Shown here: piece by piece, positions 1 to 64,000 of the stretch
How the letters are laid out: each line of letters starts with the position of its first letter
Position numbering within the stretch: the stretch's first letter is position 1
Assembly (NCBI GenBank): GCA_040877915.1
Contig: JBBDNA010000006.1
Location: 26,993-90,992 of the forward strand
Direction of reading: 5' to 3'
DNA length: 64,000 bases
DNA from: Dehalococcoidia bacterium
GTDB taxonomy: Bacteria > Chloroflexota > Dehalococcoidia > SM23-28-2 > RBG-16-64-32
Program-made: the position numbers and the translations under genes
The notes under the pieces: generated by a model
The model's input: the letters and a program-made list of their open reading frames with translations, nothing else
Database searches by the model: none
Told to the model about the DNA's origin: nothing

Positions 1-102
1 GACGGCGTGCCCCACGCACAGCGTCAGGCCATCGGGGATGCTATAGGTGAAGGTCTGCCGGATGGGCGCCGCCGCGTTGACGGCCACCTCTGCGAAGGCC
101 AT
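1..102 (-). CDS. priA: Primosomal protein N' (PriA), N-terminal fragment; gene runs off the window start
   Basis: Reverse-strand translation from ATG at 102..100 gives MAFAEVAVNAAAPIRQTFTYSIPDGLTLCVGHAV, which matches the conserved PriA N-terminus (AEV.VD...TF.Y.iP..l..G..V). Frame is open to position 1. Confidence 0.4.
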   Translation of the reverse strand, partial: MAFAEVAVNAAAPIRQTFTYSIPDGLTLCVGHAV

Positions 103-223
103 CGCCACCTCCGCGCCGACTATAGCACCGGCGGCGGTCTATATGGAAAGCGTCGGTAGCTCATCATCCTGCGGGTTGAAACCCGCAGGAGTCTCCGCCA
201 CCCCACGCGCCGCCGTCCGGACA

Positions 224-249
224 TGAAAACGCCGCCCGTTCGGGCGGCG
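224..249 (-). terminator. Putative intrinsic terminator downstream of rplS
   Basis: GC hairpin GCCGCCCG-tt-CGGGCGGC at 231..248. The plus-strand AAAAC at 226..230 reads as a U-tract on the minus strand. It lies 25 nt past the rplS stop at 274..276. Confidence 0.45.
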
Positions 250-273
250 GAAGATTCGCGGCAGCGCGTCGCG

Positions 274-894
274 CTAGCCGGCCTTCTCCCCTTCGGTCGC
301 AGGCTCCGGCTCGGCCGTCTCCGGCTCTTCCTCGGCGGCGGGCTCTTGTTCCGGGCCCGCCTCGACAGCCTCCTCCGCCTCCGCGGCGGGCTCCTCGCCG
401 CCCTCAGCCTGCGGCTGGGCTTCCCCCTCAGCCACCGCTCCCTCTTCGCTTTCGCCCTCCACGGCCTCGGCCATCTCGGCTGCCCCGGCGGCCATCTCCT
501 CCTCCAGCGCCTGCTCCCCTTCCGCGAACTGGCGGGTCAGCTCCTCGAAGCGGTCGCGTGAGCCGGCGCGGATGCGGGCGCGCTTGCCGATGCGCTCTCG
601 CAGGTAGTACAGCCGGGCCCGGCGCACCTTGCCTACGCGGACGACCTGCACACTCTCCAGTCGCGGCGAGAATAGCGGGAACGTCCTCTCGACGCCGATG
701 CCGTGGGCCACGCGACGCACGGTGAAGTTCGAGTTCACGCCGCCGCGTCGCTTGCGGATCACCACGCCCTCGAAGGCCTGCGTGCGCTCGCGGTCGCCCT
801 CGACGACGCGGGCCATCACGCGCACCGTGTCGCCGGGACGAAAGTCCGGGATCTTCGGGTTCTTCCTGGGCTGGACGAGAGCGTTGATGTCCAT
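274..894 (-). CDS. rplS: 50S ribosomal protein L19 with ~90-aa acidic (E/A/G/P-rich) C-terminal extension
   Basis: N-terminal 115 aa (MDINALVQ...[21 protein letters not shown]) is canonical L19. It is followed by a low-complexity tail, [45 protein letters not shown].... It sits in the trmD-rplS operon. Confidence 0.9.
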
Positions 895-909
895 GGCAGC
901 CTCACAAGT

Positions 910-1656
910 CTACTGTCCGCCCGAGTCACGGGCAAGCTCGTCCTCCAGCCAGCGGCGCTCCTCGTCGCTCATCTCGATCGACGCGAGCAGGTCGGGCCGG
1001 CGGCGGGCGGTGAGCAGCAGGTTCTGCCGCCGCCGCCACCTGTCGACCTCCGCGTGGTTGCCCGACAGCAGCACCTCCGGCGCCTGCCAGCCGCGGAACT
1101 CCGGCGGCCGGGTGTAGTGCGGCGCCTCCAGCAGCCCCTCCGAGAACGACTCCTGGCCCGCCGACTCCGGCGAGCCCAGCGCGCCGGGGATCTGCCGCAC
1201 CACGGCGTCGACGAGGACCATCGCCGCTAGCTCGCCGCCGGAGAGCACGTAGTCGCCGATGCTCATCTCGTCGGTGGCCAGCCGCTCGTGAACTCGGGCG
1301 TCGAACCCCTCGTAGTGGCCGCACATCAGGACGAGCCGCTCGCGAGCGGCCAGCTCCAGCGCCAGGTCGTGGGTGAGCCGCCGCCCGATCGGAGTTAGCA
1401 GGATTACGGGCTCGCGCGGCTCGGCCATCGCCAGGACGTCCTCGGCCGCCGCGAAGACGACGTCCGGCTTCAGCACCATGCCGGGGCCGCCGCCGTAGGG
1501 GTAGTCGTCCACGGACTTGTGGCGGTCCTTCGCCCACTTGCGGATGTCGTGCAGGTGGATGGAGACGAGCCCGGCGTCGATCGCGCGCTTGACTATCGAC
1601 TCGTCGAAGGGGCCGCGGAACATGTTGGGGAAGAGGGTGAGGATATCGATTCGCAT
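910..1656 (-). CDS. trmD: tRNA (guanine37-N1)-methyltransferase
   Basis: [13 protein letters not shown]...[13 protein letters not shown]...[13 protein letters not shown] motifs. The ORF track begins at 1866, but the conserved protein starts at ATG 1656..1654 (internal M71). Gene order is trmD-rplS. Confidence 0.9.
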
Positions 1657-1799
1657 GATCGTAAGGACTTCCCGCGGAGTGAATCTCGCGCCAACACTCA
1701 AGCCGCGTACTTCAGCGCGCGGTACAGGCGCTTCCTCGCATAGAGCGCGCCCCCGCATCCTAAGCGATGGGACGCGCCGGCGTCGACGGTGGAGTGCCT

Positions 1800-2519
1800 T
1801 CAGGCGGCTGCCGGAGTGGGCGGCTCCATCTTCAGGATCATGCCTACGCTCACGATTAGAAGCCACAGGGCCGCGCCGGGGGGCCAGATGAAGCCGATCC
1901 CGCCCAGCACACCGTCATGGTCCGCGGCCAACGGGGACGCCCCGGCGATGATGCAGAGCACGACCACCAGCAGTCCCAGCAGCGCCAGCCAGCGCCAGAG
2001 CACCGCAGTTCGCGCGATGACCAGCGAAGAGCCCAGAACGAAGGGGACGAACGCCAGCGCGAAGGCGCTGGCACCGAGGTGGTCGAGGTACATCAGCGTC
2101 CGTATGGTTTCTGGGTCCCCGCCTTCGGCCATGCCGAAGGCGTAGGCCAGCGTTCCCCGAAACAGGCTGTACACGAAGCCGATCAGCACCCAGGCCAGGC
2201 CACCGGAGAAGGCCACCCACGACCACATGGCGGGCTCGCCTTCCGCGCCGGCCAGCAGGCCGCGGAGGCTGGCCAGGAAGGGGATGAAGAAGAGCACGAA
2301 CGCCAGGCCGACGAGGTAGTTGCCGACGAGGTACCGCTCGCCGTTGTCCGTAAACCACTCGCGGATCTCGTCGACAGGATCGTCGAAAGCCGGAGTCTCT
2401 CCCGGCACAAATGCACCAGCGACAAAGACAACCAGGAATAAGACGCCCATGAGGCCACCGATCCGCCACCACTGGTCCCAGATCGGCTTTGAGCCGACGG
2501 CTGACGATGCGATTGCCAT
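1800..2519 (-). CDS. Hypothetical polytopic membrane protein
   Basis: 239 aa with about 6 hydrophobic helices ([40 protein letters not shown]). No recognisable catalytic motif. Confidence 0.5.
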
Positions 2520-2612
2520 TGCGAGAACCTCCCTTGCTCAAGCCAGTGTCTGACTTAGGAACGCGGGGGTTCTGGGGATGTTAACACAGAAATGCTCTGC
2601 TAATTCGGCCGG

Positions 2613-3098
2613 CTAGCCGTGCTCGGTCTCGCCGCGCAGCAGCTCCAGCGCGTGCGGCAGCGCCGGTAGCAGCGCCGAGAGGCTTTCGCGGACGCCCTTA
2701 GGGCTGCCGGGCAGGTTCACGATGAGCGTCCGCCCGCGCACGCCGGCGACGGCCCGGCTGAGCATGGCCATCGGCGTGTGCTCCATGCCGGCGCGTCGCA
2801 TCGCCTCGGCCATGCCCGGCGCCTCGTAGTCCAGGGCCGCCAGCGTCGCCTGCGGCGTGACGTCGCGCGGGCCGAGACCCGTACCACCCGTAGTTAGGAT
2901 GAGGTCCAGCCCGTCCTCGTCGGCCCAGGTGACCAGCCGCTGAGTGATCGTCGCCGCGTCGTCAGACACGATCTCGTACCGCTCGACCGAGGCGTCGAGC
3001 CCGGCCAGCAGCTCGCGGATCGCCTGACCGGACGTGTCCTCGCGCTCGCCGCGGGCGCCCTTCGTCGAAACCGTCAGGATGCCGGCGCGTGCGGTCAT
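2613..3098 (-). CDS. mogA: Molybdenum cofactor biosynthesis protein MogA/MoaB family
   Basis: 161 aa with [17 protein letters not shown]...[17 protein letters not shown]...LPGSPKGV, the typical MoaB/MogA fold signature (GGTG motif). Confidence 0.75.
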
Positions 3099-3182
3099 GT
3101 TCGAGTTACGAGCCTAGTCGCCGGGTTTCGCTAGGGAGGTGGCGAGTTCCCAAAAAAGTGGGGGAAAGTATTGCATAAGCGC

Positions 3183-3210
3183 TTGACATACCACGCCCGG
3201 ATGGTATGCT
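3183..3210 (+). promoter_or_regulatory. Sigma-70-like promoter of the dcw cluster (Pmra)
   Basis: TTGACA at 3183..3188, a 16-nt spacer, then TATGCT at 3205..3210. It lies directly upstream of the MraZ-box repeats and 120 nt from mraZ. Confidence 0.5.
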
Positions 3211-3236
3211 GTGGGGCGAAGTGGGGAGGAGTGGGG
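3211..3236 (+). promoter_or_regulatory. MraZ operator: three direct GTGGGG repeats with 10-bp phasing
   Basis: GTGGGGcgaaGTGGGGaggaGTGGGGactt, each repeat followed by a 4-nt spacer, located between the -10 and mraZ. MraZ is known to bind phased GTGG(G/T) direct repeats in its own promoter. Confidence 0.55.
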
Positions 3237-3331
3237 ACTTCTCCCATATTCTGTTCAGCTCACGCCTGCCGGGCAGGGCGGCAGGCCCATATTAGCACAG
3301 CCGGCCCTGGCGTTGAAGGGAACGGGGACAG

Positions 3332-3754
3332 ATGGCCTTTCGAGGCAGGTACGAACACACGGTGGACGATCGCGGCCGGGTTGCCATACCGGCGCGCTAC
3401 CGCCGTGAGTTCGATGACGGGGCCGTCCTCACTCTCAGTCCCGAAGGATGTGTGGAGGTCTACACGCTCAAGAGCTTCGATGAGATGTCCGAACACGTCA
3501 TTACGGAACCCCCGACGCACCTGAAGGGCCGCAGGCTGCGCCGGGCATTCTTCGGTCTCTCCTGGGACGCCGAGCTAGACGGCCAGGGGCGCATCCTTAT
3601 CCCGCAGCAGCTGCGGGATGACGCCGGACTCGAAGGGCCCGTCGTCATCCACGCTCGCCGCGAATGCCTGGAGGTGTGGAACCGCGAGCGTTACACGGAG
3701 GAGCTGCGGCAGGTGCGCGAGGCCTACGCCGCCGAACTGGAGTCGTTGGAGTAG
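3332..3754 (+). CDS. mraZ: Transcriptional regulator MraZ
   Basis: 140 aa: [24 protein letters not shown]...[13 protein letters not shown], with duplicated SpoVT/AbrB-like halves. First gene of the dcw cluster. Confidence 0.9.
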
Positions 3755-3761
3755 GGGAAAG

Positions 3762-4712
3762 GTGGTTGCAACAATCTTCCCCGCTAGCGAGACCCAACCC
3801 CACGCTCCGGTGATGGTGGCCGAGGCGCTCGAGCTTCTGGCGGTCCAGCCCGGCGGCCGATACGTGGACTGCACGGTGGGCGGCGGTGGCCACTCGTTGG
3901 CCATCCTGGAGGCCGCCGCCCCCGGTGGTCTCCTCCTGGGCATCGACGCCGACCCGGCCGCCCTGGACACCGCCCGCGAGAGGCTGAAGCCGTACGCGGG
4001 CTCGGCCCTCCTGCGCCAGGCCAACTTCCGCGACCTGGAGACCGTCTGCCGCCAGGCCGACTTCGTGCCAGTGCACGGCGTCCTGTTCGACCTGGGCCTA
4101 TCGTCCATGCAGCTCGCCGACCCGGGGCGCGGCTTCAGCTTCCAGGTCGAAGCGCCGCTGGACATGCGCTTCGGCGCCGGCCAGACCACCACTGCGGACG
4201 AGATAGTGAACGGGTACCCGGAAGGCGAGCTGGCCGACCTGATCTGGCGATACGGCGAAGAACCGGCGTCGCGTCGCATAGCCCGCGCCATCGTCGGCGC
4301 GCGTCCGCTGGGAACGACGACGCAGTTGGCGGACCTCGTGTCCAGAGCCGCGGGCCGCGGCGGTCGCAGCCGCATCCATCCGGCCACGCGGACGTTCCAG
4401 GCGCTGCGCATGGCCGTCAACGACGAGCTGGGCGCGCTCGGCTCGGCGCTGCAGCAGGCCGTCGATGTCCTGGGCCAGGGCGGGAGGCTGGTGGTCATCG
4501 CCTTCCACTCTCTGGAGGACCGGATCGTCAAGCAGTTCATCAGCCACGAGTCGCGCGATTGCGTATGCCCGCCGGAGGCGCCGTCCTGCGTTTGCGGGCA
4601 TCGCGCCTCGCTGCGCCGCGTGACCCGGGGCGCGGTGCGCCCCTCCGAACGAGAGATCGCTGACAACCGGCGCGCCCGCAGCGCCCGACTGCGCGCCGCC
4701 GAGAAGCTATAG
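3762..4712 (+). CDS. rsmH: 16S rRNA (cytosine1402-N4)-methyltransferase RsmH/MraW
   Basis: [30 protein letters not shown] and HSLEDRIVK motifs. The start was moved to GTG 3762, just after the mraZ stop and preceded by GGGGAAAGG. ATG 3813 is an alternative that would remove the conserved H-x-PV motif. Confidence 0.85.
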
Positions 4713-4720
4713 GAGGCCGC

Positions 4721-5152
4721 TTGTCCACGATACCCAAGGCCGGGAGACACGTCCTGCCGGAGGTGCTCCGTTCGCCCAGCCTGCCCGCGCTCCTCATCAT
4801 CTGCGCCATGGCCATCGGCGGCGCCGCCATCATCCCCCTGGTGGGCTCCAGCGTGACCACTTCCACGAACGGCAACGTCCACCGTCTGGACCAGGACCTG
4901 GCGGACTGGCAAGCGCGAGTGCAGGAACGGGAGCTGGACGTTGCTACCATGGCCGGCCTCAACCGGATAGAGACCGTCGCCAAGAACGACCTCCACATGG
5001 AGGAGCCCAAGGACACGCGCTACGTCGTTGTGCCAGCGCCGCCGCCGGAAGAGCGCCGTTTGCCCAGCCGCTACCTGCCGCCCTCACCGGAAGACCGTGA
5101 ATCGGAGCCCGCGCTGTGGCAGCGGGTGCGGGACTGGCTACCTCTGCCGTAG
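4721..5152 (+). CDS. ftsL: Cell division protein FtsL-like (single-pass, coiled-coil)
   Basis: 143 aa with one TM (LPALLIICAMAIGGAAIIPLV) then a heptad-like region. Call rests on its position between rsmH and ftsI; sequence similarity is weak. Confidence 0.55.
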   Translation: MSTIPKAGRHVLPEVLRSPSLPALLIICAMAIGGAAIIPLVGSSVTTSTNGNVHRLDQDLADWQARVQERELDVATMAGLNRIETVAKNDLHMEEPKDTRYVVVPAPPPEERRLPSRYLPPSPEDRESEPALWQRVRDWLPLP

Positions 5153-5164
5153 GAATGGACTGAC

Positions 5165-6910
5165 GTGGCATCGCGTAAGCGCGGGGTTGGCTGGCGTCTG
5201 GGCGTCGTCGTGGCCGTTATCGGCATCGCCACCGTTGCGCTGACCCTGCGGCTGGTCCAGCTCCAGGTAATCGATCACGAGCGCTACGCGTCCGAGGCGC
5301 GCAGTATCCACGTGGCCCAGGAGACGATTCCCGGCCGGCGCGGAGCGCTGCTGGACCGCAACGGCTACCCGCTGGCCGCCAGCGTCGACACCTACGACGT
5401 CATGGTCGAGGTCGAACGCTGGCAGGACGATCCGGCGCAGGCCGGCGCCGCCGCCTCGGCAATCGCCGAAGTGACCGAGAGCGACCCCGAAGCGATGGTG
5501 GCCGATGTGGACGCCGCCTCAATCTATGAGATAGCCGTCGCCCGCGACCTGGACTTCGACCGTGCAACCCGGGTCCGCGAGCTGGGCCTGGGCGGCGTGC
5601 GGCTGCTGAGCGCCAGCGCCCGCGTCTACCCGGAGGGCAACCTGGCGGCTCAGCTCCTGGGCTACGTGGGCCAGGACAACACCGGACTCACGGGGCTGGA
5701 GGCCGACCTGGAGGGGATTCTGGGCGGCGACCAGGGGACGGTTGTCTTTGAACGCGACGGTCTGGGGAACCAGCTGGGTATCGGCGACCGGAACGAGAAG
5801 CCCCCCTCCCCCAGCGCCGACGTTGTCCTTACCATCGACCGCTTCATCCAGCGCATAGCCGAGCAGGAGCTGGACAAGGCGATCAAGGAACGCGACGCCG
5901 CCGGCGGCAGCGTCATCGTCGTCCGGCCGAAGACGGGGGAGGTCCTGGCCATGGCCAGCCGCCCCACGTTCGACCTGACGAAGCCGGACCTCAGTGACGA
6001 ATCGAAGCTGGCGCTGTTCCGCAACCTGGCGATCACTGACCAGTTCGAGCCGGGTTCCGTGTTCAAGCTGTTCACCACCGCCTGCGCCATTGACCTGGGC
6101 CTGGTGAACCCGGACACCTGGTGGTACGACGAAGGCGTCCTGAACATCACCGGCTGGAAGATCCGCAACTGGGACCTCAGCGCCAACGGCTCCCAGACGG
6201 TCACGCAGATACTGGCCAAGAGCCTGAACACCGGCGCGGCCTGGCTGGCCCAGCTCATAGGCCCGGAAAAGTTCTACGAGTACGTCAGCCGCTTCGGTTT
6301 CGGCGAGACCAGCGCCTCCGGCCTGGGCGGCGAGGTGGCGGGACGCATCCGCACGCCGGAGAGCGACCCGGCGAACTGGCGCGCGGTGGACATGGCGACG
6401 AACAGCTTCGGCCAGGGCATCAGCGTGACGCCGCTGCAGATGGCGATGGCGATCTCCGCCCTGGCCAACGAGGGCAAGCTGATGAAGCCCATCCTGGTCA
6501 AGGAGGTCTTGAGCCCGGGCGAATCGCAGCCTACCCAGCCGGAGGTGGTAGCGCAGGTAGTGACGCCGGAGACCGCCCGAACCCTGCTGGACATGATGGG
6601 CGTTGTAGTGGAGGGGATTCCGCCCAGTCTGCTGGACGTGCAGGGGTACAACGTGGGCGGCAAGACCGGCACGGCCAACATCATCGCCAGCAGCGGCGGA
6701 TACAAGGACGGCGCCTACATCTCCTCCTTCGCCGGCATCGTCCCCCTCGAGGACCCTGAGCTTGTGATCTACGTCAAGATAGACGAACCGAAGGGCATAC
6801 CCTGGGGCACCGTGGTCGCCGCTCCCGCCTTCGAGCGCATCGCCCAGGCGTCACTGGCCTACTTGAAGATAGCGCCGCAAGAACCGGCGCTGGTGGCGGC
6901 GGCGGAATGA
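5165..6910 (+). CDS. ftsI: Peptidoglycan D,D-transpeptidase FtsI (class B PBP)
   Basis: N-terminal TM, a dimerisation domain, and the transpeptidase motifs SVFK (GSVFKLFT), SLN (KSLNTGA) and KTGTA. GTG start at 5165. Confidence 0.85.
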   Translation: MASRKRGVGWRLGVVVAVIGIATVALTLRLVQLQVIDHERYASEARSIHVAQETIPGRRGALLDRNGYPLAASVDTYDVMVEVERWQDDPAQAGAAASAIAEVTESDPEAMVADVDAASIYEIAVARDLDFDRATRVRELGLGGVRLLSASARVYPEGNLAAQLLGYVGQDNTGLTGLEADLEGILGGDQGTVVFERDGLGNQLGIGDRNEKPPSPSADVVLTIDRFIQRIAEQELDKAIKERDAAGGSVIVVRPKTGEVLAMASRPTFDLTKPDLSDESKLALFRNLAITDQFEPGSVFKLFTTACAIDLGLVNPDTWWYDEGVLNITGWKIRNWDLSANGSQTVTQILAKSLNTGAAWLAQLIGPEKFYEYVSRFGFGETSASGLGGEVAGRIRTPESDPANWRAVDMATNSFGQGISVTPLQMAMAISALANEGKLMKPILVKEVLSPGESQPTQPEVVAQVVTPETARTLLDMMGVVVEGIPPSLLDVQGYNVGGKTGTANIIASSGGYKDGAYISSFAGIVPLEDPELVIYVKIDEPKGIPWGTVVAAPAFERIAQASLAYLKIAPQEPALVAAAE

Positions 6911-8298
6911 CGGCGCTGCGGATCGACGAGCTGACCGAGGCCGCGGACGGCCTCCTGATCGCCCGCGGCGGTCCCGCCGGCGGCGAGTTCCAGCGGGCCG
7001 TTATCGACTCCCGTGAGGCCGGCCCGGGCGACCTGTTCTTCGCCCTGCGGGGCGAGCGGCACGACGGCCACGAGTTCGTCGGCCAGGCGCTGGGCCGAGG
7101 GGCCACAGGCCTGGTCGTCGAGCGGCCGCTGGCCGTCCCGGACGGGATCACCGTCCTCCACGTGAACGACTCCCTGACCGCGCTGCAGCGGCTGGCCGCC
7201 CGGCGGCGCGAGTCCCGGCCGGACCTCCGCGTCATCGGCGTCACCGGCAGCGTGGGCAAGACAACGTGCAAGGAGCTGATCGCGGCCGTGCTGGGCGCGC
7301 GCCCAGACGGGCGCCCGTCCGGGCGCTTCCGCGTCCTCAAGAGCGAGGCCAACCTGAATACGGAAATCGGGCTGCCCCTGACCCTGCTGCGACTCGAAGA
7401 GGGGCACGAGCGCGCCGTGCTGGAGATGGCGATGTACGCCCCGGGCGAGATAGACCTCCTCTGCCACATCGCCCGGCCCCAGATCGGCGTCGTCACCAAC
7501 GTCAGCTCCGTCCACCTGGAACGGCTGGGCTCAATGGGCGCGATCGCCACCGCCAAGGCGGAGCTCGTGGAGGCGCTGCCGCCGGATGGTGTGGCCGTCC
7601 TCAACGGCGACGACCCTCGTGTCACCGCCATGGCCGCGCGGACGAAGGCCCGCGCAATCCTCTACGGCCGCTCCGAGCAGTGCGACGTGCGCGCCGGCGA
7701 GGTCGAGGGACGGGGTCTGGACGGCATCTCGTTCCGCCTGAGCCACGGCGGTTCGAGCGTCGCCGTCGAGATGCCGCTGCCCGGCCGCCACCACGTCTAC
7801 CCGGGGCTGGCCGCCGCCGCCGTCGCCCTCGCCGAGGGCATGACGCTGGAGGAGATCGGGGGCGCCCTGCGCGAGGCGCGGCCGGAGCTGCGCCTGCGCG
7901 TGCTAACCGCGCCCGCCGGCTACACGATCATCGACGACACCTACAACGCTAGCCCGCCGGCCATGATCGCCGCCCTGGACCTGCTGTCCGACCTCCCCGG
8001 GCGGCGAGTCGCCCTCCTGGGGGAGATGCGCGAGCTGGGCGACGACGAGGCCGACGGCCACCGCCGCGTGGGCGAGCGCGCCGCCGCCTGCGCCGACCTC
8101 GTGCTCGTCGTCGGCGAACGAGCGCGGCCGCTGTACGAGGCGGCGGCCTCAGGCCAGGCCGAGGCGCGATATCTCGACTCGGTGGAAGCCGCAACGTCCG
8201 CACTTCGAGACGAGCTGCGGCCAGGAGACCACTTGCTGGTCAAGGCCTCGCGGGCGGTGGGGCTGGAGTCAGTGGTCGAAGCCCTGGTAAAGACATGA
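6907..8298 (+). CDS. murF: UDP-MurNAc-tripeptide--D-alanyl-D-alanine ligase
   Basis: GVTGSVGKTTCKEL P-loop, IDDTYNASPPAM and a C-terminal VKASRAVGLESVVEAL that matches the MurF tail (not MurE). Overlaps the ftsI stop (ATGA). Confidence 0.85.
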   Translation: MTALRIDELTEAADGLLIARGGPAGGEFQRAVIDSREAGPGDLFFALRGERHDGHEFVGQALGRGATGLVVERPLAVPDGITVLHVNDSLTALQRLAARRRESRPDLRVIGVTGSVGKTTCKELIAAVLGARPDGRPSGRFRVLKSEANLNTEIGLPLTLLRLEEGHERAVLEMAMYAPGEIDLLCHIARPQIGVVTNVSSVHLERLGSMGAIATAKAELVEALPPDGVAVLNGDDPRVTAMAARTKARAILYGRSEQCDVRAGEVEGRGLDGISFRLSHGGSSVAVEMPLPGRHHVYPGLAAAAVALAEGMTLEEIGGALREARPELRLRVLTAPAGYTIIDDTYNASPPAMIAALDLLSDLPGRRVALLGEMRELGDDEADGHRRVGERAAACADLVLVVGERARPLYEAAASGQAEARYLDSVEAATSALRDELRPGDHLLVKASRAVGLESVVEALVKT

Positions 8299-9266
8299 TC
8301 CAGTCGTTGAGTCTGGGAGCGATGACGTTGACAGCGACACTGATAGCGGGATGGCCCTTCCTGGGGGCGTTGCGCCGCCTGAAGGTGGGTAAGGAGATCT
8401 CCGAATGGGGTCCCGAGACCCACCAGACGAAGGCCGGCACGCCGACGATGGGCGGCCTGCTGATCCTGGCCGCTGTCATCGTCTTCAGCCTGGGCGGAAA
8501 CCTCATCGGCAGGCAGTCCATCGGCCTGCCGCTGGCCGTGATGGCCGCGCTGGGCGCGCTGGGCTTCCTGGACGACCTGGGCTCGCTGCGCGGCCGCTTC
8601 GGCGGCCTGCAGGCGCTGAACAAACGCGTGAAGTTCGTCGCCTTCCTGGGCATCGGCGTGGCGGCCGCATACGGCCTGTACGAGGGCCTGGAGCTGAGCT
8701 CCGTCAACATCCCCTACGGCGACCGCTACGACCTCGGCGTCTGGTACCTGCCGATCGCCGTGGGCGTCATCGTCCTGACAGCGGGCGGCGTCGCCGTCAC
8801 GGACGGCCTGGACGGCCTGGCGGCCGGCACCACGGCCATCGCCTTCGGGGCCTACGGGATAATCGCCGTGCACCAGGAGCAGACGTTCCTGGCGGCGTTC
8901 TGCTTCACGGTCGTCGGCGCCGTGCTGGGCTTCCTGTGGTACAACAGCCACCCGGCGCAGATGTTCATGGGAGACACGGGGGCGCTGGCCCTGGGCGGCG
9001 GCCTGGCCACGGTCGCCTTCATGACCGGGCAGTGGCTGGTCCTGCCCCTGGTCGGCGCCATCTTCGTCCTGGAGGGCGCGTCCGACGTCATCCAGGTGGG
9101 CTACTACCGGCTGAGCGGCGGCAAGCGCATCTTTCGCATGGCGCCACTGCACCACCACTTCGAGAAGCTGGGCTGGAGCGAGCCCCAGGTGGTGCAGCGA
9201 TTCTGGATCATCGGCTTGCTGGGAGCGATCGTGGGCACGATTCTGGCGATGGGAGGTCTAGCATGA
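8295..9266 (+). CDS. mraY: Phospho-N-acetylmuramoyl-pentapeptide transferase
   Basis: 323 aa, 10 TM, with the conserved MraY motifs GKE..WGPE...K.GTPTMGG and MGDTGALALGG...HHHFE. ATGA overlap with murF. Confidence 0.9.
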   Translation: MIQSLSLGAMTLTATLIAGWPFLGALRRLKVGKEISEWGPETHQTKAGTPTMGGLLILAAVIVFSLGGNLIGRQSIGLPLAVMAALGALGFLDDLGSLRGRFGGLQALNKRVKFVAFLGIGVAAAYGLYEGLELSSVNIPYGDRYDLGVWYLPIAVGVIVLTAGGVAVTDGLDGLAAGTTAIAFGAYGIIAVHQEQTFLAAFCFTVVGAVLGFLWYNSHPAQMFMGDTGALALGGGLATVAFMTGQWLVLPLVGAIFVLEGASDVIQVGYYRLSGGKRIFRMAPLHHHFEKLGWSEPQVVQRFWIIGLLGAIVGTILAMGGLA

Positions 9267-10675
9267 ACCTTGACCGCCTGGCCGACCTCGATTTCGCGCA
9301 CAAGCGGGTCACCGTAGTGGGGCTGGGCATCGAGGGCGTGGACACCGTGCGCTACCTGGCCTCTCGCGGCGCCGAGGTCACGGTCAGCGACGCCAAGCCG
9401 CGAGAGAGCCTGACCGACCGCGTCGGCGAGGTGGCCGACCTGCGCGTCAACCTCTCGCTGGGCCAGAACGATCCGCGGGCGATCCGCGGCGCCGATGCCG
9501 TGTTCGTGTCGCAGGGGGTGCCTCTGGACCTGCCGGGCGTGGAGGAGGCGCGGCGCGGCGGCGTCCCGGTCTGGTCGATGCTCACGCTGTTCATGGAGCT
9601 CTGTCCGGGCCCGATCGTCGGCGTTACCGGTTCCAGCGGCAAGACGACGACGACCGCGCTCATCGACGCGATGTTCCGCGCCGACGAGAAGCCGGTGTTC
9701 ATCGGCGGAAACGTGGGCGTCGGCCTGCTCGACCACCTGGACGAGATCCGCGCCTACACCTGGGCGGTGCTGGAGGTGAGCCACACCCAGCTCCAGATGG
9801 CCTCGCGCAGCCCGCACGTCGCGGCGCTGCTGAACGTCACGCCCAACCACCTGGACCGCTTCAGCTGGGACCAGTACCGCGACCTCAAGCGCAACATCTA
9901 CCGCTTCCAGACCGAGGAAGACGTGGCCGTGTTCGGGTACGACGACGCGGAGACGCGGGCGATGGCCAGCGAGGCACGCGGCGCGCGCGTCTGGTTCAGC
10001 CTGGGCGAGAGCATCCCCGGTGACGGCGTCTACGTCCGCGAGGGTCGCGCCCGCTACCGCCGCGGCCGCTACGACAAGCCTCTATTCGCGCTGGACGCCG
10101 TGCGCCTGCGCGGCCGCCACAACCAGGCGAACGCGCTGGCCGCAGCCGCCGTGGCCGCTGCCTGCGGCGTCACGCCGGACGCCATCGCCACGGCCATCGG
10201 GTCGTTCACGGGAATCCCCCACCGGCTGGAGCCCGTAGGCAGGGCCGATGGCGTCGCCTACTATAACGACAGCATCGCCACGACGCCGGAGCGGGCGCTG
10301 GCCGGCATCCGCTCGTTCTCGGAGCCGCTGGTGCTGCTGCTGGGCGGACGCGACAAGCAACTGCCGCTGGATGAGCTGGCCAACGAAGCACTGAGCCGCT
10401 GCCGCGCCATTGTCCTGTTCGGGGAGGCAGCGCCCAAGCTGGAGGCCGCGCTGGCCGCCGCCGCTGCTTCGGCCAGAGGAACGTCGGTCCGCCGCGCCGA
10501 CACGCTGGAGGAGGCGCTGGCCGAGGCTCGCGCCGCCGCCCAACCGGGCGACGTCGTCCTCCTGTCGCCGGCCTGTACGAGCTTCGACGCCTACGAGAAC
10601 TTCGAGCGCCGCGGCGAGCACTTCCGCTCGCTCGTGGCCGAATTCGCGCAGGAGGTGCAGCCATCGCTTCCGTAG
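9263..10675 (+). CDS. murD: UDP-N-acetylmuramoylalanine--D-glutamate ligase
   Basis: MNLDRLADLDFAHKRVTVVGLGIEGVD Rossmann N-terminus and the GVTGSSGKTTTTALI P-loop. ATG at 9263 overlaps the mraY TGA. The 756-aa ORF-track entry is a frame artefact. Confidence 0.9.
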   Translation: MNLDRLADLDFAHKRVTVVGLGIEGVDTVRYLASRGAEVTVSDAKPRESLTDRVGEVADLRVNLSLGQNDPRAIRGADAVFVSQGVPLDLPGVEEARRGGVPVWSMLTLFMELCPGPIVGVTGSSGKTTTTALIDAMFRADEKPVFIGGNVGVGLLDHLDEIRAYTWAVLEVSHTQLQMASRSPHVAALLNVTPNHLDRFSWDQYRDLKRNIYRFQTEEDVAVFGYDDAETRAMASEARGARVWFSLGESIPGDGVYVREGRARYRRGRYDKPLFALDAVRLRGRHNQANALAAAAVAAACGVTPDAIATAIGSFTGIPHRLEPVGRADGVAYYNDSIATTPERALAGIRSFSEPLVLLLGGRDKQLPLDELANEALSRCRAIVLFGEAAPKLEAALAAAAASARGTSVRRADTLEEALAEARAAAQPGDVVLLSPACTSFDAYENFERRGEHFRSLVAEFAQEVQPSLP

Positions 10676-10710
10676 CCGCCGGCCGCCTGCGCGCGGGTCA
10701 GCCTGACTAC

Positions 10711-11856
10711 TTGCTGCTGGTGGCCACGGCGATGCTGGTTCTCACCGGCATGCTCACGGTGTACACGTCGAGCTTCGCGGTGGGCTTCCTGGAGTACGGC
10801 AACACCAACTACTTCATTCTGCGACACGGCGTCTACGCCATCATCGGCCTGGCCGCCCTCGTCTATTTCATGCGGCTGGACTATCACCGGCTGCGCCTGC
10901 TGGCGGCGCCGATGATGTTCGTCGCGTTGCTGGGGCTGCTGGCGGTCCTCGTGCCGGGCATCGGCGTCGAGCGCAACGGCGCCCGCCGCTGGCTGGAGGT
11001 GGGGCCGCTTTCGTTTCAGCCCAGCGAGTTCGCCAAGCTGGCGATTATCGTGTACATATCGGCCTGGCTGTCCGGCCGCCGCGACGAGATAAACCAGCTC
11101 ACGCTGGGCCTGATCCCGTTCGTGCTGATGGTCAGCGTGGTCGGCGGCCTGATCATCGTCGAGCCGGACATGGGCACCGCCGTAATCATCGTCCTGACGA
11201 CGAGCACGCTGTTCTTCGTGGCGGGGGCGCCGATCACCCACCTGGCGCTGCTCATGGCCAGCGGCGGGTTCGTCACCTACGTCATGATCCTGGCCCAGGA
11301 CTACCGGCTGGAGCGGGTGACGTCTTTCATCAGCGCCGAGAACGATCCGCAGGGCGCGGGCTTCCATATATTGCAGCTGCTGATAGCCCTGGGCAGCGGC
11401 GGCGTCACCGGCCTGGGCTGGGGGGTCAGCCGCCAGAAGTTCTTCTACGTGCCCGGCGCCCACACGGACGGCGTCTTCGCCATCGTCGGCGAGGAGCTGG
11501 GCCTCATGGGGCTGCTGCCGATCCTGGGTCTGTTCACGTTCTTCGTGTACCGCGCTCTCAAGACGACGATGTCCTCCCGCGACCAGTTCGGCGTGCTGCT
11601 GGGCGTCGGGATCATGAGCTGGATCGCTTACCAGACGCTGATAAACATCGGCGGGATTACCCGCTCCATCCCCCTGACCGGCGTGCCGCTGCCCTTCCTC
11701 AGCTACGGCGGCTCCGCGCTCATAGCAACGATGGGCGGCGCCGGCATCCTCCTCAGCATTTCGCGTTACGGGCGCGACCGGCCGGACGCGGAGCCGAAGC
11801 CGCGGGCCCGCCGCTACGCGACGGGCGGCCGGTCGAAACGGAGGGCGACGGCATGA
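10711..11856 (+). CDS. ftsW: SEDS-family peptidoglycan glycosyltransferase FtsW
   Basis: 10-TM protein with SEDS motifs (RRWLEVGPLSFQPSEFAKLAIIVY, GFHILQLLIALGSGG, PLPFLSYGGSALI). TTG 10711 vs ATG 10732 start is uncertain. Confidence 0.85.
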   Translation: MLLVATAMLVLTGMLTVYTSSFAVGFLEYGNTNYFILRHGVYAIIGLAALVYFMRLDYHRLRLLAAPMMFVALLGLLAVLVPGIGVERNGARRWLEVGPLSFQPSEFAKLAIIVYISAWLSGRRDEINQLTLGLIPFVLMVSVVGGLIIVEPDMGTAVIIVLTTSTLFFVAGAPITHLALLMASGGFVTYVMILAQDYRLERVTSFISAENDPQGAGFHILQLLIALGSGGVTGLGWGVSRQKFFYVPGAHTDGVFAIVGEELGLMGLLPILGLFTFFVYRALKTTMSSRDQFGVLLGVGIMSWIAYQTLINIGGITRSIPLTGVPLPFLSYGGSALIATMGGAGILLSISRYGRDRPDAEPKPRARRYATGGRSKRRATA

Positions 11857-12953
11857 GGCTGGCGCTGTGCGGCGGCGGCACCGGCGGCCACGTCTACCCG
11901 GCGCTCAGCATCGCCGCCGCCCTGGAACGGGAGATGCCCAACGGCGCCTCGCTGGAGACGCTGTACATGGGCTCGCGCGACGGCGCCGAGGCCGGCATCG
12001 TCGAGAGGTACGGCGTGCCGCTGCATCCGATCGCCTCCGGGCCAATCCGCGGCCGCAACCCCTGGGAGCTGGTGCGGAACTCGGCGCTCATGGCCAGGGG
12101 CCTGGCCCAGGCCCGCGGCGCCATCGCCGACTTTGGGGCGGACGCCGTGCTCTCCACCGGCGGCTACACCAGCATCCCGGTGGCGCTGGCCGCCCGCTCC
12201 AGGGGCGTTCCCATCGCTCTCTATCTGCCGGACGTCTACCCGGGCTGGGCCGTCCAGGCCATCGCCCGCATGGCGCGGGTCATCGCGGTCAGCGCGCCGG
12301 AGACGGTGCGAAAGCTGTCCAACGCAAAGGCGGTGGTCACCGGTTACCCGGTGCGCGACGAGTTCTGGCAGGTGAGCCGCCCTGAGGGGCGGCGGCGGCT
12401 GGGCCTGGACCCGGAGGAGAAGGTGCTGTTCGTTGCCGGGGCCTCGCAGGGCGCACACAGCATCAACGCCGCCGTGGCCCAGAACCTGCGCTCGCTATTG
12501 GAGTTATGTGAAGTCGTCCACGTCAGCGGCCCCGCCGACGAGGCCTGGATGGCCGGACTGATGCGCGACTTGCCCTCTAACCTCCTGCCTCGCTACCACC
12601 TGTTCGGCTACCTGAACCAGGAGTTCGCCTGGGCGATGGCCGCCTCCGACCTGGCGCTCTGCCGCGCCGGCGCCTCGGTCATCGGCGAGCTGCCGGCCGC
12701 CGGTCTCCCCGCCGTTCTCGTCCCCTATCCCCACGCCGGCGCCCACCAGCGGCTCAACGCCCGCCACCTGGAGGAGAACGGCGCCGCCGTCATCCTCGAC
12801 GACAGCGACCTCGGCTCGATGCTGTCCCTCGTCGGCGGCCTGCTCAGCGATAGCGCCCGGCTGGACTCGATGAGCCAGGCGGCGCGGCGGCTGGCCCGCC
12901 CCGGCGCGGCCAGCAAGATCGCCCGCATGATCCTCGAGATGAACGGATCGTGA
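11853..12953 (+). CDS. murG: UDP-GlcNAc--lipid I N-acetylglucosaminyltransferase
   Basis: MRLALCGGGTGGHVYPALSIAAAL N-terminus and a GT28 C-terminal domain. ATGA overlap with ftsW. Confidence 0.9.
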   Translation: MRLALCGGGTGGHVYPALSIAAALEREMPNGASLETLYMGSRDGAEAGIVERYGVPLHPIASGPIRGRNPWELVRNSALMARGLAQARGAIADFGADAVLSTGGYTSIPVALAARSRGVPIALYLPDVYPGWAVQAIARMARVIAVSAPETVRKLSNAKAVVTGYPVRDEFWQVSRPEGRRRLGLDPEEKVLFVAGASQGAHSINAAVAQNLRSLLELCEVVHVSGPADEAWMAGLMRDLPSNLLPRYHLFGYLNQEFAWAMAASDLALCRAGASVIGELPAAGLPAVLVPYPHAGAHQRLNARHLEENGAAVILDDSDLGSMLSLVGGLLSDSARLDSMSQAARRLARPGAASKIARMILEMNGS

Positions 12954-14350
12954 AGACGGCAGTGGAAGCTATACCGCAGCGAGTGCACCTGGTCGGCGTC
13001 GGCGGCATACACATGTCCGGCATCGCCAAAGTCCTTCGCGCCCGCGGGCACGCCGTCTCCGGCTCCGACCTCCACCTGTCGCCGCTCACGGACAAGCTGC
13101 AGGGGCTGGGAGTCGCGGTCAGCCGCGGCCACGACGCCGCCAGCGTGGGCGACGCCCAGCTCGTCGTGTACACCTCGGCGGCCCAGGAGGACAACCCGGA
13201 GCTGGCCGAGGCGCGACGCCGCGGCCTGCCCACGATCAAGCGCGCCGAGATGGTGGCCCGGCTCATGGAGGGGAAGCGCAGCATCGCCGTGGCCGGCAGC
13301 CACGGCAAGACGACGACGTCGTCGCTCATCGCCTTCATGCTCCAGCAGGCCGGCCGCTCGCCGACGTTCATGGTCGGCGGCGAGATGATCGACCTCGACA
13401 CGAATGCGATGCCCGGCGAGGGCGAGGAGTTCGTCGTCGAGGCGGACGAGTTCGACGCCGCCTTCCTCAACTACCACCCGGATATCGCTCTCGTAACCAA
13501 CATCGAGCCGGACCACCTCGACCGCTACGGCACCTTCGAGAACATCAAGGACACTTTTCGGCAGTTCCTCGCCCAGGTCAAACCGGGCGGTTACATCGTG
13601 GCCTGCCTTGACGACCCTGCTGTGCAGGCCATCCTTGCTGAGGGCGTAGGAGACGGCGTGTCCTTCCCCGTTCACGTCGTCTCCTACGGTCTCGATTCGC
13701 CGGCGGAATGGCGGGCGGAGAATATTTCGTCAAAGGGTGTAGACGGGTATACTTTTGTGGTAAAATGCGCCGAAAGGGTCCACGGGACCTTTGGTACGCG
13801 ACTGCCGGGAATTCATAACGTGAGTAACGCCCTTGGGGCGATAGCAGTGGGGAGCATCCTCGACCTCCCGGTCGAGACCGTGCGGCGCTCCGTGGCCGGC
13901 TTCCGCGGGGTGCGGCGCCGCTTCCAGCTCCTCGGCGAGGTCAACGGCATCACCGTCGTCGACGACTACGCCCACCACCCGACCGAGGTCCGCGCGACGC
14001 TCGCCGCCGCCCGCACTCGCTTCCCCGGCCGCCGCATCGTCGCCCTGTTCCAGCCGCACACCTACACTCGCACCCAGTACCTGCTCGACGGCTTCCGCAC
14101 CTGCTTCGCCGACTGCGACGTCCTGCTCATCGCCGAGACCTACGCCGCCCGCGAGGACCCCTCGGCGGGCATGAGCGCCGAGCAGCTAACCGCCGAGATC
14201 GAGTCGCCGGCCGCGACCTACGCCGGCGACCTCGACGACGCAGCGGAGGCGGTCGCGGAGTTGCTGCGGCCCGATGACGTGTTCTTCACGATCGGCGCCG
14301 GTGACATCGAGCGAGTGGGGCCGCTGGTCCTGGAGGCGCTGAGGCGATGA
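12950..14350 (+). CDS. murC: UDP-N-acetylmuramate--L-alanine ligase
   Basis: VHLVGVGGIHMSGIA and GSHGKTTTSSLIA P-loop, plus DDYAHHPTE. GTGA overlap with murG. Confidence 0.9.
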   Translation: MKTAVEAIPQRVHLVGVGGIHMSGIAKVLRARGHAVSGSDLHLSPLTDKLQGLGVAVSRGHDAASVGDAQLVVYTSAAQEDNPELAEARRRGLPTIKRAEMVARLMEGKRSIAVAGSHGKTTTSSLIAFMLQQAGRSPTFMVGGEMIDLDTNAMPGEGEEFVVEADEFDAAFLNYHPDIALVTNIEPDHLDRYGTFENIKDTFRQFLAQVKPGGYIVACLDDPAVQAILAEGVGDGVSFPVHVVSYGLDSPAEWRAENISSKGVDGYTFVVKCAERVHGTFGTRLPGIHNVSNALGAIAVGSILDLPVETVRRSVAGFRGVRRRFQLLGEVNGITVVDDYAHHPTEVRATLAAARTRFPGRRIVALFQPHTYTRTQYLLDGFRTCFADCDVLLIAETYAAREDPSAGMSAEQLTAEIESPAATYAGDLDDAAEAVAELLRPDDVFFTIGAGDIERVGPLVLEALRR

Positions 14351-15264
14351 ACGAGAGGTTCCTCGCCGAGCTGCGCGAGCTGGGGCCGGCCCTGACCGAC
14401 GAGCCACTGTCCCGGCACACGACTTTCGGTATCGGAGGGCCGGCGGACGCCTACTTCGTCGCCCGCGACGAGGCGCAGCTCACCGGCGCCCTGCGCGCCG
14501 CCCACCGGCACAGCGTGCCATTCTTCATCCTGGGCTCCGGCTCCAACGTCCTCGTCCTGGACGGCGGCATCCGCGGCCTGGTCATCGAGAACTCGACGGA
14601 CAGCGTGGACGGCCCGAACCCCAACGGCGCCGGCTTTCGCGTCCGTGTGGCCAGCGGGGTGAGCTTCGCCGCCCTGGCGCGGCGGCTCTCCTTCGCCGGC
14701 TACAGCGGTCTGGAGTGGGCCTGCGGCATCCCGGGCACGCTGGGTGGGGCGGCCGTGTTCAACGCCGGCGCCTACGGCAAATCCCTCCTCGACGACCTGA
14801 AGGGGATACGAACCCTCAGCCCGGCGGACGAGACCGTGGAGCACCAGCCGGAGGCTCTGGCGCTGACCTATCGCACCAGCGCCTTCCAGCAGGGCGAGCT
14901 GCAGGACCACGTCGTCCTCTCTGTGGACCTCCACGTCGACAAGGGCGAGGCCGGCGAGCTGCGGGCCCGCGTCAAGGAGTTCGACGCGCAGCGTCTGGCG
15001 GCGCAGCCGCGCGGCCGCAACGCCGGCTCCATGTTCAAGAACACAACGGAGCACCCGGCCTGGTGGCTCGTGGACCAGGTGGGGCTGCGCGGCCACCGCA
15101 TCGGCAACGCCCAGATCTCGGACCAGCACACGAACTTCTTCCTCAACCTCGGCGGCGCCACGGCGGTCGACGTCCTGGCCCTGATGGAGCTCGCCCGCAC
15201 CCGCATCCGCGAGCGGTTCGGCATCGAGCTGGAGAACGAAGTGGCGACTGTGGGGGAGCCGTGA
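14347..15264 (+). CDS. murB: UDP-N-acetylenolpyruvoylglucosamine reductase
   Basis: LSRHTTFGIGGPADAYF FAD-binding motif, ILGSGSNVLV and GSMFKN. ATGA overlap with murC. Confidence 0.9.
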   Translation: MNERFLAELRELGPALTDEPLSRHTTFGIGGPADAYFVARDEAQLTGALRAAHRHSVPFFILGSGSNVLVLDGGIRGLVIENSTDSVDGPNPNGAGFRVRVASGVSFAALARRLSFAGYSGLEWACGIPGTLGGAAVFNAGAYGKSLLDDLKGIRTLSPADETVEHQPEALALTYRTSAFQQGELQDHVVLSVDLHVDKGEAGELRARVKEFDAQRLAAQPRGRNAGSMFKNTTEHPAWWLVDQVGLRGHRIGNAQISDQHTNFFLNLGGATAVDVLALMELARTRIRERFGIELENEVATVGEP

Positions 15265-16352
15265 GCGCGCAAGCGAAGCGCCTGTCGAAGCGTCTGAAGG
15301 TCGGCGTTCTGTTCGGCGGGCGCTCCGCCGAGCACGAGGTGTCCGTGGTCTCCGCGCAGGCGGTGATGGCGGCGATGGACGCCGACCGATTCCAACCGCT
15401 GGCTATCGGCGTCACGCGACAGGGCACCTGGCTGACCCCCGCCGACACCGAGCGCGCCCTGGCCCGCATCCGCTCCGAGGAGCTGCGGGCGCTGGAGGAG
15501 CCCCTGGGCGCGGCGCTGCTGCACCGCACGCAGGCGCTGGGCTCGCTGCGGCGGGTTGACGTCGTCTTCCCGCTGATCCACGGTACCAACGGCGAGGACG
15601 GCAGCCTGCAGGGGCTGCTGGAGCTGGTCGACGTGCCGTACGTCGGCGCCGGAGTCGCCGCCAGCGCCCTGGGCATGGACAAGGCGCTACAGAAGGACAT
15701 CCACCGCCAGCACGGCTTCCCCGTTCCGGACGACATCGTCGTCCTGGCCTCCCGCTGGCGGGCCGACCCGATGGCCGTGGCCCGCGAGGCGGAGGCGGCG
15801 ATTCCCTACCCGGCGTTCGTGAAGCCGGTGAACAGCGGCTCCAGCATCGGCACGTCCAAGGCCTGCTCCCGCGAGGACCTGGATGAGGCGTTCGAGGAGG
15901 CGTTCCAGTACGACCGCCGCGCCCTCGTCGAGGTCGCGGTCGAGGGGCGGCAGGTGGAGGTGGCGGTGCTGGGCAACGACGAGCCGGAGGCCTCCCCCGT
16001 CGGCGAGGTCACGTTCGTCGGCGAGTTCTACGACTACCACGCCAAGTACGAGGACCCCAACACCCGCCTGCACATCCCGGCCGACGTGCCCACAGACGTC
16101 GCCGAAGAGGCCCGCGCCATGGCCGTCGCCGCCTACAAGGCGATCGACTGCGCCGGCCTGGCCCGCGTGGACTTCTTCCTGACGCCGGACGGCAGGCTCG
16201 TCCTGAACGAGGTCAACACGATCCCCGGCTTCACTCCGATGAGCATGTACGCCAAGCTGTGGGAGCACGCCGGCCTCTCCTACAGCGACCTGATAACCCG
16301 CCTGATAGAGCTGGCGCTGGAGCGCCACGAGGAGAAGCGGCGTTGTGCCTAG
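15261..16352 (+). CDS. ddl: D-alanine--D-alanine ligase
   Basis: VGVLFGGRSAEHEVSVVSA and ATP-grasp motifs (FVKPVNSGSSIG, EVNTIPGFTPMSMY). GTG at 15261 overlaps the murB TGA. The 545-aa ORF-track entry is trimmed. Confidence 0.9.
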   Translation: MSAQAKRLSKRLKVGVLFGGRSAEHEVSVVSAQAVMAAMDADRFQPLAIGVTRQGTWLTPADTERALARIRSEELRALEEPLGAALLHRTQALGSLRRVDVVFPLIHGTNGEDGSLQGLLELVDVPYVGAGVAASALGMDKALQKDIHRQHGFPVPDDIVVLASRWRADPMAVAREAEAAIPYPAFVKPVNSGSSIGTSKACSREDLDEAFEEAFQYDRRALVEVAVEGRQVEVAVLGNDEPEASPVGEVTFVGEFYDYHAKYEDPNTRLHIPADVPTDVAEEARAMAVAAYKAIDCAGLARVDFFLTPDGRLVLNEVNTIPGFTPMSMYAKLWEHAGLSYSDLITRLIELALERHEEKRRCA

Positions 16353-17127
16353 GGCTAAACCGCGGAAGCGGCGCGCCATCAAGGGCCACGTCCTCCCCGA
16401 CGAGCGGACGGCGAAGCACCGCCGGCGTCTACGCTGGCGGCGCGTCGTCATGTCGCTGGCGGTCATCGCCGGCGTGGGCGGGGCGTTCGTCCTGTACCGC
16501 TCGCCGCTGCTGCGAGTCCAGGAGGTGGAGGTGGTAGGCGCGGTGAACGTCCCGGCGGAGCGCATCCAGGAGACGGCGGACCTGCAAGACGCCAGCCTGT
16601 TCAACGCCGACCTGGCCGGCGCGCGAGAGCGCATCGCGGCGCTGCCCCTGGTCAAGGGCGTCCACACGAAGCTGGAGTGGCCGGACACCGTACGCATCGA
16701 GGTGGTGGAGCGGGCGCCCTGGGGCTACTGGAACCTGGCCGGCGCCTCGTACGTCATCGACGACGAGGGCATTATCCTCGCCGATATCTCACCGGCCGAG
16801 GGCGCGCCGGTCATCAACGACCTCGGCGCGCCCACCCCGCCGCTCGCCGCCGGCGACCGCGTGGACGGCGACGCCGTCAAGCTGGCGCAGGCGCTGCTGA
16901 CCTCTGTCCCGGAGCAGCTGGCCCTGGCCATCGCCCAGTTCGAGTACACACCCGACGACGGCCTGTCCCTGGTCACCGACGCCGGCTACCGCGTGGTCAT
17001 GGGGGACAGCCAGAACACGGACTATAAGCTCGCCGTCTGGCGGGCCGTCGAGGAGGACATCGGCCGCAGCGCGATGGCCGGTCACGTGCTGGACCTGCGG
17101 TTCGGGGACCGGCCGGCATTCCAGTGA
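16345..17127 (+). CDS. ftsQ: Cell division protein FtsQ/DivIB (POTRA domain)
   Basis: Basic N-terminus, one TM (VVMSLAVIAGVGGAFVL), and a POTRA-like region (VQEVEVVGAVNVPAERIQE). Sits between ddl and ftsA. Confidence 0.75.
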   Translation: MPRAKPRKRRAIKGHVLPDERTAKHRRRLRWRRVVMSLAVIAGVGGAFVLYRSPLLRVQEVEVVGAVNVPAERIQETADLQDASLFNADLAGARERIAALPLVKGVHTKLEWPDTVRIEVVERAPWGYWNLAGASYVIDDEGIILADISPAEGAPVINDLGAPTPPLAAGDRVDGDAVKLAQALLTSVPEQLALAIAQFEYTPDDGLSLVTDAGYRVVMGDSQNTDYKLAVWRAVEEDIGRSAMAGHVLDLRFGDRPAFQ

Positions 17128-17148
17128 GCGAGAGGAGGCGATGAGAGC

Positions 17149-18414
17149 GTGAAGGATAACATACTGGCCTCCATAGACGTGGGCAGCAGCAAGGTCTGCA
17201 CCCTCGTCGCCGAGCTGACGCCGGAGGAGGACCTGCGCATCCTGGGGGTGGGGGTAACGCCGTCCCAGGGCGTCAAGAAGGGCATGGTGGATAACATCCA
17301 GGAAGCCACCGAGGCGATAGCCACCTCGGTGGAGAAGGCGGAGCGCTCCAGCGGCTCTCGCATCGCTTCCGCCCACGTCAGCGTCAACGGCAACCACATC
17401 AACTCCCTGAACAACCGCGGCGTGGCCACCATCCCCGGCCGCGAGCGGCCGATCACCCAGCAGGAGATCGACCGCGCCATCGAGGAGGCGCAATCGCTCA
17501 ACCTCCCGACGAACCGCGAGGTGCTGCACGTGATGCCGCGCTTCTTCGTCGTCGATGGGCAGGAGCACGTCAGCGACCCCGTGGGCATGTACGGCCAGCG
17601 GCTGGACATGGAGACGCACATCGTCTCCGGCTCGGTGACGGCGGTGCAGAACCTCACCCAGTGCGTGGAGGGCGCGGGCGTACAGGTGGAGGCGCTGGTT
17701 CTCTCACCCGTCGCCGCCGCCCACGCCGTGCTGGAGGACGAGGAGAAAAACCAGGGCATCATCGTCGCTGACATCGGCGGCGGCACTACGGGCATCGCCG
17801 TCTTCGTGGACGGCACGGTCTACCACACCTCCGTCATCCCCGTCGGCGGCTACCACCTCACCCACGATCTGGTCGCCGGCATCCGCGCGCCCTTCTCGGC
17901 CGTCGAAGACCTGAAGATTGAGTACGGCTCGGCGCTGCCCTCGCAGGTCAACCCGGAGGACCAGGTGGAGGTGGAGACGTTCGGCAGCGAGCGACGGCGC
18001 GAGGTCTCCCGCCGTCGCGTGGCCGAGATCCTGCAGGCCCGCGTGGAGGAGATCCTGGAGATGATTTACATCGACGCCAAGCGTGCGGGCTTCGACGAGA
18101 TGATCGCGGCCGGCCTGGTGCTCACCGGCGGCAGCGCTGCCCTCCACGGCATCGACGAGCTGGCCGAGCAGGTCCTGCGAATGCCGGTGCGAATCGGCGT
18201 TCCGGCGGGCATCCACGGCCTGTCCGACGACCTGAACAGCCCGGCCTACGCCGCCGCTGTCGGCCTGCTGCGCTGGTCGGTGACGGAGAACGGGCACAAC
18301 GGCCACAACGGCCACAACGGCCACAGGCCCAGCCTGAAGATCAAGACCCCCATAGAGTTCAAGGGCGTACTGGACACAGCCAAGCGACTGTTGAAAGCGC
18401 TGATTCCGCAGTAG
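17149..18414 (+). CDS. ftsA: Cell division protein FtsA
   Basis: Actin-like ATPase motifs ([32 protein letters not shown]), a C-terminal (NGH)x4 repeat and an amphipathic tail. Confidence 0.9.
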
Positions 18415-18422
18415 GGAGGAGC

Positions 18423-19607
18423 ATGGACTACCAGCACATCCTGTCCGAGCAGCCACAGGACGAGCGGGCGATCGAGCCGGAGATCGAGGAGCCGCCCGTC
18501 GAGCCCGCAGAGCCGCAGGAGGAGCGAAAGGAGGACGCGATGCCAGCAAACAGCCTGGACGGGCTGCCGCCCATCAAAGTCGTCGGTGTAGGTGGCGGCG
18601 GCTGCAACGCCGTCAATCGCATGATCGAGGCGCGCATTCAGGGCGTGGAGTTCGTGGGCGTGAACACGGACGCGCAGGCGCTGGGGCGCTGCGGCGCCGA
18701 CAACCGCCTCCGAATCGGCGACCGCATGACCCAGGGCCGTGGCGTCGGCGGCGACCCCGAGCGGGGGCGTCAGGCCGCCGAGGAGTCCCGCGACGAGCTG
18801 AAGGACATCCTCAAGGCGACCGACATGGTGTTCATCACCGCCGGCATGGGCGGGGGCACCGGCACGGGCGCCGCGCCGGTCGTAGCGCAGGTCGCCAAGG
18901 ACTCCGGCGCCCTCACCGTGGCCGTGGTCACGCGGCCCTTCTCCTTCGAGGGGGCCAAGCGCAAAGGCAACGCCGACCAGGGCGTCGCCGCCCTCCAGCA
19001 GGAGGTCGACACGCTCATCGTCATCCCCAACGACCGGCTTCTGGCAGTCGCCGACGAGAAGACCACGGTCATGGAGTCGTTCGTGATGGCCGACGACGTC
19101 CTGCGGCAGGGGATACAGGGCATCTCCGAGCTGATTACCACGCCGGGCGACATCAACCTGGACTTCGCCGACGTGCGCCGGATCATGGCCGAGGCCGGGC
19201 CCGCCCTCATGGCGATCGGCCGCGCCAGCGGCGACAACCGCGCGGTGGAGGCGGCGCAGGCCGCCGTGGCCAGCCCGTTGCTGGACGTCAGCATCCACGG
19301 GGCCACCGGCATCCTGTTCAACATCACCAGCTCCGGCACGCTGGGGTTGCACGAGCTGAACATGGCGGCGCAGGTCATCGCCGAGGTCGTGGACCCGGGC
19401 GCGGAGATCATCTTCGGGACGACGACCGACGCCAGCATGGGCGAAGAGGTCAAGCTCACCCTCATTGCCGTGGGTTTCGCCGGCCCCGAACAGTACCACA
19501 ACAACTCGGAAGACGAGGAGTTCCGGCGGATGCGGACGGAGGCGATGGAGAACGTGGCGGACACGGACCTGCCTACCTTTCTACGGAGGCCCGTCAACTC
19601 ACGTTAA
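18423..19607 (+). CDS. ftsZ: Cell division GTPase FtsZ (alternative in-frame start at 18540)
   Basis: [17 protein letters not shown], the [14 protein letters not shown] tubulin signature, the T7 loop NxDFAD, a variable linker and a C-terminal DLPTFLRR peptide. Both starts have strong RBSs: AGGGAGGAG-ATG at 18423 and AAAGGAGG-acgcg-ATG at 18540. Confidence 0.9.
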
Positions 19608-20014
19608 CTAGACGATTCCAGTGTTAGCACCGCTGCTCCTCGCCTTCGGGCCGGGGCAGCACGGCCTGCTGATACGCTCCGGCAGGCGGATCAGCAGGCG
19701 GGCGCCGCGGGGCTGTTTGCCTCCCCAGACGACCCCGCGGCGCCCACATCTCCACCCTATCGGGCGCCTTCGGCCACTCGTGCTCCCGCGCATGCGCATG
19801 GAGAAATTGGAACCGCTCGTCCTGAGCCTGTCGAAGGATGAGCGGGCCACGAACACCAGGCGGCAGCTACAGAACAGACATTCGGAGACTGCCGCGCTTG
19901 GACCCACTCGTCGCCCCTCTCCCGCTCGCGGAAGAGGGGCCGGGCGTGAGGGCCCACCCTTGCACTCCGCCGCCGCGCCACGCATGATACGCGTAGACCC
20001 CGCGCTCTGACGCG

Positions 20015-21166
20015 ATGCCGAAACTGCAACTGCCACCCTGGCTGGCCGGCAACCCCCGCCGACAGGCCGTCGCCGGCGGCGCCGGAGTCCTCGCCCTCAT
20101 CCTCATCCTCGCCACCCTCACCGTCGGCGGCGTCTTTTCCGAGAGCTCGGACAGGGTCCTGTCCGTCGTCGCCACGCCGACGCCCACGCCTGCCCCACCC
20201 ACTCCCACCCCCACTCCTACGCCGGCGCCCAGCGAGCCCACGCGGCTGAACGGCCGCCTGGTTTACCCCGAGGAGCTGGCCGCGATCGAGGCCAGGCTGC
20301 CCCTGGCCATAATGTTCGACAACTTCATCGAGGCGCGGCCGCAGCACAACATATCGCAGGCCGACATCGTATTCGAGGTCGTCGCCGAGGGCGGCATCAC
20401 CCGCTTCCTCGGCGTTTTCTGGTCGAACGACCCGGGTCCGGTGCTGGCCGTGCGCTCCGCCCGCGCCTACTACCTGCCCTGGGCGGCCGAGGTGGACGGC
20501 ATCTACGTCCACTGGGGCCGCGCCAAATCTACCAACGCCGCCGCCGACGTTACGTCGACCCTTGAATCGCTGGGCCTGCGCCACTACGACGGCTTCTTCT
20601 CCGGCCCGCCCTACTTCGATCGCGCCCTCGACCGCCTCGGCCCCCACGACGGCATCGCCTACACGGACGCGCTCTGGCAGGCGGCGGAGGGCGACGGCTG
20701 GAGCGGCCCGCCGGAGTTCGAGTCCTGGCCGTTCAAGGACGACGAGCCGCGCGCCGGCGGCGAGGACGCCGCCCCGACTATCGACGTCGGCTTCGGCGGG
20801 CCGTTCTTCTCCGACTACGCCGTCACCTGGACGTACGACGCCGAGACCAACGGCTACGCGCGCAGCCAGGGCGGCTTCGAGCACGTGGACGGGACGACGG
20901 GCGAGACGATAGAGGCTCGCAACGTGGCGGTCATGGTGACGTCCGCCGCCGCCGCCGGCGACGGCACCGCCCACCTGGTGTACGACACCACCGGCAGCGG
21001 CGACGCTGTCGTCTTCCAGGACGGCGTGGCGATCCCCGGCACGTGGGCCAAGGAGGGGCCGTACGCCCGCACCCGCTTCTACGACGCCGCCGGCAACGAG
21101 ATCGCCTTCAACCGCGGCCACACCTGGATCGAAGTGCTCTCCTACGACGATCCTCTCTCGTACTAG
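20015..21166 (+). CDS. DUF3048-family secreted/lipoprotein (YerB-like) with Thr/Pro linker
   Basis: Signal-anchor (VLALILILATLTVGG), a PTPTPAPPTPTPTPTPAP linker, and the DUF3048 core motifs IMFDNFIEARPQHNISQADIVFEVVAEGGITRFLGVF. Confidence 0.6.
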   Translation: MPKLQLPPWLAGNPRRQAVAGGAGVLALILILATLTVGGVFSESSDRVLSVVATPTPTPAPPTPTPTPTPAPSEPTRLNGRLVYPEELAAIEARLPLAIMFDNFIEARPQHNISQADIVFEVVAEGGITRFLGVFWSNDPGPVLAVRSARAYYLPWAAEVDGIYVHWGRAKSTNAAADVTSTLESLGLRHYDGFFSGPPYFDRALDRLGPHDGIAYTDALWQAAEGDGWSGPPEFESWPFKDDEPRAGGEDAAPTIDVGFGGPFFSDYAVTWTYDAETNGYARSQGGFEHVDGTTGETIEARNVAVMVTSAAAAGDGTAHLVYDTTGSGDAVVFQDGVAIPGTWAKEGPYARTRFYDAAGNEIAFNRGHTWIEVLSYDDPLSY

Positions 21167-21488
21167 CCACAGATAGACACAGATTCTACACAGATTAGGT
21201 TCGTGTGGACTCGGTGTCGCTGCTGGTTGATGGCGGTGCAGGGATGCTGAACCTGTGCCCCGTCTGAGTGCATCTGTGGCGATACCTCCTATCCGCTGTC
21301 ATGGCGGGGTGGGAGGGATTCTCTGTGTCTCATCTGTGTGCATCTGTGGCAATTCCGGCGACCCGCTGTCGTAGGCGTCTTGCCACTGTCCACTGTCCAC
21401 TGTCCACTCCCCCGTGTTCCCTGTTCCCTACTCCTTGCTCTTCTCGCCTTCGTGACGCATTTCACCACTAAATGTTGTGTCTCCCCCC

Positions 21489-21517
21489 TTGACAACCCCT
21501 ACATGTAGTGCTATCTT
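21489..21517 (+). promoter_or_regulatory. Putative nrdR promoter with extended -10
   Basis: TTGACA 21489..21494, a 17-nt spacer whose last bases are TGc (21509..21511), then TATCTT at 21512..21517. It lies about 250 nt upstream of nrdR, followed by a GC hairpin (CGCCCCCT-cgctga-AGGGGGCG) at 21525..21546. Confidence 0.4.
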
Positions 21518-21765
21518 TCCTGTTGCGCCCCCTCGCTGAAGGGGGCGAACCGCTTCTGAGAGGCCACGCAGAGTTCTGTAAAGTTGGGCGAATTGATGGA
21601 CGTATCGGCGACCGGGGCGCAGGGTGAGCGCCACCACACCCTGGGGTCTGGCCCCACCGGCTCCGACAACCCGGGGCAGCTACGCCCCGCAGACCGACCC
21701 GCCCCGCTCTCCGCGCGGGCGATCCGCATCGGTCCGGCGCTACCGCCCAGGAAGGCGGCGAAGCC

Positions 21766-22359
21766 GTGAACTGCCCCTTCTGCGCCAGCCCCGACACCCG
21801 CGTCATCGACTCGCGGCCGGACGAAGCGGGCATCCGCCGCCGCCGCGAGTGCCTGGCCTGCGAGCAGCGCTTCACCACTTTCGAGAAGATCGAGCTGGGC
21901 TCCGTCGCCATCGTCAAGAAGGACGACTCGCGCGAGGAGTTCGACCGCGGCAAGATCCTGTCCGGCCTGCGCAAGGCCTGCGACAAGCGGCCCATCCCCT
22001 CCGGCGCCATCGAGGCGATCGCCGATGCCATCGAGCGCGCGGTGTACGCCCAGAACAAGGCCGAGGTCCCCTCGTCCTACATCGGCGAGCTTGTGATGGA
22101 GCGGCTGCGCGAGCTGGACCACATCGCCTACATCCGCTTCGCCTCCGTGTACCGCGCCTTCGCCGACGTTGACGAGCTGGAGCAGGAGCTGGAGGCGCTG
22201 AAGGCGGGCTGGCGCCGCCCCGACGTGCCGCGCGACCAGATGGCGCTGCTGCCGGAGGCCGAGGGCAAGGCGCCGAAGCCGCGGCTGCTGCGCGTGCGCC
22301 GCCAGAAGGACGGTCAGGACGCCCGGAGCCCTAAGGCCCGTCTGGGGAGAGCGCAGTGA
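21766..22359 (+). CDS. nrdR: Transcriptional repressor NrdR (Zn-ribbon + ATP-cone) with ~45-aa C-terminal extension
   Basis: MNCPFCASPDTRVIDSRPDEAGIRRRRECLACEQRFTTFE Zn ribbon, then an ATP cone (VIKKDDSREEFDRGKILSGL...AYIRFASVYRAF). GTG start with a GGAAGG RBS. Confidence 0.9.
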   Translation: MNCPFCASPDTRVIDSRPDEAGIRRRRECLACEQRFTTFEKIELGSVAIVKKDDSREEFDRGKILSGLRKACDKRPIPSGAIEAIADAIERAVYAQNKAEVPSSYIGELVMERLRELDHIAYIRFASVYRAFADVDELEQELEALKAGWRRPDVPRDQMALLPEAEGKAPKPRLLRVRRQKDGQDARSPKARLGRAQ

Positions 22360-22667
22360 CCCAGCCGCCGACCTCGGAGCTGGACGCCCGCATCGAGATG
22401 AAGGCGTTCATCGACCGCTCCCGCGCGCCCTACGCCGAGTGGTACGTGGGGCTGTCCGCCGACCCCCAGACGCGGCTGCACGAGGAGCACGGCGTCCAGG
22501 AGAGCGACTGGTTCATCCACCGCCGCCTGGCCGGCGCCGAGGCGGCCCAGCGCGTCCACGCGTCGCTGGTGGCCCTGGGCTGCGAGGCCGGCGGCGCGGC
22601 GGAGGGCGAGGAGGACGAACCGACCGGCGTGTACGCGTACTGGAAGCGAGGGCACACGACACCATGA
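22356..22667 (+). CDS. Hypothetical protein, translationally coupled to nrdR; possible GIY-YIG-like motif
   Basis: GTG start overlaps the nrdR TGA (GTGA). WYVGLSADPQTRLHEEH resembles the YIG..R.EH half of GIY-YIG nucleases, but the N-terminal GIY half is not clear. Confidence 0.35.
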   Translation: MTQPPTSELDARIEMKAFIDRSRAPYAEWYVGLSADPQTRLHEEHGVQESDWFIHRRLAGAEAAQRVHASLVALGCEAGGAAEGEEDEPTGVYAYWKRGHTTP

Positions 22668-22888
22668 GCATGCTTACCGAGGCGCAGTACGAGGAGTACA
22701 TCGGCCTGCTGAAGGCCTGGGTGGACGCGGAGAAGGCGGGAGGCCCGGACGAGAGCGCGACGCGGGACGCGTACGCCGCCGTGCGCAGCTTCCGCGAGCG
22801 CTACGGCCTCTCGCAGGGGGCGGCGGGGGTGGAGGCGGAGGGGGCGCCGGTACGCGCCGAGTGGCGCCGGGGGGAGGCGGGGGCGTGA
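22664..22888 (+). CDS. Hypothetical small protein (74 aa), translationally coupled (ATGA) to the preceding ORF
   Basis: MSMLTEAQYEEYIGLLKAWVDAEK..., in frame in a GC-rich context. Only coupling and codon periodicity support it. Confidence 0.3.
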   Translation: MSMLTEAQYEEYIGLLKAWVDAEKAGGPDESATRDAYAAVRSFRERYGLSQGAAGVEAEGAPVRAEWRRGEAGA

Positions 22889-22925
22889 GGGGAAATTACA
22901 GACGGGAAGGGTATCCGGAGCTGGT

Positions 22926-23453
22926 GTGATGAGTTCGCACTGTTTCGGCGCCCGCGTCTACGTGATCCGGCACTACGCATTGCGCTGGTCGAGGGACAAG
23001 CTGGCCCGAAAGTTGGTCGAGCGTGGCCATCGGTTACCGCTCGACGATAGTCTAGAACTACGCGAGGTCACGCGCGACGAAATCAAGCGCTGGGAACGCG
23101 GTGAATCCGAACCGTCGTACGTAACAAAGCGGCATGTGGCTATCGTGCTAAGGATACGCCACGAGATTCTGGATCCCGAAGAGCATCCAGGCGACATTTC
23201 GCCTGAGGGTCTCGTAGCCCTCGCCCGAGCTCGCGGACTCACACCTCCGCAGATAAACCAGTATTGGACACTCACGAAGCAGCGTGCGCTATTCAAAGGC
23301 AATCCCGGAATCGGCGAATGGATCTCGATAATCGAACAACTCAGTATTGCAGAGCAGGGCACGCTGTTCACTAGCGGGACTTGGTGCACGCACTGCGGTG
23401 GCTGGATCGAAGACGGCGACGCCGAGTGCCCGGACTGCGGGAACATAGAATGA
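22926..23453 (+). CDS. XRE-family HTH protein with C-terminal CxxC...CxxC zinc ribbon (CapH/DdrO-like candidate)
   Basis: HTH_XRE-like LARKLVERGH...EVTRDEIKRWERGESEPS. The C-terminus carries CTHCGGWIEDGDAECPDCG. Lower GC (~57%) than its flanks. ATGA overlap with the downstream peptidase gene. Confidence 0.55.
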   Translation: MMSSHCFGARVYVIRHYALRWSRDKLARKLVERGHRLPLDDSLELREVTRDEIKRWERGESEPSYVTKRHVAIVLRIRHEILDPEEHPGDISPEGLVALARARGLTPPQINQYWTLTKQRALFKGNPGIGEWISIIEQLSIAEQGTLFTSGTWCTHCGGWIEDGDAECPDCGNIE

Positions 23454-24238
23454 CACAACCCGAACTGCCTCTTCGGAATATGCCAGCGCACCGACCGGCA
23501 AAGGAGGCAGCCCTTGAACGCGCCCGCCAGATCCTGAGGGAATCTGGCATTGACGGACCCCCGGTCGACATCGAGCGCGTGGCCCGTCTAATGGGCACTG
23601 TCGCTGTCGAGGAAGCCAGGCTTGGCGATGTGGCTGCTTGTCTCCTCCCAGGAACGAGAGGCCATACGATTCTGATTAACCGGCGATCACACCCGCTCAG
23701 ACAACGGTTTTCCATAGCACATGAGATCGGTCATCTCATCCTCGGTGCTCGTGGAATTCGTTTCCGAGACATGCGGACGGGACCTGCTGAAAGGTTGTGT
23801 GATGAGCTCGCGGCGGAGCTACTCATGCCCCACGAGATATTTACCCGCGAGATGGACGCCAAGCCGGTATCCCTTGATACCATCTGCGATCTAGCCAACA
23901 CCTTTCAGACGGCGCTAGAGCCTGCCGCTATCCGTTTCGGCGCTCTTGTGTCGGCTCCGGTCCAGGTTGTGTATTGGGAGAAGGTCGAGGATCACCTTCG
24001 CATCAAGTGGACGAATGGAAAGCCAATGCTACCCCGCACTGCCACTATGGGCCTCTTGACCGACCGGGCATTCGGTCCTGCAGAGGCGTTCAATTCCGAT
24101 AGTGAGGAAGGGGTCACGACTTACGCACATTCTTCGCGCTCGAAAAGCCTCGACCTGATCTGCGAATCCAAAGGCTTCAGAGAGCGCCCGTACAGATATG
24201 TTCTGTCTTTGGTTCGCAGGGAAGTAGTGCACGGCTAG
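23450..24238 (+). CDS. ImmA/IrrE-family (COG2856, DUF955) zinc metallopeptidase
   Basis: HExxH motif SIAHEIGHLIL with downstream E (ELLMPHE). Start trimmed to ATG 23450, which overlaps the HTH gene stop. A classic XRE-HTH + ImmA pair. It ends 14 nt before nrdJ. Confidence 0.75.
   Translation: MTQPELPLRNMPAHRPAKEAALERARQILRESGIDGPPVDIERVARLMGTVAVEEARLGDVAACLLPGTRGHTILINRRSHPLRQRFSIAHEIGHLILGARGIRFRDMRTGPAERLCDELAAELLMPHEIFTREMDAKPVSLDTICDLANTFQTALEPAAIRFGALVSAPVQVVYWEKVEDHLRIKWTNGKPMLPRTATMGLLTDRAFGPAEAFNSDSEEGVTTYAHSSRSKSLDLICESKGFRERPYRYVLSLVRREVVHG
24192..24206 (+). promoter_or_regulatory. Palindrome ACAGA-TATGT-TCTGT upstream of nrdJ (candidate NrdR-box-like operator)
   Basis: A perfect 5-bp inverted repeat around an AT-rich core that contains the -10-like TATGTT, about 45 nt upstream of the nrdJ GTG. 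It resembles the ACAC/GTGT-armed NrdR box with one change per arm. Confidence 0.35.
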
Positions 24239-24251
24239 AGGAGGCCAACCA

Positions 24252-27119
24252 GTGACCATCACCCGACCAGACACCCGAACCCGACGACAGGCCAAGAACG
24301 GCGCCCACAAGCCGGCCGCCACCAACGGCAAGCACGCCCCGGCCCTCCGACAGCGCGAGCGGCTCATCCAGCGCCGCTTCACGACGCCGGAGGTCGACCC
24401 CTACGACGCGCTGGCGTGGGAGCTGCGCACCGCCGTCATCCAGGGCTCCGACGGCACGCCCGTTTTCGAGCAGAAGGACGTCGAGTTCCCCGTCGGCTGG
24501 TCGCAGAACGCGACGAACGTCGTCGCCTCCAAGTACTTCCGCGGCCCCCTCAGCGATTCGGCGGCGGCAGCGCCCGGTCGCAACGCGCCCGTGCGCGAGC
24601 GCTCCGTGAAGACGCTGATCGACCGCATCATCGACAACATCACGCGCTGGGGCCGCGAGGGCGGCTACTTCGCCGACGAAGACGAAGCCGCCGCCTTCCG
24701 CGACGAGTTGAAGCACATCCTGGTCAACCAGGTCGCCTGCTTCAACTCGCCCGTCTGGTTCAACCTCGGCATCGAGGAGAAGCCCCAGTGCTCCGCCTGC
24801 TTCATCCTGGCCATCGATGACGAGATGGACAGCATCCTGGAGTGGTACCGCACCGAAGGCAAGATCTTCAAGGGCGGCTCCGGCTCCGGCATCAACCTCT
24901 CGAACCTGCGCTCGTCCAGGGAGCGGCTGACCGCGGGCGGGCTGGCCTCGGGGCCGGTGTCGTTCATGCGCGGGGCGGACGCCATCGCCGGCACGATCAA
25001 GTCCGGCGGCAAGACCCGTCGCGCCGCCAAGATGGTCATCCTCGACGCCGGCCACCCGGACATCGAAGAGTTCATCGACTGCAAGGCGAAGGAGGAGCGC
25101 AAGGCCTACGCCCTGGGCGAGGCCGGCTACGACGTGACGCTGGACGGCGACGCCTGGATCTCCATCCAGTACCAGAACGCCAACAACTCCGTCCGCGTGG
25201 CCGACGACTTCATGCGCGCCTACGAGGAGGACGGCGAGTGGCAGACCCGCTACGTCACCAACGGCGAGCCGGCCAACACCTACCGCGCCCGCGAGCTGAT
25301 GCGTCGCATCGCCCAGGCGGCCTGGGAGTGCGCCGACCCCGGCATGCAGTACCACACCACGATCAACGACTGGCACACCTGCCCCAACACCGGGCCGATC
25401 ACCGCCTCCAACCCCTGCTCCGAGTACATGCACCTCGACAACTCCGCCTGCAACCTGGCCTCGATAAACCTGCTGAAGTTCCTCCGGGAGGAACAAGGGG
25501 AAGCGGAGGGCGGTCCTGTTCCTGGTACCTTGAACCCTGTTCCTGGCGTCGATGTCGGGGCCTACTTCGACATCGACGCCTATAGGCACACCTGCGGGGT
25601 CATGATCACGGCCCAGGAGATCATCGTCTCCAACTCCTCCTACCCGACCGAGAAGATCGCGAAGAACGCGGAGGACTACCGGCAGCTGGGGCTGGGCTAC
25701 TCCAACCTGGGCGCACTGCTGATGTCGCTGGGCACCCCGTACGACTCGGACGAGGGCCGCGCCCTGGCCGCCGCCCTCACCGCCGTCATGACCGGCCAGG
25801 CCTACGCCACCTCCGCCGCCATCGCCGCCCGCGTCGGGCCGTTCAAAGGCTACGAGCTGAACCGCGAGCCAATGCTGCGCGTCATCGAGAAGCACCGCGC
25901 CGCCACGAGCGAGATCGACGATGCGGAGGCCCCCCCTCCGCTCGTGGCGGCGGCCCGCCAGGCCTGGGACGAGGCGCTGGCCCTCGGGCAAGAGTACGGC
26001 TATCGAAACTCGCAGGCGACGGTCCTCGCGCCCACGGGCACGATCAGCTTCATGATGGACTGCGACACGACGGGTATCGAGCCGGATATCGCCCTGATCA
26101 AGTACAAGAACCTGGTCGGCGGCGGCCTGATGAAGATCGTCAACTCCTCGGTGCCGCGCGCCCTGCACGGGCTCGGCTACGACGAACAGGCGTCGGAGGC
26201 CATCCTGGCCCACATAGACGAGACCGGTACCATCGAGGGCGCGCCCGGCCTCCTCGACGAGCACCTCCCGGTGTTCGACTGCGCGTTCAAGCCGCAGAAC
26301 GGCGTGCGCACGGTCCACTGGACGGGTCACGTGCGGATGATGGGCGCGGTGCAGCCGTTCATTTCCGGCGCCATCTCCAAGACCGTCAACCTGCCGGAGG
26401 ATGCCAGCGTCGAGGAGATCGAGGAGGCGTACTACGAGGGCTGGCGGCACGGGCTGAAGGCGCTGGCCATCTACCGCGACGGCTCCAAGCGGGCGCAGGT
26501 CCTGAGCACGAGCAAGGACGGCGACGCGAAGGCCAAGGACGAGCCTGCGGGCCACCCGGTGCGACGCCGCCTCCCGGCGACCCGGACGTCGCTCACCCAC
26601 AAGTTCGCGATCGAGGGGCACGAGGGGTACATCACGGCCGGTCTGTACGAGGACGGCTCGCCGGGCGAGATCTTCGTGACGATGGCCAAAGAGGGGTCGA
26701 CGCTGTCCGGCATGCTGGACGCCTTCGCCACCTCCATCTCGCTGACGCTGCAGTACGGCGTGCCGCTGCACGACATGGTGAACAAGTTCTCGCACATGCG
26801 GTTCGAGCCATCGGGGCGGACGGAGAACGCCGAGATACCGGTGGCCCAGTCGATCGTCGACTACATCTTCCGCTGGCTGGCCTCGCAGTTCATGAGCGAG
26901 GAGGAGAAGGAGCAGTTCGGAGTGCTATCGCCGGCGGTGAAGGCGAAGATGATGGCGGCGGAGTACGGGACGCCCCCGGCGCTGGCCGGCAACGGCGCCA
27001 GCTACAACAACTCGGGGCAGACGGACGCGCCGCCCTGCGCCAGCTGCGGCTGGATCATGGTGCGCTGCGGCACCTGCTACCGCTGCGACAACTGCGGCAC
27101 GACGAGCGGCTGCGGCTAG
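24252..27119 (+). CDS. nrdJ: Class II (adenosylcobalamin-dependent) ribonucleotide reductase, long form (955 aa)
   Basis: Large RNR catalytic core (NSVRVADDFM, LAPTGTISFMMDCDTTGIEP, ISKTVNLP), a C-terminal CASCGW...CGTCYRCDNCG zinc ribbon, no nrdB/nrdF partner, nrdR upstream. GGAGG RBS then GTG. Confidence 0.85.
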   Translation: MTITRPDTRTRRQAKNGAHKPAATNGKHAPALRQRERLIQRRFTTPEVDPYDALAWELRTAVIQGSDGTPVFEQKDVEFPVGWSQNATNVVASKYFRGPLSDSAAAAPGRNAPVRERSVKTLIDRIIDNITRWGREGGYFADEDEAAAFRDELKHILVNQVACFNSPVWFNLGIEEKPQCSACFILAIDDEMDSILEWYRTEGKIFKGGSGSGINLSNLRSSRERLTAGGLASGPVSFMRGADAIAGTIKSGGKTRRAAKMVILDAGHPDIEEFIDCKAKEERKAYALGEAGYDVTLDGDAWISIQYQNANNSVRVADDFMRAYEEDGEWQTRYVTNGEPANTYRARELMRRIAQAAWECADPGMQYHTTINDWHTCPNTGPITASNPCSEYMHLDNSACNLASINLLKFLREEQGEAEGGPVPGTLNPVPGVDVGAYFDIDAYRHTCGVMITAQEIIVSNSSYPTEKIAKNAEDYRQLGLGYSNLGALLMSLGTPYDSDEGRALAAALTAVMTGQAYATSAAIAARVGPFKGYELNREPMLRVIEKHRAATSEIDDAEAPPPLVAAARQAWDEALALGQEYGYRNSQATVLAPTGTISFMMDCDTTGIEPDIALIKYKNLVGGGLMKIVNSSVPRALHGLGYDEQASEAILAHIDETGTIEGAPGLLDEHLPVFDCAFKPQNGVRTVHWTGHVRMMGAVQPFISGAISKTVNLPEDASVEEIEEAYYEGWRHGLKALAIYRDGSKRAQVLSTSKDGDAKAKDEPAGHPVRRRLPATRTSLTHKFAIEGHEGYITAGLYEDGSPGEIFVTMAKEGSTLSGMLDAFATSISLTLQYGVPLHDMVNKFSHMRFEPSGRTENAEIPVAQSIVDYIFRWLASQFMSEEEKEQFGVLSPAVKAKMMAAEYGTPPALAGNGASYNNSGQTDAPPCASCGWIMVRCGTCYRCDNCGTTSGCG

Positions 27120-27148
27120 ATTCGCCAAACCTCCCTTTGGGCGGGAGT

Positions 27149-27185
27149 GGCGCCCCCGGCAGGCGGGCGCCATTTCTGTCTCCGC
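27149..27185 (+). terminator. Putative terminator after nrdJ
   Basis: Imperfect GC inverted repeat GGCGCCC(c)-cggcag-(g)CGGGCGCC followed by ATTTCTGTCT. Sits 30 nt past the nrdJ stop. Confidence 0.35.
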
Positions 27186-27291
27186 TTACTTCGGCTGTAC
27201 CTGAGCCCCTGTAACGATCCCCCATCGCCGGCATCCTCACGTTGTCGCGGCGGGCCGCGTACCGGCACGCCGCACAGACTGGAGGATCCCG

Positions 27292-27852
27292 ATGAAGACA
27301 CTCATGGCACTGGCCCTCGCAGTTGGCGCGCTCATTCTCGTCGCCTGCTCGAGCGAAGGGGGCGGGCCAGCATTCGTCAGAGTGTCTGAAGGCACGTTGA
27401 AGCCCGGAAACGAAATCCCCGCGCCCACAGGTGACCCGGTCGTCACGCTCTCTGGCGAGGTCACACCGAACGTGGGCGACAGCCTGGAATTCGACAGGGA
27501 GACGATTGAGAGCATCGGCCTTATCGAATACACGGTCGACGACCCCTGGGAGAACGCCAGCGTGACCTACACCGGCGTCCTCCTCTCCGATCTGCTGGAG
27601 GTGGCCGGCGCGCCGTCCTCCGCGAGCGCCATCCACCTGGTGGCGCTCGACGATTACGCGGCTGACATCAGCCTGGCCGATGTCGAACGGCTGCCGATAA
27701 TGCTCGCCACCCGCTCCGACGGCGAGTACATGGAGGTCGTGGACGGCGGCCCCACCCGGATCGTCTACCCGTATCACGCCTATCCGGACCTGGAAGACGC
27801 CGCGACGAACGATCTCTGGGTATGGAGCATCGCCCGGATAGAGGTGCCATGA
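27292..27852 (+). CDS. Lipoprotein with molybdopterin-oxidoreductase-like (Oxidored_molyb-fold) domain
   Basis: Lipobox LILVAC-SS, then GVLLSDLLEVAG...ALDDYAADISLADV...LATRSDGEYM...GGPTRIVYPY, the pattern of YedY/sulfite-oxidase-fold periplasmic domains. GGAGG RBS. Confidence 0.5.
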   Translation: MKTLMALALAVGALILVACSSEGGGPAFVRVSEGTLKPGNEIPAPTGDPVVTLSGEVTPNVGDSLEFDRETIESIGLIEYTVDDPWENASVTYTGVLLSDLLEVAGAPSSASAIHLVALDDYAADISLADVERLPIMLATRSDGEYMEVVDGGPTRIVYPYHAYPDLEDAATNDLWVWSIARIEVP

Positions 27853-30617
27853 GCCAGGAGATCCCTCTAAGGCGGCGCCGCCTCTCTCCGGCGCAGATCG
27901 TCCTCATCGCGGCGATCAGCGTCCTGGTGAGCGCCATCGCCGTGCTCGCCGTCCGCGCCTCCTCCCAGCTTAGCGGCACCGCCCGCGAGTTTGAGAACAC
28001 CGGCATTGTTACGACTAACATGGCTAACATCCAGCGTGAGCTGCTCCTGCTGGAGATAGAGTCGGAGCGGTTCGTCCACGGGCCCTCCGATGACCCCGCT
28101 CCAGTCGAGCTGCCCCGCAGCCTCCTGGCGAACCAGCTGCGCCGGGCCCAGATCCGCGCCGAGGACGACGGCGAGCTAAGGGGCGCGCTCTCCGACATTC
28201 AGAAAACGCTGGGCCGGTATGACGTAGAGCTAGCCGGGTTCTCCGCGGCCGGTACGCCGGAGGAGGCTGAGGCGAGCCACGAAGCGCTGGAGGCGACCCT
28301 GGCCTCGGCCGAGGAGCAGGTCAAGGCCCTCTACGATAAAGAGGAAGGCCAATTCTTCAGCGCCGTGAGCGCCGGCATCAGCGCGCAGCGGGCATCCCAC
28401 AGGCTCCTGCTGGTAGGCGGCGGAGTCTTGCTGGCCGTCAGCTTGGGCCTCGTCGTCTCTCTCGGCCGCAGCGTCAGCAGCGACTTCAAGCGAGCCTACC
28501 ACCGGGTCCAGGAGGAGCTCTCGCAACGGGAGCGGGCCCTGGCGGAGCTGGGGCGAAAGGAAGAGGAGTTCCGGACGCTGGCCAGCGTCTCTCCGGCCCT
28601 GATCTTCCGGGCCGACAGCGAGGGGAATTGCACCTATGTGAACGAGCGGTGGAGGGAGTTTTCCGGCCTGTCCCGGGGAGCGGCTCTGGGCAGGGGCTGG
28701 GCGGCCGCGCTCCACCCGGAGGACAGGGACCGGGTCATTGCCCAGTTTCTAGAGGCGGCAGAGAAGAGCGCCGTATGGCAGACGGAGTACCGCTTCGTTC
28801 GGCCGGACGGCAGCTGCGCCTGGGTAAAGGGAGCGGCAGCGCCCCAGAAGTCGGAGGACGGCTCCGTCGCCGGATACGTCGGTACCCTCCTGGACATCAC
28901 GGAAAGCAAGGCGGCCGAGCAAGCGATTCGTGAGAGCGAGGAGCGCTTCCGCCAGCTGTTGAACCAGGCCGCGGACGCTATCTTCGTAACCGACGCGCAA
29001 GGAAGGTTCGTCGACGTCAACGAGGCCGCCTGTCAGAGCCTGGGCTACACGCGCGAGGAACTGGTCACGATGACGGTGCAAGACATAGCCGACCCGCAGG
29101 TATATGCGAATGCGCGGGAGGCCCTTGCCGGCGGCGCCACGGCTACGATCGAGACGGACGAGCGCCGGAAGGATGGCTCCACTGTGCCCGTTGAAGTCCG
29201 GATCAGGTACATCCAGAGCCGTGGCCAGCGCTTCGGGCTGGCCATCGCCCGCGACGTCAGCGAGCGCAAGGAGAGCGAGGCCGCCCTGCAACGAGCGAAC
29301 CAGGAGCTGGAAGACGACCGGCGAGAGATAAAGGCCCTCAACCGCTCGCTGGAGGAGAAGGTCCGGCAGCGCACAGCCGAGCTTGAGGTCTCCAACCGCG
29401 AGCTCCGGGAGCGCAACCGGGAGCTGACGGACGTCCGTGTTCTGGCCGCGACCGACGCGCTTACCGGCTTGCCCAATCACCGCGCCTTCCACGAGACCAT
29501 CCGCAAGATCACCGAGGAGACGGAAGGCGCAGGCGCGCCCCTGAGCCTGCTGATGCTGGATATCGATGGGTTCAAGCGCATCAACGACTCGCAGGGCCAC
29601 CTGGTGGGCGATCAGGTCCTGCGCGAGATCGCGGCCAGCCTCACGCGGCACGTTACACGGGACCGCGCCTATCGCTACGGCGGCGACGAGTTCGCCGTCA
29701 TATTGCCGCGCACAGGCCGCCTCGAGGCCCTGCGCGTCGCCGATCGCATCCGCCGCTCGGTCGACCGCCAGGTCAGAGTCGACGGCCGCGGCGTCACCAT
29801 CAGCCTGGGCGCGGCGGCCTACCCGGAGTCCGCCGGCTCCGCCGAGGAGCTGATCTACGGCGCCGACGCGGCGATGTACTGGGCCAAATCCGCCGGCAAG
29901 AACCGCGTGGGCGACTGGAGCAAGCTCATCCGCAGGCGCGATGAGGACGCCACGCCCTGGTACGTGGGCGATCGCGCCGTCAGAGCCCCCGACGCCGTGG
30001 CCGCGCTCGTCGCCGCGCTCACGGCCAAGGACCCCAGCACGAGCGCGCACACCGACCGTTGCTCCTGGTACTCGGCGCAGCTCGCGCGGACGCTGGGCCT
30101 CAGTGAAGAGGAGATATCGACGATCCGCCTCGCCTCCCTGCTGCACGACGTCGGCAAGATAGGCGTGCCGGACGAGATCCTGTTCAAACCGGGGCCCCTG
30201 AACGAGGATGAGTGGGCCGAGATGAAGAAGCACCCGGCGGCCGCTCTACACGTCCTGCGAGAGGTCCGGGCCATCACGGACGCCACTCCCGCCATCCTTC
30301 ACCACCACGAGCACTTCGACGGCTCCGGCTACCCCGACGGGCTGAAGGGCGAGAATATCCCCATCGCCTCACGGATACTGCTGGTAACGGACGCCTTTGA
30401 CGCCATGACCACTGACCGGCCCTACCGAAAGGCGATGCCCATCGAGCACGCCATCGGGGAGCTAACGCGTAACAAGGGTAGCCAGTTCGACCCCAGGATC
30501 GTCGACGCCTTCCTCAAGATAATCGAAGGCTCCGGGGTTTACGAGCCGCACTCTCACGAGAGCGATGGCACGCCTTCCGGGGCGCAGCCGTCTCTGGCGG
30601 GGGGGAACGCGGGGTAG
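27849..30617 (+). CDS. Membrane-anchored PAS/PAC - GGDEF - HD-GYP cyclic-di-GMP signalling protein
   Basis: ATGA-coupled to the lipoprotein gene. Has one TM, coiled coils, about three PAS/PAC repeats, an intact GGDEF site (RYGGDEF) and an HD-GYP domain (HDVGKIGVPDEIL...HHHEHFDGSGYP). Confidence 0.85.
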   Translation: MSQEIPLRRRRLSPAQIVLIAAISVLVSAIAVLAVRASSQLSGTAREFENTGIVTTNMANIQRELLLLEIESERFVHGPSDDPAPVELPRSLLANQLRRAQIRAEDDGELRGALSDIQKTLGRYDVELAGFSAAGTPEEAEASHEALEATLASAEEQVKALYDKEEGQFFSAVSAGISAQRASHRLLLVGGGVLLAVSLGLVVSLGRSVSSDFKRAYHRVQEELSQRERALAELGRKEEEFRTLASVSPALIFRADSEGNCTYVNERWREFSGLSRGAALGRGWAAALHPEDRDRVIAQFLEAAEKSAVWQTEYRFVRPDGSCAWVKGAAAPQKSEDGSVAGYVGTLLDITESKAAEQAIRESEERFRQLLNQAADAIFVTDAQGRFVDVNEAACQSLGYTREELVTMTVQDIADPQVYANAREALAGGATATIETDERRKDGSTVPVEVRIRYIQSRGQRFGLAIARDVSERKESEAALQRANQELEDDRREIKALNRSLEEKVRQRTAELEVSNRELRERNRELTDVRVLAATDALTGLPNHRAFHETIRKITEETEGAGAPLSLLMLDIDGFKRINDSQGHLVGDQVLREIAASLTRHVTRDRAYRYGGDEFAVILPRTGRLEALRVADRIRRSVDRQVRVDGRGVTISLGAAAYPESAGSAEELIYGADAAMYWAKSAGKNRVGDWSKLIRRRDEDATPWYVGDRAVRAPDAVAALVAALTAKDPSTSAHTDRCSWYSAQLARTLGLSEEEISTIRLASLLHDVGKIGVPDEILFKPGPLNEDEWAEMKKHPAAALHVLREVRAITDATPAILHHHEHFDGSGYPDGLKGENIPIASRILLVTDAFDAMTTDRPYRKAMPIEHAIGELTRNKGSQFDPRIVDAFLKIIEGSGVYEPHSHESDGTPSGAQPSLAGGNAG

Positions 30618-30627
30618 CGGCGGCGGC

Positions 30628-31773
30628 CTAAAGGCGGCGCAGGACGGGCCGCGGCAGCCTGGCCCGCAGGTACTCGGCCAGCGCCTTCACGTAGCGCGCC
30701 CCGCTCTGGCGCACCATGTAGTGGCCGCGCTCGCTGTGCCAGAAGCCGGCGCTGCGGCCTATCTCAGCCAGGATGTCGCCCATCTTCTCCTGCGAGAAGT
30801 CGTCGGCGCTGCGGCACAGCTCCAGGACATCCGGTAGCACCTGGTGCAGGGCGCCGGCCCCCAGCGGCTTCTGGATCACGTATTCCTTCGGATCGTCGAA
30901 CGCGCTTTGCCAGCGCTCCCGCGCCGCCCGCCAGTAGTTGAGCAGCAGCTTCCCCGCTTCCTCGTCCGTCAACCGCTTGACGAAGCCGTCCCGCACAACG
31001 GGGTCCAAAGACGACACCATACTGTGCTGTCGCATCAGGTGGCTGGGGCGCCGCTTCTCGCCCGGCATCAGGATGATCCCGTACCAGGGGCTGGAGGTAT
31101 CGCCGTTGAGGATGTCGCACAGCTTCGTGGCGCGACCGCGCAGGAAGTTCTTCTCCCCTTCCCGCTCCAGCAGCGTCGCCCCCTCGGACTCCAGCATTGT
31201 GAGCAGGTGGCGGTCGACGACGTCCGTGGGCACGCCCTTCTGGCGGGTGTTGATCACGTGGAAGTAGCGCATCTCCTCGTAGGCGTCTATCCCCTCGACG
31301 ATGGTCACCGGCAGGGGGTACTCGCTGAGCCAGCCGGCGTTGTCCTTGGTCAGAGCCATCTGCAGCCCGAACAGCCGGTGCTGGCCGTCCACCAGCCACA
31401 TGTCCACGCTGGCCGGGATCGTCAGCATCCCGGGTTCACCGCTGGCGCCGTCGAAGCCGGCCGGCTCGAAGGTGGCGCGGTCGGGCTGCCGGATGCACAG
31501 CAGCAGCGAGGTTGGCAGCACCCCTTCTTCGTGCCGCATGTAGGAGGACACCTGTCGCAGCCGCGACTGTGTGAGGGGACGCTGGTAGCCCTGCTTGCGG
31601 TCGTGCCTGTACGTATCGGGCCGGCAGCGGCCCAGGAGGTCCCTGAGCGGGAAGACGGCGGCATAGAGGTTGACGTCCGGCCTCTTCTGGCGGAACCGCA
31701 CGGCGAAGGCGCGCAGTACCGTTCGCGCGTCCGTCTGCTGGGTCTGTTGCGCAGCCGAGGTAGGGGATGTCAT
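30628..31773 (-). CDS. DGQHR-domain protein (DndB-like, ParB/Srx-fold) - orphan
   Basis: Motif MWLVDGQHRLFGL plus an upstream GYQRPL, 381 aa. No dndACDE, ssp or pbe partner genes in the window. Divergent from the second nrdJ. Confidence 0.7.
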   Translation of the reverse strand: MTSPTSAAQQTQQTDARTVLRAFAVRFRQKRPDVNLYAAVFPLRDLLGRCRPDTYRHDRKQGYQRPLTQSRLRQVSSYMRHEEGVLPTSLLLCIRQPDRATFEPAGFDGASGEPGMLTIPASVDMWLVDGQHRLFGLQMALTKDNAGWLSEYPLPVTIVEGIDAYEEMRYFHVINTRQKGVPTDVVDRHLLTMLESEGATLLEREGEKNFLRGRATKLCDILNGDTSSPWYGIILMPGEKRRPSHLMRQHSMVSSLDPVVRDGFVKRLTDEEAGKLLLNYWRAARERWQSAFDDPKEYVIQKPLGAGALHQVLPDVLELCRSADDFSQEKMGDILAEIGRSAGFWHSERGHYMVRQSGARYVKALAEYLRARLPRPVLRRL

Positions 31774-31850
31774 AGCCTTCTCCTATATCTGCAAGCGCCT
31801 GTGGTAAACGTCAGGCTGAGCGAGCGATTTTCCTTCTGGGGCGCGGGTTT

Positions 31851-31861
31851 CTGGCAGAATT
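31851..31861 (+). promoter_or_regulatory. Palindrome TTCTGgCAGAA in the DGQHR/nrdJ2 divergent intergenic region
   Basis: Perfect inverted repeat about 20 nt upstream of the extended -10 gTGcTATACT (31881..31886) of nrdJ2. It shares CAGA/TCTG half-sites with the nrdJ1 palindrome. Confidence 0.35.
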
Positions 31862-31899
31862 CCCGTCGACTTGCCGGTGCTATACTTAGGATTGCCACC

Positions 31900-34311
31900 A
31901 TGACTATACGCCAACCGAGCGGCGAGGCCAAGATACCCTTTTCCGAAAACGCCCGCCTTGTCCTGGAGCGGCGCTACCTGGCCAGGGACGCGGACGGACG
32001 GCCCGCTGAGACCCCTGAGCAGATGCTCCGCCGCGTCGCCCACAACGTGGCCCAGGCCGAGCGTTCTTACAAGCCGCTCGAGGCTATCGACGACGCCGCG
32101 CGCTGGGAAGAGCGCTTCTACGAGCTGATGGCGCGGCTGGAGTTCCTCCCCAACTCGCCGACCTTGATGAACGCCGGCCGCGAGCTGCAGCAGCTCTCCG
32201 CCTGCTTCGTGCTCCCCGTCCCCGATAGCATCGAGGGCATATTCCAGGCGATCAAGGACACCGCCCGCATCCACCAGTCCGGTGGCGGCACCGGCTTCGC
32301 CTTCTCCCGTCTGCGGCCCGAAGGCGACCGCGTCCAATCGACGATGGGCGTGGCCTCCGGACCGGTCTCGTTCATCAAGGTGTTCGACGCCGCTACCGAG
32401 GCCATCAAGCAAGGCGGTACCCGCCGCGGCGCCAACATGGGCATCCTGGCCGTAACCCACCCCGACATCGAGAAGTTCATCACGCTCAAGAGCGACATGC
32501 GCACGCTCACCAACTTCAACATCTCCGTGGCCCTGACCGAGGAGTTCATGACCGCCGTGGAAGAGGACCGCGAGTACGAGCTGGTGAACCCCCGCAGCGG
32601 CGAGAGCGCCGGCCAGCGCCGCGCCCGCCACGTCTTCGACCTGCTGGTGGCCAACGCCTGGCGCAACGGCGACCCCGGCATCGTGTTTATCGACCGCATC
32701 AACCGCGACAACCCTACCCCAAACGTTGGCGAGATCGAGGCTACGAACCCCTGCGGCGAGCAGCCGCTGCTCCCCTACGAGTCCTGCAACCTCGGCTCCC
32801 TCAACCTCGCCAGGTTCGTCCGCGGCAACGGCTCGAAGAGCAAGCTCGACTGGAAGCGCCTCGCCGAGGTCATCCCCCAGTGCGTCCGCTTCCTCGACGA
32901 CGTCATCGACGTCAACCGCTACCCGATCGAGGAGATCGACCAGGCCACGAAGCTCACCCGCAAGATCGGCCTGGGCGTGATGGGCTGGCACGACGCCCTC
33001 CTCCAGCTCGGCGTGCCCTACGACTCCGAGGAGGCGCTGGCCCTGGGCGAGGAGGTGATGCGCTTCGTCCAGGAGAAGGCCAACGAGGCGTCGCTGGACC
33101 TAGGCCGCGAGCGCGGGACCTTCCTCGCCTTCGAAGGCTCCCGCTACGACCCGCACAACCCCTACCGCAACTCGACGCGCACCACCGTCGCCCCCACCGG
33201 CACGCTGTCCATCATCGCCGCCTGCTCGTCGGGCATCGAGCCGCTGTTCTCGCTCGCCTACACCCGCCGCCACTACCTCGACCCCGACGACCCCTCGAAG
33301 CTCACGGAGCTGACCGAGGCCAACGAGCACTTCGTCCGCGTCGCGAAGGCCGAGGGGTTTTACTCCGACGACCTGATGCAGCAGCTGGCGGCCGGCGGCA
33401 GCCTGCGCGACCGCGACGACGTCCCCGACGCCGCCAAGCGGCTGTTCGTCACCGCGCACGACATCTCGCCGGAGTGGCACGTGCGCATGCAGGCCGCCTT
33501 CCAGCGCCACACCGATAACGCCGTCTCCAAGACGATCAACTTCCCCTTCGCCGCCACAGAGGCCGACGTGGCCTCCGCCTACTGGCTGGCCTTCCGCGAG
33601 GGCTGCAAGGGGATGACGATCTACCGCGAGGGCTCCCGCCCGTTCTCGGTGCTGTCGCACGCGGCGCTGAACGTCAAGGGCCCGGAGCAGGAGACCGAAG
33701 AGGCGCTGGCCGAGATCGAGGGGATCATCGCCACGACGGAGCGGCCGCGCCCCTACCGCCAGCACCTCCCCGACGAGCGGCGTTCGATCACGCACAAGTT
33801 CCGCGTCGGCGACCAGGAGGGGTACATCACCGCCGGCCTGTACGAGGACGGCCGCCCGGGCGAGATCTTCGTGAAGATCGCCAAGGAGGGGTCGACGGTG
33901 TCGGGGCTGATGGACGCCGTGGCCCTGCTGACCTCCGTGACGCTGCAGTACGGCGTGCCGGTGCAGGACCTGGCCCGCAAGCTGAAGAACACCCGCTTCG
34001 AGCCCTACGGCCGCACCAACAACCCGGACATCCCCTGGGCGACCTCGGTCGTCGACTACGTGTTCCGCTGGCTGGAGCGCAAGTTCTCGCCGGAGACCGC
34101 CGGCGCCGACGCCTCCGCCCACCCAGCACCCCCGCTCGCCCTGAGCGAGTCGAAGGGCCGAGCCAACCCCGCTCACCCTGAGCCTGTCGAAGGGGGAGCG
34201 GGGCGACGCGCCGAGGCCACCGGCCTGGGCTGCCCGGACTGCGGCGCCCTGCTGGTGTACCAGGAGGGGTGCCTGGTCTGCCGCTCCTGCGGCTTCAACA
34301 AGTGCGGGTAG
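31900..34311 (+). CDS. nrdJ: Class II (adenosylcobalamin-dependent) ribonucleotide reductase, short paralog (803 aa)
   Basis: Start trimmed to ATG 31900 (MTIRQPSGEAKIPFSENARLVLERRYL). The ORF-track N-extension overlaps the DGQHR gene on the opposite strand. The core is paralogous to 24252..27119 and carries a C-terminal CPDCGALLVYQEGCLVCRSCGFNKCG zinc ribbon. Confidence 0.85.
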   Translation: MTIRQPSGEAKIPFSENARLVLERRYLARDADGRPAETPEQMLRRVAHNVAQAERSYKPLEAIDDAARWEERFYELMARLEFLPNSPTLMNAGRELQQLSACFVLPVPDSIEGIFQAIKDTARIHQSGGGTGFAFSRLRPEGDRVQSTMGVASGPVSFIKVFDAATEAIKQGGTRRGANMGILAVTHPDIEKFITLKSDMRTLTNFNISVALTEEFMTAVEEDREYELVNPRSGESAGQRRARHVFDLLVANAWRNGDPGIVFIDRINRDNPTPNVGEIEATNPCGEQPLLPYESCNLGSLNLARFVRGNGSKSKLDWKRLAEVIPQCVRFLDDVIDVNRYPIEEIDQATKLTRKIGLGVMGWHDALLQLGVPYDSEEALALGEEVMRFVQEKANEASLDLGRERGTFLAFEGSRYDPHNPYRNSTRTTVAPTGTLSIIAACSSGIEPLFSLAYTRRHYLDPDDPSKLTELTEANEHFVRVAKAEGFYSDDLMQQLAAGGSLRDRDDVPDAAKRLFVTAHDISPEWHVRMQAAFQRHTDNAVSKTINFPFAATEADVASAYWLAFREGCKGMTIYREGSRPFSVLSHAALNVKGPEQETEEALAEIEGIIATTERPRPYRQHLPDERRSITHKFRVGDQEGYITAGLYEDGRPGEIFVKIAKEGSTVSGLMDAVALLTSVTLQYGVPVQDLARKLKNTRFEPYGRTNNPDIPWATSVVDYVFRWLERKFSPETAGADASAHPAPPLALSESKGRANPAHPEPVEGGAGRRAEATGLGCPDCGALLVYQEGCLVCRSCGFNKCG

Positions 34312-34390
34312 ATTGACTTCTTAGAACATCCGCCCTAAACTCGAGCAAGCGAAGCGCCTCACGTTTCGGTGTCCTACCGGGAGTCGCCGC

Positions 34391-35383
34391 ATGATCGAAA
34401 GACTCGAAGGGTTTGCCCTCCTAGACCTCATGAGGAAATTGCCTGAGCAGTCGAAGTATGACTGCAAGAGAGATCTTACTCTCGACAGCCACGACCGAAA
34501 GGCGGAGCTGATCAAAGACATCACCAGTATCGCGAACGCGCACGGAGACGAGGTGGGCTACCTTTTCTTCGGTGTTGATCCAGTAAGTAGCGAACTCGCG
34601 GTTGGTATCACCCAGCGCCATGACGACGCGACTCTTCAGCAAATAGTGAATTCGAAACTGGAGCGGCCCGTCTCCTTCCTGTACTACGAAACTGAGGTGA
34701 ACGGTAGCTGGGTGGGAGTAGCTGTGATTCCGCCGAGTATCACCCGTCCGCACATCATTAAGGCGCAGTACGGGAGGCTTCGCGCGGGTCAGATTCCCAT
34801 ACGCAGGGGCTCAAGCACGACGTGGGCAACCAGCGAGGACCTCCAACTGATGCTGGAACGCCAGCGTGCTCGGGAGTCCCAAGGTCAGGATATAGCTGAA
34901 CTCGTGCGAAGAGCCGGGGATCCCGCTGTGCCCGTGGCACAACTTGCTCTCGAAGTATGGCAGCTAGGATCGCAGGTCGCGCCGCCCGAACATCTTGAAT
35001 GGCTACGCCTGGAAATCGCTGGGTTCAAGACGGGAAGCGTGGTGCCTGATTACCGTGAAGTAGCCGGCCACGTCTCTGTCTTTGAAATAAATCTGAAAGC
35101 ACTGTCCTTCCACAATCTCGATTCCATCGTTCAGACTGAGCCAGATAAATTCAAGGAGGTGCCCCTGAGACTAGGGCAGTCAATCGCTGAGCTAGAGGAC
35201 ATGCTCGGCCCTGATGGATCGGGCCAGGGCGCGGGATTTTTCCAGACTCGGCGTCAGTTCGAGACGCAGAACGGGGAGGCTGTGGAGGCATACCTCTACT
35301 TCAAGCCTAGTGCTGTCAGACGAGTCGTCACATTGATAAGGAATCGCATTGCGCGTTTCCTTATGACGCTTCATGCAAGTTAA
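34391..35383 (+). CDS. AlbA_2 / Schlafen-like divergent AAA-ATPase-fold domain protein (low-GC)
   Basis: DITSIANAHGDEVGYLFFGVDPVSSELAVGI fits the AlbA_2 (PF04326) core (AFANt.GGyliiGVdd). GC about 52% vs about 68% elsewhere. C-terminal half has no recognisable domain. Confidence 0.5.
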   Translation: MIERLEGFALLDLMRKLPEQSKYDCKRDLTLDSHDRKAELIKDITSIANAHGDEVGYLFFGVDPVSSELAVGITQRHDDATLQQIVNSKLERPVSFLYYETEVNGSWVGVAVIPPSITRPHIIKAQYGRLRAGQIPIRRGSSTTWATSEDLQLMLERQRARESQGQDIAELVRRAGDPAVPVAQLALEVWQLGSQVAPPEHLEWLRLEIAGFKTGSVVPDYREVAGHVSVFEINLKALSFHNLDSIVQTEPDKFKEVPLRLGQSIAELEDMLGPDGSGQGAGFFQTRRQFETQNGEAVEAYLYFKPSAVRRVVTLIRNRIARFLMTLHAS

Positions 35384-35466
35384 CACTTACAAGACGCCCT
35401 CAAACGGAGTTCGGCGAACCCTGGAAGCTAATCGGAAAACAAACGCCCCCTGCTATACTCCTCCCC

Positions 35467-35841
35467 GTGAAGGTCCATCGCATCTCACCCGACGCGCTGC
35501 AGCCGGGCGGCGACGAGTACTTCATCGGCGAGGCGAGGGTGCAACCGCTGCTCGGCGAGGCGGACGGCATCGACATCGTCGTCGTGTCGTTCAGCCCCGG
35601 GGCGCGCACGTACCTCCACGCCCACGAGGCGCCGCAGGTGCTGCACTGCCTCGAGGGCCGCGGCATCCTGGCGACGGAGCACGAGCGCAACTTCGTCGGG
35701 CCGGGCGACGTCGTCCACGTCCCTGCCGGCGAGATGCACTGGCACGGCGCCACGGAGGACGGCGCCTTCACCCACCTCTCGATCCGCCCCCTCGGCGGCA
35801 CCCGCTGGACCAAGACGGACGCGCTGGCGGACGAACCCTAG
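35467..35841 (+). CDS. Cupin-domain protein
   Basis: 124 aa with YLHAHEAPQVLHCLEGRGIL...GDVVHVPAGEMHWHG, cupin motifs 1 and 2. Extended -10 TGCTATACT sits 7 nt upstream of the GTG (leaderless). Confidence 0.7.
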   Translation: MKVHRISPDALQPGGDEYFIGEARVQPLLGEADGIDIVVVSFSPGARTYLHAHEAPQVLHCLEGRGILATEHERNFVGPGDVVHVPAGEMHWHGATEDGAFTHLSIRPLGGTRWTKTDALADEP

Positions 35842-35889
35842 CCTCCCTGCTATACTCCCCCTAAACCCACGAACACAGAGGGAGGCCCC

Positions 35890-36198
35890 ATGAACACCGT
35901 CATCGCCAGCTTCAAGATCAAGCCCGACAAGCAGTCGGAGGCGGAGGAGGCGCTGCGCGAGATGGGCGAGGCCGTGGAGGCGAACGAGCCCGGCGCCCTG
36001 GCCTACGCCATCCACCGCAACCAGAAGGACCCCACGGAGATCGTCTTCTTCGAGATGTACACGGACGGCGACGCCTTCAAGGCCCACACCGCCTCGCCCC
36101 ACTTCCAGGCGCTGCAGGTGAAGCTGGCCCAGCTGGCCGACCTCTCCACCGTCAAGATCGACCGCCTGGAGCGGTTCGCCGGGTTCGTCCGCGGCTAG
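35890..36198 (+). CDS. Antibiotic-biosynthesis-monooxygenase (ABM/Dabb) domain protein
   Basis: 102 aa, IASFKIKPDKQSEAEEALREMGEAVEANEPGALAYAIH...EMYTDGDAFKAH. Same TGCTATACT promoter element upstream, plus a GGGAGG RBS. Confidence 0.7.
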   Translation: MNTVIASFKIKPDKQSEAEEALREMGEAVEANEPGALAYAIHRNQKDPTEIVFFEMYTDGDAFKAHTASPHFQALQVKLAQLADLSTVKIDRLERFAGFVRG

Positions 36199-36286
36199 GC
36201 AGCGAAGTCCTTCGACCCTTCGGCCCCGCTCAGGGCAGGCAGGCTCAGGACGAACGGTTCCCGATTCCGCAGGCAGTCTAACGTCG

Positions 36287-36362
36287 TAGGTCGGGGTCTT
36301 CAGACCCCGACTTGCGGGGGTCTGAATAGCCCCGCCTACGTGTCGGGTTCGGACCCCGACCT
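36287..36362. repeat. Compound palindromic element between convergent genes
   Basis: Outer inverted repeat GTAGGTCGGGGTC (36287..36299) / GACCCCGACCTAC (36350..36362) with an inner hairpin (GTCGGGGTC-ttca-GACCCCGAC). Probably a bidirectional terminator or REP-like element. Confidence 0.45.
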
Positions 36363-37086
36363 ACATTTCCCTTTCGGCCTCGTCAGCGCCGGTTACGGCG
36401 ACCCCAATCGTAGCGGCGACGTCGCGGGCGAAGTCGCGCCACTCCTGGGGCTCGGCCCAGCCCTCGTACCCCTGATACGAGGCTATCGCCAGTCGCTCCT
36501 CCTCCGGCGTGACGATCGCCCACAGCGTGAACGTCTCCAGCGGCCCATTGGCCTCGTAGGTCAGCTCGAGGCGGCGCACCTCCGCGAACGATACCGTCCG
36601 CCGCGACTTACCGACCGGGAACCGCGCCTTCGCGATCGTGATCTCGCGCGCCACGTCGTCCAGGGTGACCTCGGCCTTGCCGGAGCGCGTCACCAGCCGG
36701 CCCATCTCGTCGCGCGGAGGCAGGTTGCCGGAGCGCCGGCCCCCCGGCGCTCCCTCCTCGGCCACCTCCACCCCGCTGGCGTCGGCGATGGCCCGCGAGA
36801 GCTTCTCGGCGCAGGCGCGGTCGTTCTCGTTCAGCGTTATGTCGCCCCCGCCCTCGAAGGCCACCACGATGCGCGAGAGGGAGGAGGGCATCATGGCGCC
36901 GGTGGAGGTCTGCATCGGCGCCTGCGACCAGCGGCGCCAGGTCACGGAGCGGACGGCGCGCTCCAGCCGCTCCACCTGCTCCGGCTCGTCCTTCCAGCCC
37001 TTGCGGGCGCGTTGGTGGTAGCGGAGCTCCTTCATCACGGCGTCCCAGATCCAGCCTCCGCACAGAAAGTCGCTATCCTCCGGCAT
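36361..37086 (-). CDS. Hypothetical protein
   Basis: 241 aa with coding periodicity and no recognised motif. Confidence 0.4.
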   Translation of the reverse strand: MPEDSDFLCGGWIWDAVMKELRYHQRARKGWKDEPEQVERLERAVRSVTWRRWSQAPMQTSTGAMMPSSLSRIVVAFEGGGDITLNENDRACAEKLSRAIADASGVEVAEEGAPGGRRSGNLPPRDEMGRLVTRSGKAEVTLDDVAREITIAKARFPVGKSRRTVSFAEVRRLELTYEANGPLETFTLWAIVTPEEERLAIASYQGYEGWAEPQEWRDFARDVAATIGVAVTGADEAEREM

Positions 37087-37193
37087 CTCGGCGCGCAGTA
37101 TAGCAGACCGAGCAGCGTCCCACGCCCTTCGACTACGCTCAGGACGAGCGGGTTAGCGAGCCTCGTTTCGCCCGATGCTACACTGACGCCGAG

Positions 37194-37430
37194 ATGCGCG
37201 ATCGCGGCGGGCACGACCCCTGGTGGCTGGAGACGTTCGAGCTGACGCGGGCGGTGTTCGGCATCCTGTTCTGGCCGCTCGCCGCGATCATCGGCGTGAT
37301 CGTCGTCCTCGGTCTGCTGTTCGTCGCCTTCGAATCGGGAGTGCTGTGGGGGTTGCTGGTCCTGGGCGGGATAGCGGCCACCATCGCCGGGTTCGCCTGG
37401 TGGGAGCGGCGGCAGCCGCCGCGTCTCTAG
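37194..37430 (+). CDS. Small two-TM membrane protein
   Basis: 78 aa with two hydrophobic helices (AVFGILFWPLAAIIGVIVVLGLLFVAF, VLWGLLVLGGIAATIAGFAWW). Confidence 0.4.
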   Translation: MRDRGGHDPWWLETFELTRAVFGILFWPLAAIIGVIVVLGLLFVAFESGVLWGLLVLGGIAATIAGFAWWERRQPPRL

Positions 37431-37747
37431 CCCTCGACGACTTCGAAGGTGCGGCGCAGCCAGGCGCCGTCGGGAAAGGGGGCCGTGGGCAGGGCCCGGT
37501 CCTCGTGCAGGGCCACGGTGGCCGCCGCGCCGCCGCGAACGTAGCGCTGGCAGTCGTCCAGGGACTGCCAGCGTGTGAGCTGCGCCATCGTGCCGTCGTT
37601 CTCAGCGCCCCAGAGGTACTGCACGTCGACGAACCCCGGCTCGCCCTGCAGGACGGCAGTGATCTCCGGCAGGACGCCGTCCAGCCGCGACTGCCACTGG
37701 GTGCGATCGGAAACGCTGGTCTTGCGGGTGACGATGGATATGACCAC
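37427..37747 (-). CDS. Hypothetical protein (possible ABM-like fold)
   Basis: 106 aa. Tail-to-tail with the small membrane protein gene. Confidence 0.35.
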   Translation of the reverse strand: MVISIVTRKTSVSDRTQWQSRLDGVLPEITAVLQGEPGFVDVQYLWGAENDGTMAQLTRWQSLDDCQRYVRGGAAATVALHEDRALPTAPFPDGAWLRRTFEVVEG

Positions 37748-37790
37748 GCGACCCTCCCGGTCGAGAATCGGCGGTATTATACACCGCGAC

Positions 37791-38261
37791 TCAGGGCCAG
37801 CGCTCCGCCACGCGGCGGATGTCCGGCGTGCCCAGCCCCTCCCACACCGCCCAGTGCGCGCGCTCGATGAGCAGCTCGAACAGCACGTGGTCCACGCTGG
37901 TCATGCCGATCTCCCGCGCCGCCGAGGCGGCCAGCATCTGGCTGGCCCAGTCGTTCGACTCCACCGCCCGCCCGATCAGGAGGAACTCCTCGTCGTCCTT
38001 GCCGGGGACGGCGTGGAGGGCGTATCGGCTATCGCGGCGCAGGTTCGGGTACTTCGCGGTGTGCACGGCGACGAACACGAACAGACGGGCAGACGCCCGC
38101 CCGTCCGGGCGCCCGCCAGCGATCAGCGGCGTCACCGGATGCACGCGCGGGGCCCCGTCCCGCGCGACCGTGCCGATGAGGGCGACGCCAATGCCCAGCC
38201 GCCGCGCGCCTCGCTCTGCGATTTCCGGCGCGGCGGCGGCGAACTCGCCCCAGGTGGCCAT
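37791..38261 (-). CDS. Pyridoxamine 5'-phosphate oxidase-family (PNPOx-like, FMN/F420-binding split-barrel) protein
   Basis: Trimmed to internal ATG 38261 (MATWGEFAAAAPEIAERGARRLGIGVALIGTVARDGAPRVHPVTPLI). This is the typical PPOX class pattern. Confidence 0.55.
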   Translation of the reverse strand: MATWGEFAAAAPEIAERGARRLGIGVALIGTVARDGAPRVHPVTPLIAGGRPDGRASARLFVFVAVHTAKYPNLRRDSRYALHAVPGKDDEEFLLIGRAVESNDWASQMLAASAAREIGMTSVDHVLFELLIERAHWAVWEGLGTPDIRRVAERWP

Positions 38262-38263
38262 CG

Positions 38264-38641
38264 CTACGCCTCGCGCGACTCCATGATGCGGGCAGTCGCG
38301 GTGGCGGTGGCGACGACATCGGCGTCCTCCGTGCTCAACGCGCCCTCCAGGAAGGCGACGCTGCGGGTGCGGTGCACGACCCAGCCCTCGCCGACGAGCG
38401 GGCCCGCCTGCGCCGGGCGCAGGAAGCTCACCTTCAGCTCCAGCGTGGGCGCAAGGGCGTCGGCGGGGAGCAAGGTGAACAGGGCCGGGCCCATGGTGTC
38501 GTCCAGCATGGCCGCCAGGAAGCCGCCCTGCACGTTGCCCATGGGGTTGTAGAACTCCTCTCGGGCCGTGAAGCGCACCCGCACGCGGCCCGGCGCCAGG
38601 CTCAGCGCCTGCCAGCCCAGGAGGCTCGCGCACGGCGGCAT
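38264..38641 (-). CDS. Hotdog-fold thioesterase (PaaI-like)
   Basis: Trimmed to ATG 38641. NPMGNVQGGFLAAMLDDTMGPAL matches the PaaI/YbgC hotdog motif. Confidence 0.5.
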   Translation of the reverse strand: MPPCASLLGWQALSLAPGRVRVRFTAREEFYNPMGNVQGGFLAAMLDDTMGPALFTLLPADALAPTLELKVSFLRPAQAGPLVGEGWVVHRTRSVAFLEGALSTEDADVVATATATARIMESREA

Positions 38642-38712
38642 TGGCTCGCTGCCTTTCGACGCGGCGCGCAGGACGTCCAGGCCGCTCTCGCAACCGGCCC
38701 TCGTTGTTCCGT

Positions 38713-39075
38713 TCACGGCTGCGGCCTGTACTCGATTATCTGGCAGTAGTTGCCGTCCGGGTCCGGGAACGTGGAGATGACGCCGCCCCACCACTCCTTG
38801 CCGGCCGTGCGGATGAACTTCACGCCCAGCCCCTCCAGCCGGTCCTGCTCCGCCTTGAGGTCATCGACGAAGAAGTTGACCAGCACACGCTGCGGCTCCT
38901 TGGCCGCGCCCTTGGTCTCGCTGTGGCCGTCGATGACGATGGCTGCGCCGGCGGCCTGGAAGGCGCCGTCACCCATGTCGGGGTTCCTGGGCAGGCCGAC
39001 GACGTCGGCGTAGAACGACTTGAGCCGCTCCGGGTCCTCGCTGGTCAGGTTGACAAGAAAGGTATTGACCTTCAT
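38713..39075 (-). CDS. VOC/glyoxalase-bleomycin-resistance family protein
   Basis: 120 aa with the betaalphabetabetabeta VOC pattern (MKVNTFLVNLTSEDPERLKSFYADVVGL...NYCQIIEY). Confidence 0.7.
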   Translation of the reverse strand: MKVNTFLVNLTSEDPERLKSFYADVVGLPRNPDMGDGAFQAAGAAIVIDGHSETKGAAKEPQRVLVNFFVDDLKAEQDRLEGLGVKFIRTAGKEWWGGVISTFPDPDGNYCQIIEYRPQP

Positions 39076-39262
39076 GTTCGCGCACGTCCTTTCCTACAGG
39101 TGTTGGCCCCAGCTTAGGCGCAGCGTTTGACAACGGCGTGTCAGTAGTCGATCGAAGCGAATGTATCGGAGGCCTTCAGGCCTCCATGCGGGCGACCTGA
39201 AGGTCGCGCCTGCTCCCCCCAACGGCCCCGAATGCGGCGGGAACCGGTGGGCGATTGCGTCG

Positions 39263-40192
39263 CTACCCGTCGGCGTAGCGCCGGGCCAGCGACTCCGCCT
39301 CGACGCGTACACGCTCCACGGCCTGCGGCGGCGACAGCACCCGCGCCGAGGTGCCCCAGCTCAGCACCCAGGGCAGCAGCCGGCGCTCGTCCCAGCGCCT
39401 GAATACGAACACGGAGCCGCCTTCGCCCGGCTCCTCCCGCTCCAGTGCGTAGGACGGCGATTCGCGAGCCCAGGGCACGGCCGCCGCCTCGATCCAGACG
39501 CGCACCTCGGGGCCCCAGCGCTCGTGGTCGTGGCCGTCGAAGCCGACGGTCGCCCGTCGCTCGAACCCTTCGTCCAGCAGCTGCGCCCTCCGGACGCGCC
39601 CGACCCGGAAGTCGCGGACGCCCTCTCGCAGGCGGCAGTGGCCGACGAGGTGCCAGTCGTTCTCGTAATACAGGAGGTAGTGCGGCTCTACCTGCCGCTC
39701 TGTGATCTCGTCGGAGCCGAAGGAGTGGTAACGCAGGTGCAACACCCGCTCCCGCAGGACTGCCTGCTGGAGCACGGGCAGCCAGGGCGAGGGTTCGCGC
39801 TTCTCCCACGAGGACACTCGTATGCGGTCGCGCAGGCGGTCGACGGCCTGCCGCGTCTCCGGGCGCAGGACGGCCTCGACTTTCGCCGCCGCCGAGCGCG
39901 TGGCCTCGCGGTCCGCGGCCGTGCCCATGCCGAGCGCCAGGTCGCTACCCAGCAGCAGCTGCACCGCCTCTTCGGCGGTCAGGGCCACCGGCGGCAGGTG
40001 GTATCCGGGCACCAGGCGGTAGCCCTCGCCAGGCAGCGCCGCCACCGGCACCCCCGCCTGGCAGAGAGCATCGATGTCGCGGTACACCGTCCGCACCGAG
40101 CAGCCGCACTCCTGCGCCAGATCGGCGGCGCGGAGCGGCGTCTCTTCACGGAGGCGCATCAGGATCAGCAGCCGCCTGTCCATCTGTTTCAT
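39263..40192 (-). CDS. WYL-domain transcriptional regulator (HTH + WYL + C-terminal extension; YafY/PafBC-like)
   Basis: Trimmed to ATG 40192. N-terminal HTH_11 (LLILMRLREETPLRAADLAQECGCSVRTVYRDIDAL), a central WYL region (HYLLYYENDWHLVGHC) and a C-terminal WCX-like tail. Divergent from yggS. Confidence 0.7.
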   Translation of the reverse strand: MKQMDRRLLILMRLREETPLRAADLAQECGCSVRTVYRDIDALCQAGVPVAALPGEGYRLVPGYHLPPVALTAEEAVQLLLGSDLALGMGTAADREATRSAAAKVEAVLRPETRQAVDRLRDRIRVSSWEKREPSPWLPVLQQAVLRERVLHLRYHSFGSDEITERQVEPHYLLYYENDWHLVGHCRLREGVRDFRVGRVRRAQLLDEGFERRATVGFDGHDHERWGPEVRVWIEAAAVPWARESPSYALEREEPGEGGSVFVFRRWDERRLLPWVLSWGTSARVLSPPQAVERVRVEAESLARRYADG

Positions 40193-40254
40193 AGCTGGCT
40201 CACGTGTGCCGGGGCCAGGCAATTATACAACCCGCCGTTGCTATACTGGCAGCG

Positions 40255-40944
40255 ATGGCCACGCCGAGTCGCCTGTCCACTATCGCCGAGCGGCTGGATG
40301 CCGTCCGCGAGCGGATAACCGCGGCTTGCCAGCGTTCGGGCCGCTCTCCCAGCGAGGTGACGCTGGTCGCAGTCACGAAGGGCTTTCCGCCGGAGGCCGT
40401 CCGCGAGGCGCACGCGGCCGGTGTGCGCGACTTCGGGGAGAACCGGGTGCAGGAGGCGCAGGGCAAGCTGCCTGCGCTGGAAGGCCTCTCGCCGCGACCG
40501 GTCTGGCACATGATCGGCCACTTGCAGACGAACAAGGCCAAGACCGCCGTAAGCCTGTTTGATATAATTCAGTCCGTGGATTCTCTCCACCTAGCCCAAG
40601 CGATCGCTGAACGGGCGCCCCAATCGGCCAGGGTGCCCGTCTTTCTTGAGGCCAACGTCGCCGGCGAGGCCTCGAAGTACGGTATCTCGCCCGGCGACCT
40701 GCCGCGAGAGGCCGAGGCGATCCGCGCCCTGCCCGGCCTGGACGTTCGCGGCCTGATGACCATAGCGCCACTGGTCGATGACCCTGAGCGCGTGCGACCC
40801 GTGTTCCGCCGCCTGCGCGAGCTGGGCGAATCGCTCGGCCTCGACCAGCTCTCGATGGGGATGACCGACGACTTCGAGGTGGCGATAGAGGAAGGGGCGA
40901 CGCTGGTGCGCGTGGGCCGGGCGATCTTCGGTGAGAGGGTATAG
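40255..40944 (+). CDS. yggS: PLP-homeostasis protein YggS/YlmE (UPF0001)
   Basis: [15 protein letters not shown]...FGENRVQEA...GHLQTNKAK. Start trimmed to ATG 40255, which sits 7 nt after TGCTATACT and so is probably leaderless. Confidence 0.85.
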
Positions 40945-40945
40945 C

Positions 40946-41740
40946 GTGAAGCTGGCGTTCATCGGCGGCGGCGTCATGGGCGAGGCGATCATCGGCGGTG
41001 TGCTGCGCAACGGCCTCGCCGGCGCGAACGATGTCGCCGTCTGTGAGGTCATCGCCCGCCGCCGCGAGGAGCTGTCGGCCACGCACGGAGTCAGGGCCGT
41101 CGAGAAGCCGGCTGAGGCTCTGGAGGGCGCGGAGGTCGTCGTGCTGGCCGTGAAGCCGCAGGAGTTCGCGACGGCCGCGCGGGACATCTCGCTGAAGTCC
41201 GGCCAGACCGTTATGTCGATAATGGCCGGCGTCACCATCAAGGCGATCCGCGAGGCCCTGAAGCACGAGGCAATCGTGCGGGCCATCCCCAACACCCCAG
41301 CCCAGATCGGCGAGGGGATGACCGTGTGGACCGCCACGGACGCCGTCCCGGAGGCCGCTCGAGAGGCAGTGCAGGCGATCCTGGCCGTCCTGGGCCAGGA
41401 GCTGTACGTGACGGACGAGAAGTACGTGGACATGGCCACCGCGGTCAGCTCCAGCGGGCCGGCCTATGTGTTCCTGGTGATGGAGGCGATGATCGACGCC
41501 GGCGTTCACATCGGCCTGCGACGGGATGTCGCCCAGCGTTTGGTGGTCCAGACGATGCTGGGCTCGGCGAAGTACGCGGAGGCCACCGGCCGGCATCCGG
41601 CGGAGCTGCGCAACCAGGTGACCTCACCGGCCGGCACGACGACCGAAGGCCTGCTGGCCCTGGAGAAGGCGGGGCTGCGCCGCGCCTTCGTCGAGGCCGT
41701 CAGGGCCGCCTACGACAAGGCTCAACGCCTGGGAGGATAG
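40946..41740 (+). CDS. proC: Pyrroline-5-carboxylate reductase
   Basis: [15 protein letters not shown] Rossmann motif and a P5CR C-terminal dimerisation domain. GTG 40946 with GAGAGGG upstream. Confidence 0.85.
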
Positions 41741-41785
41741 CCGATCGAGGCCGCCGTCCGCTTCATCCAGATCCTGACCATCATA

Positions 41786-41998
41786 TTGATGGTCGCCATC
41801 TTCATCCGCATCATCCTCTCCTGGACAGGGATGGACGCGCGCAACCCGGTTGTGGTCTTCCTGCACGACATCACCGAGCCCATCCTCTCCCCCATCCGCC
41901 AGTTCATGCCGCGGCTGGGCATGCTGGACCTCTCGCCAATGGTGGCCATCATCCTCCTAAACCTCATCCGAATCTTCGCCGGCAGACTGCTGATCTAG
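41786..41998 (+). CDS. yggT: YggT/Ycf19-family small membrane protein
   Basis: 70 aa, two TM, with ILSWTG...[27 protein letters not shown] typical of YGGT. Same frame as proC, immediately after its stop. Start (TTG 41786 vs ATG 41789) is uncertain. Confidence 0.55.
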
Positions 41999-42035
41999 CT
42001 GGCGTGGGACGTGTCACCGCTGGCTTGCCGGGGCC

Positions 42036-42054
42036 CGAACGGGTGTGCTATCAT
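42036..42054 (+). promoter_or_regulatory. recA promoter -10 (TATCAT) overlapped by a Cheo-type LexA-box-like site CGAACgggtGTGC
   Basis: CGAAC-N4-GTGC matches 12/14 of CGAACRNRYGTTCG. TATCAT at 42049..42054 with TTGCCG 18 nt upstream. Confidence 0.35.
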
Positions 42055-42084
42055 GCCGTCGGCCCCCGGAGACAGGAGGCGAAC

Positions 42085-43140
<1,056 letters not shown>

Positions 43141-43191
43141 CTCCCTTCGCCCAGGAACGCCCCCGACCGTTCGGTAGGTTTGGCTATTTTC

Positions 43192-43221
43192 TTGACACCC
43201 CAATACGGGCCGCCGTATCAT
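43192..43221 (+). promoter_or_regulatory. Putative rny promoter
   Basis: TTGACA 43192..43197, an 18-nt spacer, then TATCAT 43216..43221. About 70-nt leader with a small hairpin. Confidence 0.4.
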
Positions 43222-43292
43222 GGGGCTGCGGTTAGCAATAGCCGCACGATTCAGATTCAAACCTACAACCGAATAAGGGAAGTGAGGATAGG

Positions 43293-44825
43293 ATGCCGGC
43301 CGCCATCATTGCGATCGGCGTCGGCCTTGTAGGCGTTTTCTGTGGTGTACTCTTTGGCGCAATCCTTCAGCAACGTATCACTCAGCGGCGTGTCGCCGCA
43401 TCTGAGCGAACGGCTGCTCGCATCCTTGGCGAGGCCGAGCGACGGCAAAAGGAGCTTCTGCTCGAGGCCAAGGAAGAGTCCCTTCGATTTCGCCAGCAGG
43501 CCGAAGCCGAGCTAAAAGACCGGCGCAGAGACCTACAGCGTCTCGAGCGCCGCATAACTCAGAAAGAAGAAACCCTAGACCGCAAGCTGGAGGGGTTGGA
43601 GCAGCGGAGCCGCAACCTCCAGACCAAGGAGACGCGCCTGGAACAGGCGCGGGCGGAGCTCCAGGAGATAGAGGAGCAGCGCAAGCAGGAGCTTGAGCGC
43701 GTCTCCTCCCTGACCGTGGGAGAGGCCAAAGAGCTTCTCATGGCCCAGGTGGAGCGCGACATGCGCGACGAGATCAACCGCCGCTTCCGCGAGATCGAGC
43801 AGGAGCTCAAGGAAGAGGCGGACGTCAAAGCCCGCAAGCTCATCGCCACGACGATGCAGCGCCTGACCGGCGACGTCGTCTCCGAGACGACAACTTCGGT
43901 CGTCCCTTTGCCCTCGGAGGACATGAAGGGCCGCATCATCGGCCGTGAGGGGCGCAACATCCGCGCCCTGGAGCACGTGACCGGCGTGGACGTCATCATC
44001 GATGACACACCGGACGCCGTCACCCTTTCCGGCTTCGACCCCGTGCGGCGCGAGATAGCCCGCATTACCCTCACCAAGCTGTTGACGGACGGGCGCATCC
44101 ACCCGGCCCGAATCGAGGAAATGGCGGAGAAGGCGCGCAAGGAGGTGGACGTGGCGGTGAAGGAGGCCGGCGAAGAGGCCGCGCTGGAGGCCAGCTGCCC
44201 CGGCCTGCACCCGGAGATCATCCGCACCCTGGGCCGCCTCAAGTTCCGCTACAGCTACGGCCAGAACCAGCTGAACCACGCCGTGGAGACGGCCAACCTG
44301 GCGGCGATGATCGCCCACGAGCTGGGCGCCAACGTAGACATCGCCCGACGGGGCGGGCTGCTTCACGACCTGGGCAAGGCGATAAGCCACGAAGTGGAGG
44401 GGACGCACGCCTCCATTGGCGCCGAGCTGGCCCGCCGCCACAACGTCCACGCCGCCGTGGTCCACTGCATCGAGGCCCACCACGAGGAGGTCGAACCGAC
44501 CTCCGCCGAGGCCGTCATCACGATCGTAGCCGACGCCATCAGCGGCAGCCGCCCCGGCGCCCGCCGCGAGTCACTGGACCAGTACCTCAAGCGGCTGGAA
44601 GCGCTGGAGGGCGTGGCCAACGGTTTCCCGGGGGTCGAGAAGTCGTACGCTATCCAGGCCGGACGGGAAATCCGCATCATCGTCAAGCCGGAAGAGATCG
44701 ACGACCTGGGCGCCAACCGCATGGCCAAGGAGATCAGCAAGAAGATCGAAGAGAACCTGGACTACCCGGGCCAGATCAAGGTGACAGTGATCCGCGAACG
44801 GCGGTCGGTGGAGTACGCGAAGTAG
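43293..44825 (+). CDS. rny: Ribonuclease Y
   Basis: N-terminal TM, coiled coil, a KH domain ([13 protein letters not shown]) and an HD domain (LLHDLGKA...HH). 510 aa. Confidence 0.9.
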
Positions 44826-44867
44826 CCTGCTCCGGCCGCCCCGGCCTCACGCCCTGAAAGGCTTGAC

Positions 44868-45638
44868 GTGAACATACTGGTAATCGGCGACGTGGTAGGA
44901 AAGGTGGGCCGTCGTGCCGTGACCTGCCTGCTACCGGAGATCAAGCGCTCCCACCAGCTGGATATCGTGATCGCCAACGGGGAGAACGCCGCCGGCGGCA
45001 AGGGGCTGACCCAGGAATCCGCCGAGGAGATGTTCGACGCCGGCGTGGACATCCTCACCTCCGGCAACCACATCTGGCAGCACCGCGAAGTCTATCCCTA
45101 CCTGGACAGCGACGTCCCGGTCCTGCGCCCGCTCAACTACCCCGAGGGCGCTCCCGGTCGCGGTGTGCTTAGCCACGCCGGCATCAGCGTCATCAACCTG
45201 ATGGGCCGAACGTTCATGCCCGGCGCTCTGGAGTGCCCCTTCCTCGCCGTCGACAAGGCGCTCAAGAGCCTCCGAGACTCCCGCGTGATCATCATCGACA
45301 TTCACGCCGAGGCGACGAGCGAGAAGGCCGCGCTGGCCTGGTACGTGGACGGGAGGGCCAGCGCCGTTATCGGCACCCACACCCACATCCCCACCGCCGA
45401 CACCCGGATCCTGCCCCAGGGGACCGCCCTGGTCACCGACGTGGGCATGGTCGGCCCCCGCGACTCCATCCTGGGGATGCAGACACAGCCGGTGCTGGAC
45501 TCCTTCCTCACCCAGCTCCCCACCCGTTTCCACACGGAGGAGAATGGACCCGTGGTGTTCAACTCCGTCTGCGTCAGCGTGGACCACGAGAGCGGCCGCG
45601 CCACCGCCATCGAGCGCGTGGACCGGGAGCTGGCCTGA
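44868..45638 (+). CDS. ymdB: YmdB-family metallophosphoesterase (2',3'-cNMP phosphodiesterase, TIGR00282)
   Basis: MNILVIGDVVGKVGRRAV...IVIANGENAAGGKGLT...DIHAEATSEK. Follows rny as in Bacillus. Confidence 0.85.
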   Translation: MNILVIGDVVGKVGRRAVTCLLPEIKRSHQLDIVIANGENAAGGKGLTQESAEEMFDAGVDILTSGNHIWQHREVYPYLDSDVPVLRPLNYPEGAPGRGVLSHAGISVINLMGRTFMPGALECPFLAVDKALKSLRDSRVIIIDIHAEATSEKAALAWYVDGRASAVIGTHTHIPTADTRILPQGTALVTDVGMVGPRDSILGMQTQPVLDSFLTQLPTRFHTEENGPVVFNSVCVSVDHESGRATAIERVDRELA

Positions 45639-46489
45639 TGGGCAGCCGCGGCGACTTCCACACGCACAGCACTTTCTCCGACGGCGTTCTCTCCCCCACC
45701 GAACTCGTCGACCTGGCCTACCGCAACGGCGTCCGCGTCATGTCCCTGAGCGACCACGACACGACCGAGGGGCTGCCCGAAGCGTTCAAGGCGGCGTCCC
45801 GCCACCCCGACTTCACCCTCATCCCCGGCATCGAGATGAGCACCGACGTGCCCGGCAGCGAAGTCCACATCCTGGGCCACTTCATCGACTGGCACGATCC
45901 GGACTTCGAACGCAAGCTGGAGCGCCTGCGGGAGTCGCGGCTAAACCGCGCCCGCCGCATGGTCGACAGGCTGGGCGAGCTCGGCAAGCCGGTGGAGTGG
46001 GCGCGCGTGGAATCGTTCTCGGGCGAGGGCGCGGTCGGCCGGCCGCACATCGCCCGCGCCCTGGTCGAGGCCGGCCACGTCGCCGACGTCAACGAGGCGT
46101 TCAGCCTGTACCTCAGCCGCACCGGGCCAGCCTACGTGGAGCGCGACCGTCTCACTCCGGCCGAGGTCGTCGAGATGCTGGCCTCTGTCCACGGCCTGGC
46201 GACGCTCGCGCACCCCCGTGAGCTGGACGATCTCCCGGGGTTGCTGTCGCAGCTCAAGGCGGCCGGCCTCACGGGCATGGAGGTCTACTACCAGGACTAT
46301 CCGCCGGATCAGGTGGAGCACCTTCGCGTGATGGCGGAGAAGTTCGGCCTGATCCCGATGGGCGGCAGCGACTACCACGGGCTGGGCGGTCCGCAGCAAC
46401 GGGAGCCGGGCGACATCCCCTTCCCCGACGAAGCGGTCGAGCGCTTCCTCGCCTTCGCCCGCGAGCGCGGAGTGCTGGAGAAAGTCTAG
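45638..46489 (+). CDS. PHP-domain metal-dependent phosphoesterase (TrpH/YciV-like)
   Basis: Trimmed to ATG 45638 (overlaps the ymdB TGA). HTHSTFSDG...MSLSDHDT...HPGIEMS...HP motifs. Confidence 0.8.
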   Translation: MGSRGDFHTHSTFSDGVLSPTELVDLAYRNGVRVMSLSDHDTTEGLPEAFKAASRHPDFTLIPGIEMSTDVPGSEVHILGHFIDWHDPDFERKLERLRESRLNRARRMVDRLGELGKPVEWARVESFSGEGAVGRPHIARALVEAGHVADVNEAFSLYLSRTGPAYVERDRLTPAEVVEMLASVHGLATLAHPRELDDLPGLLSQLKAAGLTGMEVYYQDYPPDQVEHLRVMAEKFGLIPMGGSDYHGLGGPQQREPGDIPFPDEAVERFLAFARERGVLEKV

Positions 46490-46499
46490 CGCGCCATCC

Positions 46500-46982
46500 A
46501 TGCAGTGCGCCCGCCACCCCAAGGTGGAGACCGAGCTCTCCTGCGGGCGATGCGAGACTCCTATCTGCCCTCGCTGCGCCGTGTTCACCGACGTAGGCGC
46601 GCGCTGCCCTTCCTGCGCCCCCACGCGCCTCCTGCCTCAGTTCGAGGTGGGGCCGCTGCAGGCCATGCGCGGCGGCGCGGCGGCGCTGGCGGTGGGGGCG
46701 GCGCTGGGCGCGGCCTGGGGCTTCATCCTGCCCGGCGAGGTCGGCCTGTACGGGATGTTCATCGCCGCCTTCATCGGCTACGCCATCGCCCAGGCCGTCA
46801 GCTCAGCCACGAACGGGAAGGCCGGCCGGTTGCTGGCCACCCTGGGCGCCACCGGCGTCGTGGTCGCCTACCTTGTCCACAACATCGTCGGCGGCGACGA
46901 GATCTTGCCAACGACGGACCTGTTCGGATATATCGCCGTGGTAATCGGCGGAGCGGTGGTTATCGGCCGCTTGCGCTACTGA
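46500..46982 (+). CDS. Membrane protein with N-terminal B-box/zinc-ribbon (CxxC...CxxC...CxxC)
   Basis: CARHPKVETELSCGRCETPICPRCAVFTDVGARCPSCAP followed by three TM helices. Confidence 0.5.
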   Translation: MQCARHPKVETELSCGRCETPICPRCAVFTDVGARCPSCAPTRLLPQFEVGPLQAMRGGAAALAVGAALGAAWGFILPGEVGLYGMFIAAFIGYAIAQAVSSATNGKAGRLLATLGATGVVVAYLVHNIVGGDEILPTTDLFGYIAVVIGGAVVIGRLRY

Positions 46983-47329
46983 CTAGCGCAGGATGGCGGT
47001 GATGGCCAGCCCGGCCACGATGAACGCCACGATCAGGGCGATGCGCTTCAGTTCGTCGATGACGTACGCGTGATCCCGCGCGATGTGCCGGACCGGGTGC
47101 GCGCCGCCGCGTCCGGCGGCGGGCGCCGGCGCCATGACCGGCGGCGAGAGTGGCGCGGCCGCCGGCTCGGCCTGCGCGTAGGGTGACGCCGGCTCGGCTT
47201 CGCCGGGCCGGTCTCGTGACTTCCGCCGCCTGGTTGGCGGCCGGTAGCGTCTGGGCACAGGTACCCCCGTATCTGAATCGGCTATATCGCATTATACAGA
47301 CTGGCCGCGCCCGCGCCAACGACGGTTCG

Positions 47330-47359
47330 TTGACACGATTTCGGAGGAGCATATAGAAT
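47330..47359 (+). promoter_or_regulatory. Promoter for tRNA-Asp
   Basis: TTGACA 47330..47335, an 18-nt spacer, then TAGAAT 47354..47359, about 45 nt upstream of the tRNA. A CCCTCAG...CTGAGGG hairpin (47368..47393) sits in the leader. Confidence 0.45.
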
Positions 47360-47404
47360 AATATCTGCCCTCAGAGGCTGTTGCCGCTGAGGGTTCGATA
47401 TAGC

Positions 47405-47480
47405 GGCCCCGTGGTGTAGCGGTTAACATGCCAGCTTGTCAAGCTGGAGATCGTCGGTTCGAATCCGATCGGGGTCGCCA
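47405..47480 (+). tRNA. tRNA-Asp (anticodon GTC)
   Basis: Hand-folded cloverleaf: acceptor GGCCCCG/CGGGGTC, D-arm GTGT-AGCGGTTA-ACAT, anticodon stem CCAGC/GCTGG with loop TTGTCAA (GTC), T-arm GTCGG-TTCGAAT-CCGAT, discriminator G, encoded CCA. Confidence 0.85.
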
Positions 47481-47574
47481 GCCGCAAATACGGATCGGCC
47501 CGCCATCCTCCCCTGAAGGCATGCGAGAGAGGGGCGAAGGCGGGCTTTGGTATCAGCCCAGGAGGCGCGAGCAC

Positions 47575-48630
47575 GTGCTCTTCAGCCGACGAAAGAACGA
47601 GATCATTCGCCCCGACGGCGCGCTGGCCGGCCGCGACCAGCCGGCGTTCGCTGTCCCGGCACGCCACGCCGTCCTCGGAACACCGCTGGAGCCTCCGTTT
47701 CCTGAAGGCATAAAGACATCGATCTTCGCGCTAGGGTGTTTCTGGGGCGCGGAACGGCTTTTCTGGCAGCTTCCCGGCGTCTACACCACGGCGGCCGGTT
47801 ACAGCGGCGGCTTCACCAGCAACCCGACCTACGAGGAGGTGTGCTCGGGAAGCACCGGCCACGCCGAGGCGGTCCTGGTCGCGTTCGACCCGGCAAAGGT
47901 GTCCTACGAGTCGCTGCTGGAGAGGTTTTTCGAGGAGCACGACCCGACGCAGGGGATGCGGCAGGGCAATGACGTTGGGACCCAGTACCGCTCAGGCATC
48001 TACTACGCAGACGAAGAGCAGCGCCGGACAGCGGAGGCGGCAAGCCGCGCCTACAACGAGGCTCTCCAGAAGTCCGGATTCCCCGAGATCACGACCGAGA
48101 TCGCGCCGGCCGGCCCCTTCTACTACGCCGAGGAGCAGCACCAGCAGTACCTGCACAAGGTGCCGAACGGGTACTGCGGCCTGGCCGGGACGGGCGTTCC
48201 CTATTCGATCCCGGCGCCGTCCGAGGCTGAGGAGCGGCTCCTGCCCGTAACCGGGAACGATGACGAATGGCGCCGCCGCCTAACCCCGGATCAGTACGCG
48301 GTGCTCCGTCAGGCGGGGACCGAGCGTCCCTTCTCGGGCCAATACGTCGACACGGACGAGGACGGGATGTACCGCTGCGCGGCCTGCGGCAACCCGCTGT
48401 TCGACAGCGCGACAAAGTACCACTCCGGCTGCGGCTGGCCGAGCTTCACCGACGCCGTCTCGCCGGACGCGGTGGGGCTGCTCGAAGACACCTCCCACGG
48501 CATGGCCCGCACGGAAGTGCGCTGCGCCCGCTGCGACTCCCACCTCGGTCACGTCTTCGACGATGGTCCCGGCGACAGCGGTCAGCGCTGGTGCATCAAC
48601 AGCCTGTCCCTGGACCTCGACCGGCGCTGA
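47575..48630 (+). CDS. msrAB: Bifunctional peptide methionine sulfoxide reductase MsrA-MsrB fusion
   Basis: The N-terminal half is close to E. coli MsrA (ALAGRDQP...[30 protein letters not shown]). The C-terminal half is MsrB ([24 protein letters not shown]...[17 protein letters not shown]). Start set to GTG 47575 (after CAGGAGG). The ORF-track start overlaps the tRNA. Confidence 0.85.
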
Positions 48631-48739
48631 TCGCCCCGTTGCAGCCGCCGGGCCCGTGGCCCTCGGTGCGGATACGCCCGTTCGTCCTGTACAATGGCCT
48701 CGATCTGAAAAACGAGCTGTATCGAACGGGGCGATAGCC

Positions 48740-48910
48740 ATGGTCAAGCGAGTATCGAGCAGGAACCGGCGCAAGGGTCACGTGCGCCCGGGCAACGTCA
48801 AGCGACGGGTGAGAGCGGAAAAAGAGGCGATAGCCCGTATACAGACGATCCTGGGGCGACCCAGCGCCACGCCCGCCGCTCCGAGCGACCAAGCCGCCAA
48901 ATCCGGCTAG
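48740..48910 (+). CDS. Hypothetical small basic protein (56 aa)
   Basis: MVKRVSSRNRRKGHVRPGNVKRRVRAEKEAIARIQTILG.... An extended -10 (cTGtACAAT, 48688..48696) lies upstream, but the RBS is weak. Confidence 0.25.
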   Translation: MVKRVSSRNRRKGHVRPGNVKRRVRAEKEAIARIQTILGRPSATPAAPSDQAAKSG

Positions 48911-49158
48911 CCGCCAGGCCGGGTCCCCCCTCCGCCTCGTCCGAGCGAACGCTCCGTGTCCTCTTTCGACCTGAGGCCCCAGAGCGCCAGAACCGGGCAC
49001 GAAAGGAGGCAGGTACTTTCAGAGACCCTGCGGTCCTGGCGCCGTGGCGTCCCGGGTCGGGGACACATCAGTCTAAGAGCGAAGCCCGGCAGTGGCTTTA
49101 AGGAGAGGTTAACGGGACGTTAGCTTTCCTTGAACGCCGGCTCGCCGGCCGCCACCCA

Positions 49159-49824
49159 TCAGTACTTCGAAACGTTCAGCTCGCCGATCTTGCCCTCCAC
49201 CAGGTAGACCACCCGCTCGCAGATGTTGGTGACGCGGTCGGCGATGCGCTCCAGGTTGTGCGCCACCCAGGTCAGGTAGGTTGCGCGTTCAATCGTCTGC
49301 GGGTTGCCCAGCATGTACACGAGCAGCTCGCGATACACCTGGTCGTTCAGGGCGTCCACCTCGTCGTCCTGGTCACAGATGGCGACGGCACGCGCCGCAT
49401 CGCGGTCCTTGAACGCTTCCAGGCTGGACATCAGCATGCTCTGGCACAGCTGGGCCATGCGCGGGATGTCAATGTAGGGCTTGAGCGGCGGCGCGTCGGC
49501 GAGGAGAACGGCTATCTTGGCGATCCCCTCCGCGTGGTCGCCCATGCGCTCCAGGTCGACGACGATGTGCAGCACCGCGAAGATGGTTCGCAGGTCGCCG
49601 GCCAGGGGCTGCTGGGTGGCCACCAGCTCCAGGCACTTCTCCTCCGTCTCGTAACGCTTGCGGTTGATCTTCGCGTCGTCGGCGATGACCTGGCGGGCCA
49701 GCTCCACGTCGGGCCGGCGCAGGGCCTCCATCGACCGTTCGATAGCGCCGTGCACCATCGTGGCCAGCACCAGCATGTCCTCCTGGATGACCTCCAGCTG
49801 CCGTTCGAACTCGACTCGTGTCAT
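49159..49824 (-). CDS. phoU: Phosphate-transport regulator PhoU
   Basis: 221 aa with duplicated PhoU repeats (DxxxD metal sites: DDAKINRKRYE, DDEVDALNDQ). Downstream of pstB. Confidence 0.9.
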   Translation of the reverse strand: MTRVEFERQLEVIQEDMLVLATMVHGAIERSMEALRRPDVELARQVIADDAKINRKRYETEEKCLELVATQQPLAGDLRTIFAVLHIVVDLERMGDHAEGIAKIAVLLADAPPLKPYIDIPRMAQLCQSMLMSSLEAFKDRDAARAVAICDQDDEVDALNDQVYRELLVYMLGNPQTIERATYLTWVAHNLERIADRVTNICERVVYLVEGKIGELNVSKY

Positions 49825-49830
49825 GGCGTT

Positions 49831-50724
49831 CTACCCGAACCGTCCGGTTATGTAGTCTTCGGTGCGGTGATCCCTCGGGTTCGTGAACAGCTCGTTCGTC
49901 AAACCGTACTCGATCAGCTCGCCGGGACCGCCCTCGTGGGCCAGCAGCATGAACGCCGTGTAGTCCGAGACCCGCGCCGCTTGCTGCATGTTGTGGGTGA
50001 CGATGACGATGGTGAAGTCCTTGACCAGCTCCCGGATGAGGTCCTCGATCTTCAGCGTGGCGATGGGGTCCAGTGCAGAGCAGGGCTCGTCCATCAGGAT
50101 GACGTCCGGCTGCACCGCCAGCGCTCTGGCGATGCACAGGCGCTGCTGCTGGCCACCGGAGAGGGCGAGGCCGGACTTCCGGAGGTCGTCCTTCACCTCG
50201 TCCCAGAGAGCGGCCTGCCGCAGGCAACCCTCCACCAGGTCGTCCATCCGGCCGCGGAAGCCGTTCACCCGCGCCCCGAACGCCACGTTGTCGTAGATGG
50301 ACTTGGGGAAGGGGTTGGGCTTCTGGAACACCATGCCGATGCGGCGTCGCACCTCCACGGGGTCCACCTGCCGGTCGTAGATGTTGGCGCCGTGATACTG
50401 AATGGTCCCCGACACGCGAACGCCCGGGATAAGGTCGTTCATGCGGTTCAGGCAGCGCAGCAGCGTGCTCTTGCCGCAGCCGGACGGCCCGATGAGCGCC
50501 GTCACCCTGTTTACGGGGTAGTTCATCGTGACGCCGGCCAGCGCGTGCTTGTGGCCGTACCAGAGGTTCAGACCGTCGAGGGCGAACACCGCCGGCTCCG
50601 GCGGGTCGATGATGGCGCGGCCGGCGGCGGGCTCGCGCCTCTCGGCCGGGGCCCGCGCTAGGGCGGCGCCGGGCGCCGCCACGCGGACCTCCGGCGGCTG
50701 GACGGGCAGCTTCGTCTCCGTCAC
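49831..50724 (-). CDS. pstB: Phosphate ABC transporter ATP-binding protein PstB (with ~45-aa N-terminal extension)
   Basis: [20 protein letters not shown] Walker [10 protein letters not shown] signature and [11 protein letters not shown] Walker B. Confidence 0.9.
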
Positions 50725-50757
50725 CGGCGACCTCCCCTCGGTTGTAGGCGAACGTGG

Positions 50758-51648
50758 CTACTCACGGCGGAAGCGCTCCCGTATCAGAGCCGCTATCAAG
50801 TTCAGGCCAACCACTGCCACCATGAGCAGGATGATGGCGGCGGCAGCGTTCTGCCGGAACGCTTCCTGGGGGCGGATAGTCCAGTTGTATATCTGGATCG
50901 GTACCGTCGTGAAGTCGTCGGTCAGGCTGGTGTTGTCGAAGGCGATGAACGTAAACGCGCCGATCATGATCAGGGCCGCCGTTTCGCCGATGGCGCGGGA
51001 CGTGGCCAGGATGATGCCGGTCATGATGCCCGGCATCGCCCCCGGCAGCACGTGGTGCCGAACCGTCTGCCAGTGCGTCGCGCCCACTGCCAGCGATGCC
51101 TCCTTGATGCTCGGCGGGACCTGGCGAATCGCCTCTTGCGAGGCGATAACGGTCATGGGGATGATCATGAGAGACAGCGTGAACGCCCCGGCGAGAATGC
51201 TGGGCCCCATCTCCAGGAAGCGCACGAAAAGGGCCAGGCCCAGGATGCCGTAGATGATGCTGGGCACGCCGGCCAGGTTGGCCAGGTTCAGTTTGACGAT
51301 GGTCAGCAGGATATTGCGCGGCGCGAACTCCTCCATCCAGATCGCCGTGCCGATGGCGATGGGAAAGGCCAGCGCGATCGTGGCCCCCATCACCCAGGCA
51401 GTGCCGAGGATAGACGAGCGAAGGCCCGCCTGGTCCGCGAACCGGGACGGGTAGTTCGTTATGAATGACCAGCTGATGCGGTCGGCGCCCTCGATCGCCG
51501 TCTCGTAGGCGAGCACCAGCAGCACGAACACGCCGACGAGGGTGGCCGCCAGGAGGACGTACCGCGACCCCCTGGAGACGGCCTGCCTGCGGGCCACGGC
51601 GCCGCTGGCGCGGAGGGAGACGGGCGCAGTCGCTTCGCGCTGCGCCAC
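50758..51648 (-). CDS. pstA: Phosphate ABC transporter permease PstA
   Basis: 296 aa, 6 TM, with the EAA-like motif REASLAVGATHWQTVRHHVLP. Confidence 0.85.
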   Translation of the reverse strand: MAQREATAPVSLRASGAVARRQAVSRGSRYVLLAATLVGVFVLLVLAYETAIEGADRISWSFITNYPSRFADQAGLRSSILGTAWVMGATIALAFPIAIGTAIWMEEFAPRNILLTIVKLNLANLAGVPSIIYGILGLALFVRFLEMGPSILAGAFTLSLMIIPMTVIASQEAIRQVPPSIKEASLAVGATHWQTVRHHVLPGAMPGIMTGIILATSRAIGETAALIMIGAFTFIAFDNTSLTDDFTTVPIQIYNWTIRPQEAFRQNAAAAIILLMVAVVGLNLIAALIRERFRRE

Positions 51649-52611
51649 CTACTCGTACTCCTCGCGGTAGCGGCCCACGATCAGGGTGGCGGCGATGTTG
51701 AAGATCAGCGTCATCATGAACAGCACCAGCGCCACCGCGAACAGCGACTGGTACTTGACGCTGCCGCGGGCCACGTCTCCCAGCCCGATCTGGAGCATGA
51801 AGCCCGTCATCGTCTGGATGCTTTCGTTCGGCCAGAGGGTCAGGTGCGGCGTAGAGCCGGCGGCGATGGCCACTATCATCGTCTCGCCGACGACTCTGGC
51901 CGTGGCCAGGAGGATGGCCGCGATTATCCCTGAGAGCGCGGCCGGCACTACCACGCGCAGCGCCACCTCCATTCGCGTTGACCCCAGACCGTAGGCCGCC
52001 TCGCGCAGGTCGCGGGGCACGCTGGCCATGGCGTCCTCAGAGATAGAGGCGATGGTGGGCAGGATCATCACGGCCAGCATCAGGCTGGCCGAGAGCGAGT
52101 TGAAGATCGGGATGTTGTCCCGGCCGAACAGCGGTTGCAGCACATCCTGGGTCACGACCGTCAGCGCGAAGTAGGCGTAGACCACGGTGGGGACGCCGGC
52201 CAGCGCCTCCAGCAGGGGCTTCAAGACTTTTCGCGTCCGCGGGTGGGCGTACTCGCTGAGGTAGATCGCCGTGCCCAGCCCAACAGGCAGCGCGAACACC
52301 AGTGACCAGAGCACAACGTTCATCGTGCCGGCCACCAGCTCCCATATCCCGAACGACGACGGCTCGAACAGGGGTTGCCAGTCGGTGTCCAGGAAGAATT
52401 CCGCGAGCGAAACGTGCTCGAAAAACGTCCAGGCCTCGCTGAACAGCACGAACACGATGAGCGCGGTGGTCAGCAGCGAGACGGCCGCGCAGAGCAGCAA
52501 CAGGGTCTTGATGACCATCTCGCTCGTGCGGCGGAAGGGCTGCTTGCGCAGCGCCCTGGCTAGTGCCGCCTGCTGGTCAACGGTGGCTTGCAGTGCGCAC
52601 TCTCCCTTCAA
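51649..52611 (-). CDS. pstC: Phosphate ABC transporter permease PstC
   Basis: 320 aa with the permease motif REAAYGLGSTRMEVALRVVVPAA. Directly abuts pstA. Confidence 0.85.
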   Translation of the reverse strand: MKGECALQATVDQQAALARALRKQPFRRTSEMVIKTLLLLCAAVSLLTTALIVFVLFSEAWTFFEHVSLAEFFLDTDWQPLFEPSSFGIWELVAGTMNVVLWSLVFALPVGLGTAIYLSEYAHPRTRKVLKPLLEALAGVPTVVYAYFALTVVTQDVLQPLFGRDNIPIFNSLSASLMLAVMILPTIASISEDAMASVPRDLREAAYGLGSTRMEVALRVVVPAALSGIIAAILLATARVVGETMIVAIAAGSTPHLTLWPNESIQTMTGFMLQIGLGDVARGSVKYQSLFAVALVLFMMTLIFNIAATLIVGRYREEYE

Positions 52612-52730
52612 ACACGGCCGCCGCGGCTAGCGAAAGCGCCGCGGCGGGCCGTTCCCTATGTCGCCCGTCAGCGAAGGAACCGCTGCCGGCTCCTCCGCTG
52701 ACAGAACCTCCCTCTGGGCCGATGGACCTC

Positions 52731-53783
52731 CTATTCGAACGGTTCAATCTTCGCCGTCTGCTGCGCCAGCAGGTCGTCGGGCATCGTTACGTAGCCGACC
52801 TCGGGAACCAGCGTTGCGGTGTTCTCCAGGTAGAACTGGCTGAAACCGAGAACCTCCGGCCGGGAGGTCAGCAACTCTTGCGTGGTGTAGATGAACAGCG
52901 GCCGGCTCAGCGGCGTGTAGGATCCGTCCAGCGCCGCCTCGAACGAGGGCTCCACGCAGCCGCCCCCGCCATCCACGGGCACGGGCTTCAACGCCTGCCC
53001 GGCCTCCTGGAAGTAGGCGAAGCCGAAGTAGCCCAGGCCGTTGGTGTTTTCCTCTATACCCAGGGCCAGGACGTTATCGTCCTCGGACGCCGTGTCGTGT
53101 TCGCCGCCGCCGCGGTGGGTCGCGTTCTCGTCGACCCCCTCGATGACGGCCTCGACGAAGTAGTCGAACGTGCCGGAGTCGGTGCCGGGGAAGAAGAACT
53201 CGATAGTCTCGTCGGGCCAGCCGGCGCGGATGTCCGCCCAGGTGGTGGCGCCGCCGGCGCTGAAGGCGGTAAACAGCTCCTGAACCGTCATGCAGTCCAC
53301 GAAATCGTTGTCCGGGTGAACCATCACGGTCAGGGCGTCGATCGCCACCTGGAGCTCGACGATGTCGGTGATGCCGGCGGCGGCGCAGGCGTCTATCTCG
53401 TCCTGCTCTATCGGCCGCGAGGCGTCGCTGAACTCGGTCTCGCCGCGGCAGAACTTCTCGAAGCCACCGCCAGTGCCGGAGAAGGCTACGTTGACGCGGG
53501 TGTCGGCAACCTTGCTGAACTCCTCGGCCGCCGCTTCGGAGATGGGGAACACAGTGGACGAACCGTCGATGCGGATCTCGCCGCCCAGGCCGCTGTAGTC
53601 GCGCCCCCCGTCGGCCGGGGTCTCGCCGGCGGCCGGCGTCTCCCCACCAGCATCATCCTCTTTCTTGTCGTCCTTGCACCCTGCGATCAAGATGACGAGG
53701 AGCGCCACCGCCAGCGCGCCCGCGAGGAGCAAAACGCCGCCGCGGAACCGCCTGCCCCGGCCCTCCTGACGTACCTGATCCAT
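52731..53783 (-). CDS. pstS: Phosphate-binding lipoprotein PstS
   Basis: Signal + lipobox (LIAGC), a D/E/K-rich linker, and the PBP-type motifs IRIDGSSTVFP and SGTGGGFEKF. Confidence 0.85.
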   Translation of the reverse strand: MDQVRQEGRGRRFRGGVLLLAGALAVALLVILIAGCKDDKKEDDAGGETPAAGETPADGGRDYSGLGGEIRIDGSSTVFPISEAAAEEFSKVADTRVNVAFSGTGGGFEKFCRGETEFSDASRPIEQDEIDACAAAGITDIVELQVAIDALTVMVHPDNDFVDCMTVQELFTAFSAGGATTWADIRAGWPDETIEFFFPGTDSGTFDYFVEAVIEGVDENATHRGGGEHDTASEDDNVLALGIEENTNGLGYFGFAYFQEAGQALKPVPVDGGGGCVEPSFEAALDGSYTPLSRPLFIYTTQELLTSRPEVLGFSQFYLENTATLVPEVGYVTMPDDLLAQQTAKIEPFE

Positions 53784-53820
53784 ATGGGGGTACCTCCTTT
53801 GGATGTCTAGGTTTGTTCGT

Positions 53821-53870
53821 GGTTCACATTAACGCCGGTTGTTTAACGCGTTGTTAACGGCCATTAAAGC
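53821..53870 (-). promoter_or_regulatory. Pho-box-like phased direct repeats upstream of pstS
   Basis: Four (T)TAAC/TTAAA repeats at 53829, 53843, 53854 and 53864 with 10-14 bp phasing, in a locally AT-rich tract 40-90 nt upstream of pstS. A PhoB/RegX3-type regulator is encoded nearby. Confidence 0.35.
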
Positions 53871-54136
53871 GGCGTAAAAGCTGGCGACTTTGTCGCCCGC
53901 TCTTCGCCGCCCGTGCCGTCCAGCGCGTCCAGCGTCTCCCGCCAGGAGGCCAGTATCTCCTCCAGGATCTCGCGGGCGCGCAGCGCCGTGCGCAGCTCCC
54001 GTCCGCCGCGGGCCACGGCACGGCCCAGCCGGATGCTGGCCAGCGCCGCTTCGCAGCCCTCAACCAGAACGCGGCAGGCGATGCGTTGCGCCTCCAGCTC
54101 CTCCCTGGCCCCGGCGTACCTGACTGCAGTCCTCAT
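53864..54136 (-). CDS. Hypothetical protein (90 aa) between the two-component genes and pstS
   Basis: Good RBS (AAAGGAG-ccgagg-ATG at 54136). MRTAVRYAGAREELEAQRIACRVLVEGCEAALASIRLGRAVARGG.... No known motif. Confidence 0.3.
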   Translation of the reverse strand: MRTAVRYAGAREELEAQRIACRVLVEGCEAALASIRLGRAVARGGRELRTALRAREILEEILASWRETLDALDGTGGEERATKSPAFTPL

Positions 54137-54574
54137 CCTCGGCTCCTTTCGATTAGGCCCGACAACCCCGGATCCGCTTCCGGAGTTACCGGGCCGGGCA
54201 GGAGAGTGATTCGCTTGCCGGTGGCCCAGGCGTGGGCGCTCCGTCACCTGCGCCCCGAGCGCAGCCGCGCCGTCCGCTCATGGCGCAGGCAGCGGGCGAT
54301 CTCGTCGTGGCATCGGGCGTTGAAGGGCGCTGCGTCCCCGGTCTGGGGGCGGCGGGCGCCGCCCCCAGACCCACCGAGGACCCTACGGAGGGTCGACGCA
54401 ACCACGCGGGCCGGGAAGCCCATGGAGTGGACAAGGCTGGATGATCGGCTGAGTTCCGGCGTGCTCTTCGGCGCTTTGCTGGCCTTCATCGTGTTCTCCG
54501 AGGCCAATGCTAGCGCGCGGCAGCTTAACGAGGTGTTAAGGCCCGTAAACCGCTTGTAAAAAGTGTAGCGGTAG

Positions 54575-55927
54575 CTAGTCGCCGGGCGCGACGGGAAGAG
54601 AGAAGCTGAACCTGGAGCCGCGGCCGTGCTCGCTTTCGGCGGCAACGCTGCCACCGTGGGCCTCCACGGTGTGCTTGACGACCGCCAGACCCAGCCCGGT
54701 GCCGGAGTCGCCGCGGGAGCGGTCGGCCTTGTAGAACCGCTCGAACACTCGCGGCAGGTCCTCGGGGGCGATGCCGACGCCGGTGTCGCTTACCTGGACA
54801 GTCACGACGCCGTTAGTCGCCGCGGCCGACACGCGAACGGCGCCGCCGCGTTCCGTGAACTTGATCGCGTTGCCGATGAGGTTGATTGCCACGCGCTCCA
54901 GCCGGTCGGAGTCGCCGATAACGGACGGCAGACCGGGCGTCACCTCCAGGGTCAGCTGCGCCCCCTGGCGATCGGCGCGGGGCCGCAGCCTGTCCACGGC
55001 CGTCTCCAGCACGGAGGCCAGCGCCACGGGCTCCTGGGCCATCGGCACCTCGCCCGATTCCAGCCGCGACAGCTCCAGCAGCTCTTCCACCATCTTCACC
55101 AGGCGGTCCACCTCGCCGTCCGCGCGCGCCAGGAACTCTCGCGCCGTCTTCGGATCCTCCAGCGCGCCGCCGGACAGCGTCTCCAGAACGGACTTGATCC
55201 CGGCCAGCGGCGTGCGAAGCTCGTGCGAAACGTTGGCCACGAAGTCCCGGCGCACCTGCTCCACGCGCTTCACCTCGGTGAGGTCGTGAAAGATCACCAG
55301 CGCCGCCCAGCCCTCTCCACCGCCGACGATCGGCGTGGCGAACACCTGCAGGTACCGCCGGTTGGGCCGCTCTATCACGCGCGTCTCGCGCCGGCCTTCC
55401 TCGCGGCTGACCCGCAGCGCCTCCACGACATCGGCCTCGGGCATCAGCCAGGCGAACGGTTGACCCTCCAGCTCCTCCCTGGGGCGCGAGAGCAACTCCG
55501 CCGCCGCGGGGTTGGCGAAGGCCACGTGGCCGCTTTCGTCGAGGGCGACGACGGCGTCGACACTGCTGTCCAGCGAAGCCATCAGGCGGTTTCGTTCCTC
55601 CATCGCCGCCGCCACCCGCTCTTCCAGCCTGGACGCCATCCGGTTGAAGGCGCTGGCCAACAGCTCGGTCTCTCGCGCAGTCGTTGGTGGCGCCCTGCGG
55701 CTCAGATCGCCGCCGGCCAGCCCCTCGGCGGCGTCGACGATGCCGCCCAGACTGCGCAGCGTCAGGGCTGTCAGCCCAACGCTGATAGCGGCCGACACCC
55801 CCACGGCCGCGGCCGCCACTCCGATGGTGAGTCCGTCCAGCTCCCCGGCCGCGGCCAGGACGCCGGCGACGACGAGGAGCAGTATCGCGTGGACGGCGAG
55901 GATTCTCGCGCTGAGGTTGGCGGGCAC
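54575..55927 (-). CDS. Sensor histidine kinase (PhoR/SenX3-like)
   Basis: Two TM, HAMP, PAS, the H-box [10 protein letters not shown], and the N/G1/G2 boxes ([24 protein letters not shown]). Confidence 0.8.
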
Positions 55928-55932
55928 AGCCC

Positions 55933-56688
55933 CTAGCTCTCGAACCGGTAGCCCACGCCGCGGACTGTGATCAGCCTCGTCGGCTTGGCCGGCTCCTCCT
56001 CAATCTTCTCCCGCAGCCAGCGCATGTGGACGTCCACCGTCCTGGTATCGCCGGCGAACCCGTATCCCCAGATCTGATTCAGCAGCTGCTCTCGGGTGAA
56101 GGCGCGACCTTTATTGCGCATGAAGAACCCCAGCAGCTCGAACTCTTTGGGCTTAAGGGGCAGCGCCTCGCCCTTGCGCTTGGCCCGCCGGCCGGCGAGG
56201 TCCATCTCCAGATCGCCTGAGGTCAAGACCTGCACCTCAGTCCCCGCCGGCGTCTCGGCGCGGCGCAGCAGCGCGCGCACGCGCGCCAGCAGCTCCCGCA
56301 TCCCGAACGGCTTGGTCACGTAGTCGTCCGCGCCCAGCTCCAGGCCAACGACCTTGTCCACCTCATCCGTCTTGGCGGTGAGCATGAGGATGGGCGCCGC
56401 CATGTCCCGGCGCAGGATGCGGCAGACCTCGAGCCCGCTGAGACCGGGCAGCATCAGGTCGAGGATAATCAGGTCGGGGCGGTCCGTCTGCGCCGCAGTC
56501 AACGCCGACTCCCCGTCCGGGGCGGTGGCGACTCGATAGCCCTCACGTTCGAGGTTGTACTGAAGCGTCGCCACGAGCGTCGGCTCGTCGTCGACTACGA
56601 GGATCTTCTTCACTGTTCCGGACCCATTATAGAGGAGCGCGTGGCCCGCGCCCAGCGGCCTTGAAAGCGCCCGCAGTCGCCCGTACAA
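55933..56688 (-). CDS. OmpR/PhoB-family response regulator
   Basis: Receiver ([10 protein letters not shown]...[11 protein letters not shown]) plus a winged-helix trans_reg_C domain ([15 protein letters not shown]...[15 protein letters not shown]). The true start may be GTG 56623 (VKKILVV). 6 nt from the kinase gene. Confidence 0.85.
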
Positions 56689-56711
56689 TGGTGCCTCCGG
56701 AGGAGATTGCC

Positions 56712-56927
56712 ATGGAAGATGAAGCGAGGCGCCTGTGCAGGAGCCGCAGAGACCGCAAGCTGTTCGGGGTGCTGGGCGGGCTGGCCCAGTTCTTCGGCCT
56801 GGACCCCTCTCTGGTGCGAATCGCCTACGTGGCCGTGACGATCATGACGGCGTTCGTGCCGGGAATGTTCCTCTATCTCATGATGGTGTTCATCGTCCCG
56901 CTGGAGCCCAGGGGCGACCGGTCTTAA
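56712..56927 (+). CDS. PspC-domain small membrane protein
   Basis: Trimmed to ATG 56712 (after GGAGGAG). [28 protein letters not shown] is the PspC signature, followed by one TM. Confidence 0.55.
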
Positions 56928-56953
56928 GGCGCGTAAGCCAAGGCCCCCGACCC

Positions 56954-57619
56954 CTAGTACTTCGAAACGTTCAGCTCCGTCATCTTCCCCTCGACCAGGA
57001 AGACCACGCGCTCGCAGATGTTGGTCACCCTGTCGGCGATGCGTTCCAGGTTGTGGCTGACCCAGGTGAGGTAGGTGGCTCGCTGGATGGTCTTGGGGTC
57101 GTTGATCATGTAGACGATGAGCTCGCGGAACACCTGGTCGTGCAGGGCGTCCACCTCATCGTCATCGTCGCAGATCGCGATCGCCCGCTGGGCGTCGCGA
57201 TCCTTGAACGCCTCCACGGCGGACATCAGCATCTGCGTCGCCAGTTGGGCCATGCGGGGGATGTCGATGTAGGGCTTGAGCGGCGGCTCGTCGGCGAGCA
57301 ACAGGGCAATCTTGGCGATGCCCTCCGCGTGATCGCCCATCCGCTCCAGGTCCACGATGATGTGGAGGACGGCCACGATCGTCCGCAGGTCGCCGGCCAA
57401 CGGCTGCTGCGTCGCGAACAGCTCCAGGCACTTCTCCTCAGTCTCGTAGCGCTTCCGGTTAATCTTGACATCGTCCGTGATGACCTGCCGGGCCAGCTCC
57501 ACGTCGCGGCCCTTCAGCGCCTCGATCGAACGCTCGATGGCGCTGGCGACCATCGTTGCCAGCACCAGCATGTCTTCCTGGATCCCCTCCAGTTGCCGCT
57601 CGAACGCCGTTCTGGTCAT
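56954..57619 (-). CDS. phoU: PhoU paralog
   Basis: 221 aa, about 75% identical to the 49159..49824 product (same length and motifs). Confidence 0.9.
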   Translation of the reverse strand: MTRTAFERQLEGIQEDMLVLATMVASAIERSIEALKGRDVELARQVITDDVKINRKRYETEEKCLELFATQQPLAGDLRTIVAVLHIIVDLERMGDHAEGIAKIALLLADEPPLKPYIDIPRMAQLATQMLMSAVEAFKDRDAQRAIAICDDDDEVDALHDQVFRELIVYMINDPKTIQRATYLTWVSHNLERIADRVTNICERVVFLVEGKMTELNVSKY

Positions 57620-57624
57620 CGCGC

Positions 57625-58488
57625 CTAACCGAACCTGCCCGTGATGTAGTCCTCCGTGCGCTTATCGCCGGGGTTGGTGAAGATGTCGCTGGTGGGACCG
57701 TACTCGATGACCTCGCCGGGGCCGCCCTCGTGGGTCAGCAGCATGAACGCCGTGTAGTCGGAGACCCGCGCCGCCTGCTGCATGTTGTGGGTGACGATGA
57801 TTATCGTGAACTCCTGCACCAGCTCCCGGATAAGGTCTTCGATCTTGAGGGTGGCGATGGGATCCAGCGCCGAGCAAGGCTCGTCCATCAGGATCACGTC
57901 CGGCTGCACGGCCAGCGCGCGGGCGATGCACAGCCGCTGCTGCTGGCCACCGGAGAGAGCGAGGCCGGACGCCTTGAGGTCGTCCTTGACCTCGTCCCAG
58001 AGCGCCGCCTGGCGCAGGCTCCGCTCGACCAGTTCGTTCATCTGGCGGCCCGGGTAGCCGTTCACGCGGGCCCCGAACGCCACGTTATCGTAGATCGACT
58101 TGGGGAACGGGTTGGGCTTCTGGAACACCATGCCCACGCGCCGCCTGACCTCCACCGGGTCCACCTGCCGGTCGTAGATGTTGACGCCGTGGTAGTGCAC
58201 GCGGCCGGAGACCCTGACGCCGCGGATCGTATCGTTCATGCGGTTCAGGCAGCGCAGCAGCGTGCTCTTGCCGCAGCCGGACGGCCCGATCAACGCCGTC
58301 ACCTTGTTTATCGGAAAGTTCATCGAGACGCCCGTCAAGGCCTGCTTGTGTCCGTACCACAGGCTCAGGTCCTCCAGCACCAGCAGCGGCAGCTCCGGCG
58401 GCTCGAACAGGCGCTTGGCCTGGGTCGCGGGCGCCTCGTCGGGCGCGGCGGGCTCCGTCTTCATCGCGAACAGGATACACCGCCGCAA
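57625..58488 (-). CDS. pstB: PstB paralog (phosphate ABC ATPase)
   Basis: [20 protein letters not shown] and LSGGQQQRL. Close paralog of 49831..50724, paired with the second phoU. Confidence 0.9.
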
Positions 58489-58504
58489 GATGCCGCGCCA
58501 AACG

Positions 58505-59911
58505 CTAGCGGCCCTCGCCGGCGTCCAGCCCCACGGCCCGAACCGTCGCCTCCGTCACCTCGTCCGGCAGGCGGTAGCCGCGGAAGCAGAAGTAGCCCAG
58601 AAGCGCGGCGATGCCCGCCACCGGCCCCACCAGCCGGATGCCCAGGGGGTCGTCCGAGGTCTCGCCCAGGAGCAGCAGCGCCGCCAGTATCGGCGCGAAC
58701 AGCGAGCCCGCCCACTTCTCGATCGTGGCCTGGGCGCCGTAGTAGATCGCCTCTCGCCGCATGCCGGTGCGCACGGAATCGTAGTCGATTATGTCGGCCG
58801 TGATGGCGTTGGGGAACGTGAACACGGCCGCCATCGGCAGGCCGACGAACGCGACGAAGGCCAGGCTCTGCGCCATCACCGGTACCCCCGGGACGAACCC
58901 CATGAAGAAGAGGAACGGGAACCCCAGCGCGCCCAGCGCCATGGCCACCGAGTACACCCAGGCCTTCCCGCGCCTTATCGACAGCCGGTACACGATCGGC
59001 AGCGTGACCAGAACAACGGCTATGGCGGCGCCGATGAGGATGCCGGACACCGCCCCCTCCTCCAGGTCGAGCGAGAGCCCCAGCAGATTGACGTCCAGCG
59101 ACTCCCTGTCGCCCAGAACTACGGCGTCGGCGTAGAACGGCATCGCCGCCGTCAGCAGGGTCACGGACATGTTGAACAGCACGAACGTGGGCAAAAAGTA
59201 CAGGAACTGGTCGTTGCGGAAGGTGTCGCGGAACGCCCGCAGCGGCCCCGCCGAGACCGGCGCCACGTCTCGCTTGGCGTAACGCCAGACCCCGAACAGC
59301 GCGATGTAGCGCGAGCCGAAGGCGACGACCGCCATGGTTATGCCCATCACCTGGAAGCTGAAGGCGTCCTTGATCAGCCCGCTCACGACGAGCCCCACTA
59401 CCGCGCCCAGCGAGCCGAAGAACACCTGCCAGGTCACGATGCTCACCCTCGCCCGCGACGATTCCGCTATCTCCGGCAACAGCGACTCGAACGGGCCGCC
59501 GGAGAGCGTGGAGAACAGCCGGTGCAGCCACACGAAGAAGAAGAAGTACAGCGCGTTGGCGAAGTGGCCGGCATCGCCACCGGGCGGGAACCACATCAGC
59601 GCGAAGGTCAGCGCGTAAAGGGGCGTGGAGAACACCACGAACGGGATGCGCCGCCCCCATCGCGTCTGGGTGCGGTCGCTCCAGAAGCCGATCAGCGGGT
59701 CGTCGATCGAGTCGAGGACGGTGATCAGCGGGATGAGGATGCCGATGACCAGCCGCGGCACCAGCGTCGGCAGGTCCTCCTCGTCCGAGGGCGGGGCGAA
59801 GAAGAACACCAGCCACAGCGCGGTGGAACGCGAGATGACGTTGCCGGCGATGCTGCCGGACGCGTAGACCAGGCGGTTGAAGCGGGGGATCTCCGGCGTG
59901 GCGCTGGACAT
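58505..59911 (-). CDS. MFS transporter, GPH (glycoside-pentoside-hexuronide:cation symporter)-like
   Basis: 12 [24 protein letters not shown] is the GPH/MelB-family signature. Confidence 0.7.
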
Positions 59912-59977
59912 GCCGCGAGCGATTGTAGCAGACGGCCCGTGTTAAAATTGAAGCGTATCGCCGGAAGGAGCGAGCCC

Positions 59978-60277
59978 GTGGTAAGCGAAGAAGTTGTGCT
60001 GGAGAGCCTCAAAGAGGTCTACGACCCCGAGCTGAACTACAACATCGTCGACCTGGGCCTCGTCTACGATGTCGACGTCAAGGAGGGCGACGTGCACGTC
60101 CTCATGACCCTCACCACCCCAGCCTGCCCCATCGGCCCCATGGTCGTCGAGCAGATACGGGAGAGCCTCGGCCTGATGCCCGGCATTAAGGACGTCGACG
60201 TGGAGTTCACGTTCGACCCGCCCTGGGGCCCGGACATGATGACCGAGGACGCCCGCCACGACCTCGGCATCGACTAG
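59978..60277 (+). CDS. DUF59/SufT-like Fe-S cluster assembly protein (MIP18 family)
   Basis: 99 aa, GTG start after GGAAGGAG. LKEVYDPELNYNIVDLGLVYDV...TLTTPACPIG is the DUF59 motif with the conserved Cys. The 679-aa ORF-track frame upstream is an artefact. Confidence 0.7.
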   Translation: MVSEEVVLESLKEVYDPELNYNIVDLGLVYDVDVKEGDVHVLMTLTTPACPIGPMVVEQIRESLGLMPGIKDVDVEFTFDPPWGPDMMTEDARHDLGID

Positions 60278-60426
60278 AGCGTACCCTCCGGACACGGCGC
60301 CACCATTATCCACCGCTCGTGCCTGTCGAAGTGCGCGCGGCTCCCCCCTTCGACGACCTCAGGGTGAGCGGGATTGGCCGGGTTGGATACGCTGATTTCG
60401 CACAAGAGTGCGGGGCGCGGCGGCCG

Positions 60427-61458
60427 CTAAATCGGCGCCAGCAGGTACTCCACCACCTCGCGCAGCTCCCGCGCCGGCCCCGCCTGCAGCTCAACGCCGT
60501 CCAGCGCCGCCAGCGCCTGTTGCCGTCGCTCCGTCAGCGCCGCCTCGCAGTACTGACGCGCACCGGCCGAATCGAGCGCCGCCAGCGCGGCCTCGACGTC
60601 GTCGCCGCTGAGCTCCGCCTTCGCGTAGACGCGGCGCAACTCGCCGCCCTCCGCCCGCGACAGCGCGTAGACGACGGGCAGCGATTTCTTTCGGTTCCAG
60701 ACATCGGTCGCGCGCGCCTTGCCGGTCGAGGCCGGCTCTCCCCAGACGCCGAGCACATCGTCGCGTATCTGGAACGCGACGCCGAGCCGCCGACCGAGCT
60801 CCCCCAGCACAGCGGCGATTCGCCCATCGTCCGAGCCGGCGAGTCCGCCCAGCCGCAGCGCGCAGCCGAACAGCGCCCCGGTCTTTTTCTCCACCATCGC
60901 CAGGTATTCGGCCTCGCTCACGTCGAGGCGATCCTCGAAGCTGAGGTCCAGCGTTTGGCCTTCCACCATCTCCAGAGTGGCCTCGTCCAGCGCCCGCGCC
61001 GCCTCGATGACGCCGCCCTCCGTCAACCCCTCCGCGCGCAGCTCCAGCACCGCCAGCCGCGCCAGCCCGGCCAGGGCGTCGCCGGCGTTGATCGCCTGCG
61101 CCTCGCCCCAGACCGCCCAGACCGACGGCCGGTGCCGGCGCTCCGGGTCGCGGTCCTGGATGTCGTCGTGGACGAGCGAGAAGTTGTGCGTCAGCTCCAC
61201 CGCCGCGGCGGCGGGGAGGGCCTTTCGCCAGTCGCCGCCGGTAGCCTCGCAGGCCAGCAGGCAGAGTGTCGGCCGCAACGCCTTGCCGCCGTCCCCCTCG
61301 CTAGGACGTCCCTCGGCGTCCTCCCAGCCCAGGTGATAGCGCAGCATGCGGTAGAGCAGGCCGGAGCGGTCGGGATCGCGGGAGGTCAGGAGCGAGCGGA
61401 GAGTGCCGTCCAGCGCCTCCCGGTAGCGGTGGAAGGCGTCTGGAACGCCCGCGCTCAC
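60427..61458 (-). CDS. Polyprenyl diphosphate synthase (GGPP/FPP synthase family)
   Basis: First DDxxD (LVHDDIQDRD) and second DDxxD (FQIRDDVLG). Start set to GTG 61458, which overlaps the yjbQ stop (GTGA). Confidence 0.8.
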   Translation of the reverse strand: MSAGVPDAFHRYREALDGTLRSLLTSRDPDRSGLLYRMLRYHLGWEDAEGRPSEGDGGKALRPTLCLLACEATGGDWRKALPAAAAVELTHNFSLVHDDIQDRDPERRHRPSVWAVWGEAQAINAGDALAGLARLAVLELRAEGLTEGGVIEAARALDEATLEMVEGQTLDLSFEDRLDVSEAEYLAMVEKKTGALFGCALRLGGLAGSDDGRIAAVLGELGRRLGVAFQIRDDVLGVWGEPASTGKARATDVWNRKKSLPVVYALSRAEGGELRRVYAKAELSGDDVEAALAALDSAGARQYCEAALTERRQQALAALDGVELQAGPARELREVVEYLLAPI

Positions 61459-61892
61459 TCGCCTACGAGCTGTACGACGAACTCGCGCTCGCGGCCGTGG
61501 TCCAGCTCGACGAAGAAGATGCGCTGCCACTCGCCCACCATGAGGCGGCCCTCGATGACAGGGACGGCCTCGCTGGCGCCCAGCAATAGCTGCTGGCAGT
61601 GGGCGTGGCCGTTGGGGCGCTCGCCGTTGGTGGAGAAGGCGTGGGCCGCGTCGTTGTGCTGATAATCGGCCGCCGACGGCGCTATCTGCTCCAGCATGCG
61701 CTCCATGTCCACCAGGAGCGCCGGCTCGTTCTCGTTGATGCGGATGGCGGCCGTGGTGTGCCGGGAGTAGACGACGGCGAAGCCGTTGGCGACGCCCGAC
61801 TCCCGGGCCGCTTCTTCGACCCTTTCGGTTATGTCGACGAACTGCGGCCCCTTCTCCGTCCGTATCACGAACGTCTGCGAGAGGAACTTCAC
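61455..61892 (-). CDS. yjbQ: YjbQ-family protein (UPF0047, secondary thiamine-phosphate synthase-like)
   Basis: Trimmed to GTG 61892 (after GGAGGAAG). FVDITERVEEAARESGVANGFAVVYSRHTTAAIRINENE...GHAHCQQLLLG is the family signature. Confidence 0.7.
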   Translation of the reverse strand: MKFLSQTFVIRTEKGPQFVDITERVEEAARESGVANGFAVVYSRHTTAAIRINENEPALLVDMERMLEQIAPSAADYQHNDAAHAFSTNGERPNGHAHCQQLLLGASEAVPVIEGRLMVGEWQRIFFVELDHGREREFVVQLVGE

Positions 61893-62084
61893 CGTGGCTT
61901 CCTCCTTATCAGGCGCCCCAGAATTGGGCTGGAGATTCACGCCGCCTCGCCCTCGCGTAGGTTATCATCCTCGCGCGCAAGGGCATAGGGTTTCCGGCTG
62001 GAACTTTTTTCGCCAGAAGGGGATGAGGGCTTCCCCTGTCAGGGTATAATTAAGCAAGTCGCCCGAAACCTTTGAGGATCAGCC

Positions 62085-62468
62085 ATGACCGAAGAACGAG
62101 CAGAGAGCATGGACAAGCAGGAGCCCCACAGCTGGCACATCCCGGACGAGACCCGTGTCGGCGTGCTGGCCGGCGTGGAAGAGGCCGAGATCTGGCTGCA
62201 GGCACATCTCCTGCGCTGCGAATCCTGCCGCAGGCCGATCATCGACCTGCTGACCAGGGTGGGCGGCGAGATGAGCGACGGGGGCGCCGTCGACTGCCAC
62301 CAGGCGCGGAACGCCCTCTTCCACTTCCTGGAGGGCGGGCGCGAACCGGCCTCCGTCCTCGTGCAGCACATCGTCATGTGTGACGACTGCTCGCACACCT
62401 TCTACGAGCCGGCGAAGGCGGCGATAGTCCTGGAGTTCGATCCGGACGAGACCGGCGAGGCCGGCTAG
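62085..62468 (+). CDS. Hypothetical Cys/His-rich protein (zf-HC2 anti-sigma-like zinc finger)
   Basis: HLLRCESCRR...DCHQARNALFHF...VMCDDCSHTF. A perfect TATAAT -10 at 62045..62050 lies upstream. Confidence 0.4.
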   Translation: MTEERAESMDKQEPHSWHIPDETRVGVLAGVEEAEIWLQAHLLRCESCRRPIIDLLTRVGGEMSDGGAVDCHQARNALFHFLEGGREPASVLVQHIVMCDDCSHTFYEPAKAAIVLEFDPDETGEAG

Positions 62469-62549
62469 ACCCTCGGCCTTGGCCCGACCAGGAGTGGGGA
62501 ATAGTCTACTTTATTGTGTAGAGACTATCCCAACAATATGGAGGTTGCC

Positions 62550-62739
62550 CATGGGCAAGATAATTGACTGCAATAAGGTGAACCCCGCCAGCGGCTGCTC
62601 TCACGTCGTTCGCGGCGAAACCGAAGAGGAGCTGATGAAGAACGCGGAGGAGCACGCCAGGGAGCACGGTATCGTCGAAGTTACGCCCGAACTCATCGAG
62701 ATGATCAAGGCGAATATCGAGGACGAAGTCCCGGCCTAG
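62550..62739 (+). CDS. DUF1059-family small protein
   Basis: Trimmed to ATG 62550 (after GGAGG). MGKIIDCNKVNPASGCSHVVRGETEEELMKNAEEHAREHGI. An inverted repeat ATAGTCTAC/GTAGAGACTAT sits upstream. Confidence 0.5.
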
Positions 62740-63434
62740 ACCCGTACCTGCACCATAATCAGCTCGGAGGTCTCGCCCGCGCCAATCGCCAGCCGGCCCT
62801 CTTTCCGGATACGAGCGGCGTCGCCGGTCGCCATCGCCTCGCCGTTGACGGTTGCCTCGCCGCCTATCACGTAGAAGTAGGCGCCGAAGCCCTCGGGGAG
62901 TTCGTGCTCCAGCGACTTTCCCGCCTCCAGGCGCGACAGGTAGACCCAGGCGTCCTGGTGCACGCTCACGCCGAGCTCCCCGTCCGGCGATATCGCGGCC
63001 AGCAGGACGTTGGTGCGGTCGGCCTCGGTGAACGCCTTCTGCTCCAGCGAGGGCTCCAGCCCGCGCTCGCGTGGCATTATCCACATCTGGATGAAGCGCA
63101 GCGGCTCCGTCTGGGAGCCGTTCATCTCGGAGTGGTGGGCGCCGGAGCCCAGGGTCAGCCGCTGTACCGAGCCGGCGGGCAGCACTCCGCCGTTCCCCAT
63201 GCTGTCACGGTGCTCGAACGAGCCCTCCACAGCGTAGGTTAGCCCCTCTACGTCGCGGTGCGGGTGCATCGGCCACACGGCGCCCGGTATCAGGCGGTCG
63301 TCGTTGAACACGCGCAGGGTGCCGAACCCAATGTTCTCGGAGTCGTAGTACTCGTCGAACGAGAAGTGCCAGCGGGCGGAGAACCAGCCGCCCTCCTTCC
63401 GGTAGATTTCAGAGTCGCGCCGGATTTCGATCAT
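62736..63434 (-). CDS. Pirin-family protein
   Basis: Bicupin, 232 aa, with the pirin metal-site motif HPHRDVEGLTY plus SEM. Confidence 0.8.
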   Translation of the reverse strand: MIEIRRDSEIYRKEGGWFSARWHFSFDEYYDSENIGFGTLRVFNDDRLIPGAVWPMHPHRDVEGLTYAVEGSFEHRDSMGNGGVLPAGSVQRLTLGSGAHHSEMNGSQTEPLRFIQMWIMPRERGLEPSLEQKAFTEADRTNVLLAAISPDGELGVSVHQDAWVYLSRLEAGKSLEHELPEGFGAYFYVIGGEATVNGEAMATGDAARIRKEGRLAIGAGETSELIMVQVRV

Positions 63435-63437
63435 CGC

Positions 63438-63749
63438 CTATCGTCCTTCCAGCCAGCGGGTCAGCTTGCCCACGTTGTCCCGCATGTTCAGCCGCGCCTC
63501 ATTGATCAGCCAGCGGTAGCAGTCCAGCCGTTGCGAGCGGTCCTGCGCGTAGTCCTGCCAGGCCAGGACGAACGCGCGTCCCTGCGCCTTCGCCGAGCCT
63601 TCCTTGGGGAATACGTGCACGTAGATCGTCCCGCCATCGTCCGTGAGGCCCAGGCCGCCCACGGCGCTCTCCGCCAGGTCTCCGCGGCCGGCGTCCGCCA
63701 GCCGTCGCCGCAGCTCGCGCTCCAGGAATGCCAGCGCCATTGGGTTCAT
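63438..63749 (-). CDS. Hypothetical protein
   Basis: Trimmed to internal ATG. The longer ORF-track N-terminus is Arg/Gly-rich and implausible. Confidence 0.3.
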   Translation of the reverse strand: MNPMALAFLERELRRRLADAGRGDLAESAVGGLGLTDDGGTIYVHVFPKEGSAKAQGRAFVLAWQDYAQDRSQRLDCYRWLINEARLNMRDNVGKLTRWLEGR

Positions 63750-63787
63750 GTTAGCAGGCGAGGCAAGCGCTATCCGCCGGACGGCGG

Positions 63788-64000
63788 CTAGCTCCCGTAG
63801 AACGTGGCGGCGATGGCCCCGGCGTAGGCCAGCAACTTGTCCGGCGGCAGCGCGTAGGCCGGTGGCACCGGGCACAGCGAGTCGGCGATCTCCCACAGCG
63901 GCTCCACCCGCTTCCGCACCTCGTCGGCGGTCCCGCACAGGACGAACGTCTCCACCATCTCGTCCGGGATGTCCGCCGCCACACCCACGTAATCGCCTCG
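63788..64000 (-). CDS. C-terminal fragment of an oxidoreductase (possibly LLM/F420-dependent family); gene continues beyond the window
   Basis: The tail ...ETFVLCGTADEVRKRVEPL resembles the C-termini of luciferase-like monooxygenases. Truncated at the window edge. Confidence 0.25.
   Translation of the reverse strand, partial: RGDYVGVAADIPDEMVETFVLCGTADEVRKRVEPLWEIADSLCPVPPAYALPPDKLLAYAGAIAATFYGS

Follow-up and report, generated by a model that had tools for sequence, protein, structure and literature searches.

We found that a gene for a DGQHR-domain protein stands back to back with nrdJ2, the gene of a second class II ribonucleotide reductase (RNR), and that this pairing, a solid result, occurs throughout one group of uncultured Dehalococcoidia. 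In the window, that is the whole stretch of 64,000 nucleotides analysed here, the DGQHR gene (30628..31773, minus strand) encodes a DndB-like protein of 381 aa with a putative ParB/Srx fold. On the other side, nrdJ2 (31900..34311, plus strand, ATG at 31900) encodes an 803-aa enzyme with lgN, barrel and TSCPD domains (Pfam), a C-terminal Cys-rich tail and the NPCGE thiyl-radical motif. The DGQHR gene is real: besides its family score and its orthologues, its ORF has a Shine-Dalgarno sequence and a coding-type GC3 of 0.91, and its orthologues form more than 120 clusters at 66-86% identity. The preliminary description of this DNA had presented the gene as having native GC, as sharing a divergent region of 126 bp with the second RNR gene and as convergent with a c-di-GMP sensor gene, and these statements hold. 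GC is 0.66-0.68 around the gene versus 0.678 window-wide, the divergent spacer covers 31774..31899 by sequence, and a PAS-PAS-GGDEF-HD-GYP gene (27822..30617, plus strand; Pfam) converges on the DGQHR gene across a 10-bp gap.

By profile search, the DGQHR-family identity first proposed for the 381-aa protein was borne out, with 125 bits on TIGR03187 (DGQHR) against a cut-off of 58.85, protein residues 30-316 being matched to model positions 5-275 of 276. PF14072 (DndB) gave 54.5 bits and matched the N-terminal half of the protein only. The QR, DGQHR and F..N motifs (Q64-R65, D129-G130-Q131-H132-R133 and F171/N175) are invariant in 41/41 orthologues, and the orthologue alignment has a mean column identity of 74% with more than 100 invariant positions. 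The AF2 model (pLDDT 73.9, with low confidence for the C-terminal part) predicts an N-terminal alpha/beta domain followed by a C-terminal helical domain, and its structure matches point to NTPase domains of the ParB-N, PadC, SspE and GmrSD-N type. Profile search detected neither an HTH nor another classical DNA-binding domain in the protein, and a sequence search of the PDB matched only spurious designed Kelch repeats. A phage origin of the gene, considered separately, was rejected: among viral contigs the family alignment found a single match, weak and partial, and the GC is native.

Given the Pfam family name (DndB) and weak matches to DndB and DpdB models, the protein might belong to a phosphorothioation, Ssp, Pbe or Dpd system whose genes lie elsewhere in the genome, either as its regulator in trans or as one of its surviving components. 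We consider this scarcely probable. First, its scores are far below the equivalog cut-offs: 19 bits against 328 for DndB (TIGR03233), 45.4 against 450 for the Pbe-type phosphorothioation-associated DGQHR protein 1 (TIGR04172, DGQHR_dnd_1) and 70.5 against 300, over residues 35-345, for DpdB (NF041060), which is the best partial equivalog match; the PADLOC models gave 21 bits for DndB and 68 bits for DpdB. Second, no dnd, ssp, dpd, Dcm or HhH-GPD genes were found among the scanned proteins, which covered about 6.9-50.7 kb of the window (between its ends at about 1-6.9 and 50.7-64 kb), nor within +/-8 kb in four related genomes (L001, L003-L005), and tblastn found no Dcm or HhH-GPD in the whole window. 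Looking for dndCDE/dndA, we found no PAPS-reductase-like DndC, DndD or DndE in the annotated window genes or in the +/-8 kb flanks of the same four relatives, and no dpdA (TGT-family) gene in the annotated window or the relatives' flanks. Third, the DGQHR gene is single-copy, core-like, clade-wide and of native GC, beside a dcw/nrd region, unlike a patchy defence-island gene. Fourth, an NJ tree built without DndB and DpdB themselves places DGQHR proteins of Dcm cassettes around the RNR-linked clade as its nearest relatives. The gene had been called an orphan, correctly so. It had also been called a possible remnant, and this partly stands in an evolutionary sense, the clade being nested among DGQHR proteins of C5-methylase/HhH-GPD/Vsr cassettes; since no dnd, ssp, pbe or dpd genes were found nearby, reading it as a remnant of a defence function is without support, as is the trans-regulator reading.

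The conservation of the pairing was assessed from both sides. With the DGQHR gene as anchor, nrdJ2 was found divergent at 70-190 bp in 27/27 loci at 48-82% identity, counting only informative loci, which come from different Chloroflexota MAGs of one phylum-level lineage. With nrdJ2 as anchor, four of the five close loci carry the DGQHR gene (L041, L042, L043 and L056; nrdJ2 at least 69% identical); L074 has a close nrdJ2 orthologue and the same CCGGTGgTATACT -10 region, but no DGQHR gene stands beside it. The nrdJ2 orthologues adjoining a DGQHR gene in relatives are 69-83% identical. Non-conservation of this synteny had been set beforehand as speaking against a link, and what we observed is that the pair is kept while the outer flanks have been rearranged repeatedly. 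The 3' side of the DGQHR gene holds a GGDEF-HD-GYP protein gene, as in the window, genes for other GGDEF proteins or an AAA_16 protein, or nrdJ1 directly, and the PAS-PAS-GGDEF-HD-GYP gene is a variable neighbour; the 3' side of nrdJ2 holds AlbA2-AbiTii, MraZ, HTH-M78 or cupin/ABM. Four loci (L008, L009, L013 and L029) have the minimal layout of nrdJ1 and nrdJ2 in one direction with the DGQHR gene reversed between them, which looks like a DGQHR insertion into the nrdJ1-nrdJ2 spacer.

Around the RNR genes we also noticed others: in the window, a CapH/CapP-like pair precedes nrdJ1 and AlbA2-AbiTii follows nrdJ2; in L003, HTH-M78 follows nrdJ2; and in L049, a 290-aa unknown protein is encoded between nrdJ1 and nrdJ2. 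The latter was compared with the AbiTii protein of the window and showed no similarity to it.

The region on the 3' side of the DGQHR gene holds the first RNR gene and nrdR. nrdJ1 (24252..27119, plus strand; Pfam) encodes a class II RNR of the Ribonuc_red_2_N type (955 aa), 32% identical to nrdJ2, and nrdR (21766..22359, plus strand), for the zinc ribbon and ATP-cone repressor, was located by tblastn with NrdR of L003 and L004 (74-75% identity) and from the Pfam annotation of relatives. Tandem NrdR boxes, CACTAAATGTTGTG and CCCTACATGTAGTG, lie 31 bp apart upstream of nrdR and flank a TTGACA -35 (21466..21510, plus strand), and equivalent tandem boxes precede nrdR in L003, L008, L028 and L029. 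For nrdJ2, NrdR control was rejected because the spacer is free of boxes in the window (at up to 3 mismatches) and in all relatives (at up to 2 mismatches). Among nrdJ loci without a DGQHR gene, NrdR-box-like sites were found within 1.5 kb upstream in 49 of 63, versus 3 of 63 shuffled, so that loss of the NrdR box at nrdJ2 coincides with the presence of the DGQHR gene. Also, no DGQHR gene accompanies the nrdJ2 homologues at 59-66% identity, which belong to nrdR-nrdJ1-nrdJ2 arrays (L047; also L046, L049 and L051) or nrdR-nrdJ2 arrays, and most of those at about 50% identity have nrdR directly upstream.

These arrangements bear on whether the adjacency could be a frozen accident, in which the nrdJ1-nrdJ2 spacer is an insertion hotspot where the DGQHR gene landed once and serves an unrelated role. 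Within one clade, common descent alone can keep two genes adjacent, since selection acts against insertions in a compact divergent promoter region, and all loci come from a single phylum-level lineage. Moreover, other accessory genes have been inserted near these RNR genes (CapH/CapP-like, AlbA2-AbiTii, HTH-M78 and the L049 protein), and nrdJ2 of L074 exists without the DGQHR gene beside it. We nonetheless regard an accident as unlikely, considering the very strong conservation of the DGQHR protein with its motifs intact, the survival of the pair across 48-86% protein identity while both outer flanks were rearranged, and the coincident loss of the NrdR box. The best explanation, we infer, is that the DGQHR gene has been held under strong purifying selection since its insertion, back to back with nrdJ2.

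Then, we looked at the shared spacer. The preliminary description had drawn attention to a TTCTGgCAGAA palindrome, placing it at 31851..31861; it actually lies 2 bp away, at 31849..31859, 21 nt upstream of the nrdJ2 -10. Palindromes with 5+5 arms and a spacer of at most 1 appeared in 20% of shuffles of the 126-bp spacer (47% with spacers up to 6), equivalent ones occur at 0.47 per 126 bp across the window, and TTCTGgCAGAA is absent at the corresponding position in every relative, the nearest ones included. As an operator it was rejected, being at chance level and not conserved. The -10 of nrdJ2 claimed alongside it fared better: an extended -10, TGcTATACT (31878..31886, plus strand), was placed by consensus from the aligned spacers at 13 nt from the ATG. 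All relatives conserve it, every aligned spacer having TATACT, TACAAT or TATAAT at 11-14 nt before the nrdJ2 start codon. By this consensus, the nrdJ2 mRNA is probably leaderless or has a very short leader. A riboswitch or other RNA element in the spacer was discarded: at the gathering threshold, Rfam returned only one tRNA in the window, and the predicted leader would be too short to hold a riboswitch.

No shared dyad or palindrome rose above shuffle level in 19 dereplicated spacers. However, in spacers that are otherwise unalignable, most subclades have GTGCCA or GTGACA at a constant distance, 30-32 nt, upstream of the nrdJ2 -10. This GTG(A/C)CA box is non-palindromic and, in alignments anchored on the -10, degenerate in the window (GGCGCG, 31840..31845) and in its nearest relatives (GGCGCA); in L074, where nrdJ2 has no DGQHR gene beside it, the box is not at that offset. 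Judging from position and sequence, we take it as a candidate regulator site only. Sigma-54-like TGGCAC and RecA-NDp/PafBC-like TGTCG motifs, judged by eye in the spacers, were dropped because their spacing and conservation were inconsistent.

Outside the clade, the nearest DGQHR relatives (P0123-P0126 and P0131) are 37-46% identical over the full length and belong to cassettes in which one or two DGQHR genes accompany a C5-methylase and either HhH-GPD or Vsr, including a locus with an Eco47II-type R-M system, two DGQHR genes, Vsr and EVE. These uncharacterised proteins have a DNA cytosine methylase and a repair enzyme of the T:G-mismatch type as neighbours and often come as tandem paralogues, whereas the window protein is without such neighbours and single-copy beside nrdJ2. 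Another family member, P0257, is a UvrD-like helicase-DGQHR fusion.

Two systems offer a comparison. DndB, also a DGQHR protein, binds its own promoter region and regulates dndCDE and itself (PMC4507180), and a later report, as cited in PMC10853773, describes its modulation by ATP. The window protein resembles DndB of Salmonella enterica and Streptomyces lividans (TIGR03233, PF14072) in its DGQHR domain, putatively of the ParB/Srx superfamily, its length (about 360-380 aa) and its QR, DGQHR and F..N motifs. In contrast, the DndB operator is a TACG-N10-CGTA palindrome whereas the window spacer has no conserved palindrome, and DndB is encoded beside a DNA-modification operon whereas the neighbour here is an RNR gene, without dndCDE/dndA. 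With DpdB of 7-deazaguanine DNA modification, the likeness is in the predicted two-domain layout of a putative ParB-like NTPase domain and a helical C-terminal domain, but the window protein is far below the NF041060 cut-off and dpdA and dpdC are not nearby. DpdB carries the motif DGQQR and is a DNA-stimulated ATPase that enables transglycosylation by DpdA, not a regulator (PMC10164549).

The DNA-processing side of the family could suggest that the protein is not a regulator of nrdJ2 but a DNA-acting NTPase that serves DNA repair or base modification as a clamp or accessory factor, the back-to-back layout only co-ordinating a DNA-maintenance factor with a dNTP supplier. The methylase-glycosylase cassettes and R-M/Vsr/EVE locus of the nearest outgroups, the helicase fusion, the ATPase activity of DpdB as best partial equivalog match and the predicted structure matches to NTPase domains are all consistent with such a role. 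We judge it somewhat unlikely: neither the annotated parts of the window nor the relatives' flanks showed a methylase, glycosylase, Vsr, TGT-like or Dnd partner, and the role would leave unexplained why a strictly divergent nrdJ2 is the sole constant neighbour. It seems highly improbable to us that the protein works beside the reductase as a ParB/Srx-type NTPase or dNTPase, trimming or sensing (d)NTP pools. In favour of such a role, its genomic partner makes dNTPs, NTPase activities are documented in the ParB/Srx superfamily and DndB-like proteins have been proposed to degrade nucleotides (PMC10853773); against it, the contexts of the family are DNA-centred and the two genes are divergent, not co-transcribed, with no operon coupling. 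No DGQHR-family protein is known to act on the pools of free nucleotides.

The reading that we tentatively favour, at a little under an even chance, is that a domesticated ParB/Srx-fold DNA-binding NTPase split an ancestral NrdR-controlled operon and is now a local, DndB-like regulator of nrdJ2 outside the NrdR switch. The protein would descend from DGQHR genes of C5-methylase/T:G-repair cassettes, one of which may have been inserted in reverse orientation into the nrdJ1-nrdJ2 spacer of an ancestral nrdR-nrdJ1-nrdJ2 array, in one Dehalococcoidia lineage. After this insertion, nrdJ2 would no longer have belonged to the transcript regulated by NrdR and would have depended on a near-leaderless promoter of its own, which has an extended -10 and lacks NrdR boxes. 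The DGQHR protein most likely binds the shared spacer and would exert nucleotide-dependent control on nrdJ2, and probably also on its own gene, as DndB does for the dnd operon. One RNR would then be under NrdR and the other under a different nucleotide-sensing regulator.

Several observations weigh against this regulator model: the spacer has no conserved dyad, the GTG(A/C)CA box is degenerate in the window, no classical DNA-binding domain was detected in the protein, and L074 keeps a close nrdJ2 orthologue without the DGQHR gene beside it. In addition, the family relatives look like DNA-processing components, with tandem paralogues beside Dcm and HhH-GPD or Vsr and the helicase fusion. A transcription-factor role for nrdJ2, as first proposed, is our best guess. 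The fuller version, in which the protein is an NTP/dNTP-gated DNA-binding switch of the ParB/Srx fold, drawn from a DNA-methylation/repair cassette and controlling the second class II RNR independently of NrdR as an independently evolved analogue of it, is possible but doubtful. The analogy with NrdR, a nucleotide-binding regulator encoded next to RNR genes and also present at the window locus, is functional only, the zinc ribbon and ATP-cone fold of NrdR being unrelated to the DGQHR protein.

Control of bacterial RNR genes is thought to be dominated by NrdR, with additional inputs from Fur, riboswitches and SOS-type responses. In the literature that we searched, a ParB/Srx-family DGQHR protein is not described as a dedicated partner of RNR genes, and no DGQHR, DndB or ParB-like protein was found linked to RNR, the only co-occurrence being a phage replication module listing both gene types. 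If the link is regulatory, dNTP synthesis would have a second nucleotide-responsive switch of independent evolutionary origin, and the locus would offer a clear case of a defence- or modification-type protein domesticated into core metabolism. The locus, with one protein, a spacer of about 126 bp and one promoter, is a defined system for asking what orphan DGQHR proteins do, and the Dcm-DGQHR-HhH-GPD/Vsr cassettes of the outgroups point to an uncharacterised role of DGQHR proteins in 5-methylcytosine biology.

The DGQHR gene (30628..31773, minus strand) encodes 381 aa and has the codon-position GC of genuine genes of the window (GC1/2/3 = 0.67/0.45/0.91), with GGAGAAGG lying 5 nt upstream of its ATG. 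The preliminary description had called the product DndB-like, and by profile search we could confirm the DGQHR domain (TIGR03187, 125 bits vs a cut-off of 58.85); the match to PF14072 (DndB) reaches 54.5 bits and is confined to the N-terminal half. Because equivalog scores are far below cut-off (DpdB, 70.5 vs 300; DGQHR_dnd_1, 45 vs 450; DndB, 19 vs 328), the protein classifies on sequence as a generic DGQHR protein, not as DndB, DpdB or a Pbe-type protein.

As previously described, the gene is convergent with a c-di-GMP gene (PAS-GGDEF-HD-GYP, 27822..30617, gap 10 bp), shares a 126-bp divergent spacer (31774..31899) with the second class II RNR gene, nrdJ2 (31900..34311; 803 aa, lgN + barrel + TSCPD), and lies in DNA of native GC (local 0.66-0.68, window mean 0.678). 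The other class II RNR gene, nrdJ1 (24252..27119, Ribonuc_red_2_N type), is upstream. The neighbours scanned are core genes, including the dcw cluster (murF ... ftsQ, ftsA, ftsZ), DUF3048 and nrdR upstream, and a WYL regulator, YggS, proC, RNase Y, YmdB, MsrAB, PhoU and PstB downstream. Among the window proteins scanned (about 6.9-50.7 kb) we detected no product of a dnd/ssp/dpd, C5-methylase or HhH-GPD gene, nor did tblastn match Dcm or HhH-GPD across the whole window, so that the gene is indeed an orphan in the DNA examined. Next to these absences and the low equivalog scores, it is very improbable that the protein, for all its partial DndB match, regulates a Dnd/Ssp/Dpd system in trans or is a remnant of one.

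Then, we examined the pairing with nrdJ2 in relatives. First, when contigs representing one genome per species were scanned with the DGQHR protein as anchor, 28 loci were retrieved, all of them Chloroflexota/Dehalococcoidia MAGs (48-82% identity), and duplicates were then removed. The synteny proved conserved: an nrdJ2 orthologue (71-83% identity) is divergent at 70-190 bp in 27 of 27 informative loci, counting L032, whose DGQHR gene is 5'-shortened, and excluding L017 and L013 as too short to judge. Second, in an nrdJ2-anchored sample of 80 metagenome loci, the DGQHR gene is present in L041, L042, L043 and L056 (nrdJ2 at least 69% identical). Among close nrdJ2 orthologues, only that of L074 (CACRXD010000001.1; 72-78% identity) lacks a DGQHR neighbour, with none in the 3.8 kb upstream or the 5 kb downstream; upstream of this nrdJ2 (1..3800) are a PAS-only protein, DUF488, an RraA-like protein and a Rieske dioxygenase alpha/beta pair, and the CCGGTGgTATACT -10 region is kept. 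Third, gene tables of four long contigs share the core nrdR - nrdJ1 - (variable GGDEF, AAA or other) - DGQHR <-> nrdJ2. The flanks vary: on its 3' side the DGQHR gene borders on GGDEF-HD-GYP, PAS-GGDEF, GGDEF-EAL, an AAA_16 protein or, immediately, nrdJ1, and nrdJ2 is followed by AlbA2-AbiTii (window only), MraZ, HTH-M78 or cupin/ABM; L008, L009, L013 and L029 have the minimal arrangement nrdJ1-> <-DGQHR nrdJ2->. The window protein is 100% identical to one from a Dehalococcoidia MAG (352-kb contig), and its full-length orthologues (66-86% identity) make up more than 120 clusters at the 90% level, with a mean column identity of 74% and invariant QR, DGQHR and F..N motifs. Together, these data show that one Dehalococcoidia lineage keeps a conserved, strongly constrained DGQHR gene linked to nrdJ2. 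Inteins were also seen in the nrdJ2 of L003 (4285..7809; Intein_splicing + LAGLIDADG_3, 1174-aa product) and L074 (3782..7201; 1139-aa ORF, homology split at residue 285), and the window nrdJ2 has none.

None of the nrdJ2 homologues at 59-66% identity has a DGQHR neighbour. At this distance nrdR-nrdJ1-nrdJ2 arrays are found, complete in L047 and in part in L046, L049 and L051, and nrdJ2 directly follows nrdR in L044, L050, L052, L053 and L055; in most homologues about 50% identical, nrdR is immediately upstream. Sites resembling the NrdR box (CACTAnATnTwGTG, at most 2 mismatches, within 1.5 kb upstream) occur in 49/63 non-DGQHR nrdJ loci, compared to 3/63 after shuffling the same segments. Tandem boxes 31 bp apart (21466..21479 and 21497..21510) flank a TTGACA upstream of the window nrdR, with equivalent pairs in L003, L008, L028 and L029, and boxes are absent from every DGQHR-nrdJ2 spacer searched, in the window and relatives. 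The outgroups show an ancestral NrdR-linked array. In the simplest history, the DGQHR gene would have entered this NrdR-controlled array between nrdJ1 and nrdJ2, reading in the opposite direction, and the insertion would have split nrdJ2 from the nrdR-nrdJ1 transcript. In L049, a lineage without the DGQHR gene, a 290-aa protein (4031..4903) stands between nrdJ1 and nrdJ2, suggesting a hotspot for insertions in the nrdJ1-nrdJ2 spacer; the protein is not similar to the AbiTii protein of the window. A frozen insertion functionally unrelated to nrdJ2 would fit such a hotspot and the exception L074; set beside the pairing in 27 loci and the invariant motifs, we consider it rather unlikely.

Other features surround these genes. 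Upstream of the NrdR boxes, 21150..21420 contains direct repeats, with CCACTGT in about three to four tandem copies near 21383..21410 and two copies of GCATCTGTGGC...CCGCTGTC about 70 bp apart. Between nrdR and nrdJ1 is a two-gene low-GC insert (0.58-0.59; 22926..24238, plus strand), absent from L003 and L004. Its first gene encodes 175 aa, possibly HTH-like, with a Cys-rich C-terminal end and no Pfam match; the second, ending 13 bp upstream of nrdJ1, encodes a 262-aa M78 peptidase with HEIGH (PADLOC CapP, 106 bits; Pfam Peptidase_M78). Since CapH/CapP and IrrE/DdrO pairs are derepression modules triggered by DNA damage, nrdJ1 may, by analogy, be damage-inducible in the window. Directly 3' of nrdJ2, in a low-GC island (0.56), is a 330-aa Schlafen/AlbA_2 + AbiTii protein (34391..35383, plus strand; PADLOC AbiTii, PDC-S50), for which we found no homologue at the corresponding place in the related loci. 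An HTH_11-WYL-WCX (PafBC-like) regulator (39263..40222, minus strand) is encoded about 5 kb beyond nrdJ2, with homologous architecture at similar distance in L004 and L005; PafBC-like regulators govern DNA-damage regulons in Actinobacteria. The MsrA-MsrB fusion ORF (47428..48630), as called mechanically, starts inside a tRNA (47405..47477, Rfam 66.7 bits); the PMSR domain of this ORF begins at residue 99, and the true start is therefore further downstream.

By aligning the spacers on the nrdJ2 -10, we found three conserved elements, all non-palindromic. First, the -10 itself (TATACT, TACAAT or TATAAT, often after TGn; TGcTATACT at 31878..31886 in the window) is only 11-14 nt from the ATG, which implies a leaderless mRNA or a very short leader. 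Second, TTGTCAAT, present in 12/19 dereplicated spacers, reads on the DGQHR strand as TTGACA and, 16-17 nt later, TAnnnT, and is likely the DGQHR gene promoter; it is degenerate in the window, where a consensus promoter is matched on the minus strand only within the first nrdJ2 codons (31931..31903). Third, most subclades have a GTG(A/C)CA box at a constant distance from the -10, 30-32 nt further upstream; the closest relatives of the window show GGCGCA at this place, and the window itself GGCGCG (31840..31845). A systematic search for common dyads gave none above shuffle level, and GTGmCA is the only candidate regulator site in the spacer. The palindrome TTCTGgCAGAA reported earlier is present, at 31849..31859, 2 bp from the position first assigned (31851..31861). 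As operator evidence it is ruled out: perfect 5+5 palindromes arise in 20% of shuffles of the spacer with inner spacers of at most 1 (32% at up to 3, 47% at up to 6) and at 0.47 per 126 bp window-wide, and it is in no homologous spacer; the nearest relatives, with proteins about 80% identical, have GGCGGCAttttGCCGTC at its position.

In the AF2 model (pLDDT 73.9, pTM 0.68), the motifs lie in an alpha/beta domain at the N-terminus (about residues 20-180) and the C-terminal domain is helical with some low-confidence stretches. Foldseek against PDB gave weak matches only (pNOB8 ParB N-domain, PadC, SspE), and BFVD matches were DndB-like, GmrSD-N and ParB-like proteins, consistent with the family's ParB/Srx assignment, short of independent proof. 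That the protein is a nucleotide-pool enzyme, even next to an RNR gene, seems improbable. DndB is an autoregulator that binds its promoter (PMC4507180), DpdB a DNA-stimulated ATPase required by DpdA (PMC10164549), and NTPase or nuclease roles were proposed for DndB-like proteins (PMC10853773). Our preferred, tentative reading is that the DGQHR protein would bind the shared spacer and exert nucleotide-dependent control over nrdJ2 and itself. It is weakened by the lack of an established operator (no shared dyad, and GTGmCA a candidate only), by the leaning of the wider family towards DNA processing, by L074 as single exception to the pairing, and because all evidence stems from one lineage. A DNA-acting NTPase merely co-expressed with nrdJ2 would suit that leaning; we find it possible, if doubtful.

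In a 50%-identity library, the entire orthologue group is one representative, the next full-length relatives being 46-37% identical. Their contexts include HhH-GPD - DGQHR (L034), C5-methylase - DGQHR - DGQHR - HhH-GPD/HTH (L035-L037; L035 at 4532..9156), C5-methylase - DGQHR - HhH-GPD (L038, 1181..4325) and MerR-fused C5-methylase + RE_Eco47II <-> DGQHR - DGQHR - Vsr - YunG ... EVE (L123, 347..5838), also seen without a called Vsr gene (L122). In a midpoint-rooted NJ tree without bootstrap, the RNR-linked clade is monophyletic and long-stemmed, sister to P0123/P0124 among cassette proteins, showing that it arose among DGQHR proteins of methylase/repair cassettes. One relative, P0257 (1053 aa), fuses a UvrD-like SF1 helicase to a C-terminal DGQHR domain, and viral contigs scanned with the family alignment gave essentially no matches. 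Our literature search found no paper connecting DGQHR, DndB or ParB-like proteins with RNR genes; the DGQHR domain family is known, and the RNR context and proposed role are new. The recurrent cassette, a C5 DNA methylase with one or two tandem DGQHR genes and an HhH-GPD glycosylase or Vsr, occasionally joined by RE_Eco47II and an EVE-domain protein, has no published description that we found in the searchable literature; this context suggests a DGQHR role in 5-methylcytosine or T:G-repair biology.

Follow-up and report, generated by a model that had tools for sequence, protein, structure and literature searches.

A single gene inserted behind a class II ribonucleotide reductase gene of a Dehalococcoidia bacterium probably encodes a self-contained, single-polypeptide antiviral protein of the abortive-infection type, which belongs to the prokaryotic Schlafen class and in which an AbiTii domain gates a predicted tRNase. 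The gene, hereafter called Slfn-AbiTii, is an ATG-initiated ORF at 34391..35383 on the + strand of the window, by which we mean the whole stretch of 64,000 nucleotides analyzed, and it has exactly the coordinates given in an earlier, sequence-only reading of this DNA. Its 330-aa product is identical in sequence to NCBI MEX0800397.1 from a Dehalococcoidia bacterium MAG, which bears the NCBI name "RNA-binding domain-containing protein"; NCBIfam gave no match to the protein. The ORF is intact, showing no truncation in a full-length alignment with 10 homologs.

As judged from its sequence, the N-terminal half is a SLFN_AlbA_2 (Schlafen nuclease-type) domain carrying the putative catalytic motif of the prokaryotic Schlafen tRNases. 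The domain covers aa 19-144 (34445..34822, + strand) and was detected by Pfam PF04326 (56.1 bits, where the gathering score is 25.3; positions 1-115 of the 118 in the profile), by a PDB profile match and by Foldseek. The motif IANAHGDEVGYLFFGVDP, which had earlier been assigned to the AlbA_2/Schlafen core, lies at aa 47-64, within the PF04326 match. The predicted catalytic motif, E19-x4-D24-x-K26 (EQSKYDCK; 34445..34468, + strand), aligns residue for residue to E17/D22/K24 of the CRISPR-associated Schlafen CbCash in a PDB profile match to 9ylu (E 1.2e-11), a match limited to the Schlafen part, residues 16-165 of the 9ylu chain; written as E19-QSKY-D24-C-K26, it also fits the Ex4(E/D)xK rule of the prokaryotic Schlafens, the pSlfns (PMC13056530). 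All three residues are invariant in the alignment of 11 homologs, and the E-x4-D-x-K motif is kept in 25 of the 26 diverse full-length representatives of the fusion. In CbCash, E17/D22/K24 are required for tRNA cleavage and their mutation abolishes it (PMC13462974), and the E15A/D20A substitutions of RorSlfn5 kill its activity (PMC13056530). The AF2 model of our protein has a pLDDT of 68-88 across the N-domain blocks 1-130, and Foldseek matched it with a probability of 0.99-1.0 to 2kyy (E 1e-5), SLFN13 5yd0 (E 8e-4) and the SAMD9 tRNase 9o0d (E 9e-3); the TM-scores were low because the query contains the second domain too. The PADLOC PDC-S50 model matched only at positions 10-148 of 387 (E 8e-9), that is, in the shared Schlafen part and not over its full length. 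The top Foldseek matches, 2kyy and 3lmm, are uncharacterized structural-genomics proteins of a RecG-related or regulator-like AlbA_2 class.

The sequence-only reading had found no recognizable domain in the C-terminal 170 aa, which was wrong: residues 169-329 (34895..35377, + strand) are an AbiTii domain, predicted to be a sensor or regulatory module. Pfam PF18864, with a cut-off of 27.6 bits, scored 56.8 bits over positions 4-165 of the 189 in its profile (E 4.4e-15), and the PADLOC AbiTii model PDLC02334 agreed (3.7e-15). AbiTii has a "highly conserved glutamate" (Anantharaman et al. 2013, PMC3710099); the invariant glutamate of the domain is here E208 (codon at 35012..35014, + strand), which belongs to the motif (W/F)xxxE(I/L)xG and is found in all 26 representatives. 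When the domain was modeled alone, AF2 returned a pLDDT of 92.4 and a pTM of 0.85, and no solved relative of this model came up with significance (best Foldseek E 0.06 in the PDB; 0.02 in BFVD). A PDB sequence profile search with the domain likewise yielded nothing usable (best E 0.26), a word-indexed homolog search with the C-domain profile returned one protein, P0007, and Pfam showed no HEPN family in the protein even at E<=10. The two domains are joined by a linker at aa 136-164 (34796..34882, + strand), where the pLDDT of the full-length AF2 model is below 50; that model has a pTM of 0.47 and leaves the domain interface undefined.

From these features and from the characterized relatives we infer the RNase activity, the tRNA target, the sensor role of AbiTii, the nature of the trigger and the defense phenotype as follows. 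The N-terminal Schlafen/AlbA_2 domain would be a Mg2+-dependent endoribonuclease with E19/D24/K26 as its active site. The C-terminal AbiTii domain would act as a sensor or regulator, keeping the nuclease off, probably via oligomeric packing, until an infection cue arrives, most likely a phage protein. The released nuclease would then cut tRNA loops, possibly also rRNA, and halt translation, and this stop would arrest the infected cell and lower the phage yield. The gene would be expressed from its own promoter beside the nrdJ2 stop codon; it occupies the variable hotspot behind nrdJ2 as a cassette of 1.1 kb. In pSlfn5 the N-domain is conserved and the C-domain variable, and it is the variable C-domain that senses the phage (PMC13056530). 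Slfn-AbiTii shares this pattern, with an identity among homologs of 50-82% (mostly 50-75%) in the N-domain and of 23-55% in the C-domain apart from one close pair. AbiTii is also encoded beside AbiTi, which is predicted to be an endoribonuclease. In other proteins it is fused to the HEPN domains of c2405 and Ymh (Anantharaman et al. 2013, PMC3710099). Since AbiTii is found with AbiTi and with HEPN RNases, an AbiTii-gated RNase is a recurring design. AbiTii may be a portable gate whose effectors include three or more unrelated RNases (AbiTi, HEPN and Schlafen). Against the antiviral reading, about 30% of pSlfn genes lack an association with defense genes, and only two of the seven pSlfns tested protected E. 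coli (PMC13056530).

The gene starts 79 nt past the stop codon of nrdJ2 (class II ribonucleotide reductase; 31900..34311, + strand; Pfam Ribonuc_red_lgN/lgC/TSCPD), directly downstream of it as had been noted before. A promoter-like site, TTGACT-17 nt-TAAACT, is located only 2 nt past this stop codon (34313..34341, + strand; one found by the consensus scan against 0.3 expected), and a Shine-Dalgarno-like GGAG (34380..34383, + strand) is read 7 nt ahead of the ATG. The pattern TTGAC..AGAACAT..GCxCTA..T is kept in the orthologous spacers of three relatives' loci, L017, L100 and L101; L001 and L102, with spacers of only about 20-27 nt, lack the conserved block. We found no convincing intrinsic terminator on the + strand 3' of the gene, and the Rfam scan detected nothing close to it, only a tRNA at 47405.

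Slfn-AbiTii is the single gene of a low-GC insert of about 1.13 kb (34312..35440) between nrdJ2 and a cupin gene, with a GC fraction of 0.555 against 0.66-0.74 in the flanks. The nrdJ2 stop codon marks the left border; the right border is inferred from a host motif at 35451, TGCTATACT (extended -10-like; 35451..35459, + strand), which lies 7 nt ahead of the cupin start and signals the return to the backbone. This motif occurs five times in the window against 0.03 expected, each copy just upstream of a backbone gene, and it is also present in the empty-site spacer of L020. At the borders of the insert we found only short direct or inverted repeats of chance level, with no target-site duplication and no integrase. 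The nrdJ2-cupin site is a variable hotspot. It is empty in the close relatives L045 (nrdJ2-cupin gap of 6 nt) and L020 (nrdJ2-ABM gap of 71 nt) and filled in other relatives with different low-GC cargo, L023 and L024 being loci with other cargo; the Slfn-AbiTii gene is absent from the remaining nrdJ2-like loci, L021-L046. The last ~70 nt of nrdJ2 are a recurrent point of insertion or duplication, the 3' end being duplicated in L024 and left as relics in L103 and L014. Diverged alleles of Slfn-AbiTii, 44-55% identical, occupy the same site in L017-L019, L001, L100, L101 and L102.

The composition of the gene is clearly distinct from that of its surroundings. Its GC content is 55.4% against 67.8% in the window, so the dip described in the sequence-only reading is real and sharp, at about 55% rather than the 52% given there. 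GC3 is 0.61, compared with 0.94 in nrdJ2 and 0.80-1.00 in the other ORFs passing the coding filter, and host-rare codons make up 16.4% of its codons, whereas 23 host genes average 3.0% and do not exceed 5.8%. On this ground the gene had been called "clearly acquired". It is indeed accessory, as the empty sites of the close relatives show, but low GC is not a mark of recent arrival in this genome, because the alleles at the same site in relatives are equally low in GC; recent acquisition on GC alone is therefore rejected.

One Slfn-AbiTii allele has been copied on its own into another genome's defense island. At L014 we observed an 83%-identical copy of 1073 nt that still carries relic nrdJ2 and cupin ends and shares an island with genes for HsdR, a Dsr1-like protein and an SNase. 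In the small sample of contexts of distant homologs, L014 is this defense island, L002 an archaeal provirus-like region and L104 an ICE-like element; the archaeal homolog adjoins TerL, another Schlafen protein and a HEPN protein. When proteins are clustered at 50% identity, the fusion is found in at least 26 clusters. L014/L102 is the only pair in which dS is not saturated, and here both domains evolve under purifying selection (dN/dS 0.16 and 0.24); since dS is saturated in all the others, their ratios are meaningless. No match was obtained by tblastn against phage genomes or in PHROGs, and the plasmid matches, annotated "ATP-binding protein", cover the N-domain alone. With the pSlfn motif conserved and distant homologs in such places (L014, L002, L104), a stand-alone defense protein, as proposed in the sequence-only reading, is the best-supported interpretation of the gene.

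The same mobility could belong to a toxin-like selfish cargo, whose nuclease would serve to keep or disseminate the cassette, or would act on DNA instead of tRNA, and would bring no net gain in phage protection. Such a cargo would fit the low GC of the cassette and its single gene, its site at a recombination hotspot whose target ends are duplicated, and its presence on ICE-like and provirus-like elements; some AlbA_2 and SAMD9 domains do bind DNA (7ksp). The small RHH-type gene that follows the L017 allele could be an antitoxin; this gene is, however, found only in L017 to L019 and is lacking in the window, L102 and L014, and no conserved small partner or antitoxin gene travels along across the orthologous loci. 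Moreover, those prokaryotic relatives that have been characterized and possess this E-D-K site cleave tRNA, without SOS induction (PMC13056530, PMC13462974), and carriage by mobile elements is equally typical of defense genes. We consider this alternative unlikely.

The surroundings of the insert are those of a host backbone. The sequence-only reading had combined the gene with an HTH/ImmA pair and a DGQHR gene into a small defense/stress island. The HTH/ImmA pair is 10 kb away, directly upstream of nrdJ1, and the DGQHR/DndB-like gene has a host-like GC3 of 0.91 and belongs to a syntenic backbone that is found with or without Slfn-AbiTii. Around the gene, over 17-45 kb, the ORFs that we annotated comprise regulators and genes of housekeeping or metabolism (ftsA, ftsZ, nrdR, two RNRs, proC, YggS, RNase Y), together with a few that match no family. 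Neighbor annotation and synteny therefore speak against a contiguous defense island, which we rejected. The PADLOC check suggested along with the island found no complete known defense system within 10 kb of the gene, only an orphan DpdB/DndB-like match 2.6 kb away. The same neighborhood holds an IrrE/CapP-like protease pair and a WYL/PafC-like regulator.

Residence next to nrdJ2 raises another alternative, in which the protein would be an RNase of the stress response, antiviral at most secondarily, that is linked to stress at the level of nucleotides or replication. It would share regulation or a transcript with nrdJ2, sense dNTP shortage, replication stress or ssDNA and throttle translation, in a loose parallel to human SLFN11. 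All eight close homologs whose context was examined (the window, L017, L001, L100, L101, L102, L103 and L014) adjoin the nrdJ2 3' end or carry its relic, which could reflect a functional linkage instead of a common history; in L102 the gaps of 19 nt from nrdJ2 to Slfn-AbiTii and of 13 nt from there to the cupin gene suggest a single transcript. Stalled forks recruit SLFN11, which binds ssDNA (PMC13462974), and nrdR is located nearby together with the protease pair and the WYL/PafC-like regulator. On the other hand, orthologous nrdJ2 loci do without the gene, whether empty or with other cargo; the L014 copy has kept both domains under purifying selection in a defense island, away from any nrdJ gene; the more distant fusion homologs have no RNR neighbor; and at four loci the gene has its own conserved promoter-like site. 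We consider such a coupling rather improbable. We are equally skeptical of the related idea that the persistent residence at the nrdJ2 3' end is functional, so that the protein would monitor RNR, dNTP or replication status and fire its tRNase, as a bacterial counterpart of the link between SLFN11 and replication stress, with the unusual rare-codon content, maintained in evolution, throttling the toxin. RNR, dNTP and replication status are frequent targets of phage takeover.

A non-catalytic nucleic-acid-binding or regulatory protein, whose AlbA_2 domain merely binds RNA or DNA, is suggested by names in the source annotations ("RNA-binding domain-containing protein", "ATP-binding protein", "HTH transcriptional regulator"), by the class of the top Foldseek matches 2kyy and 3lmm and by the several mammalian Schlafens that lack catalytic residues (PMC13462974). 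However, the E/D/K triad is intact and invariant, Pfam detected no HTH or HATPase domain in the protein, and the legacy names are older than the recognition of Schlafen nuclease activity; we find this account hard to maintain. The atypical codon usage, the lack of partner genes and the loss in relatives might also suggest a gene that came by an old transfer, no longer has a function and is decaying, but this is highly improbable given the intact full-length ORF with all conserved motifs, the dN/dS values of the informative pair and the conserved promoter-like site.

An antiviral Schlafen gated by AbiTii would be of interest in several respects. The pSlfn tRNases were recognized as antiviral effectors only in 2025-2026, and what their many fused domains sense is the question they raise. 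AbiTii, known from a lactococcal Abi system, is a defense-associated domain that lacks a solved structural relative and yet gives a confident model, and the 330-aa fusion offers a small, tractable test both of AbiTii action and of a shared gating of Schlafen effectors. If AbiTii is a portable gate, this compact fusion would provide a one-protein handle on AbiT, whose mechanism has resisted explanation since 2002. In addition, the locus records a hotspot for defense-type cassettes directly behind a class II RNR gene in the Dehalococcoidia, whose phages have hardly been studied by experiment, and preserves a direct sequence "fossil" of one cassette moving to another genome's defense island.

Slfn-AbiTii belongs to a known class and does not overturn current views. 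Its closest counterparts in design are the pSlfns such as RorSlfn5 and EcoSlfn7 (Perez Taboada et al., Nat Microbiol 2026, PMC13056530), which share with it the N-terminal SLFN_AlbA_2 domain and the Ex4(E/D)xK motif; both are single polypeptides with a fused, faster-evolving C-terminal accessory domain, and both are encoded by accessory, patchy genes. The pSlfns are listed in 55 architectures (pSlfn1-55); the accessory domain here is AbiTii, whereas the text of that paper names Ig-like, DUF262, His-kinase, HTH, DUF5929 and TBP-like domains. Our protein differs also in its host, a Dehalococcoidia MAG. The best sequence match among solved structures, CbCash (PDB 9ylu; Nat Commun 2026, PMC13462974), likewise comes from a Chloroflexi bacterium, and is similar in size (297 aa) and in layout, with an N-terminal Schlafen and a C-terminal regulatory domain. 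In Cash, however, the regulatory part is a Csx15 Rossmann-like domain that binds cA4 from type III CRISPR, and activation from dodecamer to filament is a feature of Cash; Slfn-AbiTii has AbiTii as its C-domain and no cas genes among its annotated neighbors.

The AbiTii domain itself, by both the Pfam and the PADLOC models, is common to Slfn-AbiTii and to the AbiT system of Lactococcus lactis (AbiTi + AbiTii; Bouchard et al. 2002), and in both it is paired with an RNase, which in AbiT is the predicted endoribonuclease AbiTi. The AbiT system consists of two genes, and its AbiTii is a separate protein, whereas in Slfn-AbiTii the domain forms the C-terminal part of a fusion with an unrelated Schlafen RNase and no AbiTi partner gene lies beside it, the insert being one gene flanked by nrdJ2 and the cupin gene. 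A covalent linkage to a predicted RNase effector is also seen in the AbiTii-HEPN fusions c2405 and Ymh (Anantharaman et al. 2013, PMC3710099), in which AbiTii is N-terminal and the effector is HEPN; in our protein AbiTii comes second, after a Schlafen effector. The tRNase domains of mammalian SLFN11/SLFN13 and SAMD9 are more distant, with 14-21% identity, and the mammalian Schlafens have two-lobe cores combined with helicase or other large modules and are regulated in other ways. Still, they belong to the same fold class, as the Foldseek matches to 5yd0 and 9o0d indicate, and carry the same carboxylate-lysine catalytic motif, with antiviral tRNA cleavage as the common theme.

The Slfn-AbiTii gene is an ATG-initiated ORF of 330 aa at 34391-35383 on the plus strand, exactly where the sequence-only reading had placed it downstream of nrdJ2. 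It starts 79 nt past the stop of this class II ribonucleotide reductase (RNR) gene (31900-34311), and a Shine-Dalgarno-like GGAG can be read 7 nt 5' of the ATG. The GC dip noticed earlier is real, although the gene has 55.4% GC rather than about 52%, in a window of 67.8% GC. GC3 stands at 0.61, whereas nrdJ2 reaches 0.94 and the remaining ORFs passing the coding filter have 0.80-1.00. Codons rare in the host make up 16.4% of the gene, while 23 host genes average 3.0% and reach 5.8% at most. An identical protein is deposited at NCBI as MEX0800397.1, named “RNA-binding domain-containing protein”, from a 352-kb contig of a Dehalococcoidia bacterium MAG.

Two non-overlapping Pfam matches, each well over its gathering score, divide the protein. 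Residues 19-144 match SLFN_AlbA_2 (PF04326; 56.1 bits, gathering score 25.3), bearing out the proposed AlbA_2/Schlafen identity, and the N-terminal motif quoted in support of it lies at residues 47-64. The stretch P18-E19-Q-S-K-Y-D24-C-K26 conforms to Ex4(E/D)xK, which Perez Taboada et al. (PMC13056530) recognised as the catalytic site of prokaryotic Schlafen nucleases; one of these, RorSlfn5, loses its activity in the E15A/D20A mutant (PMC13056530). When 11 full-length homologs are aligned, E19, D24 and K26 do not vary, and the motif is kept in 25 of 26 diverse full-length fusion representatives. In a profile search of PDB sequences, the top match was the CRISPR-associated Schlafen CbCash (9ylu; E 1.2e-11), with E19/D24/K26 aligned on its E17/D22/K24; in CbCash these residues and Mg2+ make up the catalytic centre for cleavage of the T- and anticodon loops of tRNA, and E17Q, D22N and K24A abolish this cleavage (PMC13462974). 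Foldseek with the full-length AlphaFold2 model (mean pLDDT 78; linker 136-164 disordered) matched 2kyy, 3lmm, SLFN13 (5yd0) and also the DNA-binding and tRNase domains of SAMD9 with probabilities of 0.99-1.0. On these features, the Schlafen domain appears capable of catalysis.

The C-terminal half had been thought to contain no recognisable domain, but this was wrong because residues 169-329 match Pfam AbiTii (PF18864; 56.8 bits, gathering score 27.6) and the PADLOC AbiTii model also matches the protein (3.7e-15); NCBIfam gave no match. AbiTii occurs in L. lactis AbiTii and is also fused to the N-terminus of the c2405 and Ymh HEPN RNases (Anantharaman et al., PMC3710099). According to a 2026 review, the AbiT partner AbiTi is a predicted endoribonuclease, and AbiT escape mutations are located in the major capsid protein and early genes. 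Among the fusion family, E208 (within (W/F)xxxE(I/L)xG), R222 and Y303 are invariant. Modelled alone, the domain gave a confident structure (pLDDT 92.4, pTM 0.85) with no significant neighbour in PDB (best E 0.06) or BFVD (best E 0.02) and no significant relative among PDB sequences, so that the predicted fold seems effectively to be without a characterised counterpart.

A profile run exhaustively against 1.84 billion representatives matched 4165 of them, the majority in the Schlafen part only. Full-length Slfn+AbiTii proteins of 316-350 aa fall into no fewer than 26 clusters (50% identity), and one of them carries the JGI label “AbiTii/Putative DNA-binding domain”; the architecture is therefore recurrent and already detectable by automated annotation. 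We found no mention of the fusion in the literature searched, and it is not named in the main texts of PMC13056530 or PMC13462974.

The ORFs annotated around the gene are mostly backbone genes. The order is ftsA, ftsZ, a DUF3048 protein, nrdR, a low-GC HTH and IrrE/ImmA-like pair, nrdJ1 (the second RNR), a PAS-GGDEF-HD protein, a minus-strand DndB/DpdB-like DGQHR gene, nrdJ2, Slfn-AbiTii, a cupin gene and an ABM monooxygenase, with a WYL regulator, YggS, proC and RNase Y further downstream. The DGQHR gene (30628-31773, minus strand; Pfam DndB 1.3e-14, PADLOC DpdB 1.4e-19), divergent from nrdJ2, is an orphan with no other dnd or dpd genes nearby. It has a host-like GC3 of 0.91 and is syntenic in relatives with or without Slfn-AbiTii, accompanying nrdJ2 in the homologous loci L017, L023 and L024. 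The annotated neighbourhood is not a contiguous defence island, and the “small defence/stress island” suggested around the RNR genes is not borne out. The pair directly 5' of nrdJ1, on its nrdR side, comprises plus-strand genes at 22926-23453 and 23381-24238 (GC3 0.66 and 0.60; rare codons 15-18%), encoding a 175-aa protein without family match and a 285-aa IrrE/ImmA-type metallopeptidase with a HEIGH motif (Pfam Peptidase_M78 4.9e-15, PADLOC capP 5.3e-31); the two genes may act as a damage-responsive RNR switch of the CapH/CapP or DdrO/IrrE kind rather than being a defence item. We found no link between Slfn-AbiTii and the WYL/PafC-like HTH-WYL-WCX regulator 4 kb downstream (39263-40222, minus strand; PADLOC WYL 3.2e-55).

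A tblastn screen covered 80 metagenomic loci that encode relatives of the C-terminal part of nrdJ2. The site is empty in L020 (nrdJ2 C-end 80% identical to that of the window; 71 nt, then the ABM gene) and L045 (61%; 6 nt, then the cupin gene). It is filled otherwise in L023 (67%), by an unrelated ORF in a 0.57-GC stretch, and in L024 (64%), by two unrelated 0.56-GC ORFs, followed in both by a metallo-beta-lactamase-fold gene and the cupin gene. Slfn-AbiTii alleles stand directly 3' of nrdJ2 in L017, L018 and L019 (each 53% identical to the window protein), L001 (49%), L100 (55%), L101 (52%) and L102 (44%), the last with only 19 nt between nrdJ2 and Slfn-AbiTii and 13 nt between Slfn-AbiTii and cupin. 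The 3' side of nrdJ2 is a variable hotspot. All Slfn-AbiTii alleles have a GC of 0.52-0.57, and flanks are at 0.66-0.68 in L017, L001, L102 and the window, the four loci whose flanking DNA is long enough to judge. The nrdJ2 orthologue of L017 (6329-9922) carries a LAGLIDADG-type intein and has 1197 aa, versus 803 aa for the intein-free protein of the window.

In L024 (4856-5620) and L103 (1146-1230), the 3' end of nrdJ2, its Zn-ribbon coding part, recurs as a copy or relict beyond low-GC cargo: as a 72-nt duplication, 79% identical, beyond the first cargo ORF of L024, and as a degraded C-end (..GCLVCRSCGYNRLG and stop) immediately 3' of the Slfn-AbiTii allele of L103. These traces resemble those of island insertion into a gene 3' end; no integrase is visible on the two short contigs. 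Beside the nrdJ2 stop, a promoter-like spacer at 34313-34341 (plus strand; TTGAC..AGAACAT..GCxCTA..T) is conserved in four loci. The extended -10-like 9-mer TGCTATACT occurs five times in the window (31878, 35451, 35848, 37097 on the minus strand, and 40239; 0.03 expected), each time just 5' of a backbone gene (nrdJ2, cupin, ABM gene, a 241-aa minus-strand ORF) at 7-33 nt, and again in the spacer of L020, where the site is empty. The recurrence suggests that these genes share a promoter type with a short leader, and this host motif appears to set the insert's right border in the window. A 25-nt GC-rich dispersed repeat, CGCTCRCCCTGAGCSWGTCGAAGGG, has four copies with none expected (19814-19838, 34133-34157, 34170-34194 and, on the minus strand, 60346-60370). 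The two tandem copies, an imperfect palindrome, lie in frame some 120-180 nt short of the nrdJ2 stop, in the part encoding its variable C-terminal linker, and the repeat may contribute to recombination at the hotspot.

One copy has moved on its own. The Slfn-AbiTii protein of L014, P0008, is 82% identical to that of L102 in both domains. It resides in a different, lower-GC context with no RNR gene, where type I HsdR, a Dsr1-like protein (PADLOC 1.8e-42) and an SNase-type protein are its neighbours. The DNA of L014 9958-11024 and L102 3076-4148 matches over 1073 nt (83.4%); the upstream end of the match contains the final ~25 nt of nrdJ2, GAGTTCAACCGGTGCGGGTGA, and the downstream end ~35 nt left over from the cupin 5' end, with the frame broken. 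These flanking relics show that the L014 copy left an nrdJ2/cupin locus as a single-gene fragment and was retained in an unrelated defence-island context. Both domains of the pair are under purifying selection (dN/dS 0.16 and 0.24), which, together with the solitary transfer, favours a function of its own over an obligatory RNR link. More distant fusion homologs occupy two further mobile settings. One (36% identity) lies directly 3' of a terminase large subunit gene on a Methanomassiliicoccales archaeon contig (L002, 6625-15499), near a second SLFN_AlbA_2 protein (479 aa), an fn3 tail-like protein and a Swt1-type HEPN protein; this region may be a provirus with several RNase-type defence genes. 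The other sits in an ICE-like element with integrase, Fic, Toprim and TrwC relaxase.

The two domains evolve differently: pairwise identity is 50-82% (mostly 50-75%) in the N-domain and 23-55% in AbiTii, except for the L014/L102 pair (81%). The same asymmetry is known for pSlfn5, a prokaryotic Schlafen whose variable C-domain is the phage sensor (PMC13056530). The alleles have diverged far beyond their flanks (dN 0.38-0.63 with saturated dS, versus dS 0.46-0.88 and dN 0.09-0.32 for backbone flank genes), and those of the window, L017, L001 and L100-L103 keep a GC3 near 0.6 in hosts near 0.9 despite saturated synonymous sites. This points to either old alleles swapped via conserved flanks or selection for atypical codon usage.

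The domain identities, the conserved active-site motif, the accessory, hotspot status, the solo mobility and the purifying selection are directly supported here, and we consider it reasonably probable that Slfn-AbiTii is a defence tRNase. By homology to RorSlfn5 and CbCash, the Schlafen domain would cleave tRNA loops in a Mg2+-dependent manner, leading to translation arrest and to abortive infection or growth arrest. AbiTii could be a sensor and autoinhibitory module, because the domain is repeatedly found with RNases (AbiTi, HEPN, Schlafen) and evolves faster than the other half of the protein. The trigger would most likely be a phage protein, by analogy with AbiT, whose escape mutants include changes in the capsid protein, and with RorSlfn5, which senses a tail assembly chaperone (PMC13056530).

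A selfish toxin or DNA-targeting cargo would account for the cassette-type mobility, but no conserved partner gene moves along, and we regard this as unlikely. An RNase coupled to RNR or replication stress would fit the presence of nrdJ2, adjacent or as a relic, in 8 of 8 close homologs examined, and the tight nrdJ2/Slfn-AbiTii/cupin spacing of L102; the empty or otherwise filled nrdJ2 sites of relatives and the L014 transplant make it quite improbable. The names in source annotations would suit a non-catalytic nucleic-acid binder, for which the invariant catalytic triad leaves very little room. A decaying relic is hardly credible given the intact ORF, low dN/dS and conserved promoter.

Slfn-AbiTii has several known relatives from which it differs. 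It is not a two-gene AbiT system, since L. lactis AbiT pairs AbiTii with a separate AbiTi and no AbiTi partner is present here. AbiTii-HEPN fusions are excluded likewise: in the c2405/Ymh proteins AbiTii is N-terminal to HEPN, whereas here the HEPN domain is absent and the order is reversed, with AbiTii C-terminal to Schlafen. CbCash has the same aligned E/D/K catalytic residues, but Slfn-AbiTii lacks the Csx15 domain, has no cas genes among its annotated neighbours and is not a Cash; PDC-S50, a PADLOC candidate system, is excluded by a partial match at the N-terminus. Slfn-AbiTii agrees with the pSlfn class in all sequence and structure features open to testing, and we file it as a member of this known class whose distinctive feature is AbiTii, the putative sensor.
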